Assembly (NCBI GenBank): GCA_947581835.1
Contig: CANPVV010000002.1
Span: forward strand, 3,842-67,841
Direction of reading: 5' to 3'
Source of the DNA: an uncultured Bacilli bacterium
GTDB taxonomy: Bacteria; Bacillota_I; Bacilli_A; RF39; UBA660
DNA length: 64,000 bases
Shown here: piece after piece, positions 1 through 64,000 of the stretch
Numbering within the stretch: position 1 is the stretch's first letter
Layout of the letters: each line of letters opens with the position of its first letter
Program-made: the position numbers and the translations under genes
The notes under the pieces: model-generated
Told to the model about the DNA's origin: nothing
The model's input: only the letters and a program-made list of their open reading frames with translations
Databases searched by the model: none

Positions 1-2659
1 CATAAAATTGTGTATAAACCAGTTGAATATTAACATTACCAGTTGTACTACCTACATAAACATTTAAAGTATCTCCTGGTCTTGCTACAATTCCTAAAGG
101 TTGATAATCATTTATTGTCATAGCGAATTTCAAATGTCCATTATAACTATTTGAAATATTTGGATTTACAAGTATTACATCATTTAAATTTTTATCATCT
201 AATATTTTTTCTGCATAATCTAAATCATTTAATACGCTTTCCCGATAAGGAGAATATTCTCCATTATTCTTCATATTAGCTCTATTTCTTAAATCAGTAA
301 TAGTATCTATTGTAACTCCTTCTGCTAATTCTACTCTTAAATCATCAACAAACAATTTAGCAACATCATCCACTAAAGAATCATAATTATAAAACTTAAC
401 TTCATCAATCTGAATTAAACCACCATTATTTACTACTGTTAAACCAAATTGAATTGTATCAGCCTCAATCGGATTCTCTAATTTAAGCACATAATATTTT
501 CTTCCATTTTCATCAGTTCTAGTTGATAATACACCATTTACAACTGACTTATTATCTTTTGTATGATTTTCTTGTTTATTCCAATAATACACCAAAGTAT
601 CATTATCTCCAGGATTATAAGATCCAGTTTTTAAACTATAAGGATAACTATCAGGAACTGTAATTACAAATTCATCCATTTTATAAGACTTATCTAACTC
701 AAAAATTGGATAACCAATATCATAATAATGAGAACCACTTTGCCATGAATTTAACTCCCAATAAGTTTGATAGTTATCATCATACATAGCATAATCTCCA
801 CCAATCATACTACCTTGATTATAAGTTACTTTCTTAATATGACTAGTTCTACCCATTGCACTATCAAAATCATTAATTAAATTATATTTTGGAGTTATAG
901 TTGCTGTCTCTTCTAAAGTTTTAACTTTAACTATTTGACTTTTATCTCCTTCTCCAAGTGGATTATTACCAGTAATATAAGCCTCATACTCAGTATTACC
1001 TTTTAGCCCTTTTAAAGTATATTTATTTGTTGAAATTTCATCAATTTTTATCCACTCTGAATCTCCTACCACATGATAATATATATTATAAGTAAGAGTA
1101 TCATCCATATCTTTCCAACTAAATTCAATTCCCCCATAAAGAGCTTTAGTATTTACCATATCTGGAGCCGGAGGTTTTCTCGTAGCTTGTGGAGTTGCTT
1201 TAACTTCTTCACTAAAACCACTTCGCCACTCTTGATTAACAGATTGCACTCTAATTGAATATTCTGTGTAATTTTCCAAATCTTCAATTGTAAAAGTTGT
1301 ATAAGTTGTTTGGAAAATTGTTCCTTTCATTTTTCCACCAGTAATTTCAATTTCATATCCTGTAACATTAGGAACACTATCAAAAGTTACTGTTAATTGT
1401 TCACTAACTGAACCATCTACTTTAACATGTTTTGGTGTATAAAAATTATCTGGTTCTTTAGTTTGAACTTTCACATTATTTAAAAATTCAACTTTGGCGA
1501 TTTCAGCTAAATTGTTTTCTCCTGTTTCAGTAACAATAATTGTTACTTTTTTAACAGCTACTTGTTTACCTAAATCAACTTTAATTGTTCCTTCTTGAGC
1601 CTCATCCGTAAATAAATGAATATCTGCAGGCACATTAGAATTATTAGAAACCTCTTTAGTAATAATTTCGCCATCTTCAGTTTCTATCTGAAGTTTCATT
1701 CCAACTGGTGCATTTTCCCCAACTGTAATTCTAACCTCACTCATTTGAATAGACTCATTATTACTTTCTCCACTTAAATCAATACCAAGTTCGATATCTT
1801 CTTCTCCATTTTGTTGTAATTTAACAACACCATCATCAGTAAATAAAGCACTAACACTTGCACTATCCTCGGCAATAACACCTTCATTAATATCAAATGA
1901 AATATTTTCAGCCTTAACAATTGCACTTGTATCTTCTACTTTAACCTCACCTTTAGTTGAATTAAGTGATGCGGTAACATAATTTAAATCAGCAATATCA
2001 ACAACACCATCTAAATTTAAATCATATTCTAAATTTTTTGATTCCAAATTATCACGTACTAAAACATAATCTTCCTCATCAACTACATTATCATTATTTA
2101 CATCACCAATCGCAAATAGTCCTGCCTCATCACTAAGCATTACTCTTTTTGAATAATCATCTAAAGTAATATCAACACTATAAGTAGCAAAATGTTTACC
2201 ACTAAATTCTAAGTTATAAGTTCCTTTATTAAGGTTATAAAGATTAATACTTATATAAACAACATTTTCACTATTATTTATTCCACTAAGTAAATGTCCA
2301 TCTTTATCTCTTTCACTAGCACTAATCTCTAAAGTTTGACTACCTAAATCTAAACTAGTTCGATAATAACCATCTGCAGGTTTATTAACCTCATTTAAAT
2401 TAATACTAGCACTATTTAAAGAATCATCCGAAATTTTAAAACTAATATCATTTCTCTCAACATTCCTTATCGGTAAAGCTAAATGTAATTCTACTTCTAT
2501 ATTACCTTTACTAACTATTTTATCCATGCTAACTTTTTCTAAGCTTTTCTCTTCTAAACTATCCGATGATAAAGCATAAACTAAATAAGGTGAAAAGTTA
2601 TCAACTAAAATAGCCATTACCAACAATAAAGATATTACTTTATTAATTATTTTATTCAT
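1..2659 (-). CDS. Large secreted multidomain surface protein (N-terminal signal peptide; dockerin-like Ca-binding repeat pair; two Fn3-like domains); C-terminus runs off window start
   Basis: Reverse-strand translation from ATG at 2659 with RBS GGAGGAGG upstream: MNKIINKVISLLLVMAILVDNFSP... continuous ORF to position 1. Segment GDVNNDNVVDEEDYVLVRDNL...LNLDGVVDIADLNYV resembles duplicated dockerin/EF-hand loops. Segments KHVKVDGSVSEQLTVTFDSVPNVTGYEIEI... and KPPAPDMVNTKALYGGIEFSWKD...TEYEAYITGNN resemble Fn3. Not in ORF track because there is no stop inside the window. Confidence 0.6.
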   Translation of the reverse strand, partial: MNKIINKVISLLLVMAILVDNFSPYLVYALSSDSLEEKSLEKVSMDKIVSKGNIEVELHLALPIRNVERNDISFKISDDSLNSASINLNEVNKPADGYYRTSLDLGSQTLEISASERDKDGHLLSGINNSENVVYISINLYNLNKGTYNLEFSGKHFATYSVDITLDDYSKRVMLSDEAGLFAIGDVNNDNVVDEEDYVLVRDNLESKNLEYDLNLDGVVDIADLNYVTASLNSTKGEVKVEDTSAIVKAENISFDINEGVIAEDSASVSALFTDDGVVKLQQNGEEDIELGIDLSGESNNESIQMSEVRITVGENAPVGMKLQIETEDGEIITKEVSNNSNVPADIHLFTDEAQEGTIKVDLGKQVAVKKVTIIVTETGENNLAEIAKVEFLNNVKVQTKEPDNFYTPKHVKVDGSVSEQLTVTFDSVPNVTGYEIEITGGKMKGTIFQTTYTTFTIEDLENYTEYSIRVQSVNQEWRSGFSEEVKATPQATRKPPAPDMVNTKALYGGIEFSWKDMDDTLTYNIYYHVVGDSEWIKIDEISTNKYTLKGLKGNTEYEAYITGNNPLGEGDKSQIVKVKTLEETATITPKYNLINDFDSAMGRTSHIKKVTYNQGSMIGGDYAMYDDNYQTYWELNSWQSGSHYYDIGYPIFELDKSYKMDEFVITVPDSYPYSLKTGSYNPGDNDTLVYYWNKQENHTKDNKSVVNGVLSTRTDENGRKYYVLKLENPIEADTIQFGLTVVNNGGLIQIDEVKFYNYDSLVDDVAKLFVDDLRVELAEGVTIDTITDLRNRANMKNNGEYSPYRESVLNDLDYAEKILDDKNLNDVILVNPNISNSYNGHLKFAMTINDYQPLGIVARPGDTLNVYVGSTTGNVNIQLVYTQFY

Positions 2660-3116
2660 ATTTCTTCCTCCTCCTTTTCTCAAATATTATATCAGTATTT
2701 TATTATTTTTGAAACAAAAAATTACCACTTTTACTATTTCTAAACAAAAATAATCAATCTCTAAAATTTTAATCAAATAAGTCTTCTCTATTTTTATAAA
2801 ATCTAACTTAAAATCTAATAAAATAATCTCAATATCAAATCTCTATAATTACAACACATTTACTTAATCTACCATCCCCAAAAGACACACTTCACCTATT
2901 ACTTCACCCATTATAATATGATTATCCAAATAAAAAGTGAAAACAACAATAAAATGTAAAAACAATATTTTTAAACTTTTAAAACCCCTCACCTAATTTA
3001 ACCCAAACAAAAAAAGTGCAAAATTCAATCACATTACACAATCAAATAACGCACTTTTATCTAAAAACTATTTTTTAATAAAAACAAACATTTCTAAAAT
3101 TTAATTTTAATTCAAA

Positions 3117-3830
3117 TTAAATCATATCTTCTCTTAATCTTTTAAATGCATATCCAACTGATGCTGCACTAACAACCATTAAACCAGCAAAAGTCATAAT
3201 GTTATCACCAGTTTTAGGTCCTTCTTCAAGAACATTATCTGGATTTAAAGCCTTATAAGTATCTTGATTCCATAAAACTGTATCAGTATCTTTAGCACTA
3301 AGTTCTATATTTGCTGGATTAATTAAAATAGTTACAATTTGATCATCAGTATCATCATTATTCCAGTCAAATATCCAAGAGTACTTAATCATTGTTCCTT
3401 CTTTAGTTGCTGATTTTAATATATCTTCTGTTACAGCCCCAAATACATTTATGTAATGATCATCACTTTCAGATTCACTCTTGGTACTATCTTGATTACT
3501 CCAAAAAGATTTTTCTGCTGATGATGGACCATTTTCATAGGTAGCTTGCTTTAAAGTAGCAATATCAATATCTTTAGGAGCCATTACTTTAACTCCAAGC
3601 CATGCGGCATCAATAGTTCTCCCAATTGTAGGATTTGCTGCCACAATTTTTAACTGAGCGGCATCAAAAGTAATAGTAACATTTTTACTTCCATTTCCCT
3701 CAATCTTAGGAGTTCCTCCTTTATAAGAATCACTATTGTTAAGTACTGATACATTTTCTAAAGTTAAAGCTTGAACCTGTGGTACCATAACTAAAAGAAA
3801 TAATGTTAAAACCAAAAATAACCTTTTCAT
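3117..3830 (-). CDS. Secreted surface protein with N-terminal signal peptide and C-terminal sorting-signal-like tail (GPKTG + hydrophobic stretch + KRLRE)
   Basis: ORF track. N-terminus MKRLFLVLTLFLLVMVPQVQA. C-terminus ...LEEGPKTGDNIMTFAGLMVVSAASVGYAFKRLREDMI resembles an xPxTG sortase cell-wall sorting signal. Confidence 0.5.
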   Translation of the reverse strand: MKRLFLVLTLFLLVMVPQVQALTLENVSVLNNSDSYKGGTPKIEGNGSKNVTITFDAAQLKIVAANPTIGRTIDAAWLGVKVMAPKDIDIATLKQATYENGPSSAEKSFWSNQDSTKSESESDDHYINVFGAVTEDILKSATKEGTMIKYSWIFDWNNDDTDDQIVTILINPANIELSAKDTDTVLWNQDTYKALNPDNVLEEGPKTGDNIMTFAGLMVVSAASVGYAFKRLREDMI

Positions 3831-4160
3831 CTTTCGCCTCCTTCACCAACTGAGATTGTCTTTCCATCTCCACTTTTATTATGCTAATATTTGACATTTA
3901 TATACATTTTTAAACAAATTATTCTTATTTTTATTAAAACTAAACTAAATACCAATTAAAACTTGTCCCTATAAAACCTTAAAATATTAAACTTTTAAAA
4001 AATAATACCAAAATCTTAAATAATAAAAAAGATAAACCCAACTATTCTAGGCTTATCCCAATAAATCTCTATCAACTATTTCCAAACAACTTTCATTCCC
4101 TATATCTAAAAATTTTTTAAACTGCCCTCCAAATAAAAACTATATACAACCTAACAATTT

Positions 4161-5477
4161 TTATTCTTCCTTATTTTCCTCCTTTTCCAAAGTATCTTTC
4201 CTTAATTTTTCTTCTTGAAACAACATTTTCATAGTTGGATTATTATAAGTTAATTTCTTAATAGTTAAATCTTCAACCTTATTATTAGCAAGTCTTAAAT
4301 TATCATCTGTCTTAAGTAAATGTTCCTTAGTTTTTTGCAAATGTTCAATAGTTTTATCTATTTCCTCAATAGCTTTTTTAAATCTTTCACTAGCAAGCTG
4401 ATAATTTCTATTAAATCCTTCTTTAAATACATTCATTTTTTCTTCAAAGTGGGTAATATCAACATTCTGATTTCTAACCAATTCTAACTGTTTTCGGTAC
4501 TCCAAAGACTTACTAGCCAAATTCCTTATCAACGTAATTAAAGGAATAAAAAACTGCGGCCTAATAACATACATTTTATCATAATAATGACTTACATCTA
4601 CAATTCCATCATTATAATAATCATTATTTGCCTCTAGCATTGAAACAAGTACTGCATACTCACAATTTTTCTCATTTCTATCTTTATTAAGTTCTTTTAA
4701 AAAGTCCTCATTTTTATGTTTAGAAAGTGTCTCATCTGCCTCATTTTTCATTTCAAACATAATTGATACAATTTCATTACCATCATCATCATAATCTCTA
4801 AAAATAAAATCCCCCTTAGAACCTTTACTCGCATCATTATCTTTTTCAAAATAAGCATTTTTAAATAAAGGTCGTAATCTATTAAATAAAATACTACAAT
4901 GCTGTTCTAAAGATTCTCCAATCATTTTAGTAGACTGTTTAGACTTAAAATCTTTATAATACGCTATCTGTTCATCTTTATCTTTAATCTTAAGCTCATA
5001 TGTTTCTTTTATTGATTTTTCTTTTAACTCAAATTCTTTATCTTTTAATTCTAACTCTCCATTTAAAGAATCAATTTTTTTATCTTTTTCCATAACTACT
5101 TGCTGCATTTTAAGCTTACTATTAGCCTCTTCTAACTCAATTTTCTTTTTTAAATCAGCAATTTCTAACATTTTTTTATTAATTTCTTCTTGATGCTCTT
5201 TTAAAAACTCAAGCTTTATCATTTCCTCTTTTGTTTTCAAATCTCCCTGTAGCTCTTTTATTTCCAAATCTTTCTTACTAATAGTCTCATTAAACTCATT
5301 TTGAAGATTAGCTATAGCAATTTTTACTGCATTTTCTTTATCCTTATTATATTGTTCTTCTCTTACTTTTAATTCCTTCTCAAACTCTTGATCTCTTAAT
5401 TCTTTAACAATTAAATCATAATCACTTTCTTTAATTTTAAATATTGTTCCACATTTTGGACATTTAATTTCATTCAT
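4161..5477 (-). CDS. DUF2130-family coiled-coil protein with N-terminal zinc-ribbon (CPKCG)
   Basis: N-terminus MNEIKCPKCGTIFKIKESDYDLIVKELRDQEFEKEL matches the DUF2130 N-terminal signature. Long K/E-rich coiled coil. Confidence 0.55.
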   Translation of the reverse strand: MNEIKCPKCGTIFKIKESDYDLIVKELRDQEFEKELKVREEQYNKDKENAVKIAIANLQNEFNETISKKDLEIKELQGDLKTKEEMIKLEFLKEHQEEINKKMLEIADLKKKIELEEANSKLKMQQVVMEKDKKIDSLNGELELKDKEFELKEKSIKETYELKIKDKDEQIAYYKDFKSKQSTKMIGESLEQHCSILFNRLRPLFKNAYFEKDNDASKGSKGDFIFRDYDDDGNEIVSIMFEMKNEADETLSKHKNEDFLKELNKDRNEKNCEYAVLVSMLEANNDYYNDGIVDVSHYYDKMYVIRPQFFIPLITLIRNLASKSLEYRKQLELVRNQNVDITHFEEKMNVFKEGFNRNYQLASERFKKAIEEIDKTIEHLQKTKEHLLKTDDNLRLANNKVEDLTIKKLTYNNPTMKMLFQEEKLRKDTLEKEENKEE

Positions 5478-5515
5478 TTCTCTTACTTTCTTCCTTTCTT
5501 AAAATATTCTCCAAC

Positions 5516-6412
5516 CTACTTTTTTCGTAAACAAATAACAAAAAAACCTTCATAATATCTATTTGGCTTAACTACCATTGCCCCTTTAATTTTTGACCTT
5601 AATTTTGGAATATCTTGAAATCTTTCTTCATCTATCGGTACCACTTCCAAATTAAATTCTTTCATACACTTTAAAATTATATCTTCATCTTCCCTTTTTA
5701 AAATCGAACAAGTTGCATAAACAAGTATCTGGTTATTCTTTATTATATTAAGAGCCTTTCTTAACAATATCTCCTGAATCTTCACACTTCTTTCTACAAG
5801 TTCCAAACTAAACTCATTAATACAACTACCATCTTCAATTTTTATGGTACCACTTCCACTACAAGGGGCATCTAAAAGTATCTTATCAAATATAAAACTT
5901 TCATTTAAATTTCGGGCATCTTCATTTAAAACACTAATCTTTTTAGCTCCTAATTTATCAATATTATACTTTAATCTTTCCCATCTAATCTTGTTTTTCT
6001 CTACTGCTGTAATCATAACTTTATTATTTCCAAATGCTGCCATTTGGGTAGTTTTACCACCTGGCGCCGCCGTCATATCCAAAATATTTTCGCCTTCTTT
6101 TGGATTTACAATTATAGCTGGTATCATAGAAGATAAACTCTGTAAATAAATTTCTCCCCTTTTATATATATCTAAATTTCTAATAAAATCCTCCCAAACA
6201 TTTAAAATAACCAAAGCATCACTATACCAACTTACCTCTTGAAACAAAACATTATTATTTTTTAACTCTCGTATAACCTCATCTTTACTAGTTTTCAAAG
6301 TATTAACTCTTAATGTTACATATCTCTTAACCCTTAGACCCTCAACTATCTCTTCAGTTTCACTAACCCCATAATCCTGTTCCAACAATTTTTTTAACTC
6401 TTCTATTTCCAT
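5516..6412 (-). CDS. SAM-dependent rRNA cytosine-C5 methyltransferase, RsmB/RsmF (NOL1/NOP2/Sun) family
   Basis: Motifs LDMTAAPGGKT (SAM binding), LLDAPCSGSGT and VYATCS (catalytic Cys motifs). Confidence 0.7.
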   Translation of the reverse strand: MEIEELKKLLEQDYGVSETEEIVEGLRVKRYVTLRVNTLKTSKDEVIRELKNNNVLFQEVSWYSDALVILNVWEDFIRNLDIYKRGEIYLQSLSSMIPAIIVNPKEGENILDMTAAPGGKTTQMAAFGNNKVMITAVEKNKIRWERLKYNIDKLGAKKISVLNEDARNLNESFIFDKILLDAPCSGSGTIKIEDGSCINEFSLELVERSVKIQEILLRKALNIIKNNQILVYATCSILKREDEDIILKCMKEFNLEVVPIDEERFQDIPKLRSKIKGAMVVKPNRYYEGFFVICLRKK

Positions 6413-6451
6413 TTTATCAACTCCACGAAAAAAGCACTAATTAAAGTACTT

Positions 6452-7066
6452 TTATTCATCTTCTAATTTAATAACAACTCTTCTATTAGGTTCTTCTCCA
6501 ATACTTTCAGTCCTAATTCCTTTAAAATCCGTCAAAATATTATGTACAATTCTTCTTTCATAAGAATTCATTGCATCCATTTCTACTGGCACTTTTGTTC
6601 TTTTAACCTCCCTTGCCAAATTTTTAGCCAATCTTTCTAACCTTTCAATCTGTCTATCCTTATAATCTTCCACATCTAATATAATCTTTGGCCCATTAAT
6701 GGGAGCTAAATTCTTTACAAACTGTCTTGCTAAAACTGTCAAAGCTTCCAAATTTTGCCCATTTTTACCTATAACAATTGGATTATTAGAAGTATACATT
6801 TTAAAAGTAGTAACATTTTCTTTAGTGCTAACTTCCATTGAAACTTCTATTCCCATACCTTTAACAATTTCTTTTAAATAATTCTCTAAATCAGTTAAAA
6901 TATCTACTTTTAAATATCCCAAACACTCATACTGTGTTCCTTTAAAAAGCCCACCTTTAATTTCTTCTAACTTATAAACTACTTCTTCATCACTAGCATT
7001 TAATTTAACAAGTACCCCATTTATTGCCTCTTCTTTTGTTTTTGCAACTACTTTTACTACATTCAT
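6452..7066 (-). CDS. khpB: Jag/KhpB RNA-binding protein (KH + R3H domains)
   Basis: Conserved position downstream of yidC. C-terminal R3H-like ...YERRIVHNILTDFKGIRTESIGEEPNRRVVI. Confidence 0.75.
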   Translation of the reverse strand: MNVVKVVAKTKEEAINGVLVKLNASDEEVVYKLEEIKGGLFKGTQYECLGYLKVDILTDLENYLKEIVKGMGIEVSMEVSTKENVTTFKMYTSNNPIVIGKNGQNLEALTVLARQFVKNLAPINGPKIILDVEDYKDRQIERLERLAKNLAREVKRTKVPVEMDAMNSYERRIVHNILTDFKGIRTESIGEEPNRRVVIKLEDE

Positions 7067-7086
7067 GACTACTTTCCTTTCTCTTA

Positions 7087-8085
7087 TTATCCCTTTTTCT
7101 CTTTCTTATTCTTTTTAGGTTTAATAACTATATCTTTATTTTCTTCTCTTTCATCTAACCATTTAAATAACCAATTTTGAATAACTACAAATCCATTTGT
7201 TGCTACCCAATAAAGAGCTATTGCTGTTGATAAATAAAGAGATGCCACCGATATCATAATAATCATAAACTTAAACATAAATTGCATTTGCTTATCAACC
7301 TCAGGATTACCTGAATTATTAGAAGACATTGCATTTTTAAATGATAAATAAGTTGTAAAAATAATTAACACAATAATTGCTATATAAGCCCATTCATGAT
7401 ATTCTAAAAGTCCTACAATCGGAGTTTTACCTAAAGTTAAACCAAAAAACTTATCCTCGAATATCGCTGGTGTTCTATTTATCGCTTGTAAAAAGGCAAA
7501 GAACAATGGAAGCTGAATGAAAGCAAGTAAACAACTACCAAAAGGACTAATATTATATTTCTTATAAACTAGCATCATTTCCTGTGATTTTTGAAGCATT
7601 GCCTCATTATCTGTTCTATTCTGATATTTTCTCTCAATTCTTGCTAATTCTGGTTGAGCTTTTTTCATATTTGAAGATTGTTTCATAGTCTTTCTTGATA
7701 CTGGAAGTAATATCAATCTAATAAGTAATCCTATAATTATAACTGAAAAACCAAAATTATTTAATAAATAACCTAATTTCAAAATAATAAACGCTAAAGG
7801 TTTAACAAATATACCTTCCCAAATCCCTGATGATTTATTACTATTTAATTTAAAATCTGCACACTTAGGCAATTTTTCATAATCAATCTTTGTTTGATCT
7901 TTATACTTGGTATATAATTCATCTAATTCTTTATCTTCCGGCTTACATAATATATCTCTTTGTAATACCTGTCCTGTTGCTTTATTTTCAACTGGCTGCT
8001 TATCTTCCATAATATAATTGCTATTCCCACAACCTGTTACCAACATAAATACTACCAGAAGTATACCAATTTTAATTTTTTTCAT
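7087..8085 (-). CDS. yidC: Membrane protein insertase YidC/Oxa1 (lipoprotein form, LVTGC lipobox)
   Basis: Signal/lipobox MKKIKIGILLVVFMLVTGCG. Multi-TM protein with a K-rich C-terminal tail. Conserved rpmH-rnpA-yidC-jag synteny. Confidence 0.8.
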   Translation of the reverse strand: MKKIKIGILLVVFMLVTGCGNSNYIMEDKQPVENKATGQVLQRDILCKPEDKELDELYTKYKDQTKIDYEKLPKCADFKLNSNKSSGIWEGIFVKPLAFIILKLGYLLNNFGFSVIIIGLLIRLILLPVSRKTMKQSSNMKKAQPELARIERKYQNRTDNEAMLQKSQEMMLVYKKYNISPFGSCLLAFIQLPLFFAFLQAINRTPAIFEDKFFGLTLGKTPIVGLLEYHEWAYIAIIVLIIFTTYLSFKNAMSSNNSGNPEVDKQMQFMFKFMIIMISVASLYLSTAIALYWVATNGFVVIQNWLFKWLDEREENKDIVIKPKKNKKEKKG

Positions 8086-8413
8086 GCTTTATTCCTTTCT
8101 CTAATAAATTTACTAACTCTTTTTCTTTTGTCTGAAAGTCTATTTTTAAAATATCCTTCCTTACCATTATAATATAATTCTTTCTATTTGAAAACAACTT
8201 TTTATTATTATCAATAATAACCCTAATCTGTCTTTTAAGTTTATTTCTTTCAACCGCATGACCAATACTTTTTGAAACCGCTATTCCAAATTTAGGAATA
8301 TCTCCTAAACTATCCTTATAATATATACTATAATATTTTGATTTTAAATACTTACCTTTATTAATTATTTCATTAAAATCTGTATTCTTTTTTACAATTT
8401 CGTATTTTTTCAA
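8072..8413 (-). CDS. rnpA: Ribonuclease P protein component
   Basis: 113-aa basic protein immediately downstream of rpmH. Overlaps the yidC start. Confidence 0.75.
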   Translation of the reverse strand: MKKYEIVKKNTDFNEIINKGKYLKSKYYSIYYKDSLGDIPKFGIAVSKSIGHAVERNKLKRQIRVIIDNNKKLFSNRKNYIIMVRKDILKIDFQTKEKELVNLLEKGIKHEKN

Positions 8414-8459
8414 ATCTGTTCACTTTACTTTCAAAAAAAATACCACTCTAAAAAAGTGG

Positions 8460-8582
8460 TTATCTAGCTAATACTTTACGACCTTTCTTACGTCTACGAC
8501 TTAATACATTAGATTCCTTTCGAGCAAAAAATCCATGTTTCTTAGCTTTTTTACGATTATTTGGTTGATATGTTCTCTTCAT
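8460..8582 (-). CDS. rpmH: 50S ribosomal protein L34
   Basis: Manual translation of the minus strand: [53 protein letters not shown]. Below the ORF-track length cutoff. Confidence 0.9.
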
Positions 8583-8689
8583 GAACTCCACCTCCTTAAA
8601 AATTTCAAGTATTTTAATTATAATATTTTATTTTCTAATAGTCAAGAAGTTTTACTCTTCTATTCCTAAAATAAAGCTTATTTACCTAT

Positions 8690-8998
8690 TTATTTAACTA
8701 TATTTGCTTTAAAAGTCTTATTATCAATCCAATATTTTAAATTTTCTAATACCTCATTTAACTTTAACTGTTTTAGTTTTATCTCAGCATCTATCACATG
8801 ATTATCACTTTTAACTGTTACCACGCGAAGTATTCTACCTAAAAACAATATTTTTTTACCATCAACTATTTCATGTCCCCCTAAATATTCCTGCATCAAA
8901 TAATTAAAAAAATCATATATTATAATAAAATATTGTGAACTTATTTTATTAACCATCAAATAAGCACTCAACCTTATTATATTATCACTATCCATCAA
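8690..8998 (-). CDS. Hypothetical 102-aa protein between rpmH and oriC; may be spurious
   Basis: ORF track only. Composition not low-complexity. No recognisable motif. Confidence 0.3.
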   Translation of the reverse strand: MMDSDNIIRLSAYLMVNKISSQYFIIIYDFFNYLMQEYLGGHEIVDGKKILFLGRILRVVTVKSDNHVIDAEIKLKQLKLNEVLENLKYWIDNKTFKANIVK

Positions 8999-8999
8999 A

Positions 9000-9534
9000 A
9001 CCCCTCCAACAATTTAATTATACTAAATTTTTCTCTAATTGTCAAAAAAGTTATCTCTAAAACCTAACACCAATACTTTACATAAAAACTGTTAACCAAA
9101 AAAGTTACTAACAATTTTTTGTGGATAATGTGTATAACTTTTTTAAAAACTATCTTATTAACAATGAGTAATTTCCAAAAACTTAACCTGGAATATCTTG
9201 TCAACACCTTTTTTTAAGTTTTTTGTTAATAATTAACCACTTATAAACAAATTACTAAAACCAATATTATAAGTAATAATCTAATCTAAACTCCAATTTT
9301 CTTAATTTATCAACACTTTCAACTTTTACTCTCTATTTTCCCATTGTTAATTGTGAATTACCCTTTGTTAGCAATTGTTTATAGTGTTAATATTTTTTAA
9401 ACTCCCATAATTACTAGGGTAATCGTGTGTATAACTCTAATTTTATCAACATTTTGATTTTTTTCCCATTTTTAGCTTTTCTTCTTCTAATTTTTGCGAT
9501 ACAATTACTATACAAAAACATTTAAGACTGCGGG
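9000..9534. promoter_or_regulatory. oriC: oriC part 1: AT-rich dnaA-upstream region with DnaA boxes
   Basis: Perfect TGTGGATAA (complement of TTATCCACA) at 9120-9128. TGTGTATAA at 9130-9138 and 9426-9434. TTATCAACA at 9307-9315 and 9443-9451. About 535 bp of non-coding DNA directly upstream of dnaA. Confidence 0.65.
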
Positions 9535-10890
9535 GTGAGGTTATTGGACAAAGAAGAATTACTAAAAAAATTCTTAGAAAATATCAAAAAAGAATTAAAT
9601 CCGGCTTCCTTTACAGCTTGGTTCAATGATTTAAAAATATTTGATATAAAAAACACATCTATTACCTTTGAAGTCCCTATGGAGATTCATAAACGAATGC
9701 TTGGTGACAATTACTACAGTTTAATCAGTAAAACTCTCTCTAATATAACCAATATAGACTATGACATAGACTTTATTTTAAAAGAAGAAATAGCAACTAC
9801 CCTAACTAAAAATGTCAATAACCCAGAAGTTATCCCCAATAATAACTATCAAACCAACTTAGATCCTAATCTAAATTTTGATAACTTTGTTGTAGGTGAT
9901 ACCAATCGTTTAGCTAAAGTCGCCGCGATGGCTGTTGCTGAAGCTCCAGGTCGTATCCATAATCCCCTATTTATCTATGGTAAAAGTGGACTTGGAAAAA
10001 CCCATCTAATGCACGCGATAGGTAATTATATAGTAAACAGTTCTAATCGCAAAGTTCTATACTGTACCTGTGACGAATTTATGACCGAATACACCAATAT
10101 AGCTAACCCAGACAACAAAAACACTTTAGAATATGCGGCCGATTTTAAAAATAAATATCGCAATGTCGATGTCTTAATAATAGATGATATCCAATATTTA
10201 GTTGGAGCCGAAAAAACTCAACAAGAATTTTTTAACACTTTCAATTATTTGCATCAATCAAATAAACAAATAATTATCAGTAGTGACCGTTCTCCCGACG
10301 ATTTAAAAATATTAGAGGAGCGGCTTCGTTCCCGCTTTATGTGGGGCTTACCAGTAGATATTTTTCCTCCCGATTTTGATTTACGCTGTCGTATTATCAA
10401 AAAAAAGCTTGAAAACAGCAGTATTGCTAACCTAATAAAAGAAGAAAGTATCGAATATATTGCTAATGCCTGTCAAAATGACGTTAGATTTTTAGAAGGT
10501 GCTATAAATCGTCTAATGGCCTACACTGCTATGATAGTTCCCAAAGTTATAGACCTTGAATTTACCTGTGAAGCTCTTAAAGATTTTGTTAATAAAAACA
10601 TTTATTCTAACAATAATATAACTAAAATCCAAAAAGCTGTCGCCGACCATTACAACATAACGGTAGATGATTTAAAAGGTAAAAAAAGAAACAACAAAGT
10701 TGCTCATCCTCGGCAATTAGCCATGTATTTATGCCGACTTGAAACTGACGAAACATTCCCTCGAATAGGCCTAGAATTTGGTGGTAGAGACCACTCAACT
10801 GTCATATTTGCTTGTGATAAAATTGAAAAAGAATTAATAACCAACACAGAACTTGAAAACGATATTAAAGAAATAAAATCTAAATTGTAA
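9535..10890 (+). CDS. dnaA: Chromosomal replication initiator protein DnaA
   Basis: Walker A GKSGLGKTHL and Walker B VLIIDDIQ. C-terminal DNA-binding ...VAHPRQLAMYLCR...GGRDHSTV. The start codon is non-ATG (GTG 9535 or TTG 9544), so the exact start is uncertain. Confidence 0.9.
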   Translation: MRLLDKEELLKKFLENIKKELNPASFTAWFNDLKIFDIKNTSITFEVPMEIHKRMLGDNYYSLISKTLSNITNIDYDIDFILKEEIATTLTKNVNNPEVIPNNNYQTNLDPNLNFDNFVVGDTNRLAKVAAMAVAEAPGRIHNPLFIYGKSGLGKTHLMHAIGNYIVNSSNRKVLYCTCDEFMTEYTNIANPDNKNTLEYAADFKNKYRNVDVLIIDDIQYLVGAEKTQQEFFNTFNYLHQSNKQIIISSDRSPDDLKILEERLRSRFMWGLPVDIFPPDFDLRCRIIKKKLENSSIANLIKEESIEYIANACQNDVRFLEGAINRLMAYTAMIVPKVIDLEFTCEALKDFVNKNIYSNNNITKIQKAVADHYNITVDDLKGKKRNNKVAHPRQLAMYLCRLETDETFPRIGLEFGGRDHSTVIFACDKIEKELITNTELENDIKEIKSKL

Positions 10891-11035
10891 ATAATATCTT
10901 AAAATAATGTGTATAAAATAGCAATTATAAACATTTTTAAAACTTAAATTCCCCTAAAATAAAGGGTAAAACAAACTTATAAACTTTACTAACAGTATAA
11001 TAAATATTAATAATAAAAAGAAAGAAGGAATATAT
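10891..11035. promoter_or_regulatory. oriC: oriC part 2: dnaA-dnaN intergenic with DnaA box and AT-rich unwinding region
   Basis: TGTGTATAA at 10908-10916. Extremely AT-rich 145 bp. Consistent with the bipartite Bacillota origin architecture. Confidence 0.5.
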
Positions 11036-12154
11036 ATGAAATTCACAATTGAAAAAAATGTAATCTTAGAAGGATTAAATAATGTTATTAGAGCTATCTC
11101 TACTAAAAATGTTATACCAGTTCTAAATGGTATTAAGTTTGAATTAAAAGAAGAAGGTTTATACTTAACTGCCAGTGACTCCGAACTAACCATCAAAGTC
11201 TTAATCGAATCTAAAGAAATTAAACAAGTTCATAATTTAGGTGGTATTATTATTCAAAGTAAATATATATTAGATATAGTTCGAAAAATGCCAAGTGATA
11301 TTATCAACTTTGAAGTTATTGATGGTTTAAAAATTAAAATCTACACTGATAATAACCAATATAATTTAAATTGCTTAGATATAAATGATTACCCCGACGT
11401 TAAACTTGAAGTAAATAAAGACCCAATAATTATTGAAGGAACTGTCTTTAAAACTATAATCAATCAAACTGTTTTTGCTATCTCAACCCAAGAATTACGC
11501 CCAATTTTAACCGGAGTTAACTTTAAATTTAGTAAAAATAATCTTGAAGTAGTTGCCACTGATTCTTATCGTTTAGCCAAAAAAAATATTAAACTAGAAA
11601 CACCTGTTGAAAAAGATGTCGAAATAGTTATTCCTGGTAAAAACATTATGGAATTAGAAAAAATAATAACTGATGAAGAAAATATAGAAATTCATATCTT
11701 TAATAATAAAGTCCTATTTAAGTATAAAAATGTTCATTTCCAAAGCAATTTATTAAGTGATAACTATCCAAATACTTCTAACCTTATCCCTAGTGAATTT
11801 GCTTATATTATCAAAGTTTCTAAAAAAGATTTCAATGATGCTATCGATCGTGCTGCACTATTAACTCTTGGTAAAGATAAAAATATTGTTAAAATGACTC
11901 TTGAAAATACTAAAATGGTTATCAATTCTTATGCATCTGAAATAGGTAAAGTAGAAGAACAACTAACAGTTGAAACTAATAATAAAGAAAAGCTTGAAAT
12001 ATCCTTCTCATCTAAATATATGCTTGAAGCTATAAAAACAATGCAAGAAGAGGAAATTTTACTTCTCTTAAATAGTGACGTTAAACCTTTAATTATTAAA
12101 TCTTTAACTGACGAATCTCTAATTCAATTAATATTACCTATTAAGACCTATTAA
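11036..12154 (+). CDS. dnaN: DNA polymerase III beta sliding clamp
   Basis: 372 aa immediately downstream of dnaA. RBS AGGAATATATATG. Typical three-domain clamp length. Confidence 0.85.
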   Translation: MKFTIEKNVILEGLNNVIRAISTKNVIPVLNGIKFELKEEGLYLTASDSELTIKVLIESKEIKQVHNLGGIIIQSKYILDIVRKMPSDIINFEVIDGLKIKIYTDNNQYNLNCLDINDYPDVKLEVNKDPIIIEGTVFKTIINQTVFAISTQELRPILTGVNFKFSKNNLEVVATDSYRLAKKNIKLETPVEKDVEIVIPGKNIMELEKIITDEENIEIHIFNNKVLFKYKNVHFQSNLLSDNYPNTSNLIPSEFAYIIKVSKKDFNDAIDRAALLTLGKDKNIVKMTLENTKMVINSYASEIGKVEEQLTVETNNKEKLEISFSSKYMLEAIKTMQEEEILLLLNSDVKPLIIKSLTDESLIQLILPIKTY

Positions 12155-12299
12155 TATGTTAATAATCCCCTTTTTATTAACATTTTTTCCTTAAATATTC
12201 CAATAACTAAAAAAAATTTAACCTCATCGACACGGTTCGACAAATTTTGCTCCTTTTTTGTGATATAACATAGATATTTACACGAAAGGGGGCAATTTT

Positions 12300-12752
12300 A
12301 TGTCTTATAAAATCACAAAAAAAACATATGCTTTAATCTCTAATAAAGATACAACTAAAGTAATTGAAGAAGAGCATATCGAAAATATAAGAGACGAATG
12401 TGTAAATATAATTAATGAAAACTGTTTTCATTATGGCTCAAGCCTAGAAGGTCGCCAGCAAGGAAGTGCTTATTTTTTAGGTAGTAATTATAAACCACCA
12501 ATTATTTTAAATGAACACGAAAATATAATTTTAATACCTACCCATTCTATTCGCAATAATAAGTGCTGTTGGTTAGTCTTAGATAAAATTCTAAATTATT
12601 ACCCAACCCTTAAAAATTGTACACAAATAGAATTTATCAATAATCAAAAAATCGACATTCCTCTAAGCTACACTGTTTTTGATAAACAAGTTCTGCGAGC
12701 CACTCGTCTGGAATCCATTTTAAGAGGACGAAATGTTCAAAAATACCTTTAA
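12300..12752 (+). CDS. comK: Competence transcription factor ComK homolog
   Basis: NCFHYGSSLEGRQQGSAYFLGSNYKPPIILNEHENIILIPTHSIRNNKCCWL...IDIPLSYTVFDKQVLRATRL aligns block-for-block with B. subtilis ComK (RFFGSSYAGRKAGTY...HKPPIMVDPSNQIFLFPT...CGW...ELPISYNSFENQVYRTAWL). Confidence 0.8.
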   Translation: MSYKITKKTYALISNKDTTKVIEEEHIENIRDECVNIINENCFHYGSSLEGRQQGSAYFLGSNYKPPIILNEHENIILIPTHSIRNNKCCWLVLDKILNYYPTLKNCTQIEFINNQKIDIPLSYTVFDKQVLRATRLESILRGRNVQKYL

Positions 12753-12840
12753 AAAGGTGTTTTTTTATGTTATAATATTTCTAGGTATAGGAGTACGTAT
12801 TTACCTATAAAATTAAAATTAGACAAAGTAGGGGCGGAAA

Positions 12841-13944
12841 ATGGAAATCTGTAATTTGAAATTATTAAATTTTCGGAATTATGAATCACTTGAAATAAAA
12901 TTTAGTCCAACTACTAATATTATCTATGGTCAAAATGGCATGGGTAAAACCAATATTATAGAAGCAATATATATGCTGGCCTTAACTAAAACTTTTCGCT
13001 TAGGAAATGATAATGTAGTTATCAAAAAAGGCAAAAATATTGCTAAAATAGAGGGTTTAATTAAAGATAATATTTTAAATACTTATAAAATAATCATTAA
13101 TGATACTGGCAAAAGAATTAAAATTGATAATAATAAAATATCTAAAGTAAGTGATTATATTACTAAAATCAATGTTGTTCTTTTTAACCCTGATGATTTA
13201 AAAATAATTAAAGATACTCCTATGACTAGACGAAAGCTTTTAAATATAGAAATCTCGGGTTTAAAGAAAGAATATGTTATTTACTTAAATAATTATAATA
13301 AAATCTTAAAACAACGAAATGCTTATCTAAAAGCTTTAAATAAAAAAAGTCTTGGTTCTTCTGATTTTCTAAATATTTTAACTGAAGAATTAGTTACTAC
13401 TGGTTTAAAAATAATGTCTATTCGCGAAGAATTTATCAACAATATTAATAAATATATCTCTGACATTTATTATGAAATAACCAAAAAAGGTACTTTATCA
13501 CTAAAATATAAGAGTGAATTTAAAGGCAAAACTAAAGACCAACTTCTAAAATTATACGCCAAAAATATTTCCCGGGAAATAATCATGGGTAAAACTCTCT
13601 TTGGCCCCCAACATGATGACGTTGAATTTATCGTAAATAATGAAGTTGTAAAAGTCTACTCCAGCATGGGGGAACAAAAAAACAGTGTTATTGCCTTTAA
13701 ACTTGCCGAAATTAAAAACATAACCCACACTTTAAATCGCAAACCTATTCTAATATTAGATGATTTATTTAGTGAATTAGACCAAGAAAAGATTAATAAC
13801 ATCATTAACTTAATAGATATTGATGTCCAAACTTTTATAACTACTACTGAAATAGATTTTGTAAATAAAGATTTACTTGCTAAATCTACGATTTTTCACG
13901 TTATAAATGGTACTGTTAAGGAGGAAAAAACATATGGAAAATAA
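12841..13944 (+). CDS. recF: DNA replication/repair protein RecF
   Basis: Walker [14 protein letters not shown]. Conserved dnaN-recF-gyrB position. RBS GGGGCGGAAAATG. Confidence 0.85.
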
Positions 13945-15847
13945 TTATACAGATAGTGATATTCAAGTCTTAGAAGGCTTAGAGGCTGTTCGCAAACGCC
14001 CGGGTATGTATATAGGAACAACAAGTGAACGTGGCTTGCATCACCTCGTATGGGAAATTGTTGATAATGCCGTTGATGAGTCTCTCGCCGGTTTTTGTGA
14101 CGATATAGAAGTAGTTGTCCACAATGATAATTCTGTTTCTGTCAAAGATGATGGTCGTGGAATGCCAACTGGTATTAATGAAAAAACTGGTTTATCTACC
14201 ATTGAAACAATATTTACTGTCCTTCATGCTGGTGGTAAATTTGGTGGTGGTGGCTATAAAGTAAGTGGCGGCTTACATGGTGTTGGCGCAAGTGTTGTAA
14301 ATGCCCTATCTACTTGGCTTGAAGTTCGTGTTTATCGTGATGGCGAAGTTCATTATGAACGCTTTGAAAATGGAGGCCACCCTTGTGCTCCTATGAAAGT
14401 TATTGATACTTGTTCTAAAGATCGAACTGGAACTACTGTGACTTTTAAAGCGGACCCAACTATTTTTAAAGAAACTACCGAATTTAACTATGAAACTTTA
14501 GCTACTCGTCTCCGGGAATTAGCCTTTTTAAATAAAGGTCTTCGCATTACTTTAATTGACGAACGAGTACCCGATAAAAAAGACGTCTTTTGCTATAATG
14601 GTGGAATTGTTGAATATGTAACCATGTTAAATAAAAACAAGCAACCTCTTCATGATGATATAATCTATGTAGAAGGAACTGTTGATAATATAAGTATTGA
14701 AGTTGCCATGCAATACAATGATTCTTATACTGCTAATCTCTACTCTTTCACCAACAATATTAATACATATGAAGGTGGAACTCATGAAGATGGGGTTAAA
14801 ATTGCTTTAACGAGAATTATTAACAATTATGCTCGTGGTGCTAAATTATTAAAAGAAAAAGACGAAGCTTTAAGCGGAGATGATTGTCGTGAAGGACTTG
14901 CTATGATTATTTCTTGCAAGCACCCTGATCCCCAATTTGAAGGTCAAACTAAAACTAAATTAGGTAATAGTGAGGTTCGTAAAATTGCAAGTGATATTTT
15001 TGGTCAAGGACTCGAACGTTATTTAATGGAAAATCCTCAAGCCGCTCGTGCTATTATTGATAAATGTATGACTGCCTCTCGCGCCCGTATTGCTGCGAAA
15101 AAAGCTCGTGAGGCCACCCGTCGTAAAGGAGACTTAGACGTTACCAACTTTTTTGGTAAACTTGCCGATTGTAAAAGTAAAGATGCTACCATCAGTGAGA
15201 TATTTCTAGTCGAGGGAGATTCAGCCGGAGGCTCTGCTATAAAAGGTCGAGATAGTATGACTCAAGCAATTCTTCCTTTAAGAGGTAAAATCTTAAATGT
15301 TGAAAAAGCTCGTTTAGATCGTGCTCTATCTAATGAAGAAATAAGAACCATTATAACTGCTTTTGGCACTGGAATTGGTGAAGATTTTAATTTAGATAAA
15401 TTAAGATATCACAAAATTATTATTATGACCGATGCCGATGTTGATGGCTCTCATATTCGTGTCTTACTTTTAACCCTATTTTACCGCTTTTTTAAGCCTA
15501 TTGTCGAGGCTGGCCATGTCTATGCTGCCCAACCACCATTATTCGTTATAAAACACGGTAAAACGATTAAATATGTCTTAAATGAACAAGAAAGAGATGA
15601 ATATATCGCTAGTCTTTCACCTAATACTAAATATGATATTGCTCGTATGAAAGGTTTAGGTGAGATGGATGCCGAAGAATTAAATGAAACAACTATGGAT
15701 ATTAATAAACGTGTTCTTCGTCAAATCACCGTCGATGATGCTATCGCTGCTGATGAAATATTTAATAAATTAATGGGTGAAGAAGTTGAACCTCGTCGGG
15801 AATTTATTGAAACAAATGCTACTTATGTTGAAAATCTTGATATCTAG
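13934..15847 (+). CDS. gyrB: DNA gyrase subunit B
   Basis: ORF track frame. Likely true start is ATG 13934 ([28 protein letters not shown]) after RBS AAGGAGG, overlapping the recF stop. Motifs EGDSAGG and [10 protein letters not shown]. Confidence 0.9.
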
Positions 15848-15858
15848 GAGGTGTAAAT

Positions 15859-18312
15859 ATGGATAGATTAGAAAAAAATAATATAGTTAAAGAAGTAAAA
15901 GACTCATTTCTTGAATATTCAATGAGTGTTATTGTAGCTCGTGCTCTTCCTGATTTACGAGATGGTCTAAAACCTGTTCATCGTCGTATTTTATATTCTA
16001 TGTATGAATCTGGTTATACTCCAGATAAACCTCATAAAAAAAGTGCTCGTATAGTTGGGGATGTCATGGGTAAATATCACCCACATGGCGATTCAAGTAT
16101 TTATGAGGCTATGGTTCGTATGGCCCAAGATTTTAGTTATCGTTATATGCTAGTCGATGGTCATGGTAATTTTGGTAATATTGAAGGCTATGGCGCCGCC
16201 GCTATGCGTTACACCGAATCTCGCTTATCCAAAATTTCTCTGGAATTACTTAGAGATATTCGCAAAGACACCGTTAATTTTACTCCCAACTTTGACGAAT
16301 CAGAACAAGAACCAGAAATCCTCCCTTCTCGTTTTCCTAATATTTTAGTAAATGGAACAACGGGAATTGCTGTTGGTATGGCTACTAATATCCCTCCCCA
16401 TAATCTAGGCGAAGTTATTGATGGCTGTGTTGCTTATATCGATAATCCTGAAATCGACACCATGGGTCTAATGCAATATATCAAAGGTCCAGATTTTCCA
16501 ACCGGAGCAATAATCTTAGGTAATTCAGGTATTAAAAAAGCTTATGAAACCGGTCGTGGAACTATTACTATTCGTTCCCGTGCCCAAATAGAAGAAAAAA
16601 ATGGTCGAGAATATATTGTAATCAATGAAGTCCCATATGGAGTAAATACTTTAGAATTAAAAAATAAAGTTGCCGAATTAGTTCATAATAAAATAATTGA
16701 TGGTATAACTGATTATCACGTTGATTTAAAAGAAGGCGTAAAAATTACTATAACTCTTCGTAAAGACGCCAATGCCAGTGTTATTTTAAATAAATTATAT
16801 AAACATACAGCCTTTCAAACAACTTATGGAATAATCTTCTTAATGCTTGATAATGGTGTACCTAAAACTTTAGGACTTAAAGATATTATTTCTAAATATA
16901 TTGATTATCAAAAAGAAGTAATAATAAGACGAACTAAATTTGATTTAGATAAAGCTGAAAAACGTGTTCATATTTTACAAGGTTTAATGATTGCCTTAGA
17001 TCATATTGATGAAGTTATTAAATTAATACGTGCCTCAAAAACTGATGAAGAAGCCAAAAATGGTTTAATGACTAAATTTAATCTCTCTAACGAACAAGCT
17101 GAAGCTATCCTAGAAATGCGTTTGAGACGTTTAACAGGCTTAGAAAGAGATAAAATTGAAGAAGAATTAAATGAATTATTAAAACTTATCGACGAACTTC
17201 GTAGCATTCTATCAAGTGAAGAAAAAGTTTTAAATATTATTAAAGAAGAACTATTAGAAATTAAAGATAAATATGGTGACAAACGCCGTACTGATATTGA
17301 TATGAGTGCTATTGAATATATAGAAGACGAATCTTTAATCCCCGAAGAAGATATCCTTATTGCTTTAACAAATAAAGGTTATATTAAACGTACTACCAGT
17401 GATACTTTTAAAGTTCAAAAACGTGGTGGAATGGGCATTAAAGGTATGTCTACCAATGAAGAAGATTATGTCGAAGAAATGATTAATTTAGGTACTCATG
17501 ATTACTTATTATTCTTTACTAATAAAGGTAAAGTATATCGCTTAAAAGGCTATGAAATACCAGAATTTAGTCGTCAATCTAAAGGTTTACCAATTATAAA
17601 TCTTTTACAGTTAGAAAAAGACGAAAGTATCAATACTATGCTTAGTGTTAAAACAGACGAAGAAAATAAATATTTATTGTTTGTAACTAAAAATGGTTTG
17701 GTAAAACGTACTGCAATAAGCGAATTTGCAAACATACGTACGTCTGGAAAGATTTGCATAAGCCTAAAATCTAACGATGAACTCCTATCTGTTAAGAAAA
17801 CTAATGGTGAAAATTATATTTTATTAGGTAGTGAAGAAGGACGCATGGTTAAATTCCAAGAAAATAATATAAGAACTATGGGTCGTACTGCCAGTGGAGT
17901 TAAAGGTATAAACTTAAGCGGATCTAAATGTGTTTGTGCTGAAGTAGTAACAGAACATGATAAAATATTGTTAGTAACTGAAAAAGGATATGGAAAAAAG
18001 ACTTTAGTAAGTGATTTTAGAGAAACAAGTCGGGGAAGTAAAGGCGTAAAAGCACTTAATATTACCGAAAAAAATGGTAAAATAGCTTCTGTTAAAGTTG
18101 TTGATGAAGAAAAAGAATTAGTTATCATGACCAATACTGGTACCACAATGCGTATGTCTCTTGCTCAAATTAATACTTTAGGCCGCGTAACTCAAGGCGT
18201 AAGATTAATTAATCTAAAAGAAGGTCAATATGTAACTACTATTAGCTTAGTGGTAAAGCCAGAAGAAGAATCAGAACAACCAGAAAATTCTGAAGAAAGT
18301 AATGCTGAATAA
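15859..18312 (+). CDS. gyrA: DNA gyrase subunit A
   Basis: AAMRYTE active-site Tyr region. QRDR-like [13 protein letters not shown]. 817 aa. Confidence 0.9.
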
Positions 18313-18395
18313 GCATTATTTTTTTTATTCAAATTATTAAAATGACCTATAAATAAAAATGTTAGTAACTTAAAAAATATAGGAAAATTATAAAA

Positions 18396-18411
18396 TGTTT
18401 CACGTGAAACA
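18396..18411. promoter_or_regulatory. parS: parS site 1 (perfect TGTTTCACGTGAAACA)
   Basis: Exact match to the Bacillota parS consensus TGTTNCACGTGAAACA. Lies within the 18-bp palindrome ATGTTTCACGTGAAACAT. Confidence 0.85.
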
Positions 18412-18618
18412 TTACTCCCTCTCTTGAGATATTTAAAGAAATTACAATGTAATTAGCTTTATGTTTAATCTTATATTTAATTTAAATGTTAAAAGCAATA
18501 TATTCAATCTATCTGCACAATAAATATATCTAAACCTAAAAATCCAAGAATCCTAAAATATAAAATCTAAATTAATTACAAATAAAACTATTTAAAAACA
18601 ACTTATCAACACTCCAAA

Positions 18619-18634
18619 GGTTTCACGTGAAACA
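18619..18634. promoter_or_regulatory. parS: parS site 2 (GGTTTCACGTGAAACA, 1 mismatch)
   Basis: 15/16 match. Preceded by ACTTATCAACA. Confidence 0.75.
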
Positions 18635-18694
18635 TCGAATTCTGAAAAAAGAAAAAATAAAATTAAAAAATCAATTCAAAAAAGTTATAAACAA

Positions 18695-18710
18695 TGTTTC
18701 ACGTGAAACA
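18695..18710. promoter_or_regulatory. parS: parS site 3 (perfect)
   Basis: CAATGTTTCACGTGAAACATT. Confidence 0.85.
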
Positions 18711-18851
18711 TTACAAACATAAAAACAATTTTTTACAAACTAAAACAAAATTTTAAAAGAAAAAACAATAAACTTTAGAATTTTAAAAAAGAAAATTAAA
18801 ATTTTAAAAATAAATTACAAAAAATAATCAAAAATATTAACTTATCAACAA

Positions 18852-18867
18852 TGTTTCACGTGAAACA
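18852..18867. promoter_or_regulatory. parS: parS site 4 (perfect; 22-bp palindrome CAATGTTTCACGTGAAACATTG)
   Basis: Exact consensus. Preceded by ACTTATCAACA (DnaA-box-like TTATCAACA). Confidence 0.85.
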
Positions 18868-18899
18868 TTGTCATAATTTCTAAAAAATGTAAAATTTTA

Positions 18900-18915
18900 T
18901 GTTTCACGTGAAACA
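18900..18915. promoter_or_regulatory. parS: parS site 5 (perfect)
   Basis: ATGTTTCACGTGAAACAT immediately upstream of the tadA region. Confidence 0.85.
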
Positions 18916-19049
18916 TATACTTGCCAAAACCTCAAAAATGTGGTAAATTAATATCGTGCAACAAATATATTGTAACCTGGTCAGAGTTGGAAAACAGCAG
19001 CCATATCAATCCCTATTTGTGTGCACATTTTTTATTGGAGGAAAATAAA

Positions 19050-19475
19050 ATGCCAGAAAAATACTTTCAAATTCTTATGAAATTATGCCATAAAGCTATC
19101 AAACATAAAGAAGTTCCCATCGCTGCTATAATAGTCCATGAAAACAAGATTATTGCTAAAGCTTATAACACTAGAAAATCTAAAAATAATCCTCTGAATC
19201 ATGCCGAAATGTTAGTAATTAAAAAAGCCAGCCAAAAATTAAAAAGTTGGCGTTTAAATAATTGTGATCTTTATGTAACTTTAAAACCCTGCTCAATGTG
19301 TGAATCTACTATTAAACAAGCTCGTTTATCTAATGTTTACTATTTATTAGAAAAACCAGAAAATAAAAAAGAATACTATAAAACCAATTTTTCAAAAGCA
19401 AACATACGTACGCAAAATGAAGAATATTCTCAATATTTAACAGACTTTTTTAAGAATTTAAGAGACAAAGCCTAA
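19050..19475 (+). CDS. tadA: tRNA-specific adenosine deaminase (CDA-fold zinc deaminase)
   Basis: HAEMLVI...PCSMCE zinc-binding motifs. Conserved position upstream of dnaX. Real start is probably ATG 19050 after RBS GGAGGAAAATAAA; the ORF-track start 18921 is upstream and overlaps parS. Confidence 0.75.
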   Translation: MPEKYFQILMKLCHKAIKHKEVPIAAIIVHENKIIAKAYNTRKSKNNPLNHAEMLVIKKASQKLKSWRLNNCDLYVTLKPCSMCESTIKQARLSNVYYLLEKPENKKEYYKTNFSKANIRTQNEEYSQYLTDFFKNLRDKA

Positions 19476-19506
19476 TATCTATGCTATAATTAAAAAGGTG
19501 ATAAAA

Positions 19507-21192
19507 ATGGATTACAAAGTGCTATATCGTAAATACCGTCCTACAGATTTTTCAAATATAATTGGCCAAGATTATATTGTATCCATTTTAAAAAATGCTA
19601 TATCTAAAAATAAAATTTCTCATGCCTATATTTTCTCTGGACCTCGTGGAACTGGTAAAACTAGTACAGCTAAAGTATTCGCTAAAGCTGTTAACTGCTT
19701 AGAACCAACCCCTCTAGGCCCCTGCCATAACTGCGAAAGCTGCTTAAATTTTAAAACCAATGCAGATATAATAGAAATAGATGCCGCCTCAAACAATGGT
19801 GTCGATGAAATTCGAGAAATAATAAACAATATCAAATTAGCCCCTGCTTATTCAAAATATAAGGTCTATATTATTGATGAGGTTCATATGCTTAGTACCA
19901 GTGCTTTTAATGCCCTCTTACTAACTTTAGAAGAGCCTCCTAAGCACGTTATTTTTATACTTGCTACGACTAATATTGAAGCTGTACCTATTACTATTTT
20001 ATCTCGTTGCCAACGCTTTGATTTTCATAAAATAACCACTAAAGATATTTTAAATCGCCTTAATTATATAGCATCCAATGAAAATATTGACATTGAACCT
20101 GAAGCTTTAGAGGAAATTGCCTACATTAGTGATGGTGGTATGCGTGATGCTTTAAGTATTTTAGACCAATTATCAAGTAATACCTCCAAAGTTACAATAA
20201 ATGACGTCATTTCCCACTTTGGTTCTGCCTCTAAAAAGCAAATTAACGATTTATTTAATAATATTTTAACCAACAATATCAGCAATTTTATTGATATGAT
20301 CAACAATTTTAAAAACTTATCTATTGATTATAAACTATTAATCCGAAAATTACTTGAAAAAATCGAAGAAGAAGCCATAAATTCTAAAAAAGATTCTAAT
20401 TATACCGGACTATCCTATGATTCTCTTCGCTCTATGGCATTTGAATTAGCAGATATTTCCAACTTTATCAACATTAATATTGACCCCTTTATTTTAATTG
20501 AAATAACTTTATTAAAATATTTTCCCGCCCAAAATGAAGAAACACTTTCCAAAACAAAAAATCTATCTTCTATAAATGATTCTAATACCACCCAAAACTC
20601 CCCTGTTACCACTCAATTAACCGAAAACTCTAAACCAACTTCTCCTCCTGTATCAACTAATGTTTCTAAAAATTTAGAAAAAGAAGAAGCCAAGCCTTCT
20701 AAACCCCATCAAGTTCGCCAACTAGATGAAAACTTAAAAGAACTAATCAAAATTCGCGTTAATAATTGCCTTTGTGAAGCCTCTAAAGAAAACCTTAAAA
20801 CTATCCAACCTCTATGGCAAAAATTTCTTACAAATTTACCAAATAAAACCTTGCTTAATCTCATAATTGATAGTAATATAGTAGTAGCGAGCCCAACTCT
20901 TGCTATAATAACTGATAATATCGAAGGAACCGTTACTTTAATTAATAAAAATTTAGATACTTTAAGTACCGAATTTAATAATTTTTCTAAGTTATCATAT
21001 AAGTTTGTCGCTCTAACAACTGAATCTTGGCAAGAAGAAAAAACAACTTATATTGCTAATCTGAAAAATAAAATAAGTTACACATTAATTCCCGAGCCAA
21101 CCATAGAAGAAACCCCACTAACTCCTGAAATTAATGAATTTGAAAAAACAGCTTATGAAATATTTGATCAAGATAAAATAGAAATTATTTAA
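19507..21192 (+). CDS. dnaX: DNA polymerase III subunit tau/gamma
   Basis: Walker A GPRGTGKTS. Zinc module CHNCESC. Box VYIIDEVHML. SRCQRF motif. ATG 19507 preferred over ORF-track GTG 19498 on RBS spacing. Confidence 0.9.
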   Translation: MDYKVLYRKYRPTDFSNIIGQDYIVSILKNAISKNKISHAYIFSGPRGTGKTSTAKVFAKAVNCLEPTPLGPCHNCESCLNFKTNADIIEIDAASNNGVDEIREIINNIKLAPAYSKYKVYIIDEVHMLSTSAFNALLLTLEEPPKHVIFILATTNIEAVPITILSRCQRFDFHKITTKDILNRLNYIASNENIDIEPEALEEIAYISDGGMRDALSILDQLSSNTSKVTINDVISHFGSASKKQINDLFNNILTNNISNFIDMINNFKNLSIDYKLLIRKLLEKIEEEAINSKKDSNYTGLSYDSLRSMAFELADISNFININIDPFILIEITLLKYFPAQNEETLSKTKNLSSINDSNTTQNSPVTTQLTENSKPTSPPVSTNVSKNLEKEEAKPSKPHQVRQLDENLKELIKIRVNNCLCEASKENLKTIQPLWQKFLTNLPNKTLLNLIIDSNIVVASPTLAIITDNIEGTVTLINKNLDTLSTEFNNFSKLSYKFVALTTESWQEEKTTYIANLKNKISYTLIPEPTIEETPLTPEINEFEKTAYEIFDQDKIEII

Positions 21193-21216
21193 AAATAAAG
21201 AAAGAAGGAAAATAAA

Positions 21217-21513
21217 ATGAATATGCAAAATTTACTTGCTCAAGCTCAAAGAGTTCAAAGAGAAATAAGTAAAAAGAAAGAAGCAATCGATAATACAACC
21301 TTTGAAGGTAAATCCGAATGGGTTACTGTAACTGTAAATGGCAAAAAGGAACTATTAGACATAAAAATAACTTATGCAAATTCTATTGAAGACGATGATA
21401 AAGAAGCCCTAGAAGATATGATAAAAATTGCCATCAATAAAGCTAATGCTGAAGTAGATAAAAAAGTAGATGCTGAAATGGGAGCCTATGGTAATTTAGG
21501 TGGCTTATTCTAA
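21217..21513 (+). CDS. ybaB: Nucleoid-associated protein YbaB/EbfC
   Basis: 98 aa. Conserved dnaX-ybaB-recR synteny. C-terminal GAYGNLGGLF. Confidence 0.8.
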   Translation: MNMQNLLAQAQRVQREISKKKEAIDNTTFEGKSEWVTVTVNGKKELLDIKITYANSIEDDDKEALEDMIKIAINKANAEVDKKVDAEMGAYGNLGGLF

Positions 21514-22115
21514 TGAATTATCCCCATGATTTAGAAAAATTAATAAGCTATTATAATAAGTTACCCGGAATTGGTGAAAAAAGTGCCGAACGTCTTGCCA
21601 TAGCCACTCTTGAATTTAAAGATGAAGAAATATCCGAATTTAGTGAAACTTTAAAAAATGCTAAAAAAAATCTAACGCGTTGTTCTATCTGTGGCCATTT
21701 AACTGATCAAGATATCTGTTCTATCTGTCAAGATGAAGTTCGCAATAAAAATGTTATCTGTGTTATTGAAGATTATAAAAGTGTTTTTGCTTTTGAAAAA
21801 TCCGGAAAATTCAATGGTACGTATCATGTTTTAAATGGCCTAATCTCTCCCATAGATGATATTGGTCCCGAAGATATTAATTTAGAAAGTTTAGTAAAAA
21901 GAGTTTCCAAGCTTGATAATCCCGAACTTATTTTAGCTCTAAAACCTACTGTCGAAGGAGAAGCAACCACTTTATATATTAAAAAAATCCTCGAAAATCA
22001 AAAAGTAACTATTTCTCGCTTAGCTTATGGTATCCCAATTGGTGCCGAAATTGATTATTTAGATAATATTACTTTAGAAAAAGCTCTTGAAGACCGTAAA
22101 AAAATATCTGAATAA
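21513..22115 (+). CDS. recR: Recombination protein RecR
   Basis: HhH KLPGIGEKSAERLA. C4 zinc finger CSICGHLTDQDICSIC. Toprim region. Confidence 0.9.
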   Translation: MNYPHDLEKLISYYNKLPGIGEKSAERLAIATLEFKDEEISEFSETLKNAKKNLTRCSICGHLTDQDICSICQDEVRNKNVICVIEDYKSVFAFEKSGKFNGTYHVLNGLISPIDDIGPEDINLESLVKRVSKLDNPELILALKPTVEGEATTLYIKKILENQKVTISRLAYGIPIGAEIDYLDNITLEKALEDRKKISE

Positions 22116-22142
22116 AAAAATGCCATTATCATATAATTTACT

Positions 22143-22337
22143 GTGATGAATATGGCCTCAAAAATATTAAAATTAGTAAAAAAATTATGTTTAGCCTTTG
22201 TAATGTTATATGGTTTAAATCTTATTTTAAATTCTGTTAATATTTTTATACCTATCAACATTATTTCTCTAATCTTAGTAACATTTCTAGGCGTACCAGG
22301 ATTATTTAGTCTAATTGCAATTTTTTTTCTAATTTAG
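22143..22337 (+). CDS. Small hydrophobic membrane protein (64 aa)
   Basis: ORF track. Two predicted TM helices. Position between recR and holB. Confidence 0.4.
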   Translation: MMNMASKILKLVKKLCLAFVMLYGLNLILNSVNIFIPINIISLILVTFLGVPGLFSLIAIFFLI

Positions 22338-22350
22338 TCCAGGTGATAAT

Positions 22351-23214
22351 ATGTTAGAAAATACCATTTTAAATGAATTATTAAATAAATATCGTGAGAA
22401 TAAATTAGCTCACGCTTATTTAATTGAAACTAACAATCTTGAAAAAGCTTTACTCGATTTAAAAGAACTAATAAAACATTTAAACTGTGAAAATTCCTAT
22501 GCCTCCCCCTGTACTAAATGTAATTTATGTAATCTAATTACTCTAAACAATTTACCCAGTTTAAAAATAATTGAACCAGATGGCCAAACTATTAAAAAAA
22601 ATCAAATAGAAGAATTAAAAACCGAATTCAGTACCATACCTATCTATAGTAAATTTAATATCTATATTCTTAAAAACGCTGAAAAATTAAATTCTAGCAG
22701 TGCTAATGCTATGCTTAAATTTGTTGAAGAGCCAACTCCTGGAATTTTAGGTTTTTTCTTAACTTCTAATAAAGATATTATGATTGATACAATAAAAAGT
22801 CGCTGTGAATTATACACTTTAACCTATCCTTCTGATTCTTTATGTACCACTCTAAATATTCCCCCTAATCTATATGCTGATTATTTAAAAATTATTCCTT
22901 CCTACCTAAGAGAAGTTTATTCTAATAAAATAATCAATCACAAAAAAACCATTTTAAATCTTTATCCTGAACGCAAAGACATTGAAAATATTTTCCAAAT
23001 AATTCTCCACCTCTATCATAATTATTTTTTAAAACTAATCAATAAAGAATATGATAATACACTAATAAATATCTATCCTTTAACCGAAAATCTAACTCAA
23101 ATCTCTCAAAAATTACAAATAATTACCCAAATTATAACCAATATGAGTTATAATATAAGTATCGAATTAATATTAGATAAATTTGTTTTAGAAATGCGAG
23201 GTTCTTATGAATAA
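22351..23214 (+). CDS. holB: DNA polymerase III delta' subunit
   Basis: N-terminal HAYLIE clamp-loader signature. CxxC zinc module. Conserved holB-yaaT synteny. Confidence 0.7.
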   Translation: MLENTILNELLNKYRENKLAHAYLIETNNLEKALLDLKELIKHLNCENSYASPCTKCNLCNLITLNNLPSLKIIEPDGQTIKKNQIEELKTEFSTIPIYSKFNIYILKNAEKLNSSSANAMLKFVEEPTPGILGFFLTSNKDIMIDTIKSRCELYTLTYPSDSLCTTLNIPPNLYADYLKIIPSYLREVYSNKIINHKKTILNLYPERKDIENIFQIILHLYHNYFLKLINKEYDNTLINIYPLTENLTQISQKLQIITQIITNMSYNISIELILDKFVLEMRGSYE

Positions 23215-24007
23215 TTATTATATATATGGAGTTAATTTTAAAGACAATGGTAAAATCTATAATTTTAAAAGTACTATTAAATGCCCTTTAAATGTTACAG
23301 TTATTACTGAAACTGAAAAAGGTGAACAATTTGGTAAAGTAGTAAGTATCTTAGATAACACCACTATTCCTAACATTGATGAATTAAAAGATATTATTCG
23401 CATTTCTACTAAAAATGATTACGACCAACACTTAAAAAATCTTCGTGATGCTGAAAAAGCCCTAAGAGATTGTCGTAGTTTAGTAAAAGAACTAAATTTA
23501 GACATGAAAGTTATCAATGCCAATTTTACTTTTGATCGCAAACAACTAATATTCAATTTTTTAGCCGATGAACGTATAGATTTTAGAGAACTAGCCAAAA
23601 AACTTGCTGCTATCTACCGTACCCGTATTGAACTTCGCCAAATTGGAGCACGTGATAAAGCCCGAGAAATTGGTGGAGTTGGTGCATGTGGTAAAAAAAT
23701 TTGCTGTGCTAGTTTTCTAAGTCATATTGATTCTGTTTCTATGAATATGGCCAAAAATCAAGGTTTAGCTTTAAATCCTTCCAAAATCAATGGTCTATGT
23801 GGTCGCCTTTTATGCTGTTTAACATATGAAGATGACGAATATATTAGATGCAGTGTTGGCCTCCCTGAAATTGGTGAAATAGTTGATACTCCGGAAGGAC
23901 GTGGCCCAGTTGTTAGTAAGGATACGCTTAAAAGAAGTTATAAAGTCTTAGTTAATAATGAAAAAATAGAAATAAATCTTGGAGAATGTCATGGTTGTCC
24001 TAAATGA
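23207..24007 (+). CDS. ricT: PSP1-domain protein RicT/YaaT (stage 0 sporulation protein YaaT family)
   Basis: PSP1 C-terminal Cys cluster GVGACGKKICCASFL...CGRLLCCLTYE. Directly downstream of holB. Confidence 0.75.
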   Translation: MNNYYIYGVNFKDNGKIYNFKSTIKCPLNVTVITETEKGEQFGKVVSILDNTTIPNIDELKDIIRISTKNDYDQHLKNLRDAEKALRDCRSLVKELNLDMKVINANFTFDRKQLIFNFLADERIDFRELAKKLAAIYRTRIELRQIGARDKAREIGGVGACGKKICCASFLSHIDSVSMNMAKNQGLALNPSKINGLCGRLLCCLTYEDDEYIRCSVGLPEIGEIVDTPEGRGPVVSKDTLKRSYKVLVNNEKIEINLGECHGCPK

Positions 24008-24695
24008 TTTATTTGATTATAACTTAAAAATCTATCAAGACACTTCAAAATTTAAGTTTTCTCTTGATTCTCTTCTTTTAAGTGAATATGTTGAAATTAA
24101 AAAAAGTGATAAATTGCTTTTAGATTTATGTTCTGGAAATGCCCCACTTCCTCTTATTCTGGCATCCAAAAATGATATCCATATTACTGGTGTTGAAATT
24201 CAACCTGAAGTTTTTAATCTAGCCCTTAAAAGTATTCAATATAACCAATTAACTTCTAAAATAAATCTTCTAAATATCAACGCCTTAGACCTCCCCAATT
24301 ATTTCCCGGGAAATAATTTTGACATAATCACCTGCAATCCTCCCTTTTTTAAAGTTACCGAAAAAAGCCTCTTAAATGCTGATTTAAGTAAAAGCTTATC
24401 TCGTCATGAACTAACCATAACTTTAGAAGATATTTTTAATCTAACCAAACTTTTATTAAAAGATAATGGCAAATTTTATTTAATTCACCGTCCTGAACGC
24501 TTAACGGAAATCTTAAATTTAGCTCAAAAAAACAATTTAGCCTTAAAAGAAATAGAGTTTATTTATTCTAAACCCGAAGAATGTGCTATAATGGTATTAT
24601 TAAAATTTGTTAAAAACGGCAAAACCGGAACCAAAGTTTATAGTAAAACAATTAATCGTGATACTAAAACATATCAAAATATTTTTAAAAAATAA
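23991..24695 (+). CDS. SAM-dependent methyltransferase, YabB/TrmN6-like (tRNA adenine-N6 MTase family)
   Basis: LLDLCSGNAPLPLIL (SAM motif I) and ITCNPPFF (N6-MTase NPPF/Y motif). ATG 23991 with RBS GGAG preferred over ORF-track TTG 23979. Confidence 0.7.
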   Translation: MVVLNDLFDYNLKIYQDTSKFKFSLDSLLLSEYVEIKKSDKLLLDLCSGNAPLPLILASKNDIHITGVEIQPEVFNLALKSIQYNQLTSKINLLNINALDLPNYFPGNNFDIITCNPPFFKVTEKSLLNADLSKSLSRHELTITLEDIFNLTKLLLKDNGKFYLIHRPERLTEILNLAQKNNLALKEIEFIYSKPEECAIMVLLKFVKNGKTGTKVYSKTINRDTKTYQNIFKK

Positions 24696-24708
24696 GAAGG
24701 TGTAAAAT

Positions 24709-25266
24709 ATGAAATTAATCGTAGGTTTAGGAAATCCTGGACCTGAATATACCAATACTCGTCACAATATTGGCTTTATGGTTTTAGATAATTATCTAAC
24801 TAATTCCAATTGGCAATCTAAATTCCAAGCTCTATACCAAACTAAAAGTATAAACAATGAAAAAATAATCTTTGTAAAACCTACAACATATATGAATTTA
24901 TCAGGAAATGCCGTTCAAGAATTTGTCCACTTTTATAAAATTTCTCCTGAAGATATCTTAATTATTCATGATGATTTAGACTTACCACTTGGGACTTATC
25001 GCCTAAAAACAAACAGTAGTGCCGGCGGCCACAATGGGATTAAATCAATAATCTCAAATTTACAAACAACTTCTTTTGCTCGCCTAAAAGTTGGTATCTC
25101 TAAAAATACTAACATTTCAACGAAAGACTATGTTTTAGGCCAATTTACACCTGAAGAATTAACCAAACTAAGCGAACTATATCCCACCTTTAATCATATA
25201 ATTGATGATTTTATTAAAAATACTGATATAAATAAATTAATGAATACTTACAATCATAATAAATGA
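24709..25266 (+). CDS. pth: Peptidyl-tRNA hydrolase
   Basis: MKLIVGLGNPGPEYTNTRHNIGF and GGHNGIKS motifs. Ends with a TGA stop. Confidence 0.9.
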   Translation: MKLIVGLGNPGPEYTNTRHNIGFMVLDNYLTNSNWQSKFQALYQTKSINNEKIIFVKPTTYMNLSGNAVQEFVHFYKISPEDILIIHDDLDLPLGTYRLKTNSSAGGHNGIKSIISNLQTTSFARLKVGISKNTNISTKDYVLGQFTPEELTKLSELYPTFNHIIDDFIKNTDINKLMNTYNHNK

Positions 25267-25275
25267 GGTTAAAAT

Positions 25276-28200
25276 ATGAATTTTTTAGATAAATACTTTA
25301 AATATGACAATAATTTAACTATAACCGGGCTAACTCCAACTTTAGCTCATTTTTACATATCTAAATTATTCACTGAAAAAGAAGAAAACATTATTGTCTT
25401 AACCTCCACCTTATATGAAGCTAATGAACTCTATCGTGGTATTAAAAACTTTCAAAATGCTACCTACCTTTTTCCTATGGACGACTTTCTAACCAGTGCC
25501 GCCTTAGCTATTTCTCCAGAACTAAAAACTAATCGTATTGAAACTCTTGAGGCAATAAAAAAAGAAAAAGGTATAATAATCACTAATCTTACAGGTTATC
25601 TAAAATTTTTAACTGATACCAATATTCAAAACAAACTTAATATTAAATTAGCTAAAAATACCAATATTAATCGTGATAAATTAATTGAAATCTTAAATGA
25701 ACTTGACTATAAACGTGATACCATTGTAACTTCCACTGGTGAATATGCTGTTCGTGGTTTTGTTATAGATATTTTTATTACTTTAAGTGAACACCCCATC
25801 CGAATTGAATTTTTTGGTAACACTATCGATTCTATTCGCACCTTTGATGAATCAACTCAAATGTCTATCGAAGAACTAAAAGAAGTAACAATTATCCCTA
25901 ATGGAGAAATTAAAAGTGAAAAAAAATCAAGTCTCTATGATTATGCTAAAAACCCCATCGTTGTTACTATCGATAATAATCGTCTTAAAGCTAGCTATCA
26001 AAAATTAGAAGAAGAAATGTTTGAATATCGTGTTGCCAAACAATTAGATTCTGATACTAAATTCATGTTTAGTATGTCTGATATTAATCCTAAATACAAC
26101 ATTTATCTAAATTTTTTAGATAATAAACCTGTCTCTTCTAATTCTCTTAACTTTTCTAGTAAAACCCTTACTAACTTTAATTCTGATTTTAAAAGATTAA
26201 ATGAAGCAACCAAAGTCTGGTATAATAAAGGCTATGAAATAATATTTTATTTACCTAAAAAAAATCAAATTAAAATTCTAAAAGAAGAATTAGAAGTCCC
26301 ATATAAAGTAATCGAAGAATCTCTTGCTCATGGTTTTATTTTTGATAAATATGTTGTTATTAGTGAATATGATATTGAAAATATTACTAAAACCGAAATA
26401 AAATATAAAAATTCCTACAAAATAGGTCGTAAAATTAAAGATTTAAATTCTCTAAATCCTGGAGATTATGTTGTTCATATGGCCCATGGTATCGGCATTT
26501 ATAATGGAATTAAAACTTTAACTCAAAATGGTTTAGAAAAAGATTATATAGAAATATTATTTGATGGTAATGATAAAGTATATGTTCCTGTTGAAAAAAT
26601 GAATACTATATTAAAATATGCCTCTCGTGATGGCTTAAAACCTAAAATAAGTAAATTAAATTCTACTTCTTGGGCTAAAACTAAAAGAAGTGTTGAAAAA
26701 CGTATCAAAGATATATCTCAAGAATTATTAAAATTATATGCTGAACGTATGGCTATCAAAAGTGATGCTTATAAAACTTTTGCTATGGAAGATGAATTTG
26801 CCTCTACTTTTCCATATATCCCTACTAAAGACCAAATAAAAGCTATAAATGAAATAGATAATGATTTAAAAAATAGTGTTCCTATGGATCGTCTTTTATG
26901 TGGCGATGTTGGCTTTGGTAAAACTGAAGTTGCTTTTAGAGCTATATTTAAAACTGTATTAAATAATAAACAAGTATTTTATCTATGTCCAACTACTATT
27001 CTATCTAAACAACAATATACCTCAGCTTTATCCAGATTTAAAGACTATCCTTTAAATATTGCTCTTTTAAATCGTTTTACTTCTCCTAAAGATACTAAAA
27101 AAATTATAGAAGGTTTAGAAAAAGGTACAATAGATATTGTCTTTGGAACTCACCGTCTTTTAAGTAATGACGTTAAATTTCAAAAATTAGGCCTCCTTAT
27201 CGTCGATGAAGAACAACGTTTTGGTGTAACTCATAAAGAAAAAATCAAAGAATTAAAAAATGACGTAAATGTTTTAACTTTATCTGCCACCCCAATTCCT
27301 CGAACTCTAAAAATGGCTATGTCTGGTCTAAGAGATTTATCAGTAATAGATACAGCCCCTACCAATCGTTATCCTATTCAAACTTATGTCTTAGAAGAAG
27401 AAGATTTAATCATAAAAGATGCCATATATAAAGAATTATCCCGTAATGGTCAAGTATTTGTTTTATATAATAATATTAATAATTTAGATAATATAGTCTT
27501 AAAGCTAAACAAACTAGTCCCTGAAGCTCGAATAATAAGTGCTCATGGTCGTATGACCAAACTTGAACTTGAAAATATTATGCAAGATTTTATTGATTAT
27601 AAATATGATATCCTAGTCTGTACTACCATTATTGAAACCGGTATTGATATTCCAAATGCTAACACTTTAATTATCTATAATGCTGATCATTTTGGTTTAT
27701 CTCAACTCTATCAAATACGTGGCCGAGTTGGTCGTTCTAATAAAATTGCTTATGCTTATCTATTATATAATAAAAGTAAAATATTAAACGACGTTGCTAT
27801 AAAACGTCTTGAAGCCATTAAAGAATTTACTGAACTTGGAAGCGGTTATCGTATTGCTATGCGTGATTTAGCCATTCGTGGTGCCGGTGATATTTTAGGT
27901 AGTGAACAAGCAGGTTTTGTGGATTCTATTGGTATTAATCTTTATATTGAAATGATAGAAGAAGAAATGAGAAGATTAAAAGGTGAAGTTGTAAAAGAAG
28001 ATACTAACCCAACCTCTCTCATAAATGTTTCCACCCATATAAGTGATGAATATGTAAAAGATGATGAAATAAAAATAGAAATTCATAATAAAATCAATGA
28101 AGTATCTAATGAAGAAAGCTTTGCAAAAATTAAAAATGAACTCGAAGATCGCTTTGGTAAAGTATCCGAAGATATGATAATTTATATGTATGAAGAATGG

Positions 28201-28464
28201 TTTGAAAAGTTAGCTAATACTTTAAATATCACCCGCGTAACTCAAACCAAAAGTTATGTTGAACTAAATCTCCCTGAAGAATTATCTAATAAACTCAAAG
28301 CTGATAAATTATTCTTAGAAAGTTATAACATTAATCCCAACTTAAAATTTAAATATCAAAATAAAATGATAAAAATATCTTTAATGTTAAAACAAAATGA
28401 TAAGCATTTCCTTTATACATTTGTCCCATTACTAGAATTAATTAAAAGTGAAATAAATTCCTAA
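25276..28464 (+). CDS. mfd: Transcription-repair coupling factor Mfd
   Basis: SF2 helicase motifs LLCGDVGFGKTEVA, DEEQRFG, TLSATPIPRT. TRG motif. Conserved pth-mfd synteny. Confidence 0.9.
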   Translation: MNFLDKYFKYDNNLTITGLTPTLAHFYISKLFTEKEENIIVLTSTLYEANELYRGIKNFQNATYLFPMDDFLTSAALAISPELKTNRIETLEAIKKEKGIIITNLTGYLKFLTDTNIQNKLNIKLAKNTNINRDKLIEILNELDYKRDTIVTSTGEYAVRGFVIDIFITLSEHPIRIEFFGNTIDSIRTFDESTQMSIEELKEVTIIPNGEIKSEKKSSLYDYAKNPIVVTIDNNRLKASYQKLEEEMFEYRVAKQLDSDTKFMFSMSDINPKYNIYLNFLDNKPVSSNSLNFSSKTLTNFNSDFKRLNEATKVWYNKGYEIIFYLPKKNQIKILKEELEVPYKVIEESLAHGFIFDKYVVISEYDIENITKTEIKYKNSYKIGRKIKDLNSLNPGDYVVHMAHGIGIYNGIKTLTQNGLEKDYIEILFDGNDKVYVPVEKMNTILKYASRDGLKPKISKLNSTSWAKTKRSVEKRIKDISQELLKLYAERMAIKSDAYKTFAMEDEFASTFPYIPTKDQIKAINEIDNDLKNSVPMDRLLCGDVGFGKTEVAFRAIFKTVLNNKQVFYLCPTTILSKQQYTSALSRFKDYPLNIALLNRFTSPKDTKKIIEGLEKGTIDIVFGTHRLLSNDVKFQKLGLLIVDEEQRFGVTHKEKIKELKNDVNVLTLSATPIPRTLKMAMSGLRDLSVIDTAPTNRYPIQTYVLEEEDLIIKDAIYKELSRNGQVFVLYNNINNLDNIVLKLNKLVPEARIISAHGRMTKLELENIMQDFIDYKYDILVCTTIIETGIDIPNANTLIIYNADHFGLSQLYQIRGRVGRSNKIAYAYLLYNKSKILNDVAIKRLEAIKEFTELGSGYRIAMRDLAIRGAGDILGSEQAGFVDSIGINLYIEMIEEEMRRLKGEVVKEDTNPTSLINVSTHISDEYVKDDEIKIEIHNKINEVSNEESFAKIKNELEDRFGKVSEDMIIYMYEEWFEKLANTLNITRVTQTKSYVELNLPEELSNKLKADKLFLESYNINPNLKFKYQNKMIKISLMLKQNDKHFLYTFVPLLELIKSEINS

Positions 28465-28465
28465 C

Positions 28466-28495
28466 TAAAACCACGTCTAAAGGCGTGGTTAATTG
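28466..28495. terminator. Bidirectional stem-loop between convergent mfd and the 28518..28889 gene
   Basis: AACCACGTCTAAAGGCGTGGTT imperfect hairpin with flanking T/A runs. Confidence 0.5.
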
Positions 28496-28517
28496 TTTAA
28501 TAAAAATCTTTTTCTAA

Positions 28518-28889
28518 TTATCTAATAAATGCTGGAATATCATTATTAATTTCTCTAACCTGATAAGTATCTCTATCTAAAATAAATTGTAAATAATTTT
28601 TCTTACTTTTAACAAATACTCTTATTGTATCTTTATCTCCATTTAATACATTAATAAATTCATAATTATCATCTTGCAAATAACTTCCAATAATATCTCT
28701 TGTCTTTTTATCATAATCACTCTTAATCATTCCATAGCAGGCCATATTATAACCCAATAAAACAAGCACAATACTTCCAACTACAATCAATATTTTATTT
28801 TTCATAAATCCATTCCTAACTATTTTTAGTATATCATATTTTTTCCTAATAATAAATATATATGTAATATTTAGTACTTGACAAAACAC
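28518..28889 (-). CDS. Hypothetical membrane-anchored protein (123 aa)
   Basis: ORF track. One TM near the N-terminus. Confidence 0.4.
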   Translation of the reverse strand: MFCQVLNITYIFIIRKKYDILKIVRNGFMKNKILIVVGSIVLVLLGYNMACYGMIKSDYDKKTRDIIGSYLQDDNYEFINVLNGDKDTIRVFVKSKKNYLQFILDRDTYQVREINNDIPAFIR

Positions 28890-28924
28890 AGTACTAGCTA
28901 TATTATTAAAAAGAGAGGTGAAAC

Positions 28925-29248
28925 ATGAATACCCAATATAAAAAAGGTGTTTTAGAATTATTAATTTTAATTATGCTTGAAAAAAAAGACATGTATGGCT
29001 ATGAATTAGTTGCCTCTGTAAGCAAAATAGTTAATGTTAATGAAGGAACTATATATCCTATTTTAAAACGACTAACCAATGAAAATTACTTTGAAACTTA
29101 TACCCAAGAATCAACTGAAGGTCCTATTCGCAAATACTATCATTTAACCTCCTCTGGTAAACTTGTAAAAACCAAAAAACTAAAAGAATGGAAAGAGTTT
29201 TCCCAAAGTGTTAATGAATTTATAGAAAAGAGTGATATAAATGAATAA
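28925..29248 (+). CDS. PadR-family transcriptional regulator
   Basis: LELLILIMLEKKDMYGYEL...EGTIYPILKRL winged-HTH PadR signature. Confidence 0.8.
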   Translation: MNTQYKKGVLELLILIMLEKKDMYGYELVASVSKIVNVNEGTIYPILKRLTNENYFETYTQESTEGPIRKYYHLTSSGKLVKTKKLKEWKEFSQSVNEFIEKSDINE

Positions 29249-30872
29249 AGAAAAATTTTTAACTAAACTACGTCAAAGATTAAATGTTTTAGAAGACTCA
29301 GAAATAGAGGATATTGTAAGTGAATATGAAGGCTACATAGAAGAAAAAGTAGCCACTGGTATGACTGAAAAAGAAGCCGTAAAAGAATTAGGTGATTTTG
29401 AGGAAATAGTAAGTGATCTCTTAAGTGCTTACAAACTAAAAAATACCGAAGAAACTCCATCCAACCTAAATGGTCTTATAACTAAATTTACCAAATTTAT
29501 CGAAAGTCTAAGCACTAAAAGTGGTAAAGAAATATTAGGCATTTTAATAGAAATAATATTAATTCTAATATTTTTAGGTTTTTTAAGACTACCTTTCTTA
29601 CTAATAAGCGATTTAGGTGAAAATTTCTTTCATAATTTATCTATGCCTCTTACCGATATTTTTGAATCTATCTGGGAATTTATTATTGAACTAAGCTATA
29701 TTATTTTATCAGTGATAATTTTTATTAAATTTCTTGAAAATCGCCTATTTGCCAAACTAAGTAATGAAATCTTATCTAACACTAAAAAAGTATCCCCAAC
29801 CTCTAAAGAATTTAAAGAAGAACCATCTCTAAAAGAAGAAAGAGACAAAAATGCTCCATCTTTAAAATCCACCAATGTTGGAACTTATATTACTAATATT
29901 CTTCTAATATTTTTAAAATTTATCTGTATCTGCTTTTTAATAGGCCTATTCTTCTATATTTTAGGAATAACTATTGCCCTAAGTATCATGTTATATTTAA
30001 TAATCAATAAAGTAAAATATTATGGTATTCTAATTCTTTTATTAAGTCTATTCTTTGGTGGTATCTATTTCTTAAAATTAGGTCTTAAATTTATCACCAA
30101 TAAAAAAATAAAAGCCATTCCCGCGATTACTGAAATATTTATTATAATTATTTTTACCGCGATAGGTTTAACTATAAGTACAATTGAAATAACTAACACT
30201 GAAATAATCTATGCTAAAAACACTGAAAATTCTAAAGTCATAACCAAAACTATTCCCTACCAAGATAATCTAAAAATATATGGCTATGACGAAATAAAAA
30301 TTGATGATACTTTAGACAATAATCTAAGAATTGAATACACCTATCCCGATATATTAAGTAACGCTCTAATTGAAATAGAATTAGACAACTGTGGTTATAA
30401 CAATCTTTGCTTAGAAACCGATTTACAAGCTTTCTCTCTTAATAAAAATTTTTTTAACACTTTTATTACCAATTTAAAAGCTAACAAAATAATAATCTAC
30501 AATAAATATAGTATTACTAAAACAGTCTATGCCTCTTTAGATAATTACAATAAATTAATAAATACTACCCCTAATATTCCTAATGAAGATATCCCCAATT
30601 ATACTCCCCAAACTGAAAATCTAACCTACATTTATAAAATAATAAACATTACTACTAAAAACAATTATCAATATCTAACTTTAAAAACTATCTATAACAA
30701 TGAAATCGAAACTATACGTCTAACTAAAACCTATCCTAACCTTGAAATCGGAAAAGAATATAAATTTACTTTTAGTAATCCCTATCATATTTATGATATA
30801 CCTGATACTGATGATATAGATGATATATTTGAAGAATTTAATTTAATTTCTATTGAACCCAATATAAGCTAG
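29241..30872 (+). CDS. DUF1700-like N-terminal domain membrane protein (PadR-associated)
   Basis: N-terminus MNKEKFLTKLRQRLNVLEDSEIEDIVSEYEGYIEE... typical of DUF1700 proteins encoded next to PadR. Multiple TM helices. Overlaps the PadR stop. Confidence 0.55.
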   Translation: MNKEKFLTKLRQRLNVLEDSEIEDIVSEYEGYIEEKVATGMTEKEAVKELGDFEEIVSDLLSAYKLKNTEETPSNLNGLITKFTKFIESLSTKSGKEILGILIEIILILIFLGFLRLPFLLISDLGENFFHNLSMPLTDIFESIWEFIIELSYIILSVIIFIKFLENRLFAKLSNEILSNTKKVSPTSKEFKEEPSLKEERDKNAPSLKSTNVGTYITNILLIFLKFICICFLIGLFFYILGITIALSIMLYLIINKVKYYGILILLLSLFFGGIYFLKLGLKFITNKKIKAIPAITEIFIIIIFTAIGLTISTIEITNTEIIYAKNTENSKVITKTIPYQDNLKIYGYDEIKIDDTLDNNLRIEYTYPDILSNALIEIELDNCGYNNLCLETDLQAFSLNKNFFNTFITNLKANKIIIYNKYSITKTVYASLDNYNKLINTTPNIPNEDIPNYTPQTENLTYIYKIINITTKNNYQYLTLKTIYNNEIETIRLTKTYPNLEIGKEYKFTFSNPYHIYDIPDTDDIDDIFEEFNLISIEPNIS

Positions 30873-30959
30873 TAATCTAGCTTTTTAACTCTTAAAATTC
30901 TTTTTTAAACTCTAAAAATATGCTATACTAATATATAGAAAGTAGGAAGGAAATAACCT

Positions 30960-31874
30960 ATGGAAGAAATTAGTATGCTTACTCGCTATGGCGAAAACTT
31001 AACTGAAAAAGAATATATAACCGATCCCGCTATTGGTCGTGATAATGAAATTAAACAAATGATTTTGACTTTACTAACTCCCGAAAAAAGTGCTTTACTT
31101 GTAGGTAAACCAGGCATCGGAAAAACTGCCATTGTGGAAGGTCTTGCCTATCGCATTATAACCAAACAAGTTCCTGATGCCCTATTAAATTATCAAATAA
31201 TCAAAATAAATATTACTAGTTTAATAGGTAGTACTACTATTGGTGGTGAATTAGAAAATCGAATTGATTTATTAGTAAGAGAATTATCAAAAGAAGACAA
31301 TATTATTATCTTTATTGATGAAACCCATTTATTAGTTAATAAAGAAGGCGGAATGGACTTTGCTAATATGCTTAAAGCCGGTCTTGATCGTGGTACTATT
31401 AAAATGATTGGAGCGACTACTACCGAAGAATATGAACATTATATCTTAAGAGACCGAGCTTTTCTAAGACGTTTTGTTAAAATAGAAGTTTTAGAAGCCT
31501 CCAAAGAAACCACTGTTACAATTCTTTTAGGAACTCTTCCTAAAATAGAAAAAAAACTTGGAGTAAAATGCGAATATACCGACTTTATTAAAGAAAAAAT
31601 CATGAAATTTATAGTAGAAATGACCGATGAATATAAACGAGTATATGAAATAGCATCTCGTTATCCTGATATTTGTTTAACTATCGTATCTAATGCTTAT
31701 ACTTATGCTTTATATGATAATAAAAAAAATGTTACTTTAAAACATTTTTATAAAGCAATTTGTAATGCTAAAAATATCTATGAAGATGCTAGAAATAAAG
31801 AAATAGAAAGATTTAAAATTGAATTTGCCGACATGATAAGAGAAGAAGGAGTTGATTTAAATGAAAAAAATTAA
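30960..31874 (+). CDS. Standalone Clp/Hsp100 D1-type AAA+ ATPase module (no N-domain, no D2)
   Basis: [21 protein letters not shown]...[18 protein letters not shown] (ClpA/B D1 Walker A). IIFIDETH (Walker B). GATT sensor-1. RRF Arg finger. Only 304 aa. Confidence 0.65.
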
Positions 31875-32916
31875 AGTATTTCAAATAGGTTGTGGCAAAA
31901 TGAGTAAATATATCATGGAATATATTAGAAATTTAGGTGGCGAAATTGTCGGGGCTGTTGACATAAATGAAAAAATCATCGGAAAGGATATATGTACTAT
32001 AATTGGTTGTGAAAAAACAGGAATAATTATTAAAGATATATCTAAATTAGAAGAATTACTTAATGAAACTAAACCCGATATCGCAGTTATAACTACTATG
32101 TCATACTTAAATGATGTCGCAGATAATATAAGAACTTGTATAACTAATGGTGTAAATGTCATAACTACCTCTGAAGAATGTTTTTATCCCCAAAATTCTA
32201 ATCCAACCCTTTATGAAGAATTAGATTGTCTTGCTAAATCTTACAATGTTACTGTAACTGGCTGTGGCTATCAAGACGTTTTTTGGGGTAACTTAATTAC
32301 TACTATTGCCTCATCTACTCATAAAATAACTAAAATAAAAGGTAGTTCTTCTTATAATGTTGAAGATTATGGTATAGCCCTCGCTTTAGTTCATGGCTCA
32401 GGCCTATCAGTCGAAGAGTTTAATATCAAAATAGCATCCAGAGATAATATTTCCGAAGCTGAAAGAACCAAACTAATCAATAATAAAGAATATACCCCAT
32501 CTTATATGTGGAATACCGTTGGTTGGCTTGCTGATAAACTTCATTTAACCCCTAAATCTTTAAAAAGTAAATGCTTACCAACTACATATAAAGAAGATAT
32601 TGCCAGTGATACTCTAAATATGACTATACCTAAAGGAAACGCAACCGGTATGAGTGCTATTGCCATATTAGAAACTGAAGAAGGTATCACTATTGAAGCT
32701 GAATCAATTGGTAAAGTTTATGGCCCCGAAGATTATGATACCAATACTTGGACTATATATGGTGAACCAGATACAACAATTACCATTAATAAACCTGATA
32801 CAGTAAGACTAACTTGTGCCGATATTGTAAATCGCCTACCTGACGTTATAAATGCTGAACCTGGTTTTATTCCTACAAGCAAGTTAAATGAAGGAACTTA
32901 TAAAATAAAATATTAA
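31861..32916 (+). CDS. NAD(P)-binding oxidoreductase, DapB-N-like fold (possibly amine/diaminopentanoate-dehydrogenase-like)
   Basis: N-terminal Rossmann [15 protein letters not shown]...GAVD. 351 aa. Translationally coupled to the upstream AAA+ gene by a 14-nt overlap. Confidence 0.45.
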
Positions 32917-32948
32917 ATAAATGCTATACTGATAAGAAAGTTAAAAAA

Positions 32949-34817
32949 TTAAAGTTGCAATTTATTATCTTGCATCTTTTTTAAATGTTTCTGTAATTTT
33001 TCATCTACTGCATAAACATAACAACCTTTAATTCCTCTTGTAAGAAGTACTCGATAAGTATTTTTAATAATTGTATCAGCCATTTTTTCATAATAATCTT
33101 TATCTTGTTTAAGTAAAACCTGTAACCCATACAATGATTTTTCTGTATTAGCTCTAGCTTTATAATCACTAACCACTTTTTTACCATCATACTTTAAATC
33201 CGGCCCAATAATAACTCCAATATAATCAAACTCTAACCCCTGTACATTATATACACACCCAATTTCATTTATTGCACTTTCCCTCGTTGCAAAAGGTTCC
33301 CCATGTTTTAAATTCCAACTCATTGAAAAATCTCCAATTTTAATATCATGGTAATCTTGATTATCTGCATATCTAACTTTTCTTGGCCAACAAAACCCCG
33401 CCACCATTCTAGCATTATTATTTGTATTTTTCTCCTTAATTATTTTTTGTACTTCTTCTGGTGAATCCATTACTCTAAAATCAAAATTAAATCTTACTTT
33501 ACATCTCTTATTATATAAAAAATTATCAATAAAATCTAAATAATTATCACTCCCATTGCATCTAAATTGGCTTTTAAGTTCTAAGTTATCAATTAAAGCC
33601 TCAAAATACTTTGCATAAAATAAAATATTTTCTATTAACCCAATATCTCTTAAAGTAATTATTTGAGCCTCATCTACAAAAAACACACTTAATTTAGACG
33701 CATTTATAATTTCTTTTATTTGATTTTCTCCAATATTATTATGAATACCTGATTTTTCCTGTAATCTATGAGCCTCATCAACTAATAAAAAATCATATTT
33801 ATTAGACTTATCTTTAAAAAAATAACCCGAACTTTTAAACAGTTCATGAATACTTATCTCATTATCTTTACTTACCAACATATTTTTATATACTTTTCTT
33901 GGTGCCATATTTTTAGAAACATAAGCCCCCATAAGTCCATTAGATAATAGTTCTCCTAAAGCATTAATTGCTAAAACTGATTTTCCTGTTCCTGGACCTC
34001 CTTTAACAATCATAACTCTTTTTTTCCCATCAGTAAAAGATAATCTAGCATTAGTAATAATCTCTTCCATAATAACTTTTTGTTCATCAAGTAAAGTAAA
34101 CTCTTTTTTTCCCTTAGTCATATTAATAATTGAATCTAAAAGTCTCTTAGTAGGTCTAATTTCACTTTTATCTACAATGTTTATAATTTCTAAATTATCC
34201 CCATATTTTATATTAGAATTAATTATCTCTTTTAACTCTATTTTATCATTCATCCCATACATATTAACTTTACTATAATAAGGTCTATATTTTTTATTAT
34301 ATAAAGCATCACTCATATCTAACTCATAATTATGTAAAACTACTAAAGGTATAATATTAATCTTTTCTTTTTCTATATTAATATTATAATTATTAAGAAT
34401 TTGAGCATAACTAAGTACTTGATAAGCTGGGTGTAAAACATTTTTCTCATGCTTATTTATCTTTGTTCTAACTACTCCATCAACTGATTTAATAACTCTT
34501 GAATAACTCCATTGTTTTAATTCTATCAAAATCATAATTGGACTTTTACTCTCATTATATCCTGTAATAATCATATCAATACTTTTTGAGGTAAGAGGAA
34601 TATTATATTCTAAGATTATACCTACATTATCAGGCAATTCATCAATAACTTGTGCCATTATAGGTAAACTATTAGCCCAAGCTTTAATTTGATTATATTT
34701 AGTTTTTCTTTTATATTTTTCTTTATAAGCACTATATACTTTATCACTTATAACCCCATCTCTAACATACTCCATAAACTCATTTTTTAAACATGAAAAC
34801 AATATCACTAAAATCAA
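32949..34817 (-). CDS. PD-(D/E)xK nuclease-like N-domain fused to DUF2075 SF1-helicase-like ATPase
   Basis: N-terminal ...SIDMIITGY...IMILIELKQW (D...ELK nuclease-like motif). Walker A GGPGTGKSVLA. Walker B LLVDEAHRL. C-terminal VYNVQGLEFDYIG...VLLTRGIKG, typical of DUF2075 / UvrD-like C-terminal region. The first ~14 codons of the ORF-track call are probably leader; likely start is MEYVRDG. Confidence 0.6.
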   Translation of the reverse strand: MILVILFSCLKNEFMEYVRDGVISDKVYSAYKEKYKRKTKYNQIKAWANSLPIMAQVIDELPDNVGIILEYNIPLTSKSIDMIITGYNESKSPIMILIELKQWSYSRVIKSVDGVVRTKINKHEKNVLHPAYQVLSYAQILNNYNINIEKEKINIIPLVVLHNYELDMSDALYNKKYRPYYSKVNMYGMNDKIELKEIINSNIKYGDNLEIINIVDKSEIRPTKRLLDSIINMTKGKKEFTLLDEQKVIMEEIITNARLSFTDGKKRVMIVKGGPGTGKSVLAINALGELLSNGLMGAYVSKNMAPRKVYKNMLVSKDNEISIHELFKSSGYFFKDKSNKYDFLLVDEAHRLQEKSGIHNNIGENQIKEIINASKLSVFFVDEAQIITLRDIGLIENILFYAKYFEALIDNLELKSQFRCNGSDNYLDFIDNFLYNKRCKVRFNFDFRVMDSPEEVQKIIKEKNTNNNARMVAGFCWPRKVRYADNQDYHDIKIGDFSMSWNLKHGEPFATRESAINEIGCVYNVQGLEFDYIGVIIGPDLKYDGKKVVSDYKARANTEKSLYGLQVLLKQDKDYYEKMADTIIKNTYRVLLTRGIKGCYVYAVDEKLQKHLKKMQDNKLQL

Positions 34818-34972
34818 CTCCTAAACAAAAAAGAACTAGCAAAAACCAAAGTCTTTACTAGCCCTTCTAATCTAATTATACTATAAACTATTCTTTTTTT
34901 AAATATCAACTAGTAATTAATATTTAAAAATGCTATAATTAAACCATAAATATAAAATACAAAGGAGTACCT

Positions 34973-35356
34973 ATGAAAAGTATTATTATTTCTAAAATTA
35001 TTTTATCTGTTTTATTATTTTTTGTATTTTTTATTCCCCCAAATACCTTTGGATATGTATATATTACTATTTCTTTTTTATCTTTTATAGTTCTCTTACT
35101 ATATACTATCTTTAATCAAAAACATAAATATATATCTTTTAAAAATATAATAAAAATAATCTTATTAGATATAATTATTGCTCTATTTTTAAAATATTCT
35201 ATGAAGACCTTTATAAAAGTGCCAGATTATGGTTTAGATACTTTAGGATTAGTATTTATTCCTTATGCAGCTAACTACATATACACTGGTTGCCTTATAG
35301 TTTACAATGTTTTTTTAGCTATAATATTAGCCATAACTAAATTATTTAATAAATAA
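34973..35356 (+). CDS. Small polytopic membrane protein, paralog A (127 aa)
   Basis: ORF track. Four hydrophobic segments. RBS AAGGAG. Confidence 0.55.
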   Translation: MKSIIISKIILSVLLFFVFFIPPNTFGYVYITISFLSFIVLLLYTIFNQKHKYISFKNIIKIILLDIIIALFLKYSMKTFIKVPDYGLDTLGLVFIPYAANYIYTGCLIVYNVFLAIILAITKLFNK

Positions 35357-35515
35357 TATTAGCATTACTATATATCTATAAAGAATAACAAAATTCAAAG
35401 TCTTTACAGGCTATTCTAATTTAATTAACATAAACAATTTTTTAAATATTATCTAGTAATTAATATTTAAAAATGCTATAATTAAACCACAAATATAAGA
35501 TACGAAGGAGTACTT

Positions 35516-35899
35516 ATGAAAAGTATTATTATTTCTAAAATTATTTTATTTATTTTCTTTTTTATTAGCCTTTTTATTCCACCTAAAACTATTGAAGATA
35601 TATATATTTATATATATTTATTAACTATTATAATTCTTTTACTATATACTATCTTTAATCAAAAACATAAATATATATCTTTTAAAAATATAATTAAAAT
35701 TATCTTATTAGATACATTTGTACCAATTTTTTTAATATATTTTTTAGATACCTTTAATATCCTCCCGGATTATGGCTTATATACTTTAGGATTTTTAGGT
35801 ATTAATTTATTATGTAACTATATATTCACAGGTTGCCTTATAGTTTACAATATTTTTTTAGCTATAATATTAACCATAACTAAATTATTTAATAAATAG
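35516..35899 (+). CDS. Small polytopic membrane protein, paralog B (127 aa)
   Basis: Identical length. N-terminal MKSIIISKIIL... and C-terminal ...TGCLIVYN.FLAIIL.ITKLFNK shared with paralog A. Confidence 0.55.
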   Translation: MKSIIISKIILFIFFFISLFIPPKTIEDIYIYIYLLTIIILLLYTIFNQKHKYISFKNIIKIILLDTFVPIFLIYFLDTFNILPDYGLYTLGFLGINLLCNYIFTGCLIVYNIFLAIILTITKLFNK

Positions 35900-36149
35900 C
35901 CCTAGCATTCCTAAATTTTATCTATCTTATTAAATACTATAAACAAATAAAAAACAAAGCTAAATATCAACCTAGCTCTTAATTTAAAAAATTGCTACAA
36001 AACAATATAATGAGAGATACTCAAATGGAAACAATTATTACACTTAAAACAATTCTCTATCTTTTAACTCTTATTTTTATCTTTTTACCATTAGAACTAA
36101 ATTACTTTTTCAGCTTTTTAACTGTTGGAGTTATAATTAGCCTTCTTTT

Positions 36150-37586
36150 TTATTTAAAAGTTATATCATAATTACTAGGTCCATTTATACATTTACCATC
36201 AATATCAAACCTAGAACCATGACACAAACATTCCCAAGTTTTCTCCGTCTCATTAAATACTATTCCACACTTTAAATGGGGACATTTACTTAAAACAATA
36301 TGCTCTTTTCCCATATCATCTTTATATATCCACACTTTTTTTCCATCTATTGTTTTACCTACAATATTTTTATTATTAACATTATTATTACTTTTAACAA
36401 TTGCCTTTATATTTCCATATCCATCTTCTAAACCCCTTTTTAATTTTTTAAAATTTATTCCTCTTTTCGGCTTAAATAAAGAAATAAAAGGATTATAATT
36501 ATTTAATATTGTATCTTTAATAACTAAACCCGCCATCGTTCCATTAGTAAATCCCCAAGTATTATAACCTGTCGCAATAATTAAACTATTATCTTTATCA
36601 ATTGTTCCAATTAAAGGCATATAATCATTTGTAATAATATCATTATTAGTCCATAAATAAGTAAACCCACCTTTATCTTTTAAATCTTTAAAATACGTTT
36701 TAAAATCTTCAATATTAGCGCTTTTCTTAGAATTAAGCAAATAAATTAAATAATTAATATCTTTATTTTGATAATATCTTAAAGATATTGTTGGGTTATC
36801 TACATTTATAGCACTAATTAATTTTTCTTCTTTAACCTTTTTAGCACCTATAAAAGAAGTTTCAATATAACTTTTAATAGGTAACATTACATTTTTTAAA
36901 AAATAAGGATAATGAGTAGCTATAACTAAATATTTACATTTAACTATCTTTCCATTTACTAAACACTCATAATAATCATTTACTTTTCTAAAACTCTCTA
37001 ACTTTGAATTTTCATATATCTGACTCTGATATAACTTTTTAAAATAATCAATATATTTTAAGGGATTAAAAGTATATGTATCACCAACTTTTATTGCCAA
37101 CTTACACTCTTCATTAAAAGGCACTTCTTTAACTAAACCAGCCTCAACTTTCCTATCTTTTAAAAACTCATACTCATTTTGAATTAATTTAATATTCTCA
37201 TTTTTATTTGTAAAAATATAAGAACTAACTTTTCTAAAATCACAATCTATTTTATATTCTTCCACAATATCCTGTATTAACTCTACTGCACATATCTGAC
37301 TTTTTAAATATTCTTGAGCTATCTTTTCTCCTAAAGTATCCTTAATTTTCCCATAAATATCTTCTTGTAAATAAGTAATTTTAGCAGTACTTTTACCCGT
37401 AGTTCCATATCCACACTTATTTCTATCTATCAAAACACACTTTATTTTATTAAGCATTAATTGATGCAAAACCGATATTCCAGTTATACCTCCACCCACG
37501 ATTAAAACGTCAATATCTAAGTCTTTATCAATACTTTGCATCTTAAAATTATTATCTAATTCTTCCCATATACTCTTATTTTTCAT
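36150..37586 (-). CDS. FAD-dependent oxidoreductase with C-terminal Rieske [2Fe-2S] domain (YhfW-like)
   Basis: N-terminal DVLIVGGGITGISV (FAD GxGxxG). C-terminal CPHLKCG...CLCHGSRF (Rieske CxH...CxxH). Confidence 0.7.
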   Translation of the reverse strand: MKNKSIWEELDNNFKMQSIDKDLDIDVLIVGGGITGISVLHQLMLNKIKCVLIDRNKCGYGTTGKSTAKITYLQEDIYGKIKDTLGEKIAQEYLKSQICAVELIQDIVEEYKIDCDFRKVSSYIFTNKNENIKLIQNEYEFLKDRKVEAGLVKEVPFNEECKLAIKVGDTYTFNPLKYIDYFKKLYQSQIYENSKLESFRKVNDYYECLVNGKIVKCKYLVIATHYPYFLKNVMLPIKSYIETSFIGAKKVKEEKLISAINVDNPTISLRYYQNKDINYLIYLLNSKKSANIEDFKTYFKDLKDKGGFTYLWTNNDIITNDYMPLIGTIDKDNSLIIATGYNTWGFTNGTMAGLVIKDTILNNYNPFISLFKPKRGINFKKLKRGLEDGYGNIKAIVKSNNNVNNKNIVGKTIDGKKVWIYKDDMGKEHIVLSKCPHLKCGIVFNETEKTWECLCHGSRFDIDGKCINGPSNYDITFK

Positions 37587-37696
37587 AATTCATCTTTATT
37601 AATATAAGTAAATAAACAATATTAATACCTAAAACTCTTGATTTTTTTCCTAAATTTTGATATTCTAATAATGCTTAAATATAAAAAGCCCTATAT

Positions 37697-37773
37697 GGCG
37701 AAATTGGTGAAGTGGTTAACACGGCAGATTGTGGCTCTGTTATGCAAGGGTTCGACTCCCTTATTTCGCCCCA
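37697..37773 (+). tRNA. trnH: tRNA-His (anticodon GTG) with encoded G-1 and 3' CCA
   Basis: Manual fold. G-1 plus acceptor GCGAAAT/ATTTCGC (7 bp). Anticodon stem GCAGA/TCTGT with loop TTGTGGC (GTG). T-arm AAGGG-TTCGACT-CCCTT. Discriminator C pairing G-1 (His identity). CCA encoded. Confidence 0.85.
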
Positions 37774-37808
37774 AACTGAATTTTACACACTCTTATGTGT
37801 GAAGAATA

Positions 37809-37840
37809 GTTCATAATACCTGTTATTATGAACTTTTTTA
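37809..37840 (+). terminator. Rho-independent terminator after tRNA-His
   Basis: GTTCATAATA-CCTG-TATTATGAAC perfect 10-bp stem followed by TTTTTT. Confidence 0.7.
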
Positions 37841-38039
37841 AAATAAATAATAAATTCATATACTCTATCTCTATTAATCATTATAACAATATTTATTAAA
37901 AATAAAAAATTTCCTAACTATCAAACTAAAATAATACTATAATCTATTCTAATTTAATATTTAAGAAATTAAATAACTCTACAATCTATATCTTATCCTA
38001 TATAAATATTTTAATATCATTATTAAATAATCTATATTA

Positions 38040-38597
38040 TTAAACTTTTACTTTAGCAAATTCCTTATAAATTTTAACTATTCTTATTAATATCTCTTTA
38101 TTATCTATTGTTAATTCATTAGACGCAATAAGAGTAGCTAACCCATTCGCATATAACCAAACATTCATAAATAAATTTTTAGCTTCATCAAAACTTAAAC
38201 CATGTTTATTAACTAAATTGATAATAGTAGATTGATTCCACTTTTCATTTAAAACGTCATTCACGTCTTTCCATTTTAAGTTATTAGATAAAAACATGGA
38301 ACGAAAATAATTTTTATACATCTGAGCAAATTCAATATAAGCAACACAAACTGTAATTAAAGCATTTTTATTATCCACTCTTTTTTTAATAAATTCATCA
38401 TACTCTTTTTTAATTATTTCATTAACCTCAGTTTTTAACTCATCTAAACTATTATATAAGCGATAAATAGGTTTAGTAGATATACCAGCACTTTTAGCTA
38501 ACGAACGGGCATTAATACTTTCTATCCCATTTTGTTCAACCATAATTATAGCTGTCTTTAATAAAGCTTCTTTATCAATAATACTTTTTCCTGCCAT
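38040..38597 (-). CDS. TetR/AcrR-family transcriptional regulator
   Basis: N-terminal HTH LLKTAIIMVEQNGIESINARSLAKSAGISTKPIYRLYNSLDEL. Confidence 0.75.
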   Translation of the reverse strand: MAGKSIIDKEALLKTAIIMVEQNGIESINARSLAKSAGISTKPIYRLYNSLDELKTEVNEIIKKEYDEFIKKRVDNKNALITVCVAYIEFAQMYKNYFRSMFLSNNLKWKDVNDVLNEKWNQSTIINLVNKHGLSFDEAKNLFMNVWLYANGLATLIASNELTIDNKEILIRIVKIYKEFAKVKV

Positions 38598-38698
38598 GTG
38601 TTATCACTTCCTTTATTGGTAACTTGTGTTATTCATTATAACATATAATATTTTTTTGTCAAACATATTTAGTTTTAAAAAGAAATGAAACCTCATTT

Positions 38699-40231
38699 CT
38701 ATTTTTTTACTTTAATAACAAATTGATAAGCATCCGGTAAGTCACTTTCCTCTAAAGTAAGTTCAAATCCTTTTTGAGTTAAAATATCTTTAACTGTTCT
38801 AATTTCATTAATCGCCGATTTTAAATCTATACCTAAGACTTCTTCTTGTTTAACTTCATATGTTGGATCTAATGTATCAATTAATGAAGTTGGATCAAAA
38901 TTATCTAATTGTTCAATATTTTCATTAACTGGTGTAATTGTTGGCGTAATTTCTTCAACTCTTGGAGTTTCATATGGAGTAAAATCTTTATTTTCAATTG
39001 GACTTTGCATATCTAAAGAAGCTGGCTCTTTGGCAATTTTAAGACTAGTATTTCCCATATTAACATTTTGAAAAGCCTCACTATGGGTTGTTAAATTAAC
39101 TGAATCTGAATAATTAGGTTGAGGTACAACTGGAGGGGCATCAAAAGTAGGAGTAGCCACTTGTGGTGGAGTTAAAGCCTCTATATTAACCGTCGAATTA
39201 TTTTGAGGTTGAGGCTCCATATTTTCCACTTTAGGTGCTTCAACTGGAGTAACATTTTGTATACCATTAGCATCCTCTGTTGAAGTAGCATTATTATCTG
39301 GATTTCCATTCTGAGGTGGTGCCACTTGATTATTATTTAAATTTATTACTGGAGTTTGTAAAGTATTTTCTTCCATATTCATATTAACAGTCTCACTTTC
39401 TAAGAAATTAAAGAAATTTCCTTGCGAATTATTTGTAGCTTGTTCAACTGGAACAACGTCAGGATTATACATTTTTTCTCGTTCTATTTCTTTAATTCTT
39501 TGGGTTAATTCACTATTTTCATTTACACTCGGTAATTCCGTTGCTGCTCGTCTTATTTCTTCTATATCTAAAGGTTTTACAAGTGGTATATCCGGTTCAA
39601 TATATTCTTTATTATCTGGTTCTCTTTGTTTAGCTAAAGCTTTCTTTAAAGCATCATCTAATTCTCTTACTGTCATACGCTCTCGAATTATTTTTTCTAA
39701 CCACATTCGTTGCTCATTAGGTTCAGATAAAATAAGCAAACTTCTAGCATGACGTTCACTTATCTGATTATTCATTAAAGCTTCTTGAACAGTCTCATCA
39801 AGATTTAACAACCTAAGTTTATTAGCAATCGCACTTTGAGATACACCTAACTTTTTAGCAAGTTCACTTTGAGTATAACCTTTATCTAAAATATTTTTAT
39901 AACTTCTAGCTTCTTCAATAGGTGATAAATCTCTCCGTTGAATATTCTCTACAATTGCTACTTCTGCACTTTTATTATCATCAATTTGCGCTATAATCGC
40001 TGGTACATTTTTAAGTCCCGCAATAGTTGCTGCTTTATATCTTCTCTCACCAGCAATTATTTCAAATTTATCACCAAGACGTCTTACTACGAGGGGTTGG
40101 ATTATTCCATGTTGTTTTATTGAATTTGCTAATTCTTCAAGACCTTTCTCATCAAAATTGAGGCGAGGTTGAAAACGATTGGGAATAATATCCTCAATAG
40201 GTATTTGCATAATATTTTGCTCTAAATTCAT
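38699..40231 (-). CDS. parB: ParB/Spo0J-family partition protein, elongated (510 aa) with long low-complexity N/P/Q/T-rich linker
   Basis: ParB N-domain IQPLVVRR....EIIAGERRYKAA. HTH YTQSELAKKLGVSQSAIANKLRLL. About 230-aa insertion rich in N, P, Q and T before the C-terminal domain. Confidence 0.8.
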   Translation of the reverse strand: MNLEQNIMQIPIEDIIPNRFQPRLNFDEKGLEELANSIKQHGIIQPLVVRRLGDKFEIIAGERRYKAATIAGLKNVPAIIAQIDDNKSAEVAIVENIQRRDLSPIEEARSYKNILDKGYTQSELAKKLGVSQSAIANKLRLLNLDETVQEALMNNQISERHARSLLILSEPNEQRMWLEKIIRERMTVRELDDALKKALAKQREPDNKEYIEPDIPLVKPLDIEEIRRAATELPSVNENSELTQRIKEIEREKMYNPDVVPVEQATNNSQGNFFNFLESETVNMNMEENTLQTPVINLNNNQVAPPQNGNPDNNATSTEDANGIQNVTPVEAPKVENMEPQPQNNSTVNIEALTPPQVATPTFDAPPVVPQPNYSDSVNLTTHSEAFQNVNMGNTSLKIAKEPASLDMQSPIENKDFTPYETPRVEEITPTITPVNENIEQLDNFDPTSLIDTLDPTYEVKQEEVLGIDLKSAINEIRTVKDILTQKGFELTLEESDLPDAYQFVIKVKK

Positions 40232-40313
40232 AAAATCAGCCCCTATTTTTACTTATAATTAATTATAACAATAAAAAACATATTTTTCAATTAGTTATAC
40301 TTAAAAATATAAA

Positions 40314-41111
40314 TTAGCTTAAAAATTTAAACACTTCACTATCCCCTAATATAGGATAATAATTTATTAATTCTTTCTTTAAATAAAGAGCTTTATTATA
40401 TAAATTTGGATATTTTAAAATATTAGGATTTTGAGTACATATAGCCTCAAATATTCTTGCTCTATCTTCATCTGGATATGTATGCGAATACTCATCTATA
40501 AAAAATATATTATCAGGATTTTTCTCGCTTAAAGTATAATTATAAATATATGGTTTAGTATAAGAAAGATTATAAATAAAATTTTCTGGATTATAACTAT
40601 TCCAATCTGGAAAAGGGATCATATCTTGTAAAGTAAATTCAATATTATGCATAAGTTCATGTGCCAAAATACTTGTTAAATTAGAAGTTGTAGCATCTAT
40701 TACTATTTCATATGTATTATTATCAATTAAAGAATATGCGGCGGGATTTGCTATTTGAGTAGTTTTATCTTTAGGAGCTAATTTTCCTGTTAAATAAATA
40801 TTTAAACCATTAGAATTATTATTTTGAAAAACTGAAAAAAACTCACTAGGAAATTTAGCTAAAAAAGTATCAATTTTCTCAGTTGCCTCCATCACTTTTT
40901 TAGAATCACTTAAAGGAGTAACTGTAAAATCTGGAAACTGTTTATCTTTTAAATCAAAAACAATGTTAATATTATAAGACTTATTAACACTTTTAGCCTG
41001 TGTTAAATTATCAACTTGATTATAACTTTGACTGTATTTTTGACTATCTTTTGGAAATAAAAAGTTTATTAAAACTAAAAAAAATATAATTAAAGTAAGA
41101 AATTTATTCAT
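40314..41111 (-). CDS. Secreted protein with HExxH motif (putative Zn-metallopeptidase-like)
   Basis: Signal peptide MNKFLTLIIFFLVLINFLFP. ILAHELMHNIEF HExxH motif. Confidence 0.4.
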   Translation of the reverse strand: MNKFLTLIIFFLVLINFLFPKDSQKYSQSYNQVDNLTQAKSVNKSYNINIVFDLKDKQFPDFTVTPLSDSKKVMEATEKIDTFLAKFPSEFFSVFQNNNSNGLNIYLTGKLAPKDKTTQIANPAAYSLIDNNTYEIVIDATTSNLTSILAHELMHNIEFTLQDMIPFPDWNSYNPENFIYNLSYTKPYIYNYTLSEKNPDNIFFIDEYSHTYPDEDRARIFEAICTQNPNILKYPNLYNKALYLKKELINYYPILGDSEVFKFLS

Positions 41112-41144
41112 ACTTAATTATATTCTAAAAAATATTTTTTATGA

Positions 41145-41852
41145 CTATCTTAAAGGTTTTTTTAAAATTTTATCATAAGTTCTAGGATATATCTCTGGTG
41201 TTTCTTTTAACTTTTTTATTTTAATAATAGTACGATTAGAATTTTCTATCGGAAGTAAAAACTTAATAATATCTGTAACCTCACAATTTAATATTTCTAA
41301 AGTCTTAGCACTTTCCTCTAATTCTTGAGTAACAATTCCTTTCATAGGTAAAAAATAACCATTTACTTTTAAATAAGGAATAGCTAATTCTAAAATAATA
41401 CGAATATTAGAAACAGCTCTAGTTGTTACTATATCAAAATATTCACGATAATTTTTAGGTAAATCTTCTACTCTTTTACCTATAACTGTAATATTTGTTA
41501 ATTCTAATTTAGAAATAACTTTATTTAAAAACAATATTTTTTTATTATTACTATCAACCAAAGTTATATCTAATGAAGGAAAAACAATTTTTAAAACTAA
41601 ACCCGGAAAACCCGCCCCAGTTCCTATATCTAAAACTTTTAAAGGCTCCTTAAAATTACAAGCTTTAATTAAAGTTAAAGAATCATAAAAATGTTTTAAA
41701 TAAATATCTTCAGTTTTAGTTATAGCAGTTAAATTAAATTTTTGATTATATTCTTGTAAGAGATTTTTATAAGTTTCTAAGTTAGATAACTGTTTTTCAG
41801 TTAAAGATATATTTATTTTATTTAGTTCATTTAAAAATTCATTAATATTCAT
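41145..41852 (-). CDS. rsmG: 16S rRNA (guanine527-N7)-methyltransferase RsmG (GidB)
   Basis: VLDIGTGAGFPGLVLKI SAM motif. Immediately downstream of mnmG. Confidence 0.85.
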   Translation of the reverse strand: MNINEFLNELNKINISLTEKQLSNLETYKNLLQEYNQKFNLTAITKTEDIYLKHFYDSLTLIKACNFKEPLKVLDIGTGAGFPGLVLKIVFPSLDITLVDSNNKKILFLNKVISKLELTNITVIGKRVEDLPKNYREYFDIVTTRAVSNIRIILELAIPYLKVNGYFLPMKGIVTQELEESAKTLEILNCEVTDIIKFLLPIENSNRTIIKIKKLKETPEIYPRTYDKILKKPLR

Positions 41853-41867
41853 TTTCTATTTTCCTTT

Positions 41868-43733
41868 TTATTTACTATATTTTTTCTTTAAATAAACAGA
41901 TAGAATTGATAAATCAGAAGGATTTACCCCACTTATTCTGGCAGCTTGACCAATAGATTTAGGTCGAATTTTTTCTAGTTTTTGTCTGGCCTCAGAAGCT
42001 AAATTAGTTATATCTTGATAATTAATATCTTCAGGTATAAGTTTTTCTTCTAATTTAAGCATTCTTTCTACTTCTTTATAAGATTTAGCAATATACCCCT
42101 CATATTTTATTTCTATTTCTACTTCTTCTAAAACTTCTTCTTTATAGTTTAAATCTAAAAAATTCTTTAAAAAATCAATATTTATCTCTGGCCTTTTTAA
42201 AAGTTGATATAAAGATATACTAAATGTTGGTACTTCTAAATTATTCTTAATAAATAACTCTTTATTCTTATCATTTAAACTAAGATTTGTATTCTTGAGT
42301 ATTTCTTTTAGATTATTAATATCTTTTAGTTTATTCTCTAACTTTTGATATCTTTCCTTATCTATAGTACCATGTTCATATCCAATTTTTCTTAATCTTA
42401 AATCAGCATTATCATGACGTAGTAAAAGCCTAAATTCAGCTCGAGAAGTAAGCATACGATATGGCTCTACAGTTCCTTTAGTTACTAAATCATCAATTAA
42501 AACTCCAATATAAGATTCATTTCTCTTTAATATTAAAGGCTCTAAATTATTTAATTTATGATGCGCATTAATTCCTGCGATAAGTCCCTGACCTGCAGCT
42601 TCCTCATATCCACTTGTCCCATTTATTTGACCAGCAGTAAATAAATTAGCAATAATCTTATTTTCTAGTGATGGTCTCATTTCAAGAGGATCTATCGCAT
42701 CATATTCTATCGCATAAGCATATTTAGTTATAACCGCCTTTTCTAATCCTGGTAAAGAGTGAACCATTTGCTCTTGAATATCTCGTGGCATAGACGTAGA
42801 AAATCCTTGAATATACCATTCGTCATAATAAATACTCTCCGGCTCTAAAAATAATTGATGCTTTTCTTTATCAGCAAAACGCACAATTTTATCTTCAATA
42901 GATGGACAATATCTAGGTCCTATCCCAGTGACATAACCTCCATACATAGCTGATTTATTTAAATTAGCTTTAATAATTTCATGAGTTTTAGGTGTCGTAT
43001 AAATTAAGAAACACTTTTGTTGTTCATTTATTTTATATAATGGTTCAGTATCAAAAGAAAAAGTATAATATTTATCATCACCAGTTTCTGGTTTCATTTT
43101 ACTAAAATCAATACTACTCTTTTTAATACGGGGAGGAGTTCCTGTTTTTAATCTTTGGATAGTTAAACCTAATTTTTTTAAATTATCACTTAAATGATTA
43201 CTTCTTTTCTCGCCGTGAGGACCACCAGGATTATTCTCGTCTCCAATCAAAATATTTCCTTTTAAATATGTACCAGTAGTTAAAATTACCGCTTTACTTA
43301 AAATTTCTTCACCATTTGCTAAAACTATTCCCTGAACAGTATTTTCTTTAACAATTAAGTTTTCAACCATACCTTCAATAATAGTTAAATTTTTAGTATC
43401 TCTTAAAGCTTTAAGCATATTTTTAGGATAAGTTATTTTATCTGCTTGAGCCCTCAAACTCCGTACCGCAGGACCCTTTCCATTATTAAGCATTTTTATT
43501 TGAAAGTGAGATTTATCGGCAATAATACCCATAAGCCCCCCTAAAGCATCTATTTCTCTTACAATTATACCTTTAGCTGTTCCTCCAATTGAAGGATTAC
43601 AAGGCATATCAGCAATATTATTTATATTAGCAGTTACTAAAAGCGTTTTACAACCCAAAACTGCAGCAATATGAGAAGCTTCACAACCAGCATGCCCACC
43701 TCCAACAACAATTATATCATACATATTTATCAC
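41868..43733 (-). CDS. mnmG: tRNA uridine 5-carboxymethylaminomethyl modification enzyme MnmG (GidA)
   Basis: N-terminal YDIIVVGGGHAGCEAS FAD motif. 621 aa. Confidence 0.9.
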   Translation of the reverse strand: MINMYDIIVVGGGHAGCEASHIAAVLGCKTLLVTANINNIADMPCNPSIGGTAKGIIVREIDALGGLMGIIADKSHFQIKMLNNGKGPAVRSLRAQADKITYPKNMLKALRDTKNLTIIEGMVENLIVKENTVQGIVLANGEEILSKAVILTTGTYLKGNILIGDENNPGGPHGEKRSNHLSDNLKKLGLTIQRLKTGTPPRIKKSSIDFSKMKPETGDDKYYTFSFDTEPLYKINEQQKCFLIYTTPKTHEIIKANLNKSAMYGGYVTGIGPRYCPSIEDKIVRFADKEKHQLFLEPESIYYDEWYIQGFSTSMPRDIQEQMVHSLPGLEKAVITKYAYAIEYDAIDPLEMRPSLENKIIANLFTAGQINGTSGYEEAAGQGLIAGINAHHKLNNLEPLILKRNESYIGVLIDDLVTKGTVEPYRMLTSRAEFRLLLRHDNADLRLRKIGYEHGTIDKERYQKLENKLKDINNLKEILKNTNLSLNDKNKELFIKNNLEVPTFSISLYQLLKRPEINIDFLKNFLDLNYKEEVLEEVEIEIKYEGYIAKSYKEVERMLKLEEKLIPEDINYQDITNLASEARQKLEKIRPKSIGQAARISGVNPSDLSILSVYLKKKYSK

Positions 43734-43849
43734 TTACTTTCTCTTTTTAAAAAGTTACTATATAATATTTAAACATATAAAAAATCACTTCTTTTAAAGC
43801 GACTTTATTATAGCATTTTTTTACATTTTTATCAATTCCTATTAATTTT

Positions 43850-45043
43850 CTAATCTAAACTATCCATTAAAAGAAAATCCTTTAATTTTATATGTCTTAC
43901 AGTACTTGTAGAATAATCAATATCATCATTACTAATAATTATTTTTTGACATAAATTATCTAAATTAGCAAATGCTTGAAATTCTCTTTCATAAGCCTTA
44001 TCCTCAGCTAAAGTATATGTTACTTGAATATAATATTTTTTATTTTTTTTCTCAGCCAAAAAATCTATTTCTCGTCCTTGATTATCAAAAACATTTAATT
44101 TATATCCCCGATAAATCAATTCATTATAAACAATATTTTCTAAATTATGACTTAAATCATAATGATTATCTATGCATCTAATAGAATTTAGAGAAACATC
44201 AGAATTATATAATTTAAAATAATAAACAAGTTCTCTTTTTGTTTTTAAAGAATATTCTCTAACTTTTTCTACAATATAAGCTTCTTCTAAATAATCTAAA
44301 TATTTAATTATAGTATTAATTGAACAATCTTCATTTTTATTTTTAATATAATTGTGTATTGATTTAGCTGAAAATACTCGGCTATTAGAACGAAGAACAT
44401 AATTAACTAAGCTTCTAAATAAGTTTTCCTTTTTTATTTTATATCGATTAATTAAATCATTAAAAACAATAGTATTATTTAAATCACTAAGATAACGATA
44501 AATTGATTCTTCTTCATTAAATTCAAATCTTTTAGGAAATCCACCCCAAATTAAATAATCACTAATAGAACAAGTTTTACCTAATTCTTTAGTATATTCT
44601 ATAATTTCTCGATAAACAAATGGTCTTATTTGAAAAGATACATATCGGCCACTTAATTCTTTAGTAAATTCTTTAGATAACAATTTAGAATTAGAACCTG
44701 TAATAAATAAAGAATTATTATATAATCTTAAAGTTTTACAAGCAACCTGCCAATTTTCAATTACTTGTATTTCATCTAAAAATATATAGCATTTACCCTT
44801 TTGTTGGTGTTTTTCAATATAAACTATTAATTCAGTAGAATTAGAAATATTTGTTAAAACCTTTTGATCTTCAAAATTTAAATAAATTATATTATTACTT
44901 TTTTTACTAATTTCTTGTCTTATTTGATCTAATATTATAGATTTACCGCATCTCCTAATTCCTGTAATAATTTTAATTAAATCTGAGTCATAAAACTCTC
45001 GTATTTTTTTTAAATAATGTTCTCTATATATCATTATTATCAC
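43850..45043 (-). CDS. AAA-family ATPase with DUF4143 C-terminal domain (AAA_14/DUF4143 'ATP-binding protein')
   Basis: Walker A ITGIRRCGKSI. Walker B CYIFLDEIQ. Typical ~400-aa architecture. Inserted between mnmE and mnmG. Confidence 0.6.
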   Translation of the reverse strand: MIIMIYREHYLKKIREFYDSDLIKIITGIRRCGKSIILDQIRQEISKKSNNIIYLNFEDQKVLTNISNSTELIVYIEKHQQKGKCYIFLDEIQVIENWQVACKTLRLYNNSLFITGSNSKLLSKEFTKELSGRYVSFQIRPFVYREIIEYTKELGKTCSISDYLIWGGFPKRFEFNEEESIYRYLSDLNNTIVFNDLINRYKIKKENLFRSLVNYVLRSNSRVFSAKSIHNYIKNKNEDCSINTIIKYLDYLEEAYIVEKVREYSLKTKRELVYYFKLYNSDVSLNSIRCIDNHYDLSHNLENIVYNELIYRGYKLNVFDNQGREIDFLAEKKNKKYYIQVTYTLAEDKAYEREFQAFANLDNLCQKIIISNDDIDYSTSTVRHIKLKDFLLMDSLD

Positions 45044-45138
45044 CTATTATAATTATACTGAAAGATTTTTTACTTGTCAACAAAATCTTTCAGTACCAGT
45101 GAAACATTTTACAATTATTAATAAAATCTTTCAGTAGA

Positions 45139-46488
45139 TTATTTACCTAAACAAAATTTACTAAACAATGTATCTAATAATTCATCTTGATAAGCCTCAC
45201 CTGTAACTTCTCCCAATAAATCCCATGCCTTCTTAATATCAATAGCAATCATATCAACAGGAATTTTTTTAGCAACATTTTCTAAAGCACTATTTATAGA
45301 ATTTAAAGCTTCTTTTATTAAGTTTATAACTCTAGTAGAAGAAGCTAACTCCAAATTAGAAGTATTAATAGCCTCTAAATCAAAAATTTCAATAATTTTA
45401 TTTTTTAAATCTTCAATTCCCTCTTCTTTAGTAGTATTACCATAAACCACATTATCTTTATTTACTAAATCTAATTTAGTTGGTAAATCATTTTTATTTA
45501 CATATGTAATATGAGTTTTATCCTTTAATTTATTTATTAATTCCTGGTCTTCCTCCGTTAATAATTCATTATTATTTAAAACATGGATAACTAAATCAGC
45601 ATTTAAAATAGCCTCAAAAGATTTATCAACTCCTATTTTTTCAACTATATCCGTAGTTTTTCTAATACCTGCTGTATCAATAAATTTTAAACGTATACCC
45701 TTTAATTCAATTTCTCCTTCTACAATATCTCTCGTTGTACCCGCAATATCAGTAACTATAGCTTTATTTTCTTTTAGCATTGCATTAAGTAAACTACTTT
45801 TTCCCACATTAGGACGACCTATTATAGCAACCTTAATACCTTGATTAATAATTTTTCCAATTTTAGATTCTTCTAAAAGCTTTTCTAATTCTATTTTTAT
45901 TTCCTTTAATCTAGGTGGTAAATTTTCTAATGTAATAACTAAAGCATCTTCATATTCTGGATAATCAATATTTACTTCAATATTAGCCATAAGATTAACA
46001 ATTATATCTCTAACCTTTTTTATTTTTTTTGCCACTTTCCCATCCACAGTGTTAAGAGCAAGTTTCCGTTCCAAATCAGTTTGCGAATTAATTAAATTTT
46101 CAACTGCCTCCGCTCTAGTTAAATCAATTCGTCCATTTAAAAAAGCCCGTTTAGTAAATTCACCCGGTAAAGCAAGTCTAATTCCTGTTCCTAATACCGT
46201 TTCTAACACTTTTTTAGTAGATGCTATACCTCCATGTGTATTTATCTCTACCATATCCTCCATAGTATAAGTTTTAGGTGCTTTTAAAACACTTATTAAC
46301 ACTTCATCAATAAGTTCATTATTATTTATAATATGACCATAATGAATAGTATGACTAGGAACTTTATTCAAATCTTTTCCTGTAAATATCTGAGCAACTT
46401 TTGAAATAGCTTGAGGTCCACTTACCCGAATTATAGAAATTGCTCCAACCCCCCGCGCAGTAGATATTGCACAAATTGTATCAAACAT
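45139..46488 (-). CDS. mnmE: tRNA modification GTPase MnmE (TrmE)
   Basis: N-terminal MFDTICAISTARGVGAISIIRVSG. G-domain GRPNVGKSSLLN and DTAGIR. C-terminal CxGK (FCLGK). Confidence 0.9.
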   Translation of the reverse strand: MFDTICAISTARGVGAISIIRVSGPQAISKVAQIFTGKDLNKVPSHTIHYGHIINNNELIDEVLISVLKAPKTYTMEDMVEINTHGGIASTKKVLETVLGTGIRLALPGEFTKRAFLNGRIDLTRAEAVENLINSQTDLERKLALNTVDGKVAKKIKKVRDIIVNLMANIEVNIDYPEYEDALVITLENLPPRLKEIKIELEKLLEESKIGKIINQGIKVAIIGRPNVGKSSLLNAMLKENKAIVTDIAGTTRDIVEGEIELKGIRLKFIDTAGIRKTTDIVEKIGVDKSFEAILNADLVIHVLNNNELLTEEDQELINKLKDKTHITYVNKNDLPTKLDLVNKDNVVYGNTTKEEGIEDLKNKIIEIFDLEAINTSNLELASSTRVINLIKEALNSINSALENVAKKIPVDMIAIDIKKAWDLLGEVTGEAYQDELLDTLFSKFCLGK

Positions 46489-46549
46489 AAAAAGTCACTT
46501 CCTTTTTAAGCGACTTTATTATAGCATTTTTTCTCAAATTTATCAATTC

Positions 46550-47344
46550 TTACCGAGATATACCTAACTCTTCAGGATAATATAAATATTCTAATTTCTC
46601 TATTTCTAAATAATAGCTATTTAACAAATCATCATAACTTGGTAAGTAAATATTAGTAATTATTTTTCCATTTAAAGTAATATAAACATCTTTTTTCTTA
46701 CATAAATTATTCTTTTCAATAAAATATAAAAACATTTTATTTCTTAATTCTTCTTGCTTTGATGTCTCACATTGCCATTTAAGCATTGGATTAGTAATTT
46801 GATTCTGAAGAGAAGAAATAGTATTAAAGATTAAACTATATAAATCTTCTGTTAAAAATTTATAATATGCCCTAATATTACTATAAAAATTTCTATCTTC
46901 TTCCCAATAATCTTGGTTAATAGCCAAATCATTTATATTTTTTAATTTCTCTTTATAAAACAATAATAAGTTTTTTTCTTTAATTTTAGAAGACTTAATT
47001 TGTTCCTCTACTTTTGATAAGTTATTTTTATGTAAATTTATAAGTGAATTTAAAATAAAACTTTTATCCAATAAAATACGCGCTATTTCTATATTAGGAA
47101 AATATCCAAAATTATTCCTAACTTGATTCCAATCTTTTTTTAAAAGAATTACCTCTTTCATATCAAAGCAATTACTATTTATCTCATCTGTTATTAAAGC
47201 TCCAATATTTTCCTCATTAAACCTTTTCTGAATTAAGTCTTTTACAATATTTAATTCCTCATATGTTATATATTTTTCATTAAAAAATGTCTGTTTACAA
47301 TCCATAATAGTAGTTATTATATAATCTTGATTAATATAAGTCAT
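46550..47344 (-). CDS. Hypothetical protein (264 aa)
   Basis: ORF track only. Confidence 0.35.
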   Translation of the reverse strand: MTYINQDYIITTIMDCKQTFFNEKYITYEELNIVKDLIQKRFNEENIGALITDEINSNCFDMKEVILLKKDWNQVRNNFGYFPNIEIARILLDKSFILNSLINLHKNNLSKVEEQIKSSKIKEKNLLLFYKEKLKNINDLAINQDYWEEDRNFYSNIRAYYKFLTEDLYSLIFNTISSLQNQITNPMLKWQCETSKQEELRNKMFLYFIEKNNLCKKKDVYITLNGKIITNIYLPSYDDLLNSYYLEIEKLEYLYYPEELGISR

Positions 47345-47395
47345 TTTAAACCCTCCTATTTTTATTTTATAATATTTTCTTTTTTAAAACAACTA

Positions 47396-48166
47396 TTAAA
47401 CAATAATTAATATTAGATAACAAATTATCCCACTTAAAACATTACTTAAAATATTTACAACGTCATTATTAAATATTTCCATACCTTTTTTTACAACTGT
47501 TTTAGTTTTACAATGTTCCTTTTTTTCAGTAATAATATGACATTTAGGACATTCATATTTAACTTGGAATAAAGCCCCTAAGAAACTATCTAACATATTA
47601 CCTAAAAAACCACAAATGGCTATAATAAGAAAATATTTAATATTATAATTAAATATGAAGTGAATTAACGCAATAAAACTACTTCCAACTAAAGCAGCAC
47701 CCATCCCTAAAATACTAATATTCCCTGATAAACCATGTGTACTTTTCTTTAAAGTTAAAATATTAATTGGAGGTTTATCTGATAAAATTCCTATATCAGA
47801 AGCAAGACTATCTGCGATAGCCTCAGCCATAACTGCCGCATATATTACTTTCATATAAGGAATATTAAATAATAAAACTAAAGCACCCGGTAAAACATTA
47901 GCAATTATCGAACCAATATTTTTCTCATGACCTTTTTCATGAATATCTTTACTCTTTTCTTTTCTTTTTTCTGACTTTATCATACCTGCAATAACAGTTC
48001 CTAAAAAAACAGCACAAAGTATTAAAAAACACTCTAACCCTCCATAATAAGTAATTATAACTGATAAAATAAACGCAAGTATTAAAGCATTTGTAGTCAT
48101 TGCTTTTTTATAATATGCAAAAGATGCCAATATTAAACTAGTTATTAAACTAAATAAAAATTGCAT
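47396..48166 (-). CDS. DUF92/COG1836 integral membrane protein (TMEM19 / VTE6 phytyl-phosphate-kinase family) with C-terminal Cys4 motif
   Basis: Multi-TM. GSIIANVLPG...AAVMAEAIADSLASDIG...GLSGNISILG conserved DUF92 blocks. C-terminal CPKCH...HCKTK. Confidence 0.55.
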   Translation of the reverse strand: MQFLFSLITSLILASFAYYKKAMTTNALILAFILSVIITYYGGLECFLILCAVFLGTVIAGMIKSEKRKEKSKDIHEKGHEKNIGSIIANVLPGALVLLFNIPYMKVIYAAVMAEAIADSLASDIGILSDKPPINILTLKKSTHGLSGNISILGMGAALVGSSFIALIHFIFNYNIKYFLIIAICGFLGNMLDSFLGALFQVKYECPKCHIITEKKEHCKTKTVVKKGMEIFNNDVVNILSNVLSGIICYLILIIV

Positions 48167-48176
48167 TATATCCCTC

Positions 48177-48815
48177 CTAAAATAAAGATGAAAGAATTGC
48201 TAAACCAATAGGTAAAGTTAAATTATCATATTGAAATCCAAATAATTCTAAAAAACTTGCAAACAACCCAATTAACAAATAATTTAAACCTGTAAAACCT
48301 AAACTATAATAATTATTAAAAACTACACTTATAATAATAGCCATCAAAAATATCCCTAAAGAACCACTATAAGTTTTTTTAGTATTACCTATCTCTAAAT
48401 TTAATTTTAATCCAATAAAAGGAGCAATCCCATCACCTAAAGCCATTGTTAAAACCCCAATCCCATAAAAAGGTAAAAATGTCGGTTTTAAATATGTAAT
48501 TAATGCTAAAATAGTAAAACTTAAAGCATAATAAATTGTACCTTTACTTTTATTTTCTTTTCGTTCCATTGATTTAAATATATTTTTCTTATAAGATAAA
48601 TAATTAATAAAAATAAATGTTAATGGTGGTATTACTAAATGAATACTTGTTTTAAAGAAATATACCATTATAAACCATGAAAAACCCACCATAATATGAA
48701 CTATCTTACGAGATGCCTCTTCTTTTAAATGAAATATTTTTTTACTAAAATTTGTTAATATTAAGACTAAAATCAAATATAAATATGTAAAAAGATAACC
48801 AAATATTATATTCAT
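48177..48815 (-). CDS. Polyprenol/phytol/dolichol-kinase-family (CTP-dependent, CdsA-like PF01148) membrane protein
   Basis: Multi-TM. SRKIVHI and ALGDGIAPFIG motifs characteristic of the dolichol/phytol kinase family. Adjacent to the DUF92 gene. Confidence 0.5.
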   Translation of the reverse strand: MNIIFGYLFTYLYLILVLILTNFSKKIFHLKEEASRKIVHIMVGFSWFIMVYFFKTSIHLVIPPLTFIFINYLSYKKNIFKSMERKENKSKGTIYYALSFTILALITYLKPTFLPFYGIGVLTMALGDGIAPFIGLKLNLEIGNTKKTYSGSLGIFLMAIIISVVFNNYYSLGFTGLNYLLIGLFASFLELFGFQYDNLTLPIGLAILSSLF

Positions 48816-49195
48816 AAAATACCTCTATTTAATTATACCATTTATTTTTATTTTTTAAAGGATTTATATATAAAAAAGCTCTTAACTAAGCTTTTAAAAT
48901 TGAATTTTTTTTAACTTACTAAATTAGTTGCAAATATTTAAAAGTAAAATAAGCATTTATTTGTTACTAATTAATATTTTATAATATCAAAATAAAACAG
49001 AGTGTAATTAACACTCTGAAATTTCAGTGTTATTTGCCTTGGTGCGACGCTAACACATAGCGCTTACCTATAAATGTAAATTTACTAAATTTACGGCGCA
49101 TAACAAGGACTTACTGATAACACCATTATTATAATATGCATTTTTTTTAAAGTCAATACATATTAAAATTAAATTTCAACTTAAATTTAACTATT

Positions 49196-49858
49196 TCATT
49201 TTATTGGAAAATAAAACTCCCCTGATATATATTTTTCATTTTTCATTTTATTAATTTCATCAGAAAAACAATTATTTGCAATTAAATTAGTATAATAAAT
49301 ATTAGAAAATACATCTGCTATCTGTATTAATTCTCTAGTTTCAGATTGACAATATTCAACATAAAATTCTTCCTGTATATGACTTCCTGTAACTAACTCT
49401 GTATTTAAATATTCGCCAAGTGTTGACCTTGTTTCAGTTCTAACATTCCTTTCATCAATAAATAAATAATTTTCTTTGACGGATATTTGTTTATATTTAG
49501 TAAAATGTTCAAAGCTTAATTTTAAAAGATAATTAAATGCTCTTGCGGTGTTATTATAAAAATAATCTTTAACTTTTTTATTATCGCATATAATATAATA
49601 TATTTCAAACAATTCATTTTGACAAAAAAAGTTAACAAATTTTCTTTTCATATTAGCAGTAAAACAATTTCCTTTCAATTCTTTAAATTTCCCATTATCA
49701 TAAAACATTTTATTATCTTTATCCATCTTTCTTAAATTATCAAAATTACTACTTATAAATCTTTTAAATGCTCTTTTTAATCTATCTTTATTTTTAGGCA
49801 TTATAACACAGATGACAAAATATTTGTTTTTGTAATAGTTTAAATATTTTTTAGTCAT
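49196..49858 (-). CDS. Hypothetical protein; weak resemblance to DUF3800-type proteins (C-terminal QIADV motif); true start probably internal
   Basis: ORF track. An extended -10 (TGTGTTATAAT, minus sense) lies inside the 5' end of the ORF, suggesting a start at MDKDNKMFY or later. Confidence 0.35.
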   Translation of the reverse strand: MTKKYLNYYKNKYFVICVIMPKNKDRLKRAFKRFISSNFDNLRKMDKDNKMFYDNGKFKELKGNCFTANMKRKFVNFFCQNELFEIYYIICDNKKVKDYFYNNTARAFNYLLKLSFEHFTKYKQISVKENYLFIDERNVRTETRSTLGEYLNTELVTGSHIQEEFYVEYCQSETRELIQIADVFSNIYYTNLIANNCFSDEINKMKNEKYISGEFYFPIK

Positions 49859-50061
49859 ACTTCCAGATTCATCTATATAAAATGTGTTAATATTTCATCA
49901 CCACCAATAAGATTATATCATATACTTATAAATAATTTAAATGCTTTTTAATGTAGGCGAGCTTGGGTTATAAATCAAATCTAACAAAGCTTTATGAGTA
50001 TCTTAAACAAAAGAAAAACCCATAAACATTAAATTTATGAGTATTGAACGATTGGTATTTC

Positions 50062-50478
50062 CTATCGCTTACTAAATTGTGGAGCTCGACGAGCTTTTTT
50101 AAGGCCGTATTTTTTACGTTCTTTAACTCTTGCATCACGAGTTAAGAAACCACTGGCCTTTAACATTTTACGATAAGAATCTTCACGAGATTGATCAGTA
50201 TTAGCATCAAACTTTAACAAAGCACGAGCAATACCTAAACGAATAGCTCCAGCTTGACCTGAATATCCGCCACCTTTAACAGTAACATCAATATCAAAAC
50301 GATTTTCATTATCAGTAGTTACTAATGGTTGTTTTAAATCCATTACTAAAATTTTATTAGGGAAATATTCATTTACGTCTATTCCATTTACAGTAATGTT
50401 ACCTGTTCCCCCAACTAATCTTACTTGAGCAGAACTTCTTTTACGACGACCTGTTGCAGTCCATACTTGTTTTGCCAT
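50062..50478 (-). CDS. rpsI: 30S ribosomal protein S9
   Basis: C-terminal ...[10 protein letters not shown] and [10 protein letters not shown] motifs. Confidence 0.95.
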
Positions 50479-50488
50479 AAGTTACCTC

Positions 50489-50923
50489 CTAATTAATTTT
50501 AAGCACTTCAGGTTTTTGTGCTTCATGTTTATGGTCAGCATCTTTATAAACAAAGAGTTTTTTACCCATCTTGTTGCCAAGAGGTCCATGTGGAAGCATA
50601 CCTTTAATTGCTCTTTCTACCATTTCTTCTGGGTACTTTTCAAGCATTGTGCGAGCATTTCTCTCTCTTAATCCTCCCGGATAACCTGAATGATTGTAAT
50701 ACATTTTATCATCAAGTTTCTTACCTGTTAATTTTACTTTAGCTGCGTTAATTACAATTACATAATCACCACAATCAACATGAGGAGTATAAGTTGGTTT
50801 ATGTTTTCCTCTTAAAATAGTAGCAGCTTTAGTTGCAAGTCGACCTAAAGTTTGACCTTCAGCATCGATTACATACCATTTGCGTTCAATGTTTTCTTTT
50901 TTTTGCATGAATGTTGTCTTCAT
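50489..50923 (-). CDS. rplM: 50S ribosomal protein L13
   Basis: N-terminal ...[24 protein letters not shown]. Confidence 0.95.
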
Positions 50924-51005
50924 AACTATTTCCTTTCATTTAGTTTTTTTTACTTCTGCTTTCCCAAGGCATAATAAATCAAACAAATAAAATGTACCAT
51001 TTAAA

Positions 51006-51034
51006 ATTATATGTAAAATAAGTCTATTTGTCAA
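51006..51034 (-). promoter_or_regulatory. Sigma-A type promoter for rplM-rpsI (TTGACA-17-TATAAT on minus strand)
   Basis: Minus-strand reading: TTGACAAATAGACTTATTTTACATATAAT. Perfect -35 and -10 with a 17-nt spacer, about 80 nt upstream of the rplM start. Confidence 0.55.
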
Positions 51035-51129
51035 ATAGATTTTAGTATATTTTTCTTAAAATTAGCAAAAATTTAACTTTTTAAAAAAATTTATGACTTT
51101 ATAAGGTTCCTCTTATATTATAATTAACA

Positions 51130-51918
51130 TTATTTTTTATTTAGTTTGCGTTTAAATTCTTCAATTGGTGTTACTATCTCCTCTGGTAGTTTTTGATAAT
51201 CAATGTTAAGTTCTCTTGAAAAATTTGAATTAGACATAACCCCTTGAAATAAAGGAATCTGATTTTTATTAACATATTCATGACAACAAGAACAATAATA
51301 ATTATTACCGATAGATAAATCCATTCTTAAATCATGACCAAACATATAACATAACTTTCCACGTAAAAAGTTTAAGTAATCTTTATATTGTAGAAATTTT
51401 TTCTGTTCTTCAATAATCATGCGATATGTTTTATTATTAATAGCAAGGGAATAATCATCATAAATTTCATCAGGAATTAATTGTTTATATGGTTGAGAAA
51501 GTTTAGTATGATCAGTAGAAATTTTTCCCTCAACGCAAGTAATTGCACCACACGTTACACATTTATATTTTTTTAAATACCTTCTATCAAAGCCCCTTCT
51601 AAAACTATGCTTATTAAAAGAACTTTCCATAATTTTTTCACTCAAAATTAAATAATTATGACCATGAATTTGGCAATATGTATCTAAAATTTTTATTCTT
51701 GCTTCTTCAAGTTCACAATATTTTTTCTCATTTTCATTAAAAGCTTCCTCTATTTCTTGGAGTTTTTTACTTCTTATATCTCTTAAAATTAAAATTCTTG
51801 ATTTATTATTTTTCTTTAAAGTTGCTCTGTCTTTATAAACTTTTGTTTCTTCATCTTGATACTCTTGTAAAACTAAATTTAATTTTTGATCAAATATATT
51901 TATATTTTCATTTGTCAT
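51130..51918 (-). CDS. Cys/His-rich hypothetical protein (262 aa), inserted between truA and rplM
   Basis: ORF track. Motifs CQIHGHNY, CVTCGAITC, CYMFGHD, CSCCHEY suggest metal binding. Confidence 0.4.
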   Translation of the reverse strand: MTNENINIFDQKLNLVLQEYQDEETKVYKDRATLKKNNKSRILILRDIRSKKLQEIEEAFNENEKKYCELEEARIKILDTYCQIHGHNYLILSEKIMESSFNKHSFRRGFDRRYLKKYKCVTCGAITCVEGKISTDHTKLSQPYKQLIPDEIYDDYSLAINNKTYRMIIEEQKKFLQYKDYLNFLRGKLCYMFGHDLRMDLSIGNNYYCSCCHEYVNKNQIPLFQGVMSNSNFSRELNIDYQKLPEEIVTPIEEFKRKLNKK

Positions 51919-51973
51919 TGTTTATCCTCCTAATGATTTTTTAGTATAACTCATCTTTGGAGTTATTGCTATA

Positions 51974-52699
51974 TTATTTATAATAAATTTTATTTAAATA
52001 TAAGCCATTAGGTAAAGCTGTACTAAATGTTTTAGAAATATTAGGATTATCTAAAGCATATTTAATTTCATCTATTGTATTTTTACCCCGACCTACATCC
52101 ATCATCGCTCCAACTAAATTTCTTACCATATATCGATAAAAACTTTTACCTATAAATTTTATTTCCAAAATATCTTTATGCTTTTTAAATTTAATATCAT
52201 ATATAATACACTCATAATTATTTCGAGTTCCCGCAACAAAATTTTCAAAATTATGAATACCTACAAAAATTTTAGCACAATCTTTCATTTTATCAATATC
52301 TAAAGAATATTCTGGAGTATAATAATAATCGGTATATAAAGGATTATATTTACCTAAATTAATTTTATAAATATACTCTTTTTTTATAGTATTAAAACGG
52401 GCATGAAAAGAAGCATCCACGATTTTTACATTAGTAACATAAATATAAGGCTTTACTAAACTATTTAAAGCCAATTTTAAATGATTTTCATCAATATTAA
52501 TATCTAATTTAAAAGAAGCTTTTTGGTCATATGCATGAACACCCCTATCAGTTCTACCAGCCCCCTTTATTGTTACTTCTTTTTTATTTATTAAAGTTAA
52601 AGCTTCCTCTATCCTTTGCTGTACAGTAAAATGCTTTTTTAATCTTTGAAATCCATAAAATTTAGATCCATCATAACTTATACTTATTAAAAAATACAT
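51974..52699 (-). CDS. truA: tRNA pseudouridine(38-40) synthase TruA
   Basis: Catalytic GAGRTDRGVHA motif. Conserved position upstream of rplM-rpsI. Confidence 0.9.
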   Translation of the reverse strand: MYFLISISYDGSKFYGFQRLKKHFTVQQRIEEALTLINKKEVTIKGAGRTDRGVHAYDQKASFKLDINIDENHLKLALNSLVKPYIYVTNVKIVDASFHARFNTIKKEYIYKINLGKYNPLYTDYYYTPEYSLDIDKMKDCAKIFVGIHNFENFVAGTRNNYECIIYDIKFKKHKDILEIKFIGKSFYRYMVRNLVGAMMDVGRGKNTIDEIKYALDNPNISKTFSTALPNGLYLNKIYYK

Positions 52700-52700
52700 A

Positions 52701-53315
52701 CTATTCCTCCTTAATTCTATATATTGCTTTTAATAACTCCGGAGTAGTTTTATAATCTGATATTTTAATATTTTTATTTTTAATTAAAGTTATAAATTTA
52801 CTAATTGGTGGATTTTCTACATAATCTAAAATTTTAAAATCTTTATTATTAAAAGTGTGGATAATTTCTTTGTTATCAACATAAATTATTTCTTTAGCTA
52901 TAGACCAAAGATATGTTAAATCATTTGTATATAAAATTATAGTTTTATGATAATCTTGCGAAATCTTTTTAAATAGGCGTTTAAACTCTTCATTTTCCAG
53001 ATAAGTTAAATATTTATCAAAATATTCTAAAAATAAATAATCTTTATTAGCAATAAGCGCTTGAGCAAGATTTACTTTAATTATGTCACTTTCGGTTAAA
53101 TCTTGAACAGTTTTAGTTAAATAACTTTCATCTAACAAAACCATTTTAAGACTATTTAAAGCTTTAGGACTGTTTAAGTATGAAGCAATATCATTTTTAA
53201 ATTTATAATCACTCACAATACTACAATTATGATGGTTAGTAGTTAAATTAATATTACCCATAAGCCCATAGATAAAGCCAGGTGTTTTAGTATCTATAAT
53301 CCGCATTACTTCCAT
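52701..53315 (-). CDS. Degenerate EcfA'-like ABC ATPase homolog lacking Walker A/B and H-loop (pseudo-ATPase or decaying gene)
   Basis: GFIYGLMGNINLTTN in place of GxxGxGKS/T. LTESDIIKVNLAQALIANKDYLFLEYFD in place of LSGGQ...ILDEPT. KTIILYTNDLTYLWSIAKEIIYVDNKEI resembles the EcfA H-loop/C-terminal block but His is replaced by Asn. Confidence 0.5.
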   Translation of the reverse strand: MEVMRIIDTKTPGFIYGLMGNINLTTNHHNCSIVSDYKFKNDIASYLNSPKALNSLKMVLLDESYLTKTVQDLTESDIIKVNLAQALIANKDYLFLEYFDKYLTYLENEEFKRLFKKISQDYHKTIILYTNDLTYLWSIAKEIIYVDNKEIIHTFNNKDFKILDYVENPPISKFITLIKNKNIKISDYKTTPELLKAIYRIKEE

Positions 53316-53899
53316 AAATCATTCACCAAACTTTCAGCATCAAAATAAACTTTATTAACTAAATTATAATATTTTAAACCAATAGATAAATCAAGAATAA
53401 AGGGCAGATTCAAACCTAATTTTTTAAATATTTTTTCCTCTTTTAAAACAGATTTAGTATTTCCTTCAATAATAATCTCTTGATTATGAATTACTATTAA
53501 ATAATCTAAAAACAAAGTTTCTTCAATATCTGTAGTATAGTTTACAATTATTTTTTTATTTAATTTTAAAAAGTTAATTATATGCATTTTAAATTCATAA
53601 TCTAAAAATGTTAAAACATTTACAAACACAAAGATATTTTTCTGATAATCAAGAGAAGATAAAATTGTTAATTTAAGTTCATCTTGTTTAGTTAATTTAG
53701 GTTTAGAAAGTAAATCAAGAAGATTAAATTCTTTTAATAATGGCTGAGGTATACCATTTATATAATATTTTTTGTCTTTAGTTATTACCTCAGCATTATT
53801 ATTTAAAAAAAAGATTATATCATCATGATAATTATAATTAGTTGAAATAATAGTTGTATCTTTTTTAGGTAATTCTTGAAATACTAACATAATTATCAC
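53306..53899 (-). CDS. Degenerate EcfA-like ABC ATPase homolog (N-terminally truncated, no Walker A; H-loop His->Thr)
   Basis: KKIIVNYTTDIEETLFLDYLIVIHNQEIIIEGNTKSVL...KKLGLNLPFILDLSIGLKY aligns with B. subtilis EcfA GLTVILVTHNMEDAAKYAEQIVVMHKGTVFLQGSAEEVF...EKIGVDLPMSLKY. LTKQDELKLTILSSL in place of LSGGQ. IFVFVNVLTFLDYE in place of Walker B. Confidence 0.55.
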   Translation of the reverse strand: MIIMLVFQELPKKDTTIISTNYNYHDDIIFFLNNNAEVITKDKKYYINGIPQPLLKEFNLLDLLSKPKLTKQDELKLTILSSLDYQKNIFVFVNVLTFLDYEFKMHIINFLKLNKKIIVNYTTDIEETLFLDYLIVIHNQEIIIEGNTKSVLKEEKIFKKLGLNLPFILDLSIGLKYYNLVNKVYFDAESLVNDLWK

Positions 53900-54040
53900 C
53901 TCTTTAGGTATATAATAACAAATTATTAGAAGTTTTTAAAGTAAAAAGATAGCTTCTTTTTAAGAAACTATCAATATAAAGTAATAAAAATATAACTTGC
54001 CTTTAGATAGAGATAATAAGCACTAAAGGCAAGAGAAGTA

Positions 54041-55477
54041 TTAATCTAGTTTTACTGTGAAAGGTTTAGAAGAAGTACCCTCTCCTCCTTCTTCAAATGG
54101 GGTATCGGCTTTGAGGTTTATTACTGGTCTAACACCACTAGCATTGCCTACGTTGTGCCCGCCAAGGTAGCCACCAGTGTTATCCACATAGAACACGAGA
54201 GCACTTGTAGCAAAAAACGGAGACATGGTCCAATAATATTCACCTGTATATAAGTAATAACTTCTGTTAGTATAACTCGCGCCATAACCTGAACCTGCAA
54301 ACATTATTTCATCAGCGGTTATTAAGCCTACTGGAATTGGTAATTTTCTATTTCCTCTATTACTGTCTTCAGTTGTATACAAATCTTTATCTATCTGTGG
54401 ACATTTAAAAGATGGTTTTTTATCTATTTCAATTCGTAAACGTGGACCATAATATGTATTAATACCTCCATAACCATAATTTGTTTTATCAATTAGACTG
54501 CCAGAAGAATTACTTGCATATGGTGTTCTATCTCCACAAAAACCTGCTTCACCATCTAACCATTTCTTAGCATCTTCTGATATACCATCATTGTTATACC
54601 AATTATTCATTATTTCTGTCAAAATACTACTTTTTTCTTCATTTGCATGAGTAGCATTATATGCTGTATCATCTTCTGCTTTTTTAGCTTGACCAGTTTT
54701 TCCAAACATATATCCTACATATGCATTATCTCCAGACCAAGTATTAAATACTTTACTAGTTAAAGCCACAGTTTTAGGCCCAGTTGTAGCGGCAGTTCCA
54801 CTTCCACTATAAATCAACCTTATTGTTCCATCTCCATTTATCCTTATTATTCGCCAATATGTTTCTCCTAATTTTACCCAATTTTTTTCAGTCGTACCTC
54901 TAATATAGTATGTTTCTCCATAATCATCTACTCCTTTACATAACAAATCTTTATCAGTAATTGGTTTAGTTATAGCATTATTTGGTTGACCTGTAGTTTG
55001 ATCAATTACTGGACAATCTTCATCATTAGATAACTCTAAATCAGGAAATTTTGCCAATGTATCTTGTACTGTTGGTATTTTAATTTCATTGAAGTAAATA
55101 TAACATTTTGTTCCTTTTTTATTTATTTTTATATTTACTTCTTCTCCATCAAAAGTTATTTTATCTTTTATAGGAATTTCACTATCTGGAACTTTGCAAT
55201 AACTATCATTACTTAATTCATATTTTCCTATTGGTATTGAATCTATTGGTTCATATTCACTTGCATCGTATTCTTTTTTATACATAGCAATAACATTTAA
55301 ATCTGCATTTGAATAGTTAATTGTAGAATTAACTAACTTTGCACTATCAACTACTTTATATTTAGCTTTAGTTAAAAACAAATTTATTATAATAAGAAGT
55401 ACAGCACACATTAAAAAACCATACAAAAACATTATTTTACCTTTTCCACTACTTTCATTTAATTTTTCAAATTTCAT
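54041..55477 (-). CDS. N-terminally membrane-anchored extracellular protein (478 aa), G/Y/T-rich
   Basis: ORF track. TM MFLYGFLMCAVLLIIINLFL. No recognisable catalytic motif. Confidence 0.4.
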   Translation of the reverse strand: MKFEKLNESSGKGKIMFLYGFLMCAVLLIIINLFLTKAKYKVVDSAKLVNSTINYSNADLNVIAMYKKEYDASEYEPIDSIPIGKYELSNDSYCKVPDSEIPIKDKITFDGEEVNIKINKKGTKCYIYFNEIKIPTVQDTLAKFPDLELSNDEDCPVIDQTTGQPNNAITKPITDKDLLCKGVDDYGETYYIRGTTEKNWVKLGETYWRIIRINGDGTIRLIYSGSGTAATTGPKTVALTSKVFNTWSGDNAYVGYMFGKTGQAKKAEDDTAYNATHANEEKSSILTEIMNNWYNNDGISEDAKKWLDGEAGFCGDRTPYASNSSGSLIDKTNYGYGGINTYYGPRLRIEIDKKPSFKCPQIDKDLYTTEDSNRGNRKLPIPVGLITADEIMFAGSGYGASYTNRSYYLYTGEYYWTMSPFFATSALVFYVDNTGGYLGGHNVGNASGVRPVINLKADTPFEEGGEGTSSKPFTVKLD

Positions 55478-55651
55478 TTTTATAACTTCCTCTCTTAAAA
55501 TTTTCTCTTATGTTATTTTATAAATTAATAAGATATGATTATTTATTGAGACATATTTGTCTCATATTATGATATTAGAATACCATATTGGGGCAAATTT
55601 GTCAAGGCTGCAATGGGGCATATTTGGTATTATTTTGACAGAGGCGATTAT

Positions 55652-55864
55652 ATGCTTAAAGAATATAGAATACGTAAAAAGATAAGTCAAGAAAAATTAG
55701 AAAATATGACAGATTTAGATAGAAAAACCATTTTTAGAATTGAAAATGACTTAAATATTCCACAATTAGACACTTTTGCTAAATTAGTAGAAGCATTAGA
55801 ATTAACAGACGAAGAAATTTTATTAGAAATTAAAAAAATAATTAAAAAAGAAAAGCATAAATAA
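55652..55864 (+). CDS. XRE-family HTH transcriptional regulator (Cro/CI-like)
   Basis: MLKEYRIRKKISQEKLENMTDLDRKTIFRIENDLNIPQLDTFAKLVEALELTDEEI. Start taken at ATG 55652 inside ORF-track frame 55613. Confidence 0.7.
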   Translation: MLKEYRIRKKISQEKLENMTDLDRKTIFRIENDLNIPQLDTFAKLVEALELTDEEILLEIKKIIKKEKHK

Positions 55865-55965
55865 TACTCATTAGAAACTATTTATAATAATAGTTTTTAT
55901 TATTGTCGAATTTTGTCGAACGAAATTTCTTGATTATTCTTATTTATTATTTATAATAGTATCTT

Positions 55966-56226
55966 GAGCGTTAGGACTTGCGTCTACTAATTCTGACATA
56001 TTTATTGCCTCCCTTACAAAACTTCTTAGGGGGTTTTGGAGAAAGGAAATGATATGGATTTATTAGTTAGCTTAAAAGAAATTTTAAACTATATAATTTG
56101 TTTGCTTTCGAGTAAACGAAAAAAGGCGCAAACACCAGTCATTATTATTGCGAGTAACTCTAATAATGTAAGTGTAAGCGTCATTATCGATAGATAGTAG
56201 ACGTTTGCTCCTAACGCTCTACTAAT
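55966..56226. repeat. ~27-bp imperfect inverted repeats (GAGCGTTAGGA....CGTCTACTAATT) flanking a ~200-bp cassette with a strongly RBS-preceded 47-codon ORF
   Basis: Left arm 55966-55992 GAGCGTTAGGACTTGCGTCTACTAATT. Right arm 56196-56226 AGTAGACGTTTGCTCCTAACGCTCTACTAATT (reverse complement of GAGCGTTAGGA and CGTCTACT present). Internal ORF 56055-56198 after GGAGAAAGGAAATGATATG. Confidence 0.6.
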
Positions 56227-56270
56227 TAAATTTTAACATAATATTTTTAAATATACAATTATTTTATTAA

Positions 56271-56864
56271 CTATTCTTTATTACCTTTTAATAATTCAAC
56301 AAAATATTTATTTAGATTTTCATTTAAAGCTAATATAGGACCAATTTGCGATGTAACATAAAAATTATGATATTTATAACCCTCAAGCATAGTATTATTG
56401 TTACCCATCCCTTTTTCTAAATTAAAAATTAAATTATCAGTACTCTTAATTAAATAGTTAGTATTTTGAAAACCTTTTATTTTACCATTGCATAATGAGG
56501 TTGTAGAAATAGTATTACCCACTTGATAATTATCTAACTTAGTAAATTCATAAAGATTTAAAAAATCAAATATACTTAAAGCATTACCTGTTACTAAAAA
56601 TATTTTATCTTGTCTTAAATAACTCAAAATTTCTTCTCTATATTTAGATAAAACTTTTTTAGCTTTTTCTAAATAAATATCTCTACCACTACCTATATAA
56701 ATAAAATTATATTCATTAAAGTTTATTTTATCTTCTAAATTAATATTTATTAATTCATATGCTATATTAGATTCATTTAATAAAAAGGTTAAAGCTTTAA
56801 TATTACCATTTTCTCCATAAAGATTTAATTCATTAGGAAATAAGTGGGCTATTTTTAGTTTCAT
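56271..56864 (-). CDS. gatD: GatD-like (CobQ/CobB-type glutamine amidotransferase fold) partner of MurT, apparently lacking catalytic Cys and His
   Basis: N-terminal MKLKIAHLFPNELNLYGENGNIKAL matches the GatD start (..LNLYSDIGNIIAL). Region equivalent to S. aureus LTICGGYQ reads LVTGNALS. Region equivalent to YLHGPIL reads SQIGPIL. Confidence 0.6.
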   Translation of the reverse strand: MKLKIAHLFPNELNLYGENGNIKALTFLLNESNIAYELININLEDKINFNEYNFIYIGSGRDIYLEKAKKVLSKYREEILSYLRQDKIFLVTGNALSIFDFLNLYEFTKLDNYQVGNTISTTSLCNGKIKGFQNTNYLIKSTDNLIFNLEKGMGNNNTMLEGYKYHNFYVTSQIGPILALNENLNKYFVELLKGNKE

Positions 56865-58192
56865 TAGTTTTCCTCCTTAAATGTATTTTTAAAGATATCT
56901 CCATAATCATAATGAGATAAACAATAAACTTTTAAAGATTTACTTTTTAATATATCTTCTTTCATAGAAGGTAAATCTTCTTTAATAATTATTTTAGCTT
57001 TAGGAATACCTGCAAGAATTAATCGAGTTTCAAGTTCATGTTTTTGTAAGCCACAAACATAAATATTATTAAGACTTTTATTATTTAATAATTCAAATTC
57101 AATATCATATAACCAAGATGCATCTGTATGAGGATATCTTTTACTAATAATACTATAACCTATAATTATATCTTTTAAATCTTTATCATCTTTTATTTTA
57201 AAGATAGCACTATTAAATGTTGTCGCATTCTCAGATTTACAGTTAAAATAACGAAATTTTTTATTTTGATAATCAAAGTATTCATCTTTATAAGTATTAA
57301 TTTCATTTAAAGTTGTACTTATCTTTTTATTTGATAAGCCTAATAGTTTTAAAGCAGCAAAAGCAGATACAACATTATAAGCTTGATATAAAGTATCACT
57401 ACCTAGATTAATAATTTCATTATCAATTTCAATTGTTTCTTTTTCTAAATCAAGATTTTTACCAATAGTATCTGGTTCATAATAAGAAAAATCACAATTA
57501 GAACAGTGGTAAGAACCTAAGTTTTCAAAGTTGTAATAATCATAAATTAATTTAGAATCACAGTTAGGACAAGTGGTAGTATTTAAATTTTCAAAAATTT
57601 GATTATGATAAGAATATTTATTTTCTTTAAGACTAAAATAGTTTATTTCATTGGGTAAATCTTTATTTAAATAGCGAAGAAAAGGATCATCCATTGTGGT
57701 TAGTATTTTAGTTTGTTCAGGAATACTTTTTATTATATCTTTATAAACTATATCAATTGTGTGTTGACGGGGTGGTTGATCTTTAGTTAAATTTGTTATA
57801 ACTAATAAAGTAGGATTAATACTTGTTAAAACCTCTTTGTTGTAGCGTTCATCTATTTCTAATACAAGATAATCAGTTTTTATTTTACCTGTTAGAGAAC
57901 TACATTTAATAAGAGAAGTTGTTATTCCAAAAGATAGATTAGAACCAGTGCTATTATGACAAACTTTATAACCATTTTTAGTTAAAGATTTGGCAATTAA
58001 ACTAGAGGTTGTACCTTTACCTGATGAACCAGTTATTACAATACGATTTTGGGGATATTTTAGTTTAGCTAAAAGATTTTTATCTATTTTTAAAGCAATT
58101 TTACCGGGTAGAGATGAGCCTCTTTTAAAAAGTTTACCTACTAATATTGTTATTTTACCTACTAATATTGCTATTAAATACATTGTTATCAC
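56864..58192 (-). CDS. murT: Lipid II isoglutaminyl synthase subunit MurT (Mur-ligase central domain + DUF1727 zinc ribbon)
   Basis: ITGSSGKGTTSSL (Mur ligase P-loop). C-terminal CPNCDSKL...CSNCD Cys4. Overlaps the gatD-like start. Confidence 0.75.
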   Translation of the reverse strand: MITMYLIAILVGKITILVGKLFKRGSSLPGKIALKIDKNLLAKLKYPQNRIVITGSSGKGTTSSLIAKSLTKNGYKVCHNSTGSNLSFGITTSLIKCSSLTGKIKTDYLVLEIDERYNKEVLTSINPTLLVITNLTKDQPPRQHTIDIVYKDIIKSIPEQTKILTTMDDPFLRYLNKDLPNEINYFSLKENKYSYHNQIFENLNTTTCPNCDSKLIYDYYNFENLGSYHCSNCDFSYYEPDTIGKNLDLEKETIEIDNEIINLGSDTLYQAYNVVSAFAALKLLGLSNKKISTTLNEINTYKDEYFDYQNKKFRYFNCKSENATTFNSAIFKIKDDKDLKDIIIGYSIISKRYPHTDASWLYDIEFELLNNKSLNNIYVCGLQKHELETRLILAGIPKAKIIIKEDLPSMKEDILKSKSLKVYCLSHYDYGDIFKNTFKEEN

Positions 58193-58792
58193 CTAATTAA
58201 TTTTATCATTAATACAATGTTTTTAAAAGAGGGACATTAAAAAAAGTAAAAATTATTACTTAAAAAAAATTAAATGAAGTAAATATAGTATTAGACGTTG
58301 TTTTAAATAGAAATGCAAATAATAATATAAAAATTATAAGATTGTCAAGTCTGTAATTTAAAAAATCGCACATTAGATTTTATTTTAAAAAATTGATATT
58401 CTTTATGCGTGAAAGCCATTAATCATAATTATCAAAGTAAATAATTAAGAGATATTTAGAAAAAAAGTTTATGAAGGAGGTTAAAAGGCTAGTGTTTTAA
58501 AAATAGGTAAATTATATAAAATTCTTAGAAATTCTTTTGATAATTAGTTTAATGACTTAAATGGATAGGAGGAAAATTAATGGATATAAAATTAACAATA
58601 AAATATTTGAAAAATAATAAACGAAGATGGACATTTCAATTTAAAAAAGATAAGAAAATATATCAATTGGTAATATTAATTTAAAATTTAGAGAAATGTT
58701 TAAAAAAATATGTAAGTTCTTATATTGACTTAGGATGCTCTGGAAAATAAAGAACTTGGTATTAATATAAAATTATGATATAATGCAATTAG

Positions 58793-59392
58793 GTGAGCAG
58801 TATGAAGTCAAAAAAGAAATATATAATATTTGGAATAATCTTATTTATTTGTTTAACTATTTTATTTTTTACAGTAATAAAGAAATTGGATAAAGAAGAG
58901 ATATTATTTCCTGATTATGAACATTATCAATTAGATAATAAAAAAGGCCTTTATTACGATTTTATAGATGGTGAAGAATTAATGGCTTATAAAATTATTA
59001 AAACAGGTGAAAATGAATCTGGTGAAGTAGATAGTTTATATTATAAAATTAATTCTAAAATTGATGACTATATTTTGTTAGATGAGTTACCTTCAGATAA
59101 ATCTGAAAATCTTTTAGATGAAGCATACACTTTATTTTATGAAGATAAATTATATTTAGTAAGATATTATGATATTTATGAATATAAGCTTAATAAAGAA
59201 AAGGTAGATAAAAAGCAAATAAATTTTGATACTTCTAATGTAGATACAGATTTATGTATAACTCAATTTAATAAAATCGAAAATAATTTCATATACCTTT
59301 CAGCTAGTGTTTATAGAGTTGGTAGCGATGTTAGAAAAAGTTATAAAATGAAATGTAGTTTAAGTAATTATGTATGTGAAAAGGTTGAATAA
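58793..59392 (+). CDS. Hypothetical N-terminally anchored protein (199 aa)
   Basis: ORF track. TM IIFGIILFICLTILFFTVI. Confidence 0.35.
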   Translation: MSSMKSKKKYIIFGIILFICLTILFFTVIKKLDKEEILFPDYEHYQLDNKKGLYYDFIDGEELMAYKIIKTGENESGEVDSLYYKINSKIDDYILLDELPSDKSENLLDEAYTLFYEDKLYLVRYYDIYEYKLNKEKVDKKQINFDTSNVDTDLCITQFNKIENNFIYLSASVYRVGSDVRKSYKMKCSLSNYVCEKVE

Positions 59393-59713
59393 AATGTTAA
59401 AAATGGAATAGCTACTAATTTATTAGTTAATCAATTTATATAATAATCTTAAAAAAAGATTTAATACTAATAACAAGAACATAACCAAAGTTCTTGTTTT
59501 ATATATGTTAAAGTGTTAAAATATTTTAAGTAAAAACACCTATGATTATTAGCATTTATTTAAGGGTAATATTTTTGTGACTTTAATGCGTTTTTTATTC
59601 GTAACGAGCCAAAAATTGGCTAAAATCGGTTAAAAAAATTTGTTTCAAAATACAAATTTTAAGCCAAAAGTACGAATTTTTAGGTTAATAGTAATCATAG
59701 TGAGGAGGTAATT

Positions 59714-61660
59714 ATGTTCGATTTAGTATCAAAATATAAACCAAGTGGAGACCAACCAGAGGCTATTAAAGAGTTGGTGGAAGGAATTAAAAATGGCAAG
59801 AAAGAGCAGGTTTTACTGGGTGCAACAGGAACTGGAAAAACTTTTACAATTGCCAATGTGATTAAAGAAGTGAATAAACCAACTTTAGTTTTAGCTCATA
59901 ATAAGACTTTAGCTGGACAGTTGTACAGTGAGTTTAAAGAATTGTTTCCAAACAATCATGTTGAATATTTTGTATCTTATTATGATTATTATCAACCAGA
60001 GGCCTACGTTCCATCAAGTGATACTTATATTGAAAAAGATGCTTCCATTAATGATGAAATTGATGAATTAAGACACTCCGCTACAAGTAGTTTAATCAGT
60101 TATAATGACGTAATTGTAGTTGCTTCTGTATCTTGTATTTATGGTATTGGTGAAAAAGAAGAATACGAAAAATCAATGTTAATTTTAAATATAAATCAAG
60201 AAATAAAAAGAAATGATATAATGAATCATTTAATAGATATGACTTATGAACGCAATGACTTAGATTTTCATCGAGGAACTTTTAGATGCCGTGGAGATAT
60301 AATTGATATTATTCCATCTAATGAACATGATCATGGAATTAGAATTGAATTATTTGGAAATACCATTGATAGAATTTCTACTTTTGATCCTTTAACGGGA
60401 GTAATAATATCTGATAAAAAAACCATTACTATATCTCCAGCAAGTCACTTTGTTACTTCACCTGAAAAATTACAAGAAGCTTGTCGCAGAATTGAAGAAG
60501 AATTAGAAATAAGACTAAAAGAATTAAAAGAAGAAGGCAAGTTAATTGAAGAACAACGTTTAAGAGAAAGAACTAATTATGATTTAGAAATGTTAAAAGA
60601 AACAGGTTTTTGTAATGGAGTAGAAAATTATTCAAGACATTTAGCTTTAAGAGGAGCCGGCGAAACTCCAACTTGTTTAATTGACTTTTTTCCTAAAGAT
60701 TTTTTACTCGTAGTAGATGAGTCCCATGTTACTTTACCCCAAGTAAGAGGTATGTATAATGGTGATAGAATGAGAAAACAAACTTTGGTAGATTATGGTT
60801 TTCGTCTTCCAAGTGCTTTAGATAATCGACCTCTTAATTTTAGTGAATTTGAGAAAAAAATAAATCAAGCTATATATGTTTCAGCAACACCTGGTGATTA
60901 TGAGTTAGCACATACTAATAATTTATACGCCGAACAAATTATAAGACCTACAGGATTATTAGACCCTACAATTGAAATTAAAGGAACAGTCGGTCAAATT
61001 GATGATATAATAAATGAAATTAAAAAACGTATTTCTTTAAATGAAAGAGTTTTAATAACTACTTTAACTATACGGATGGCTGAAGAATTAACTAATTATT
61101 TAAAAGAGATGGGAATAAAAGTAGCTTATCTTCATAGTGAGGTTAAAACGCTTGAACGATTAAAAATTATTAGAGAACTTAGACTTGGAACTTATGATTG
61201 TATTGTAGGTATTAATCTTTTAAGAGAAGGTTTAGATATTCCTGAGGTTAGTTTAATTTGTATTCTTGATGCTGATAAACAAGGATTCTTAAGAAGTGAA
61301 AGAAGTTTAATTCAAACAATTGGAAGATGCGCTCGTAATCAAAATGGTCATGTTATTATGTATGCCGATACTGTAAGTGATGCAATGGAAAATGCGATAA
61401 AAGAAACTAAAAGAAGAAGAGAAATTCAAGAAAAATATAATATTCTACACAATATAACTCCTAAAACTATTGAAAAAGAAATAAAAGAAGTAGTATCTAA
61501 TGAGATAGAGGCAACAGTTAAAAAAGAAAAAATGACCAAGAAAGAAAAAGAAAATGTATTAGCAACTTTAGAAAATGAAATGTTAGAGGCTGCTAAGAAT
61601 CTTGATTTTGAAAGAGCTATGGAACTTAGAGATATAATTTTTGAAATGAAAAAGAATTAA
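59714..61660 (+). CDS. uvrB: Excinuclease ABC subunit B
   Basis: N-terminal [35 protein letters not shown]. Helicase motifs. C-terminal UVR domain ...[23 protein letters not shown]. Confidence 0.9.
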
Positions 61661-61810
61661 AAATTAGAAAATTAAATGTATTATTAAAAGGCTTATTAAA
61701 TATTTTATTAATGTTTTTACTTATAAATTTTTATTACTTTTTTTATTAACCCTTTAAACTTACTTGAAGAATATTATAATTTATGATAAATTATTTTTAG
61801 GTGATTAAGG

Positions 61811-63670
61811 ATGAAAAAAATGTCGAAATTAAAGATATTTATTCTAAGTATATTAACAACCTTATCTATATATAGTGAATTTATTTTAAAAGAAATGATT
61901 ATAGTTTATGAAAAGATAAATAAATTTGAAATTAAAAATTTAATTAAATTTAGTTATTCTAATACAACTTTTTTCTTACTTTTAATGCTTACTATTGCTT
62001 TAATTATTTTTTATAATAAATTTAAAGATTTAAAAACTTATAAAGCTTATAATATTTTAAGTTTAGTTTTTTCCTTCTTTTTAGTTTTTGGTTTTAGTTA
62101 TAGTATTGTTGGTTCTTCGGCTTTAGTTACTGGTAATATTATTTTAGTTATTATTTCTTTAATTAAATATTATTGTTATTATAGTTTTTTAAAAGTACTT
62201 TTAAATTTAGTTTTGAAATGTCTTCAAGAATTAGATTTAAATAAAATTAAAATACCTAATATTTTTCATAAGTTTGTTAGTTATTATGAGAAACACCCTT
62301 ATAAAACTATTATTATTACTATTTTAATTGCTTGGAGTCCTTATATAATTAGTTTTTATCCAGGAATATTATCACCAGACCCTTCAAATCAAATAAAGCA
62401 GTATTTTGGTTTACCTACTCATTATATTGAAGGAGTTAATTTAATTGATAAAAATGTTTTAATAACAAATCATCACCCTATTTTTCATACAGCAATATTA
62501 GGAGGTTTTGCTAAAATTGGTTATGATATGGGAAGTATTAATATTGGTTTATTTATGTTTACTACTTTTCAATTATTTTTAGTAATAAGTGCTATAACCT
62601 ATTTGTTGGTTTATTTAAAAAAATTAGGAGTTCCTTTGATTTTTCAGTTTGTAACACTTATTTTGTTTGCTTTAGTTCCCGTTTTTCCACTTTATGCGAT
62701 GAGTAGTGTTAAAGATACCTTTTTTGGGGCTTTACTAGTATTTTATTTAATTGAGCTACATAAACTTTTAACTAATCAAAAATATGATTTAATTAATTAT
62801 ATTACTTTAGGTTTATTAATTTTATTTATGATGCTTGTTCGTAATAATGGTATTTATATGATTTTACTTAGTTTTCCTATCCTTTTATTTTTATTAAAGG
62901 ATAAAAGAAAAATGCTTGCTTTAACTTTATTTTTAAGTGTTTTTGGATATGAGTGTCATAATAAAATTTTACTTCCTGTGATGCATATTACAAATGGTAG
63001 TATTAGAGAGACTTTATCAATTCCTTTTCAACAAACTGCAAGATATGCTAAATATTATCCTGATGATATAAATAGTGAAGAGAAAAAAATTATTGATAAA
63101 ATACTTAATTATGAGACTTTGGCATCGAGATATAAACCTAATATTTCTGATCCTGTAAAAAATGAATTTAATAAAGATACGACAACTCAAGATTTAATAA
63201 AATATTTTCAAGTTTGGTTTAAATGTTTTTTAAGACATCCAGGAGTTTATTTTGATGCTACAATTAATACTGTTTATGGTTATTTTTATCCTAATACATC
63301 TAATTGGTATCTTTATTATAATTATGATAAGAGATTAATAGAAAGTAATTTAAATTATCATTATAATGATTTATCTTTTATTAGAAATACTTTAAGTTCT
63401 ATTGGAGTGTCTTATCCATATATTCCTGTGTTGGGTTCTTTAGTAAATATTGGATTTGTTGTTTGGGTATATTTTTATTTATTATGTTTATTTATAGTTT
63501 TACATAAAAAAAGATTTATAACATTACTTATGCCGGCTTTGGCTTTAGTCTTAATTTTGGTGGCAGGTCCAGTTAATACTTACTTTAGATATGTATTTCC
63601 TTTAGTTTTAAGCTTACCTTTAATATTAGGAATTACTTATAAGGAAATAAAGGTGAAAAATAAGTCCTAG
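61811..63670 (+). CDS. Large polytopic integral membrane protein (619 aa, >10 TM), function unknown (GT-C-like topology possible)
   Basis: ORF track. Hydrophobicity pattern. Confidence 0.4.
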   Translation: MKKMSKLKIFILSILTTLSIYSEFILKEMIIVYEKINKFEIKNLIKFSYSNTTFFLLLMLTIALIIFYNKFKDLKTYKAYNILSLVFSFFLVFGFSYSIVGSSALVTGNIILVIISLIKYYCYYSFLKVLLNLVLKCLQELDLNKIKIPNIFHKFVSYYEKHPYKTIIITILIAWSPYIISFYPGILSPDPSNQIKQYFGLPTHYIEGVNLIDKNVLITNHHPIFHTAILGGFAKIGYDMGSINIGLFMFTTFQLFLVISAITYLLVYLKKLGVPLIFQFVTLILFALVPVFPLYAMSSVKDTFFGALLVFYLIELHKLLTNQKYDLINYITLGLLILFMMLVRNNGIYMILLSFPILLFLLKDKRKMLALTLFLSVFGYECHNKILLPVMHITNGSIRETLSIPFQQTARYAKYYPDDINSEEKKIIDKILNYETLASRYKPNISDPVKNEFNKDTTTQDLIKYFQVWFKCFLRHPGVYFDATINTVYGYFYPNTSNWYLYYNYDKRLIESNLNYHYNDLSFIRNTLSSIGVSYPYIPVLGSLVNIGFVVWVYFYLLCLFIVLHKKRFITLLMPALALVLILVAGPVNTYFRYVFPLVLSLPLILGITYKEIKVKNKS

Positions 63671-63724
63671 GTTATAGGACTTTTAAATTTAATAATTTTT
63701 AGAAATAATTGATAGAATTAGAAT

Positions 63725-63949
63725 TTATAATAGTATAAAGGCGATAGTATTACAAATAACAGCAATAAAAAACATAATACCAGTAAATAAATCTGTTTTA
63801 TCTTTTCTTATTTTATAACGACTTAAAAAAGTAATGCAGTTATAAGCACATAATAAACTAACAATAGATGCTAGAGGGGTATCTTTAAAAAATGAAATTA
63901 ACATTAAAATAATAGAAAATAAAACCATACCAATAATTCCATATTTCAT
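63725..63949 (-). CDS. Small membrane protein (74 aa)
   Basis: ORF track. Two TM helices. Confidence 0.3.
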   Translation of the reverse strand: MKYGIIGMVLFSIILMLISFFKDTPLASIVSLLCAYNCITFLSRYKIRKDKTDLFTGIMFFIAVICNTIAFILL

Positions 63950-64000
63950 CGATTTTAAATTTACTAATTCTGTTAATTTAATGATATTTTCTTCACTCTT

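Follow-up and report, generated by a model that had tools for sequence, protein, structure and literature searches.

A ComK-family gene between dnaN and recF beside the chromosomal origin of uncultured gut Bacilli, with a candidate Spo0A-type box at its promoter

The open reading frame (ORF) that separates dnaN from recF in the window, by which we mean the whole 64-kb stretch of DNA analyzed here, is, judged from its sequence, a real ComK-family regulator gene. The best explanation of the comparative data is that comK has become fixed in this slot, as a transcription unit of its own, in a large clade of uncultured gut Bacilli whose genomes are small and low in GC. We lean, to a modest degree, towards the view that slot-comK, as we call the gene here, encodes a functional, domain-only ComK that would act as a Spo0A-gated, origin-proximal, DNA-binding transcription activator. 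The features on which this view is built are collected in Table 1.

Table 1. Positions in the window of the comK-family gene, its neighbors and the predicted signals around them
Feature	Position	Strand	Basis
dnaN, upstream neighbor	11036-12154	+	ORF; PF00712, PF02767 and PF02768 on identical contigs
Terminator-like hairpin directly after the dnaN stop (10-bp A/U stem, U6)	12156-12189	+	Folding
Distal Spo0A-box-like heptamer TGTCGAT (6/7 match to TGTCGAA)	12226-12232	-	Sequence; offset comparison
Proximal perfect match to the Spo0A box, TGTCGAA (TTCGACA on the + strand)	12236-12242	-	Sequence; conservation
Predicted comK promoter core, TRTG-extended -10 (TGTG-a-TATAAC)	12259-12269	+	Conservation in relatives
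Shine-Dalgarno sequence of comK, GAAAGGGGG	12284-12292	+	Conservation in relatives
comK-family CDS, domain-only ComK, 150 aa	12300-12752	+	ORF; PF06338; BLASTP; AF2; dN/dS
Predicted recF promoter, extended -10 (TATG-t-TATAAT), starting 14 nt after the comK stop	12766-12776	+	Scan with TG
recF-leader element, core GTATAGGAGTA (12785-12795) in hairpin TAGGTA...TACCTA	12782-12807	+	Conservation; pairing
recF, downstream neighbor	12841-13944	+	ORF; SMC_N/AAA_23 on identical contigs

The frame is intact from its ATG to its TAA. A sequence-only reading of this DNA had called the product a ComK homolog, and profile as well as pairwise comparisons bear this out. The Pfam model ComK (PF06338) matched the protein significantly over profile positions 3-149 of 152 with 104.6 bits (E 5.3e-30; cut-off 22.3 bits). 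BLASTP against B. subtilis ComK (COMK_BACSU, whose reference sequence was checked by exact look-up) gave 28% identity over 147 aa (E 2e-22), and hhalign assigned the pair a probability of 99.7%. Slot proteins from distant members of the clade matched PF06338 with E 5e-44 and 7e-40. The four blocks that had been proposed as shared with B. subtilis (GSS..GR..G, KPPI, C.W and LSY..F..QV.R.T.L) are all there as GSSLEGRQQG, KPPI, CCW and LSYTVFDKQVLRATRL and align with their B. subtilis counterparts. Across 20 family members most residues of these blocks are invariant, and 20 residues are invariant in the alignment of the 20 ComK homologues as a whole. An NCBIfam scan returned 0 matches for the protein; we set this null aside because B. 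subtilis ComK likewise had 0 matches, the library holding no ComK model.

The protein shares the full-length Pfam domain and the conserved blocks with the 192-aa ComK of B. subtilis, but it is 150 aa long and ends 7 residues past the domain. The BLASTP alignment stops at B. subtilis residue 157, and the C-terminal extension (residues 159-192, 34 residues) has no counterpart. In B. subtilis this tail contains the FMLYPK stretch for targeting by MecA/ClpCP and possibly matters for activation. The protein thus differs from the B. subtilis master regulator in being without its tail. Short ComK paralogues are known from other Bacillota: Bacillus cereus ComK2 and Staphylococcus aureus ComK have a weak or conditional link to transformation, and some of these proteins lack the C-terminal extension. 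By these descriptions the slot protein resembles them as a ComK-domain protein without the extension; we know of no report that places either of them in the dnaN-recF slot.

An AF2 model of the 150-aa protein reached a pLDDT of 91.9. Searched with Foldseek, its nearest solved folds were LytTR DNA-binding domains (AgrA, ComE; PDB 3d6w, 4cbv, 4xqn), with E 9e-4 to 0.1, probability 0.95-1.0, TM-score 0.4-0.59 and identity 7-14%, a result that indirectly fits a DNA-binding role; ComK of the B. subtilis type acts on transcription as a DNA-bound dimer or tetramer. Membership in the LytTR family was rejected, given these TM-scores and since neither a Pfam search of the protein (no LytTR match) nor a comparison with PDB chains (no sequence-level match) gave any sign of it. 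As far as the model goes, the resemblance is one of fold and concerns the ComK family as a whole; a 2026 preprint (PMC13232269) describes the folds of ComK, RemA and LytTR as alike. Slot-ComK is under purifying selection, with dN/dS between 0 and 0.45 among 14 orthologue pairs. It diverges faster than its neighbors do, orthologues being 50-62% identical where DnaN is 85-92% identical.

The proposed position in the dnaN-recF slot beside oriC was confirmed by the flanking ORFs and by the DnaA boxes, which cluster at 9120-9451 and 10908. The dnaA, gyrB and gyrA genes flank dnaN-comK-recF, and some 1.3 kb separate comK from the origin region at dnaA-dnaN. Contigs representing one genome per species yielded 259 relatives, and the best 80 of the 259 were taken for loci. 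The order dnaA-dnaN-comK-recF-gyrB-gyrA was found in 74 of the 74 related loci with enough flanking sequence, down to 47% DnaN identity, and even lineages with just 47-50% DnaN identity keep dnaN-comK-recF. In these 74 loci recF always follows comK at a distance of 66-156 bp and the adjacency of the two is never broken; extra genes, where inserted, lie exclusively between dnaN and comK. More than 75 species have an intact slot-comK ORF of about 150 aa. The MAGs that supplied the 74 loci are of gut origin and carry the labels Bacilli, 'Tenericutes' or 'Mycoplasma sp. CAG:776'. As the slot is kept by comK in every related genome examined, its placement is not an accident.

In B. subtilis and many other Bacillota the dnaN-recF slot is held by rlbA/yaaA, which encodes an S4-domain protein, and the recF-gyrB slot by remB/yaaB. 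Slot-comK thus sits in the same place as rlbA/yaaA in the dnaA-dnaN-x-recF-(y)-gyrB-gyrA block, but its product has a ComK domain. The gaps on its two sides, 145 bp (dnaN-comK) and 88 bp (comK-recF), leave no room for an S4 gene of the rlbA/yaaA type, and recF abuts gyrB with no remB in between. Any evolutionary link of slot-comK to remB is pure speculation. The location also sets the gene apart from comK of B. subtilis, which lies at an unrelated locus and not beside oriC between dnaN and recF.

The sequence-only reading had further placed comK inside the dnaA cluster, in a slot of the origin operon. The slot stands; simple membership in the operon is not supported, in view of a terminator-like hairpin after dnaN, a predicted promoter of comK's own and another, strongly conserved one for recF. 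The hairpin has an MFE of -7.5 kcal/mol (z -5.8), a stability reached by 0 of 200 shuffled sequences, and was missed by a consensus terminator scan because it has no G-C pairs. Many relatives also have a hairpin and T-run after dnaN, in clearer form (e.g. L044, L052, L065, L078, L083, L089), and in the window the structure probably functions as a terminator. In 24 close relatives the -10 of comK is conserved in the form T.TG.TATAAC, whereas distant relatives keep TG-n-TAnnnT. It has no -35 hexamer at 16-18 nt, which is why a two-hexamer scan did not call it; we infer both the start site and the use of this promoter by comK. The Shine-Dalgarno sequence is conserved too, relatives keeping GAAAGG.GG 7-9 nt before the comK ATG.

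Both a TCGACA direct repeat and a plausible promoter had been noted in the region upstream of comK (12155-12299); both are there and both are conserved in relatives. The repeat consists of ATCGACA and TTCGACA with a 10-bp period, and it is best read as a candidate tandem Spo0A box. On the opposite strand it takes the form TGTCGAA-ccg-TGTCGAt (12226-12242), two heptamers with a 3-bp spacer. The consensus of the Spo0A box is TGTCGAA (PMC3485338), and tandem 0A boxes 3 bp apart are a documented form of Spo0A site (PMC2731898). The exact box was found in 58 of 76 distinct comK upstream regions; 8 of the others read TTGACA, the sigma-A -35 consensus, and 10 are without a box. Its density is 7.74/kb upstream of comK versus 0.134/kb in the rest of the loci, an approximately 58-fold enrichment. 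The proximal box lies 21 nt upstream of the -10 hexamer, a spacing shared by 52 cases, and in the deepest lineages the spacer shifts by whole helical turns to 11 or 31 nt. When a second box was sought at different offsets from the proximal one, offset -10 gave the highest mean match across 59 loci; this second box is usually degenerate, and the instance in the window is the best. Another perfect tandem, TGTCGAA-N3-TGTCGAA, occurs in the window at 55904-55920. Other identities considered for TTCGACAAA were dropped: a DnaA box (sequence differs), a CodY box (the invariant CGAC aligns poorly), a canonical -35 (incompatible with a spacer of 21 nt) and a ComK AT-box (wrong pattern).

In Spo0A-dependent sigma-A promoters of the spoIIG type, the 0A boxes cover a -35-like element that stands about 22 bp away from the -10. 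In box sequence and spacing the comK promoter resembles them: its perfect 0A box is 21 nt from the -10 and has a tandem second box 3 bp away, and a -35 at 17 bp is missing. In B. subtilis, Spo0A~P binds PcomK directly, and a Spo0A site that overlaps the -35 there is repressive (PMC3297582). Direct control by Spo0A would, if real for slot-comK, be a feature common to both comK genes; given the repressive B. subtilis site, Spo0A may act at the slot-comK box either as an activator or as a repressor.

We searched for the regulator itself. No spo0A was found in the 64-kb window, and one close relative (L010) encodes Spo0A on the same contig as slot-comK (NCBIfam TIGR02875, 227 bits; cut-off 200). 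'Bacilli bacterium' MAGs contain more than 100 clusters of related Spo0A proteins, and the SRVERAIRHAIEV stretch of Spo0A is unchanged in the three sequences compared. Non-sporulators have been predicted in related orders (PMC10868615). Some lineages that keep the box may likewise be non-sporulating; should they be without Spo0A, another factor must read the box. If the repeat is a Spo0A box, comK expression is probably tied to Spo0A~P. The earlier proposal that it is tied to replication initiation would then have to be replaced, or at least supplemented.

At the other end of the gene, recF has a predicted promoter that also lacks a -35. All close relatives share its T.TG.TATAAT without change, and nearly all distant relatives have it too. 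The core of the leader element that follows recurs in about 69 of 70 distinct loci and has no second exact copy in the window. RNAalifold chose a trivial 4-bp hairpin for the leader, which we discarded, and a longer helix of 9 bp was tested explicitly instead: 80% of cells pair versus 27-42% when the helix is slid, with covariation at the two outer pairs. The window's own hairpin is not unusually stable. The element may be a comK terminator, a 5' stabiliser or an operator. A single AAAA-N5-TTTT stands after the comK stop in close relatives and is not kept in distant ones, and we found no binding motif connecting ComK to the recF promoter.

We also looked for partners and targets of ComK. The sequence-only reading had suggested that the organism keeps a natural-transformation programme, which the window neither supports nor contradicts. 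Pfam annotation of the roughly 50 ORFs of at least 100 aa in the 64-kb window revealed no comG, comE, comF, dprA, ssbB or sporulation genes, and a six-frame scan of the window no prepilin motif; for a genome of at least 1 megabase, the absence of late competence genes from 64 kb says little. K-boxes, expected at the promoters of comK and of its targets, were defined as paired AAAA-N5-TTTT with spacers of 8, 18 or 31 bp; the target promoters lie outside the window. Unlike comK of B. subtilis, slot-comK has no such pairs upstream, and none with 18 or 31-bp spacers occurs in the window. One pattern with an 8-bp spacer was detected at 18721-18754 (0.02 expected). This pattern falls within the AT-rich parS spacer, and 89 of 90 loci have nothing equivalent; on both grounds it was rejected as evidence for a ComK regulon. 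Rfam searches of the whole window, and of 12100-12900 at a permissive threshold, yielded just tRNA, SRP RNA and chance-level matches.

In the mechanism that we modestly favor, read-through from dnaN would be limited by the hairpin and its U-tract, and comK would be transcribed from a sigma-A promoter with an extended -10 and no -35 at normal spacing. We propose that the Spo0A box, in tandem in the window, takes the place of the -35 at 21 nt upstream of the -10, so that comK transcription would be set by Spo0A~P, the master regulator of stationary phase and sporulation, in parallel with the direct control in B. subtilis. The hairpin after comK, which is part of the recF promoter region, may keep comK transcripts apart from recF. 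The ComK protein would activate target promoters at other places in the genome, most plausibly those of genes for DNA uptake and recombination. Since comK adjoins oriC, its copy number would follow replication initiation and might add a dosage input.

We considered whether the same gene at the same position could do without Spo0A. TTCGACA would then be a -35-like element at non-canonical spacing or the site of another regulator, expression would be approximately constitutive or stem from dnaN read-through, and control would come from oriC dosage, as proposed for the pneumococcal comCDE. We hold this to be rather unlikely. TCGACA is one base away from the TTGACA that 8 loci indeed carry, the extended -10 could work without an activator, the window lacks spo0A, sporulation may be absent from some of the lineages in which the motif is kept (PMC10868615), and the dnaN hairpin of the window, having no G-C pairs, may terminate poorly. 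However, at position 2 the loci favor C by 58 to 8 over the base of a true -35. The spacer, 21 nt in 52 loci, falls outside the 16-18 nt of sigma-A and shifts by whole helical turns (11 or 31 nt) in the deepest lineages. The second box at exactly 10 bp, the other perfect tandem in the window and the Spo0A on the comK contig of L010 speak against this account as well.

Alternatively, the ComK fold may have been repurposed in these reduced genomes, with control of DNA uptake lost in favor of a role in replication, recombination or stationary phase, e.g. the control of recF-gyrBA or an action at the origin. This would explain why the gene is never parted from recF despite insertions upstream. The -35-less recF promoter just past the comK stop, the highly conserved leader behind it, the missing C-terminal tail, the faster divergence relative to the neighbors and the lack of competence genes or convincing K-boxes in the window all point in this direction. 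Yet no motif ties ComK to the recF promoter, the AAAA-N5-TTTT being single and lost in distant relatives; genes of the dnaA-gyrA block commonly keep their order for no regulatory reason; core residues common to B. subtilis ComK are retained; and late genes missing from 64 kb weigh little in a genome of this size. We regard repurposing as distinctly unlikely. That the frame has no function, being a relic in decay, a product of chance or an error of ORF calling, has a negligible probability: it draws on nothing but the relatively fast divergence, and is effectively refuted by the PF06338 match, the synteny and a dN/dS well below 1, next to an intact ORF in more than 75 species, a conserved Shine-Dalgarno sequence and promoter, and a confident fold prediction.

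ComK-family regulators are well known, and slot-comK is a solid comparative-genomics observation, not a new kind of system. Our literature search returned nothing relevant on ComK in RF39 or Tenericutes or on competence in RF39; the name 'Comantemales' stands for order 4C28d-15 and not for RF39. Three aspects appear to be undescribed in the literature searched: the replacement of the S4-domain gene between dnaN and recF by comK, the fact that comK and recF are never parted in more than 70 species-level genomes, and a conserved Spo0A-type box at a fixed distance from the comK promoter. If DNA uptake is still driven by slot-ComK, one would predict transformability, or scavenging of DNA, for gut lineages that are abundant but uncultured and whose genomes can be no larger than about 1.2 Mb. 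The trigger would be predictable, namely Spo0A activation and possibly replication stress, which would help the ecology of horizontal gene transfer and future genetic access to these lineages. If slot-ComK does not drive uptake, the strict comK-recF linkage would point to a repurposed ComK.

In Streptococcus pneumoniae, comCDE is said to lie near oriC and competence to be triggered by gene dosage, a finding attributed to Slager and colleagues in 2014. Slot-comK is comparable in being a clade-conserved regulator of a competence family a few kb from oriC, for which copy-number control would be possible; it differs in being a ComK-domain gene and not a ComDE two-component system. A bolder version of our favored reading, which we consider improbable as a whole, is a two-input switch conserved in an order-level clade of genome-reduced gut Bacilli: a minimal ComK hard-wired by oriC and recF would combine Spo0A~P, acting through the spoIIG-like promoter, with replication dosage to set a DNA-uptake and recombination state, and recF expression would be either coupled or insulated by the conserved promoter within a hairpin where comK and recF meet. 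If true, it would parallel the origin-proximal logic of pneumococcal comCDE with an independent system built on ComK and would make these uncultured organisms naturally transformable or DNA-feeding. Some MAG records already name the slot protein 'competence protein ComK'.

The 150-aa product of the ORF between dnaN and recF matched the Pfam family PF06338 (ComK) with an E value of 5.3e-30 over profile positions 3-149 of 152. Against B. subtilis ComK (COMK_BACSU, a reference sequence verified by exact look-up), BLASTP gave 28% identity over 147 residues (E 2e-22) and aligned the GSS..GR..G, KPPI, C.W and SY..F..QV.R blocks, and profile-sequence comparison returned a probability of 99.7%. The sequence-only reading, which had called the ORF a ComK homolog sharing these blocks and had placed it in the dnaN-recF slot, is borne out by these searches and by the gene positions in the table; dnaA lies upstream and gyrB and gyrA downstream, and Pfam labels on identical metagenomic contigs are concordant. 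The lack of an NCBIfam match for the protein is uninformative because B. subtilis ComK is likewise unmatched there. The B. subtilis domain spans residues 10-158 of 192, and the window protein is essentially this bare domain, the last 34 residues of B. subtilis ComK having no counterpart. An AlphaFold2 model derived from 20 homologues is confident (pLDDT 91.9, pTM 0.85), and the solved structures closest to it belong to the LytTR DNA-binding domains (B. cereus 3d6w, pneumococcal ComE, AgrA), matched with high probabilities and modest TM-scores of 0.4-0.59. LytTR regulators bind direct repeats. The model supports a predicted DNA-binding role for the ComK family as a whole, not one specific to the window gene, and the resemblance of ComK, RemA, LytTR and SwrD was independently remarked in a 2026 preprint (PMC13232269).

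Features of the comK locus, genes inserted between dnaN and comK in relatives, and the small SRP RNA
Feature	Sequence	Coordinates	Strand	Remarks
dnaN	window	11036-12154		upstream neighbour of comK
Hairpin	window	12156-12189		10-bp A/U stem then U6; directly 3' of dnaN stop; z -5.8
comK ORF	window	12300-12752	+	ATG to TAA, 150 codons
recF extended -10, T.TG.TATAAT	window	12766-12776		starts 14 nt after comK stop; perfectly conserved
recF leader core GTATAGGAGTA	window	12785-12795		6-10 nt past extended -10
recF	window	12841-13944		downstream neighbour of comK
Small SRP RNA	window	18947-19037	+	Rfam RF00169, 55 bits
Inserted gene	L043	4412-4897		161-aa dCMP-deaminase-like protein
Inserted genes	L048 and L049			gap size equal to L043
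Inserted gene	L076	4524-4919		small membrane protein
Inserted gene	L087	3203-3736		small membrane protein

A homologue search yielded 75 proteins, nearly all of about 150 aa and all carrying PF06338. Scanning one genome per species turned up 259 relatives, of which the best 80 loci were fetched, and their gene order was mapped by searching them with tblastn for the six proteins of the window's origin region. The fetched loci belong to gut MAGs whose titles are uncultured Bacilli, 'Tenericutes', 'Mycoplasma sp. CAG:776' or Candidatus Ventrenecus, with tblastn identities of DnaN in tiers of 85-94%, 59-74% and 47-50%. We found the order dnaA-dnaN-comK-recF-gyrB-gyrA in every locus with enough flank, and this synteny comparison recovered dnaN, comK and recF together in all 74 such loci. 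Between comK and recF there are in every case 66-156 bp (74 loci), and between dnaN and comK 66-170 bp, save in five species with one extra gene between dnaN and comK and an intact comK-recF junction (loci L043, L048, L049, L076 and L087); the dCMP-deaminase-like protein of L043 is of the same type of enzyme as B. subtilis ComEB. ComK has diverged more rapidly than the neighbouring proteins (50-62% identity at a DnaN identity of 85-92%), and with dN/dS values of 0-0.45 in 14 pairs comK is under purifying selection despite this divergence. The closest species-level genome among the fetched loci, a rabbit-gut MAG (L011), has a DnaN 94% and a ComK 73% identical. GC content of the window is ~27%, and some relatives lie on contigs of ~1.18-1.19 Mb, so that the genomes of those relatives are very small. 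The dnaN-recF placement of comK is a clade character and no accident. The gene adds a new member to a known family, and its chromosomal setting is conserved and apparently undescribed; the type of system is not new in kind, and the finding is clean, testable comparative genomics in abundant uncultured gut bacteria.

Many distant relatives carry clearer hairpin and T-run terminators at the place of the window hairpin after dnaN. When the spacers between dnaN and comK from 24 close relatives were aligned, three conserved blocks emerged, TTCGACAAA, T.TG.TATAAC and GAAAGG.GG, the second being a TRTG-extended -10 and the third a Shine-Dalgarno sequence. No -35 hexamer stands 16-18 nt from this -10, which is why the comK promoter (PcomK) was not called by a consensus promoter scan. 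TTCGACA is present exactly in 58 of 76 distinct comK upstream regions, with TTGACA instead in 8 more, and reaches a density of 7.74 per kb there versus 0.134 per kb over the other 782 kb of these loci. It precedes the first TG-n-TAnnnN by 21 nt in 52 cases and by 11 or 31 nt, whole helical turns away from 21, in the deepest lineages. Both the TCGACA direct repeat and the promoter that had been proposed upstream of comK are real, and they proved more informative than anything else in the sequence-only reading.

Read on the other strand, TTCGACA gives exactly TGTCGAA, which is the 7-bp core sequence of the '0A box' of Spo0A (PMC3485338; PMC2731898). On the minus strand at 12226-12242 the window reads TGTCGAA-ccg-TGTCGAt, two boxes 3 bp apart, and Spo0A sites with tandem boxes and 3-bp spacers have been described (PMC2731898). 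Across 59 loci the best mean match to the box falls 10 bp upstream of the conserved box and is usually degenerate; in the deepest lineages a 6/7-match box lies 20 bp upstream instead. On the contig that carries comK in one relative (L010, DnaN 87% identical), a Spo0A_C response regulator is encoded ~2 kb upstream of dnaA; at 227 bits this regulator passes the NCBIfam Spo0A equivalog cut-off of 200. 'Bacilli bacterium' MAGs hold more than 100 clusters of Spo0A proteins, 63-91% identical, and 3 of 3 that were compared share the stretch SRVERAIRHAIEV, which we take to be the DNA-recognition helix of B. subtilis Spo0A. In the 20 kb around spo0A of three relatives (L091-L093), the gene sits between tpiA and the phosphoglycerate mutase gene, with spoIID and spoIIID nearby; at least part of the clade therefore sporulates, in agreement with PMC10868615. 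A full Agr-like set for quorum sensing is encoded in the same regions, consisting of AgrB, a 36-aa peptide gene, a histidine kinase and a LytTR response regulator, and no comF genes stand beside hpf-secA there.

How might comK be controlled from this position? By analogy with pneumococcus, where comCDE is origin-proximal, the dosage link to replication that had been proposed for comK is possible. The sequence evidence points more directly to Spo0A control, and we read PcomK as a putative Spo0A~P-controlled promoter. Without a properly spaced -35 and with its 21-nt distance, PcomK presumably resembles the spoIIG class of Spo0A-activated sigma-A promoters, an architecture from which activation is favoured. 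Spo0A may instead repress PcomK, because the B. subtilis PcomK site that overlaps the -35 is repressive (PMC3297582). In that species five 0A boxes of PcomK are direct targets of Spo0A~P, which both opens and closes the competence window (PMC3297582).

The only other intergenic Spo0A-type occurrence in the window is a perfect tandem, TGTCGAA-ttt-TGTCGAA, at 55904-55920 (+), followed 17 nt later on the minus strand by TATAAA. The tandem sits just downstream of a 19-codon ORF (MSELVDASPNAQDTIINNK; 55940-55999 (-)) that has a strong Shine-Dalgarno sequence; a convergent XRE-type HTH gene (Pfam HTH_3; 55613-55864 (+)) has its stop 40 nt before the tandem.

The comK-recF junction carries a second conserved element. 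Its core GTATAGGAGTA occurs in about 69 of 70 distinct loci and has its sole exact copy of the window in the recF leader. In most loci the core lies within a hairpin, (A)ATAGGTAT-loop-ATACCTAT(T), followed by TTATTTT; 80% of cells pair versus 27-42% with the partner slid, and the two outer pairs covary. Across the comK-recF spacers of the relatives (L007-L090; window 12766-12807), the GTATAGGAGTA[CT] core is more conserved than its pairing partner. The window's own hairpin is not unusually stable, RNAalifold unaided did not choose the helix, and Rfam had no match to the element, which may be a comK terminator, a 5' stabiliser with an SD-like loop, or an operator. Tentatively, comK-derived transcripts would meet the full hairpin and terminate, and those from the recF promoter would start inside its 5' arm.

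Neither late competence genes, among the ~50 annotated ORFs, nor a prepilin motif were found in the 64-kb window, and K-box patterns (AAAA-N5-TTTT pairs) are absent from it bar one, not conserved, in the AT-rich spacer that holds the parS sites 3' of gyrA. A literature search returned no work about ComK or competence for these lineages. The regulator's output, and hence the 'natural-transformation programme' of the sequence-only reading, is an assumption from family membership.

Further observations concern the origin region. DnaA-box matches (TTATCCACA, at most 1 mismatch) number 34 in the window versus 19.8 expected, with five upstream of dnaA (9120-9451) and one in the dnaA-dnaN spacer (10908-10916); this cluster places oriC ~1.3-3 kb from comK. 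GC skew showed no clean switch at dnaA. The palindrome TGTTTCACGTGAAACA, which we take to be the parS (ParB-binding) consensus, has five copies in ~520 bp (18396-18915; four perfect, one with 1 mismatch; expected 0.01) within the gyrA-scRNA intergenic region (18313-18946); together these copies resemble a dense cluster of parS sites immediately 3' of gyrA. The mnmE-mnmG-rsmG-(unknown)-parB block (38699-46488 (-); parB 38699-40231 (-)) lies ~30 kb right of dnaA, apart from rnpA-yidC-jag (6452-8413 (-)), still just left of dnaA; given this split, the region is rearranged relative to the usual Bacillota order. Accessory genes are interspersed at 4161-5477 (-), 32949-34817 (-), 43850-45043 (-) and 49196-49858 (-), their types being DUF2130, a Schlafen-group-3-type helicase, an AAA_14/DUF4143 ATPase and a DUF3800 protein. 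A tadA-like deaminase ORF with a mechanical TTG start (18921-19475 (+)) overlaps the small SRP RNA gene, and its true start is probably the ATG at 19051 (MPEKYF...).

Follow-up and report, generated by a model that had tools for sequence, protein, structure and literature searches.

An origin-proximal intergenic array of parS sites in an uncultured RF39-like Bacilli bacterium: a probable ParB-loading centromere

The DNA analysed in this study is a 64-kb stretch from an uncultured Bacilli bacterium and is called the window throughout. A cluster of parS sites lies in the non-coding spacer between gyrA and ffs, the small SRP RNA gene. The features of the locus and of the nearby origin are as follows:

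9120..9451, no strand: DnaA-box cluster (oriC) upstream of dnaA, six boxes with at most 1 mismatch each
15859..18312, plus strand: gyrA (NF004043, 1160 bits), the upstream neighbour, which anchors the array in all relatives
18313..18946, no strand: non-coding gyrA-ffs spacer holding the array, 634 bp
18395..18412, no strand: parS site 1, perfect 18-bp palindrome ATGTTTCACGTGAAACAT
18618..18635, no strand: parS site 2, 15/16 variant AGGTTTCACGTGAAACAT
18694..18711, no strand: parS site 3, perfect
18851..18868, no strand: parS site 4, perfect, inside the extended palindrome ACAATGTTTCACGTGAAACATTGT
18899..18916, no strand: parS site 5, perfect, ending 4 nt ahead of the ffs -35 hexamer
18921..18949, plus strand: ffs promoter-like site (TTGCCA, 17 nt, TAAATT, with TG extension), conserved in the A1 alignment
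18947..19037, plus strand: ffs (Rfam RF00169, 55.1 bits), the downstream neighbour of the array
19050..19475, plus strand: tadA, identified in the window

The spacer has a G+C content of 19%, or 17% once the parS sites are removed. A preliminary description of this DNA had placed the array in a long AT-rich gap between gyrA and tadA; the flanking genes and the base composition were given correctly, but ffs had been overlooked, and since this gene lies between the array and tadA, the non-coding gap extends from gyrA to ffs. The positions of dnaA (9535-10890) and of the DnaA-box cluster put the array approximately 9 kb from oriC and thus in the origin domain, in agreement with the 8-9 kb from dnaA given earlier.

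Five parS sites were found at 18396-18915 by a pattern search of the 64-kb window, four with 0 mismatches and one matching at 15 of 16 positions, exactly as previously counted. By chance, 0.01 matches are expected at up to 2 mismatches (dinucleotide shuffles), and no parS-like site with up to 3 mismatches was present in the 64 kb beyond these five. The 16-mer TGTTTCACGTGAAACA occurs at 18396, 18695, 18852 and 18900 and is identical to the consensus TGTTNCACGTGAAACA at 16/16 positions, while GGTTTCACGTGAAACA at 18619 has 1 mismatch (15/16). Together with a preceding A and a following T, the 16-mer forms the full parS unit, the 18-bp palindrome ATGTTTCACGTGAAACAT. Site 1 is located about 85 bp past the gyrA stop codon, and its position, like those of sites 4 and 5, is kept in the alignment with three related loci (L001, L002 and L004). 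The variant at site 2 (GGTTTCAC...) recurs five times among 243 related sites. The spacings in the window are irregular (223, 76, 157 and 48 bp), and no homologous repeat units were found between the sites. As these spacings correspond to 21.2, 7.2, 15.0 and 4.6 helical turns, the five sites are not phased.

Comparison of the gyrA-tadA spacer in related genomes, which the preliminary description had proposed as a check, covered 69 RF39-like genome loci of uncultured Bacilli (727 kb). parS (up to 1 mismatch) was present at this locus at least once in 61 of the 69, at least twice in 54 and at least three times in 43, and the loci with parS carry a single cluster each (median span 512 bp). No parS was found in 11 outgroup loci from Bacillus relatives, Thomasclavelia, Haloplasmataceae and Acholeplasmataceae. 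The occurrence of the cluster at one locus in 61 of 69 relatives and its absence from the outgroups is strong evidence for a function as a ParB nucleation platform. A logo of 240 flanked related sites rises well above the AT-rich background only in the 16-mer and its adjoining bases (A at -1 in 100%, T at +16 in 91%); outside a weak extension of the palindrome by three bases, the flanks nowhere rise clearly above background. The middle of the spacer could not be aligned even between species with 87-91% identity in the C-terminal region of GyrA. Selection thus appears, from these alignments, to act on the parS motif alone, the unit under selection being the 18-bp palindrome, with the spacers turning over freely. 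The copy number varies among relatives and reaches 12 over more than 1 kb, with tandem units of 37, 76, 83, 120 and 125-127 bp. The ffs gene was found in 26 related loci, and in 25 of them it adjoins the array or directly precedes tadA.

The same comparison bears on a flank shared by two of the sites, which had been described earlier as a possible unit coupling ParB and DnaA binding. The flank ACTTATCAACA is indeed present twice (18601-18611 and 18840-18850), 7 nt and 0 nt from the respective parS site and inside a 43-nt local duplication. If it were a DnaA box, the array could be an auxiliary DnaA-box cluster regulating initiation, with ParB and DnaA coupled. Two TTATCAACA 9-mers, each with 1 mismatch as a DnaA box, adjoin parS sites 2 and 4, and variants of TTATCAACA are used by oriC itself. 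However, TTATCAACA is found ten times in the AT-rich window, the two copies are part of the local duplication and stand at unequal distances from parS, and the orthologous flank reads TTACTAACA in L001, TTACTCACA in L002 and TTATAAACA in L004. Past the weak 3-base extension, flanks are near background in the 240 sites as well. The coupling unit was rejected on account of these different offsets and the lack of conservation in the three loci and the logo, and a role of the array in DnaA-dependent initiation is hardly credible.

Two further explanations dispense with ParB altogether. The palindromes might be operators of an unrelated transcription factor controlling ffs and tadA. Site 5 lies directly beside the -35 hexamer of ffs, in a conserved position, and a candidate regulator is the TetR-like protein whose divergent gene adjoins the only ParB-family gene of the window (see below), an arrangement syntenic in four lineages. 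Against operators stand the identity of the 16-mer to the pan-bacterial ParB site, the 5-12 copies, extending over more than 1 kb in relatives, which no operator needs, and the location of the array between tadA and dnaX in some relatives, away from the ffs promoter; this explanation is very unlikely. Selfish or structural repeats without a protein reader (REP- or MITE-like palindromes or cruciform-forming DNA) would account for perfect palindromes in AT-rich intergenic DNA and for the tandem arrays of relatives, which expand, contract and break assemblies. Yet the sites are confined to a single locus, both in the 64 kb studied here and in each related locus, conservation across species is limited to the parS and NBS cores, and these cores match exactly two experimentally defined protein-binding sites, so that repeats of this kind are an extremely improbable source of the array.

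A choice between a plasmid-like centromere and a dedicated nucleation and loading platform had been left in the preliminary description. The platform part agrees with the genuine parS sites, the compact intergenic array and its recurrence in 61 of 69 relatives. The plasmid part was discarded: no match to the spacer was found in PLSDB by blastn, and a sopC-like plasmid centromere was rejected in view of the irregular spacing, the lack of homologous units, the flanking core genes in conserved synteny and the lack of ParA in the window.

The window contains one gene of the ParB family, some 20 kb from the array, which had been taken for the cognate ParB gene:

38699..40231, minus strand: Noc-type gene, 510 aa, sole ParB-family gene in the window

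This assignment did not hold. The best PDB matches of the 510-aa protein are Noc proteins, and its best NCBIfam model is nucleoid_noc (TIGR04285) with 275.4 bits compared to 169 for parB_part, although 275.4 bits is below the 315-bit cut-off of TIGR04285, so that the curated Noc family model is not passed. Its residues at the specificity positions 173, 179, 184 and 201 are Q-K-N-R. Binding of NBS goes with Q173, R201 and a Lys at 179, at 184 or at both, one Lys being sufficient, whereas R173 and G201 are invariant in parS binders (PMC7383237); for the exact QKNR variant, no data are contained in the supplement of Jalal et al. The Q-K-N-R pattern is found in all 120 close homologues among the matches listed, and Q-K-x-R in 103 of 104 scorable family representatives. 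The protein further has a GERR motif in its N-terminal domain, a Noc-like C-terminus and a linker of low complexity, about 240 aa long; the disordered linker of Noc-type proteins varies between approximately 150 and 600 aa. Given its Noc-type character and Q-K-N-R residues, the 510-aa protein is predicted to read NBS rather than parS and is not a predicted reader of the array.

The protein aligns from its residue 5 onwards, opposite residue 28 in B. subtilis Noc and residue 26 in the Noc of G. thermoleovorans; the PNRFQPR motif of the 510-aa protein begins at residue 17, and no in-frame extension exists upstream of the ORF. Because its start is displaced by about 25 residues relative to that of Noc, the protein is, as judged from the alignment, without the N-terminal stretch holding the membrane-targeting amphipathic helix of Noc. 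When grouped at 50% identity, the Noc-type family falls into at least 150 clusters; it carries the public labels ParB, RepB or Spo0J.

Canonical ParB (R173/G201) was found neither in the window nor in approximately 1.5 Mb of related origin-proximal DNA. A tblastn search of the window and 204 loci with the ParB-family N-terminal and DNA-binding domains returned the Noc-type gene alone. Among the matches listed, 0 of 120 hits (search of 5.8 billion proteins) and 0 of 150 representatives (search of 1.84 billion representatives) belonged to a family other than the Noc type. There was no record of the exact 510-aa protein in the contig index. Around the Noc-type gene, neither ParA nor ParB was found in the neighbourhoods of three diverse relatives, and no parS in about 84 kb surrounding the gene in relatives. 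The earlier statement that the window lacks ParA was borne out by Pfam scans covering every ORF of 90 aa or more and by a search for the deviant Walker A motif, which is absent from every frame of the window. SMC and ScpAB are likewise absent from the 64 kb.

Predicted sites for the Noc-type protein were found in the window in two coding regions:

13566..13581, no strand: NBS 1, perfect, TATTTCCCGGGAAATA, inside recF
24300..24315, no strand: NBS 2, perfect, inside a methyltransferase gene

Two perfect NBS 16-mers compare to 0 expected, a density roughly as reported for B. subtilis. The recF site is invariant in ten species (L002-L011) amid variable flanking codons and includes the codons TCC and CGG despite a genomic G+C content of 27%. 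Many sister lineages have an array in the form of a tandem repeat in which parS and NBS alternate one-for-one. The 1.5 Mb of related DNA held 712 parS/parS and 475 NBS/NBS sites but only one parS/NBS chimera, with approximately 20 more sites having a single deviant half-site. Since parS and NBS form discrete classes with almost no hybrids, two separate readers are indicated. A fixed parS-NBS geometry in the composite arrays was rejected: the distances between nearest neighbours vary from about 24 to 78 bp without a single preferred value, which makes a rigid hetero-complex unlikely.

These data also bear on whether the 510-aa protein itself binds the array, by dual parS/NBS specificity or lineage-specific rules, with no separate ParB. 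Its gene is the sole member of the ParB family found in the window or in approximately 1.5 Mb of DNA from relatives, the protein has N at position 184, where Lys is nearly invariant in Noc, and dual-specificity variants are known from mutational scans (PMC7383237). Those variants mostly have T or S at 201, however, and R173 is invariant in all parS-binding variants and all ParB orthologues (PMC7383237). The pair Q173 and R201 is NBS-specific, perfect NBS are available to the protein in the window, and discrete site classes are not expected from a single tolerant reader. Binding of the array by the Noc-type protein is therefore considered improbable.

The gyrA-ffs spacer probably represents an origin-proximal chromosomal centromere, in which five parS gates would load a canonical, Spo0J-type ParB as a CTP-dependent clamp. 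From its sequence and conservation, the array is most likely a dedicated ParB-loading centromere and probably an SMC-loading platform. CTP-dependent clamp loading at parS and recruitment of SMC by ParB-parS are described in PMC8429893, PMC7022226 and PMC10197239. A ParB dimer would recognise the 18-bp palindrome, bind CTP, close as a clamp and slide onto flanking DNA, and once it had slid away, parS would be free for another dimer. With five gates in a stretch of 520 bp, the loading rate might thereby be multiplied and a single large complex of ParB and DNA be concentrated some 9 kb to the right of oriC. This complex would be the likely entry point of the SMC-ScpAB condensin, resolving and aligning newly replicated origins. 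We infer that the genome encodes, beyond the window, a ParB having R173 and G201, which loads at the array and recruits SMC. With no ParA detected either in the window or next to the ParB-family gene in three relatives, the mechanism may resemble that of the ParA-less Streptococcus pneumoniae.

The composite arrays of sister lineages suggest a more tentative extension, which we regard as possible but rather doubtful: a two-clamp centromere that loads ParB on parS and the helix-less Noc paralogue on NBS. The two proteins would be orthogonal CTP-dependent clamps sharing one loading platform, the Noc paralogue having exchanged its role in nucleoid occlusion for one in origin organisation or segregation. 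The window species would be derived, keeping both site classes and the Noc-type protein after NBS left the array. As a radical sub-case, canonical ParB may be absent and parS read by something else.

The ParB-loading centromere proposed here would, as a sub-kilobase intergenic element at one locus across an uncultured order, provide a clean natural case of a loading platform. The array could serve to locate origins and centromeres in metagenome-assembled genomes of these bacteria, and it would explain the assembly breaks just after gyrA in many genomes. The family labelled ParB, RepB or Spo0J is an annotation trap, being a Noc derivative by its specificity residues, and it appears to lack the N-terminal stretch to which Noc owes its function in nucleoid occlusion. 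The alternating parS/NBS repeats offer a natural experiment on paralogous sliding clamps that would load side by side and make ParB/Noc divergence and the avoidance of cross-talk directly testable. parS and ParB are textbook knowledge; parS or NBS arrays in RF39-like bacteria, including the alternating composite repeats, are undescribed in the literature searched.

The ParB(Spo0J)-parS system of B. subtilis and other Bacillota has the same 16-bp palindrome TGTTNCACGTGAAACA in the origin domain, and the same mechanism would be expected here. B. subtilis has approximately ten parS sites, most of them inside genes and distributed across hundreds of kb, whereas the five described here lie within 520 bp of one intergenic spacer. 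Furthermore, no soj-spo0J operon follows noc, and the putative ParB gene would lie outside the sequence covered.

Origin-proximal parS clusters are known from Caulobacter and Corynebacterium, and such clusters are usually located in or between par and other genes. parS1-4 of P. aeruginosa (PMC4368675) and the clusters of gut bacteria (PMC10197239) likewise comprise several parS near oriC that form one centromere. One site usually suffices in these systems, and the extra sites are thought to add robustness. The clusters span kilobases to tens of kilobases, in contrast to the sub-kilobase, purely intergenic array with its fixed position at gyrA, ffs and tadA, which in RF39-like relatives is a true tandem repeat. 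The departure from scattered parS sites was thus overstated in the preliminary description, clusters near the origin being common elsewhere (PMC10197239, PMC7022226); the unusual features are the dense packing of parS, the constancy of its intergenic position and the composite arrays of relatives.

S. pneumoniae is a ParA-less organism with four parS sites, an orphan parB and SMC recruitment (PMC7022226). Both cases concern Bacilli with no ParA near the partition genes and few origin-proximal parS, and condensin loading is likely to be the main role; the absence of ParA here, unlike there, covers the window and the noc loci of three relatives. To our knowledge, the pneumococcal parS sites do not form a tandem array. 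The sopC centromere of the F plasmid consists of 12 43-bp repeats and is resembled by the arrays of relatives, in which short palindromic ParB-type sites stand head to tail in non-coding DNA. The array in the window, however, is irregular, lies between core chromosomal genes instead of beside parAB and consists of chromosomal parS, not of a plasmid-specific site.

With the Noc-NBS system of B. subtilis (PMC8429893, PMC7383237), the window shares Q173, K179, R201, the GERR motif and perfect intragenic NBS, of which there are two. The window protein differs from B. subtilis Noc by the apparent lack of the helix segment, by N instead of K at 184 and by the variable disordered linker. While NBS are scattered in B. 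subtilis, many of the relatives studied here alternate NBS with parS in an origin-proximal array.

The 16-mer TGTTTCACGTGAAACA was found without mismatch at 18396, 18695, 18852 and 18900 in a pattern search of the window, and a parS-like match, GGTTTCACGTGAAACA, at 18619, which confirms the cluster of four exact parS sites and one variant given in the preliminary description. Dinucleotide-preserving shuffles yield 0.01 expected matches at up to two mismatches, and no further parS site was found elsewhere in the 64 kb at up to three mismatches. Each site is an 18-bp palindrome (A-16-mer-T), and of the six CACGTG hexamers that the window contains, five lie within parS sites.

Features of the origin region
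9120-9451, oriC, six DnaA boxes with at most one mismatch each
9535-10890, dnaA
11036-12154, dnaN
12300-12752, + strand, ComK-like ORF between dnaN and recF (Pfam E = 5e-30)
12841-13944, recF
13907-15847, gyrB
15859-18312, gyrA
18395-18916, parS array
just 3' of parS site 5, ffs promoter, TTGCCA-17-TAAATT
18947-19037, ffs, small SRP RNA gene
19050-19475, tadA
19498-21192, dnaX
21217-21513, ybaB
21513-22115, recR

The array is located approximately 9 kb from oriC, bearing out the proximity to the origin claimed before. What had been described as a non-coding gap between gyrA and tadA is gene-free next to gyrA, but ffs had been missed, and the gap is that between gyrA and ffs (634 bp, 19% G+C). 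At the position of the ComK-family ORF, Bacillus has yaaA, encoding a small RNA-binding protein. The GC skew is mostly negative (−0.54 to −0.03 up to approximately 57 kb, turning positive briefly at 13-19 kb and again at 26-33 kb) and shows no clean flip at the dnaA/DnaA-box region (approximately −0.4 to approximately 0); the skew appears to track the orientation of genes more closely than the direction of replication.

With the C-terminal 403 residues of GyrA as query, 80 loci were obtained, one genome per species, the closest being 91% identical. The best 68 of these and one further locus (L070), all from metagenome-assembled genomes, constitute the RF39-like set (69 loci, 727 kb). Their titles name uncultured Bacilli, Tenericutes, 'Mycoplasma sp. 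CAG:877', Candidatus Caccenecus and Candidatus Onthousia, and we take them to represent the GTDB order RF39; the NCBI taxonomy puts Ca. Caccenecus in 'Bacilli incertae sedis'. Comparison of the spacer among these relatives revealed parS (at most one mismatch) at the same locus in 61 of 69, with two or more sites in 54 and three or more in 43; several of the eight loci lacking parS are contigs ending 10-420 bp from gyrA. The sites form a single cluster per locus just 3' of gyrA (median span 512 bp, largest 1144 bp), and none was found in 11 outgroup loci (Bacillus and relatives, Thomasclavelia, Haloplasmataceae and Acholeplasmataceae). In a logo of 240 sites with flanks, the 16-mer is essentially invariant, flanked by A at −1 (100%) and T at +16 (91%) and a weak outer palindromic extension (C-A-A ... 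T-T-G), while the remaining flank positions are near the AT-rich background. Alignment with the three nearest relatives shows that parS sites 1, 4 and 5 keep their positions, as does the ffs promoter, and that the mid-spacer is unalignable, with parS sites gained and lost there, which points to selection on the palindromes and on their multiplicity and not on the spacer.

In sequence, location and conservation the array corresponds to a chromosomal parS, and the spacer is probably an origin-proximal centromere offering five loading gates to a clamp-forming canonical ParB whose gene would lie elsewhere in the genome. According to PMC8429893, PMC7022226 and PMC10197239, ParB first binds at parS, closes with CTP and slides off, freeing the site for another dimer; SMC-ScpAB is recruited by the resulting complex, which also positions the origin, and one parS site suffices, extra sites adding robustness. 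Five gates within 520 bp would thus allow a higher loading flux while a single complex is kept. That the palindromes are instead an unrelated operator is very unlikely next to this correspondence, even with parS site 5 adjoining the −35 element of the ffs promoter in four of four aligned species; this position suggests that the ffs transcription unit might have a barrier function, or that mild regulatory cross-talk may occur. No ParA is encoded in the window, as had been stated, and with none found a ParA-independent, SMC-centred role of the centromere, as in S. pneumoniae, would be the most economical inference.

The preliminary description had also proposed that a DnaA-box-like flank couples ParB and DnaA binding. 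The flank ACTTATCAACA is indeed present twice beside parS, one copy 7 nt off its site and the other directly adjacent, both inside a 43-nt local duplication (repeat family D3). The orthologous flank in the three nearest relatives is TTACTAACA, TTACTCACA or TTATAAACA, no flank position beyond three bases on each side is clearly above background in the 240-site logo, and TTATCAACA occurs ten times in the AT-rich window. A DnaA-ParB coupling unit was rejected on the unequal offsets, the local duplication, the unconserved flank and the ten TTATCAACA copies; DnaA coupling as an explanation of the spacer is extremely improbable.

The protein previously regarded as the cognate ParB, encoded 20 kb from the array, turned out to be of the Noc type.

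Features of the Noc-type gene region
32949-34817, − strand, Schlafen-group-3-like helicase (Pfam E = 2e-91)
36150-37586, − strand, DAO/Rieske oxidoreductase
37698-37770, tRNA gene after the oxidoreductase gene
38040-38597, − strand, TetR-like gene (L081 11415-11999, L083 11451-12017 and L084 11315-11878 in related loci)
38699-40231, − strand, Noc-type gene, 510 aa, ParB_N and HTH_ParB domains in the first 198 residues

Its best solved relatives are Noc structures (7ng0, 188.6 bits; 7nfu, 187.8 bits), followed by Thermus Spo0J (181.4), B. subtilis Noc (173.2) and B. subtilis Spo0J (165.7 bits). The best NCBIfam model is nucleoid_noc (TIGR04285; 275 bits, under the 315-bit cut-off), compared to 169 bits for the generic parB_part model. 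Specificity is set by four residues, R173/T179/A184/G201 in ParB and Q/K/K/R in Noc, and in NBS-specific variants Q173 and R201 are accompanied by a Lys or Arg that acts permissively at position 179 or 184 (Jalal et al., PMC7383237). The Noc-type protein has Q-K-N-R at these positions (QSAIANKLRLLNL...ISERHAR), as do 120 of 120 nearest homologues among the matches listed; 104 of 150 family representatives (50% identity, among the matches listed) could be scored, 103 with Q-K-x-R and one with Q-T-N-R. From these residues and the Noc-like matches the protein is predicted to read the Noc-binding site NBS (TATTTCCCGGGAAATA), which differs from parS solely at half-site positions 1 and 6, and not parS. 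That it reads parS itself, despite this residue set, is improbable. No second ParB-family gene was found in the window or in any RF39-like locus examined, and neither ParA nor ParB adjoins the Noc-type gene in three relatives. Given the Noc-type specificity and the lack of a second ParB-family gene, the true parS reader is predicted to be encoded outside the window.

A divergent TetR-like protein (185-194 aa; weak TetR_N and TetR_C_33 matches, E-values 0.0003-0.04) is encoded directly 3' of, and co-oriented with, the Noc-type gene in four of four lineages, at the position that soj-spo0J occupies in B. subtilis. A 265-aa ORF (40314-41111, − strand) between rsmG and the Noc-type gene has a signal-peptide-like N-terminus, a HELMH motif and a weak match to a Leptospira lipoprotein family; it was rejected as ParA, though it lies in the slot expected for noc or soj. 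The truA-rplM-rpsI-...-mnmE-mnmG-rsmG-x-noc block, normally just left of dnaA, is found at approximately 36000-58200 (− strand), 27-43 kb right of dnaA; judged against Ca. Caccenecus (L081) and other relatives, it has the opposite orientation with respect to the PadR/HAAS/AAA/DapB genes. An inserted gene for an AAA_14/DUF4143 ATPase (43850-45043) separates mnmG from mnmE. The helicase and oxidoreductase genes flank an AT-rich stretch (34-37 kb, approximately 21% G+C), in which two 127-aa ORFs gave no family match.

Two perfect NBS 16-mers are present in the window (0 expected), both 16-bp palindromes.

13566-13581, NBS 1, inside recF
24300-24315, NBS 2, inside a methyltransferase gene

The recF site encodes N-I-S-R-E-I via the codons TCC and CGG, G+C-rich for a genome with 27% G+C, and is invariant in ten related species, in which the neighbouring codons vary. 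In many relatives the array just 3' of gyrA consists of regularly repeated tandem units.

Examples of tandem units of arrays in related loci (Tandem Repeats Finder)
125-127 bp, L028, L037 (10.7 copies), L039, L041, L042, L056
120 bp, L065
83 bp, L051 (13.2 copies)
76 bp, L045
37 bp, L060, parS only

Except for L060, each unit has a single parS and a single perfect NBS, in strict alternation (11 + 11 in L037, 12 + 13 in L051); these nine repeat arrays lie at about 7200-8900 of their loci. NBS are interleaved in 30 of the 61 loci with parS, the other 31 having parS only, as do the window and, L015 excepted, the 14 relatives closest to it. When public metagenome contigs were scanned for parS-N(15-45)-NBS, at least 120 were obtained, and in 113 of them (19-38% G+C) gyrA and/or tadA-dnaX homologues adjoin the array. 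In relatives the array occupies the gyrA-ffs gap, the tadA-dnaX gap or both, and ffs adjoins it or lies just 5' of tadA in 25 of the 26 related loci in which ffs was found. That the sites are selfish repeats is scarcely credible next to such constancy of place. Many assemblies of relatives (L033, L040, L045, L046, L055, L059, L060, L063 and L065) break off within the array or some hundreds of bases past gyrA; short-read assembly seems to be interrupted repeatedly by the tandem parS/NBS repeats.

In 1.5 Mb of related DNA, part of which was chosen for having one site of each class, 712 parS/parS and 475 NBS/NBS sites were counted, compared to one parS/NBS chimera and approximately 20 further sites in which a single half-site deviates. 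This near-absence of hybrids is what two orthogonal readers predict. The distance between parS and NBS varies from approximately 24 to 78 bp, and the arrangement therefore looks like a co-location of loading sites and not a rigid complex.

Compared to Noc, the Noc-type protein begins approximately 25 residues later (its residue 5 aligns with Noc residue 26-28) and thus lacks the N-terminal stretch holding the amphipathic helix and helix α2; in Noc, the 10-residue membrane-targeting helix and α2 are needed for nucleoid occlusion (PMC8429893). It also differs by N at position 184 and a 240-aa disordered linker with an abundance of N, E, P and T. Its family comprises at least 150 clusters at 50% identity (242-821 aa among the matches listed) and is labelled ParB/RepB/Spo0J in public sources. 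Clustered origin-proximal parS sites are well known from other bacteria (PMC4368675, PMC10197239, PMC7022226), so that the strangeness ascribed to the clustering is justified only in part. No description was found in the literature searched of four unusual features: the sub-kilobase parS density in a purely intergenic gap, an array kept at one position throughout an uncultured order, tandem repeats in which parS and NBS alternate in sister lineages, and a large Noc-type family without the N-terminal membrane-helix segment, labelled as ParB. Taken by itself, the array of the window would be a sound and rather conventional centromere; more surprising are the protein wrongly paired with it and the composite arrays of the relatives.

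What the first reader, a model, noticed from the sequence alone, without database searches (positions are those of the whole stretch)
52701..53899. Two catalytically dead EcfA-like genes at the conserved ecfA-ecfA'-ecfT-truA-rplM-rpsI locus, with EcfT missing
The two overlapping ORFs upstream of truA occupy exactly the position of the ECF-transporter energising ATPases in Bacillota. They retain recognisable C-terminal ABC blocks aligned to the EcfA H-loop/C-terminus and the PxxL coupling region. Both have lost Walker A, the LSGGQ signature and Walker B acidic residues. The H-loop His is Thr in one and Asn in the other. No EcfT-like 5-TM gene follows; a large secreted protein does. These are either pseudo-ATPases retained as ~200-aa intact ORFs for a non-catalytic role, or an operon caught in reductive decay. 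The latter would imply loss of ECF-type vitamin uptake through this module.
Basis: partly seen in the sequence, partly recalled or inferred. Interest (0 to 1): 0.6.

Follow-up and report, generated by a model that had tools for sequence, protein, structure and literature searches.

The report
Conserved dead mini-EcfA gene pair
Two small genes just upstream of truA are shrunken, catalytically dead descendants of the two ATPases that normally power an ECF vitamin-uptake transporter. Selection has kept them intact in at least 26 uncultured gut Bacilli species even though the membrane-partner gene is gone from the locus, so they most likely do an ATP-independent job that is still unknown.

Summary
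O1 (53306-53890, minus strand) descends from EcfA1 and O2 (52701-53315, minus strand) from EcfA2, by NCBIfam, PDB sequence search and Foldseek on confident AF2 models.

Both have lost every ATPase motif:
- **P-loop:** degenerated to STNYNYHDD in O1 and deleted in O2.
- **Q-loop and Q-helix:** deleted in both.
- **Signature LSGGQ:** now LTKQD in O1 and LTESD in O2.
- **Catalytic Glu:** now Val in O1 and Tyr in O2.
- **H-loop His:** now Thr in O1 and Asn in O2.

No reading frame restores a motif. The proteins are internally deleted mini-NBDs, not simple N-terminal truncations. They keep the C-terminal helices that dimerise group-II EcfA proteins.

They are not decaying. The arrangement O1, a 10-nt overlap, O2, then truA is intact in 26 species-level MAGs, and dN/dS is about 0.07-0.3. 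No ecfT lies at the locus or in about 440 kb of clade sequence searched. Whole genomes could not be searched.

Relatives show graded states, from a canonical ecfA1-ecfA2-ecfT-truA locus to these mini forms.

Best reading: a nucleotide-independent pseudo-ATPase heterodimer that no longer couples to EcfT in the canonical way. Its actual function is unknown.

The parts
53306..53890 (-). O1: mini, catalytically dead EcfA1 derivative (194 aa from ATG 53890; the maximal ORF runs to GTG 53899, 197 aa, and residue numbers below use that numbering)
   Evidence: NCBIfam EcfA1 models at E 2.9e-13. PDB EcfA1 5jsz_A/8bms_A. AF2 pLDDT 90.3. 42 homologue clusters of 194-220 aa, nearly all 194-200. Start codon and SD.
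52701..53315 (-). O2: mini, catalytically dead EcfA2 derivative (204 aa), overlapping O1 by 10 nt
   Evidence: NCBIfam cobalt/ECF-A2 models at E 5.5e-11. Foldseek best hit EcfA2 8bms_B. AF2 pLDDT 85.9. 198 homologue clusters, of which the 120 listed are 200-213 aa.
53804..53857 (-). O1 residues 15-32, TTIISTNYNYHDDIIFFL: the strand, degenerate P-loop (GxxGxGKS/T to STNYNYHDD) and shortened helix
   Evidence: MAFFT series with Walker-A-bearing relatives such as P0167 (TTIIGTSQSGKTTLGKQL). AF2 places a strand at 15-19 and a helix at 25-32. Coordinates.
53681..53695 (-). O1 signature remnant LTKQD (was LSGGQ); T70, D73 and K76 are invariant in the family
53615..53635 (-). O1 Walker B remnant IFVFVNV (Asp to Asn, catalytic Glu to Val)
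53528..53539 (-). O1 H-loop remnant YTTD (His to Thr; this position is T, H, Q or S across the family)
53309..53458 (-). O1 C-terminal domain (residues 148-197), the best-conserved part of the protein and close to canonical EcfA1 (KKLGLNLPF..LS.GLKYY..LVNDLWK)
   Evidence: Block conservation is 0.88 at residues 161-180. Alignment to the canonical L039 EcfA1. The dimerisation role of these helices is taken from PMC4245157 and PMC6828968.
53226..53276 (-). O2 residues 14-30, FIYGLMGNINLTTNHHN: the strand before the former P-loop and the deletion scar (about 60 aa lost, including the P-loop helix, Q-loop and Q-helix); Y16, G17, G20, N21 and N30 are invariant
53085..53099 (-). O2 signature remnant LTESD
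53022..53039 (-). O2 Walker B remnant YLFLEY (catalytic Glu to Tyr, nearly invariant)
52920..52931 (-). O2 H-loop remnant YTND (His to Asn; T-N-D is invariant in the family)
52704..52838 (-). O2 C-terminal domain (residues 160-204), ending in the conserved LLKAIYR motif shared with canonical EcfA2
53896..53905 (-). Shine-Dalgarno AAAGAGGTGA, 5 nt before the ATG of O1
   Evidence: sequence read
53948..53972 (-). Terminator-like hairpin after the upstream 478-aa gene; it marks O1 as the first gene of its transcription unit
51974..52699 (-). truA, translationally coupled to O2 (AGGAGGAATAGTATG junction); it follows O2 directly in every clade locus

Best explanation
O1 and O2 are real, co-translated genes. 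They encode miniaturised pseudo-ATPases derived from EcfA1 and EcfA2.

Shown:
- They are homologous to EcfA1 and EcfA2.
- Every nucleotide-binding and hydrolysis motif is lost.
- The Q-loop and Q-helix are deleted.
- The group-II C-terminal helices are retained.
- Both genes are intact and under purifying selection in at least 26 species.
- ecfT is absent from the locus.

Inferred:
- The two proteins still form a heterodimer through the C-terminal four-helix bundle.
- The remodelled former ATP-sandwich faces may add to that interface. The invariant LTKxDExK of O1 would sit opposite the invariant YGLMGN stump of O2.
- They bind no ATP.
- They no longer dock on EcfT coupling helices or power S-components.
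- They survive as an ATP-independent structural or adaptor dimer, made in fixed ratio with TruA.

The cellular role of that dimer is not known.
For: Homology and fold:
- NCBIfam, PDB phmmer and Foldseek all point to EcfA1 for O1 and EcfA2 for O2.
- The AF2 models are confident, with pLDDT 90.3 and 85.9.

Motif loss and deletions:
- Motif changes and internal deletions are mapped.
- No Walker A or signature motif appears in any frame.
- Q-helix and groove residues are needed for EcfT contact, and the C-terminal helices form the dimer bundle (PMC6828968 and PMC4245157).
- The C-terminal blocks are the best conserved part of O1, and the C-termini of both proteins match the canonical relatives.

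Conservation and selection:
- There are 42 O1 and 198 O2 homologue clusters, nearly all about 200 aa long.
- The O1-O2-truA adjacency is intact in 26 species.
- dN/dS is 0.07-0.30 for O1 and 0.10-0.30 for O2, against 0.05-0.17 for truA, in pairs with unsaturated dS.

Expression signals:
- The Shine-Dalgarno sites and overlapping junctions indicate translational coupling.

No membrane partner found:
- tblastn and a local EcfT HMM found no EcfT in the window or in the clade flanks.
- No S-component or CbiQ domain appears among the membrane ORFs there.

Graded relatives:
- L039, L042, L043 and L046 are canonical, with ecfT.
- L048 has dead-site A1 and A2 plus an EcfT-like gene whose two coupling-helix Arg are Lys.
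- L038 has full-length degenerate A1 and A2 without ecfT.
- L040 has a mini pair in which A1 still carries a Walker A.

Against:
- A mirror-tree test gave no co-evolution signal beyond phylogeny: partial r = 0.165, reached in 159 of 2000 permutations.
- Whole genomes of the clade could not be searched, so an unlinked EcfT, or a second intact ECF module, is not excluded.
- There is no expression or biochemical data.
- No positive evidence points to any particular new function.
[quoted passage not shown] A residual groove contact is therefore conceivable.
Confidence: 0.55

Rival explanations
1. Passive ECF cap. An EcfT, possibly diverged as in L048, and S-components are encoded elsewhere in the genome. 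The dead mini-dimer still docks on EcfT as a non-hydrolysing scaffold, so uptake would run without ATP or be energised some other way.
For: L048/L049 show that dead-site A1/A2 proteins can coexist with an EcfT-like gene in the same operon slot. The clade genomes were not searched in full. Most O2 homologues keep an acidic residue in the first helical-subdomain helix.
Against: [quoted passage not shown] These elements form the EcfT-binding groove. No EcfT or S-component was found in the 64-kb window or in about 440 kb of clade sequence. EcfT relatives retrieved from the protein database all come from canonical loci in other MAGs.
Confidence: 0.15
2. Redundant relic beside an intact module. A second, canonical ecfA1-ecfA2-ecfT set elsewhere does the transport. 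The mini pair is a diverged copy with a regulatory or decoy role, for example titrating a partner.
For: Not excluded, because whole genomes were unavailable. ABC paralogy is common.
Against: The mini pair occupies the ancestral syntenic slot immediately before the single-copy genes truA, rplM and rpsI, so by position it is the orthologue rather than a duplicate. No ABC signature motif occurs anywhere in the 64-kb window.
Confidence: 0.12
3. Reductive decay. These are pseudogenes that merely happen to be still open.
For: All catalytic motifs are lost, ecfT is missing from the locus, and the lineage is AT-rich and fast-evolving.
Against: The ORFs are intact and of constant length in 26 species, although synonymous divergence between most species pairs is of the order of 1. 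dN/dS is 0.07-0.3. Family-specific residues are invariant. The AF2 folds are confident. At 22% GC, a random 200-codon frame stays open with a probability of about 3e-9 (my own calculation from base composition).
Confidence: 0.02
4. The coding sequence is retained for its cis-regulatory value, as a leader or translational-coupling platform for truA-rplM-rpsI, with the protein products themselves irrelevant.
For: Tight coupling: the 10-nt O1/O2 overlap, and the truA Shine-Dalgarno site lying inside the end of O2.
Against: Selection acts at the amino-acid level along the whole length of both proteins, and most strongly on a structural domain. Canonical loci achieve the same coupling with functional genes.
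Confidence: 0.04

Closest known systems
EcfA1/EcfA2 (EcfA/EcfA'), the ATPase heterodimer of group-II ECF transporters (e.g. L. delbrueckii 5JSZ/8BMS, L. brevis 4HUQ, T. maritima 4HLU)
   Same: Clear homology, with EcfA1 matching O1 and EcfA2 matching O2. Same gene order and the same position before truA-rplM-rpsI. Same C-terminal helices that make the four-helix dimer bundle. The remaining RecA-like strands and the helical subdomain are also shared.
   Different: The proteins are about 75-85 aa shorter because of internal deletions. They have no P-loop, Q-loop, Q-helix, signature motif, catalytic Glu or H-loop His. No adjacent ecfT. Scores are far below the NCBIfam equivalog cut-offs (about 50 bits against 392 for O1, about 42 against 432 for O2), and there is no Pfam ABC_tran hit.
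ABC heterodimers with one degenerate nucleotide-binding site (e.g. TM287/288, TAP1/2, CFTR NBD1); from general knowledge
   Same: Loss of consensus residues in ABC motifs while the protein stays functional. The intermediate relatives L038 and L048, where A1 keeps a Walker A and A2 has lost it, resemble this asymmetric state.
   Different: Those proteins keep one competent ATP site and full-length NBDs. Here both sites are destroyed and the ATP-binding core is partly deleted.
Pseudoenzymes (pseudo-ATPases, pseudokinases) as a general class
   Same: Descent from an enzyme, loss of all catalytic residues, and retention under purifying selection with a folded structure.
   Different: No partner or allosteric role has been identified here. 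I found no earlier description of a dead, miniaturised EcfA pair (literature searches).
Solitary S-components that work without an ECF module (BioY, BtuM); from general knowledge
   Same: Both show that parts of ECF systems can be uncoupled from each other during evolution.
   Different: There the membrane part survives without the ATPases. Here the ATPase-derived part survives without its linked membrane part.

Membership tests
ECF transporter ATPases EcfA1/EcfA2 (group II energising module) | Sequence and fold homology to the EcfA1 and EcfA2 nucleotide-binding domains | tested here: met
   NCBIfam E 2.9e-13 and 5.5e-11. PDB phmmer. Foldseek top hits are 8bms_A for O1 and 8bms_B for O2.
ECF transporter ATPases EcfA1/EcfA2 (group II energising module) | Score at or above the curated family cut-off (NCBIfam equivalog, Pfam ABC_tran) | tested here: not met
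   O1 scores 49.6 bits against a cut-off of 392. O2 scores 41.9 bits against 432. Pfam gives no hit for either.
ECF transporter ATPases EcfA1/EcfA2 (group II energising module) | Walker A P-loop GxxGxGK[ST] | tested here: not met
   O1 has STNYNYHDD in its place. In O2 the loop and its helix are deleted. No match in any frame.
ECF transporter ATPases EcfA1/EcfA2 (group II energising module) | Q-loop followed by the Q-helix X-P-D/E-X-Q-hydrophobic, which shapes the EcfT-binding groove | tested here: not met
   This region is deleted in both proteins. The definition is from PMC6828968.
ECF transporter ATPases EcfA1/EcfA2 (group II energising module) | LSGGQ signature, Walker B Asp plus catalytic Glu, and H-loop His | tested here: not met
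   O1 has LTKQD, N-V and T. O2 has LTESD, E-Y and N.
ECF transporter ATPases EcfA1/EcfA2 (group II energising module) | Two C-terminal helices that form the four-helix dimerisation bundle (mandatory in group II) | tested here: met
   The C-terminal blocks are conserved and align with canonical relatives. AF2 predicts C-terminal helices in O1 (167-177, 188-196) and O2 (170-180, 191-202). Actual dimerisation was not tested.
ECF transporter ATPases EcfA1/EcfA2 (group II energising module) | Operon partner EcfT (CbiQ family, coupling helices with XRX motifs) | tested here: not met
   O2 abuts truA in all 26 species. No EcfT was found by tblastn or HMM in the window or the clade flanks. Canonical relatives do have it.
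ECF transporter ATPases EcfA1/EcfA2 (group II energising module) | EcfT and S-components present somewhere in the same genome | not testable with these tools
   Only the window and flanks of up to 10 kb either side of the pair in the related MAGs could be read.
Decaying pseudogene | Frameshifts or stop codons, variable length, patchy retention among relatives, dN/dS near 1 | tested here: not met
   The ORFs are intact and of constant length in 26 species. dN/dS is 0.07-0.3.
Pseudoenzyme (pseudo-ATPase) | Homologue of an enzyme, with catalytic residues lost, a stable fold, and purifying selection | tested here: met
Pseudoenzyme (pseudo-ATPase) | A demonstrated non-catalytic function or binding partner | not testable with these tools
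   This needs biochemistry or a complex prediction. The co-evolution test was uninformative.

The most novel reading that the evidence does not exclude
EcfA1/EcfA2 dimers have a second function that needs neither ATP nor EcfT. It resides in the C-terminal bundle and the helical-subdomain surface, and may be tied to the truA/rplM/rpsI unit with which the pair is always co-translated. In a large radiation of uncultured low-GC gut Bacilli, that second function alone was kept while the transporter role was dismantled step by step. The steps would be: ATP sites die, the EcfT coupling Arg are lost, ecfT is lost, and the NBD core is deleted. The end product would be a new pseudoenzyme family.
Probability: 0.3. 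Interest if true: 0.75.

Novelty: new variant of a known kind. Interest (0 to 1): 0.6.

Why it matters
ABC and ECF ATPase subunits are treated as obligate motor proteins. A pair that has lost both ATP sites, part of the nucleotide-binding core and its linked membrane partner, yet stays under purifying selection across many species, points to one of two things. Either the EcfA heterodimer has an unrecognised non-motor function, or there is an unusual ATP-independent use of ECF parts.

The graded relatives found here give a natural dissection series. It runs from canonical loci, through dead-site forms with a modified EcfT and dead-site forms without EcfT, to mini forms. That series could be used to work out which surfaces matter.

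There is also a practical point. Annotation pipelines call these genes 'hypothetical', or in one case 'MlaF-like'. Metabolic reconstructions of these gut lineages should not count them as a vitamin-uptake module.

Tried and rejected
- **Frame correction:** a six-frame scan of 52501-54200 found no Walker A or signature motif, and no LSGGQ/E occurs anywhere in the window.
- **EcfT in the neighbourhood:** tblastn with a relative's EcfT, and a local EcfT HMM run with all filters off over the six-frame translation of 577 kb, hit only canonical loci and L048/L049.
- **EcfT in the clade's MAGs through the protein database:** 56 EcfT relatives were found. The three I looked up all sit in canonical loci of other MAGs. 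This says nothing firm about the clade.
- **S-components among membrane ORFs of the flanks:** I found only MntP, DUF92, an acyltransferase and unknowns.
- **Mirror-tree co-evolution of O1 and O2:** not significant after controlling for truA, rplM and rpsI.
- **Defence or phage origin:** PADLOC gave nothing, and PHROGs gave only a generic ABC hit for O2.
- **Foldseek against AFDB50:** the library was not available.
- **Literature:** no description of dead or truncated EcfA pairs. The paper on reductive evolution in RFN20, RF39 and related orders does not mention ECF.
- **Possible paralogy of the two 478-aa ORFs in the window:** none.
Full report
**Anatomy**

The region is read on the minus strand. 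The gene order is as follows:
- a 478-aa N-terminally anchored protein with a weak DUF6273 match (54041-55477);
- a terminator-like hairpin (53972-53948);
- O1;
- O2;
- truA (51974-52699);
- a 262-aa ORF of unknown function;
- rplM, then rpsI.

The maximal O1 ORF starts at GTG 53899. That GTG lies inside the Shine-Dalgarno AAAGAGGTGA. The real start is ATG 53890, giving 194 aa, as public gene calls also have it. O2 (52701-53315, 204 aa) overlaps the end of O1 by 10 nt. The Shine-Dalgarno site of truA lies inside the end of O2 (AGGAGGAATAGTATG). The three genes are therefore translationally coupled.

**Is it EcfA-like?**

Pfam gives no hit for either protein. Other searches do:
- NCBIfam aligns O1 residues 24-197 to positions 99-274 of an EcfA1 model (E 2.9e-13).
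- NCBIfam aligns O2 residues 51-200 to a cobalt/ECF-A2 model (E 5.5e-11). Both scores are far below the family cut-offs.
- phmmer against PDB sequences finds L. delbrueckii EcfA1 for O1 (E 1.7e-7), and MJ0796 and other ABC proteins for O2.
- AF2 models are confident (pLDDT 90.3 and 85.9). Foldseek ranks EcfA1 chain 8bms_A first for O1 and EcfA2 chain 8bms_B first for O2.

So O1 descends from EcfA1 and O2 from EcfA2, in the canonical order.

**Motif status**

| Motif | O1 | O2 |
|---|---|---|
| P-loop | degenerate, STNYNYHDD | deleted together with its helix |
| Q-loop and Q-helix | deleted | deleted |
| Signature LSGGQ | LTKQD | LTESD |
| Walker B Asp | Asn | Glu (Asp in most homologues) |
| Catalytic Glu | Val | Tyr |
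| H-loop His | Thr | Asn |

No Walker A or signature motif exists in any frame of 52501-54200. Geometry also leaves no room for a missing N-terminus.

Alignments with graded relatives refine the anatomy:
- O1 keeps the strand, loop and helix of the P-loop region in degenerate form (TTIISTNYNYHDDIIFFL, against TTIIGTSQSGKTTLGKQL in P0167).
- O1 has lost about 14 N-terminal residues. It also has an internal deletion of roughly 45-50 aa that removes the Q-loop, the Q-helix and the first helical-subdomain helix.
- O2 keeps only the strand before the P-loop (IYGLMG) and then lacks about 60 aa.

The literature says the Q-helix and that first helix build the acidic groove that binds the Arg of the EcfT coupling helices. 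It also says two C-terminal helices form the four-helix bundle that dimerises group-II EcfA proteins (PMC6828968, PMC4245157). The groove elements are gone. The C-terminal domains are retained and align closely with canonical relatives, and in O1 this is the best-conserved part of the protein.

**Decay or function?**

Database searches found 42 O1 clusters, nearly all 194-200 aa, and 198 O2 clusters (the 120 listed are 200-213 aa). All come from metagenomes and MAGs.

A scan of species-representative genomes found 26 loci in uncultured gut Bacilli. The hosts include rabbit, mouse and chicken, and one locus is from Ca. Caccenecus avistercoris. In every locus O1 and O2 are intact, they share the same 10-nt overlap, and truA follows at once.

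Pairwise Nei-Gojobori dN/dS in the less saturated pairs is 0.07-0.30 for O1 and 0.10-0.30 for O2. The value for truA is 0.05-0.17. Both families have invariant residues of their own. The reductive-decay reading is therefore rejected.

**Where is EcfT?**

It is not at the locus in any of the 26 species. Three further checks agree:
- tblastn with an EcfT from a canonical relative found nothing in the window or the clade flanks.
- A local EcfT HMM run without filters over 577 kb of six-frame translation hit only canonical loci and L048/L049.
- No S-component or CbiQ protein is among the membrane ORFs there.

The window has no ABC signature motif in any frame. EcfT relatives retrieved from the protein database belong to canonical rplQ-...-ecfA1-ecfA2-ecfT-truA-rplM-rpsI loci of other MAGs. 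I could not search whole genomes of the clade, so an unlinked EcfT or a second module remains possible.

**A graded series**

A profile search with the O1 family over 1.8 billion representative proteins gave 1068 hits. Among the 99 near-full-length proteins in the top 150:
- 7 keep the signature motif;
- 59 keep a Walker A but lack the signature;
- 33 have neither.

Genomic contexts show distinct states:

| State | Loci | Content |
|---|---|---|
| Canonical | L039, L042, L043, L046 | A1-A2-T-truA |
| Dead sites, EcfT-like kept | L048/L049 | A1 has a Walker A but no signature; A2 has no Walker A and H-loop His is Asn; a 245-aa EcfT-like gene has Lys in place of both coupling-helix Arg |
| Degenerate, no EcfT | L038 | full-length degenerate A1 and A2, then truA |
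| Mini pair, Walker A kept | L040 | mini A1 still with a Walker A, mini A2, then truA |
| Mini pair, no motifs | window clade | O1, O2, then truA |

A crude neighbour-joining tree places canonical forms at the base and the O1 family as a terminal clade nested among forms with no motifs. Some shortenings appear to be independent. The tree has no bootstrap support and ladder-like artefacts are possible, so I treat the order of events as suggestive only.

**Mechanism**

The shown and inferred parts are listed under the best explanation. In short, loss of every motif, retention of the C-terminal helices, purifying selection, translational coupling and the absence of a linked ecfT are shown. A nucleotide-independent heterodimer that no longer docks on EcfT, held by the C-terminal bundle and possibly the remodelled ATP-sandwich faces, is inferred.

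A mirror-tree test gave no extra support for co-evolution of the two proteins. No complex model could be run.

**Rivals**
- A passive cap on an unlinked EcfT (0.15).
- A relic or decoy beside an intact second module (0.12).
- A cis-regulatory platform (0.04).
- A pseudogene pair (0.02).

**Novelty**

No paper in the searchable library describes such proteins. They fail most defining features of EcfA proteins, so I do not file them as ECF ATPases. I describe them as a pseudo-ATPase variant derived from EcfA1 and EcfA2. I score interest at 0.6. The finding is real, conserved and unexpected for ABC specialists. Its function is open, though, and the whole-genome ECF inventory is still needed.

Noticed in passing
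window 47396-48815 (minus strand): A 212-aa six-TM protein with no Pfam hit (48177-48815) sits directly next to a DUF92 membrane protein (47396-48166). The pair is conserved downstream of rpsI in at least 8 clade loci. Its motifs (SRK..H, GDG.AP, KT..GS) look to me like a polyprenol/phytol-kinase-type enzyme. That is from memory and was not tested.
   Followed up: partly
window 49196-49858 (minus strand): A DUF3800 protein that also matches phrog_9243 is inserted between rpsI and the membrane-protein pair. It is absent from that slot in the other clade loci whose gene tables I inspected, so it is probably a recent insertion.
   Followed up: no
window 51130-51918 (minus strand): A 262-aa ORF with several CxxC pairs and no family hit lies between truA and rplM. 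This slot holds unrelated ORFs of different sizes in relatives (388 aa in L002, 119 aa in L006).
   Followed up: no
window 34973-35356 and 35516-35899 (plus strand): Two tandem 127-aa four-TM paralogues, 72% identical over their C-terminal 81 residues. Neither has a Pfam match.
   Followed up: partly
L048 7591-8328 (also L049): An EcfT-like 245-aa gene that falls below Pfam detection. Both conserved coupling-helix arginines (XRX motifs) are lysine. It sits behind A1/A2 genes whose ATP sites are already degenerate, which looks like a possible intermediate in dismantling the ECF module.
   Followed up: partly
L038 3591-5206 and L040 152-1344: Further grades of degeneration in other uncultured lineages. 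L038 has full-length A1 (Walker A kept, signature lost) and A2 (no Pfam hit) with no ecfT. L040 has a mini pair in which A1 still carries GTSQSGKT at residue 20.
   Followed up: partly
window 54041-55477 (minus strand): A 478-aa N-terminally anchored protein with a weak DUF6273 match lies directly upstream of the pair. The upstream neighbour differs in relatives (rpmE in L002). It is unrelated to the other 478-aa ORF at 36150-37586.
   Followed up: partly
window 1-20000: The probable replication-origin region. A GC-skew sign change near 10 kb lies just upstream of ORFs at 9535-18312 that I take, from position and size only, to be dnaA, dnaN, recF, gyrB and gyrA. An SRP RNA is at 18947-19037.
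   Followed up: no
window 56271-58192 (minus strand): Adjacent 442-aa and 197-aa ORFs that look like a MurT/GatD-type peptidoglycan amidation pair. Relatives carry SpoIIR and SpoVT genes (L002). Together these would suggest a walled, possibly sporulating lineage rather than a wall-less one. The MurT/GatD assignment is by eye and was not tested.
   Followed up: no
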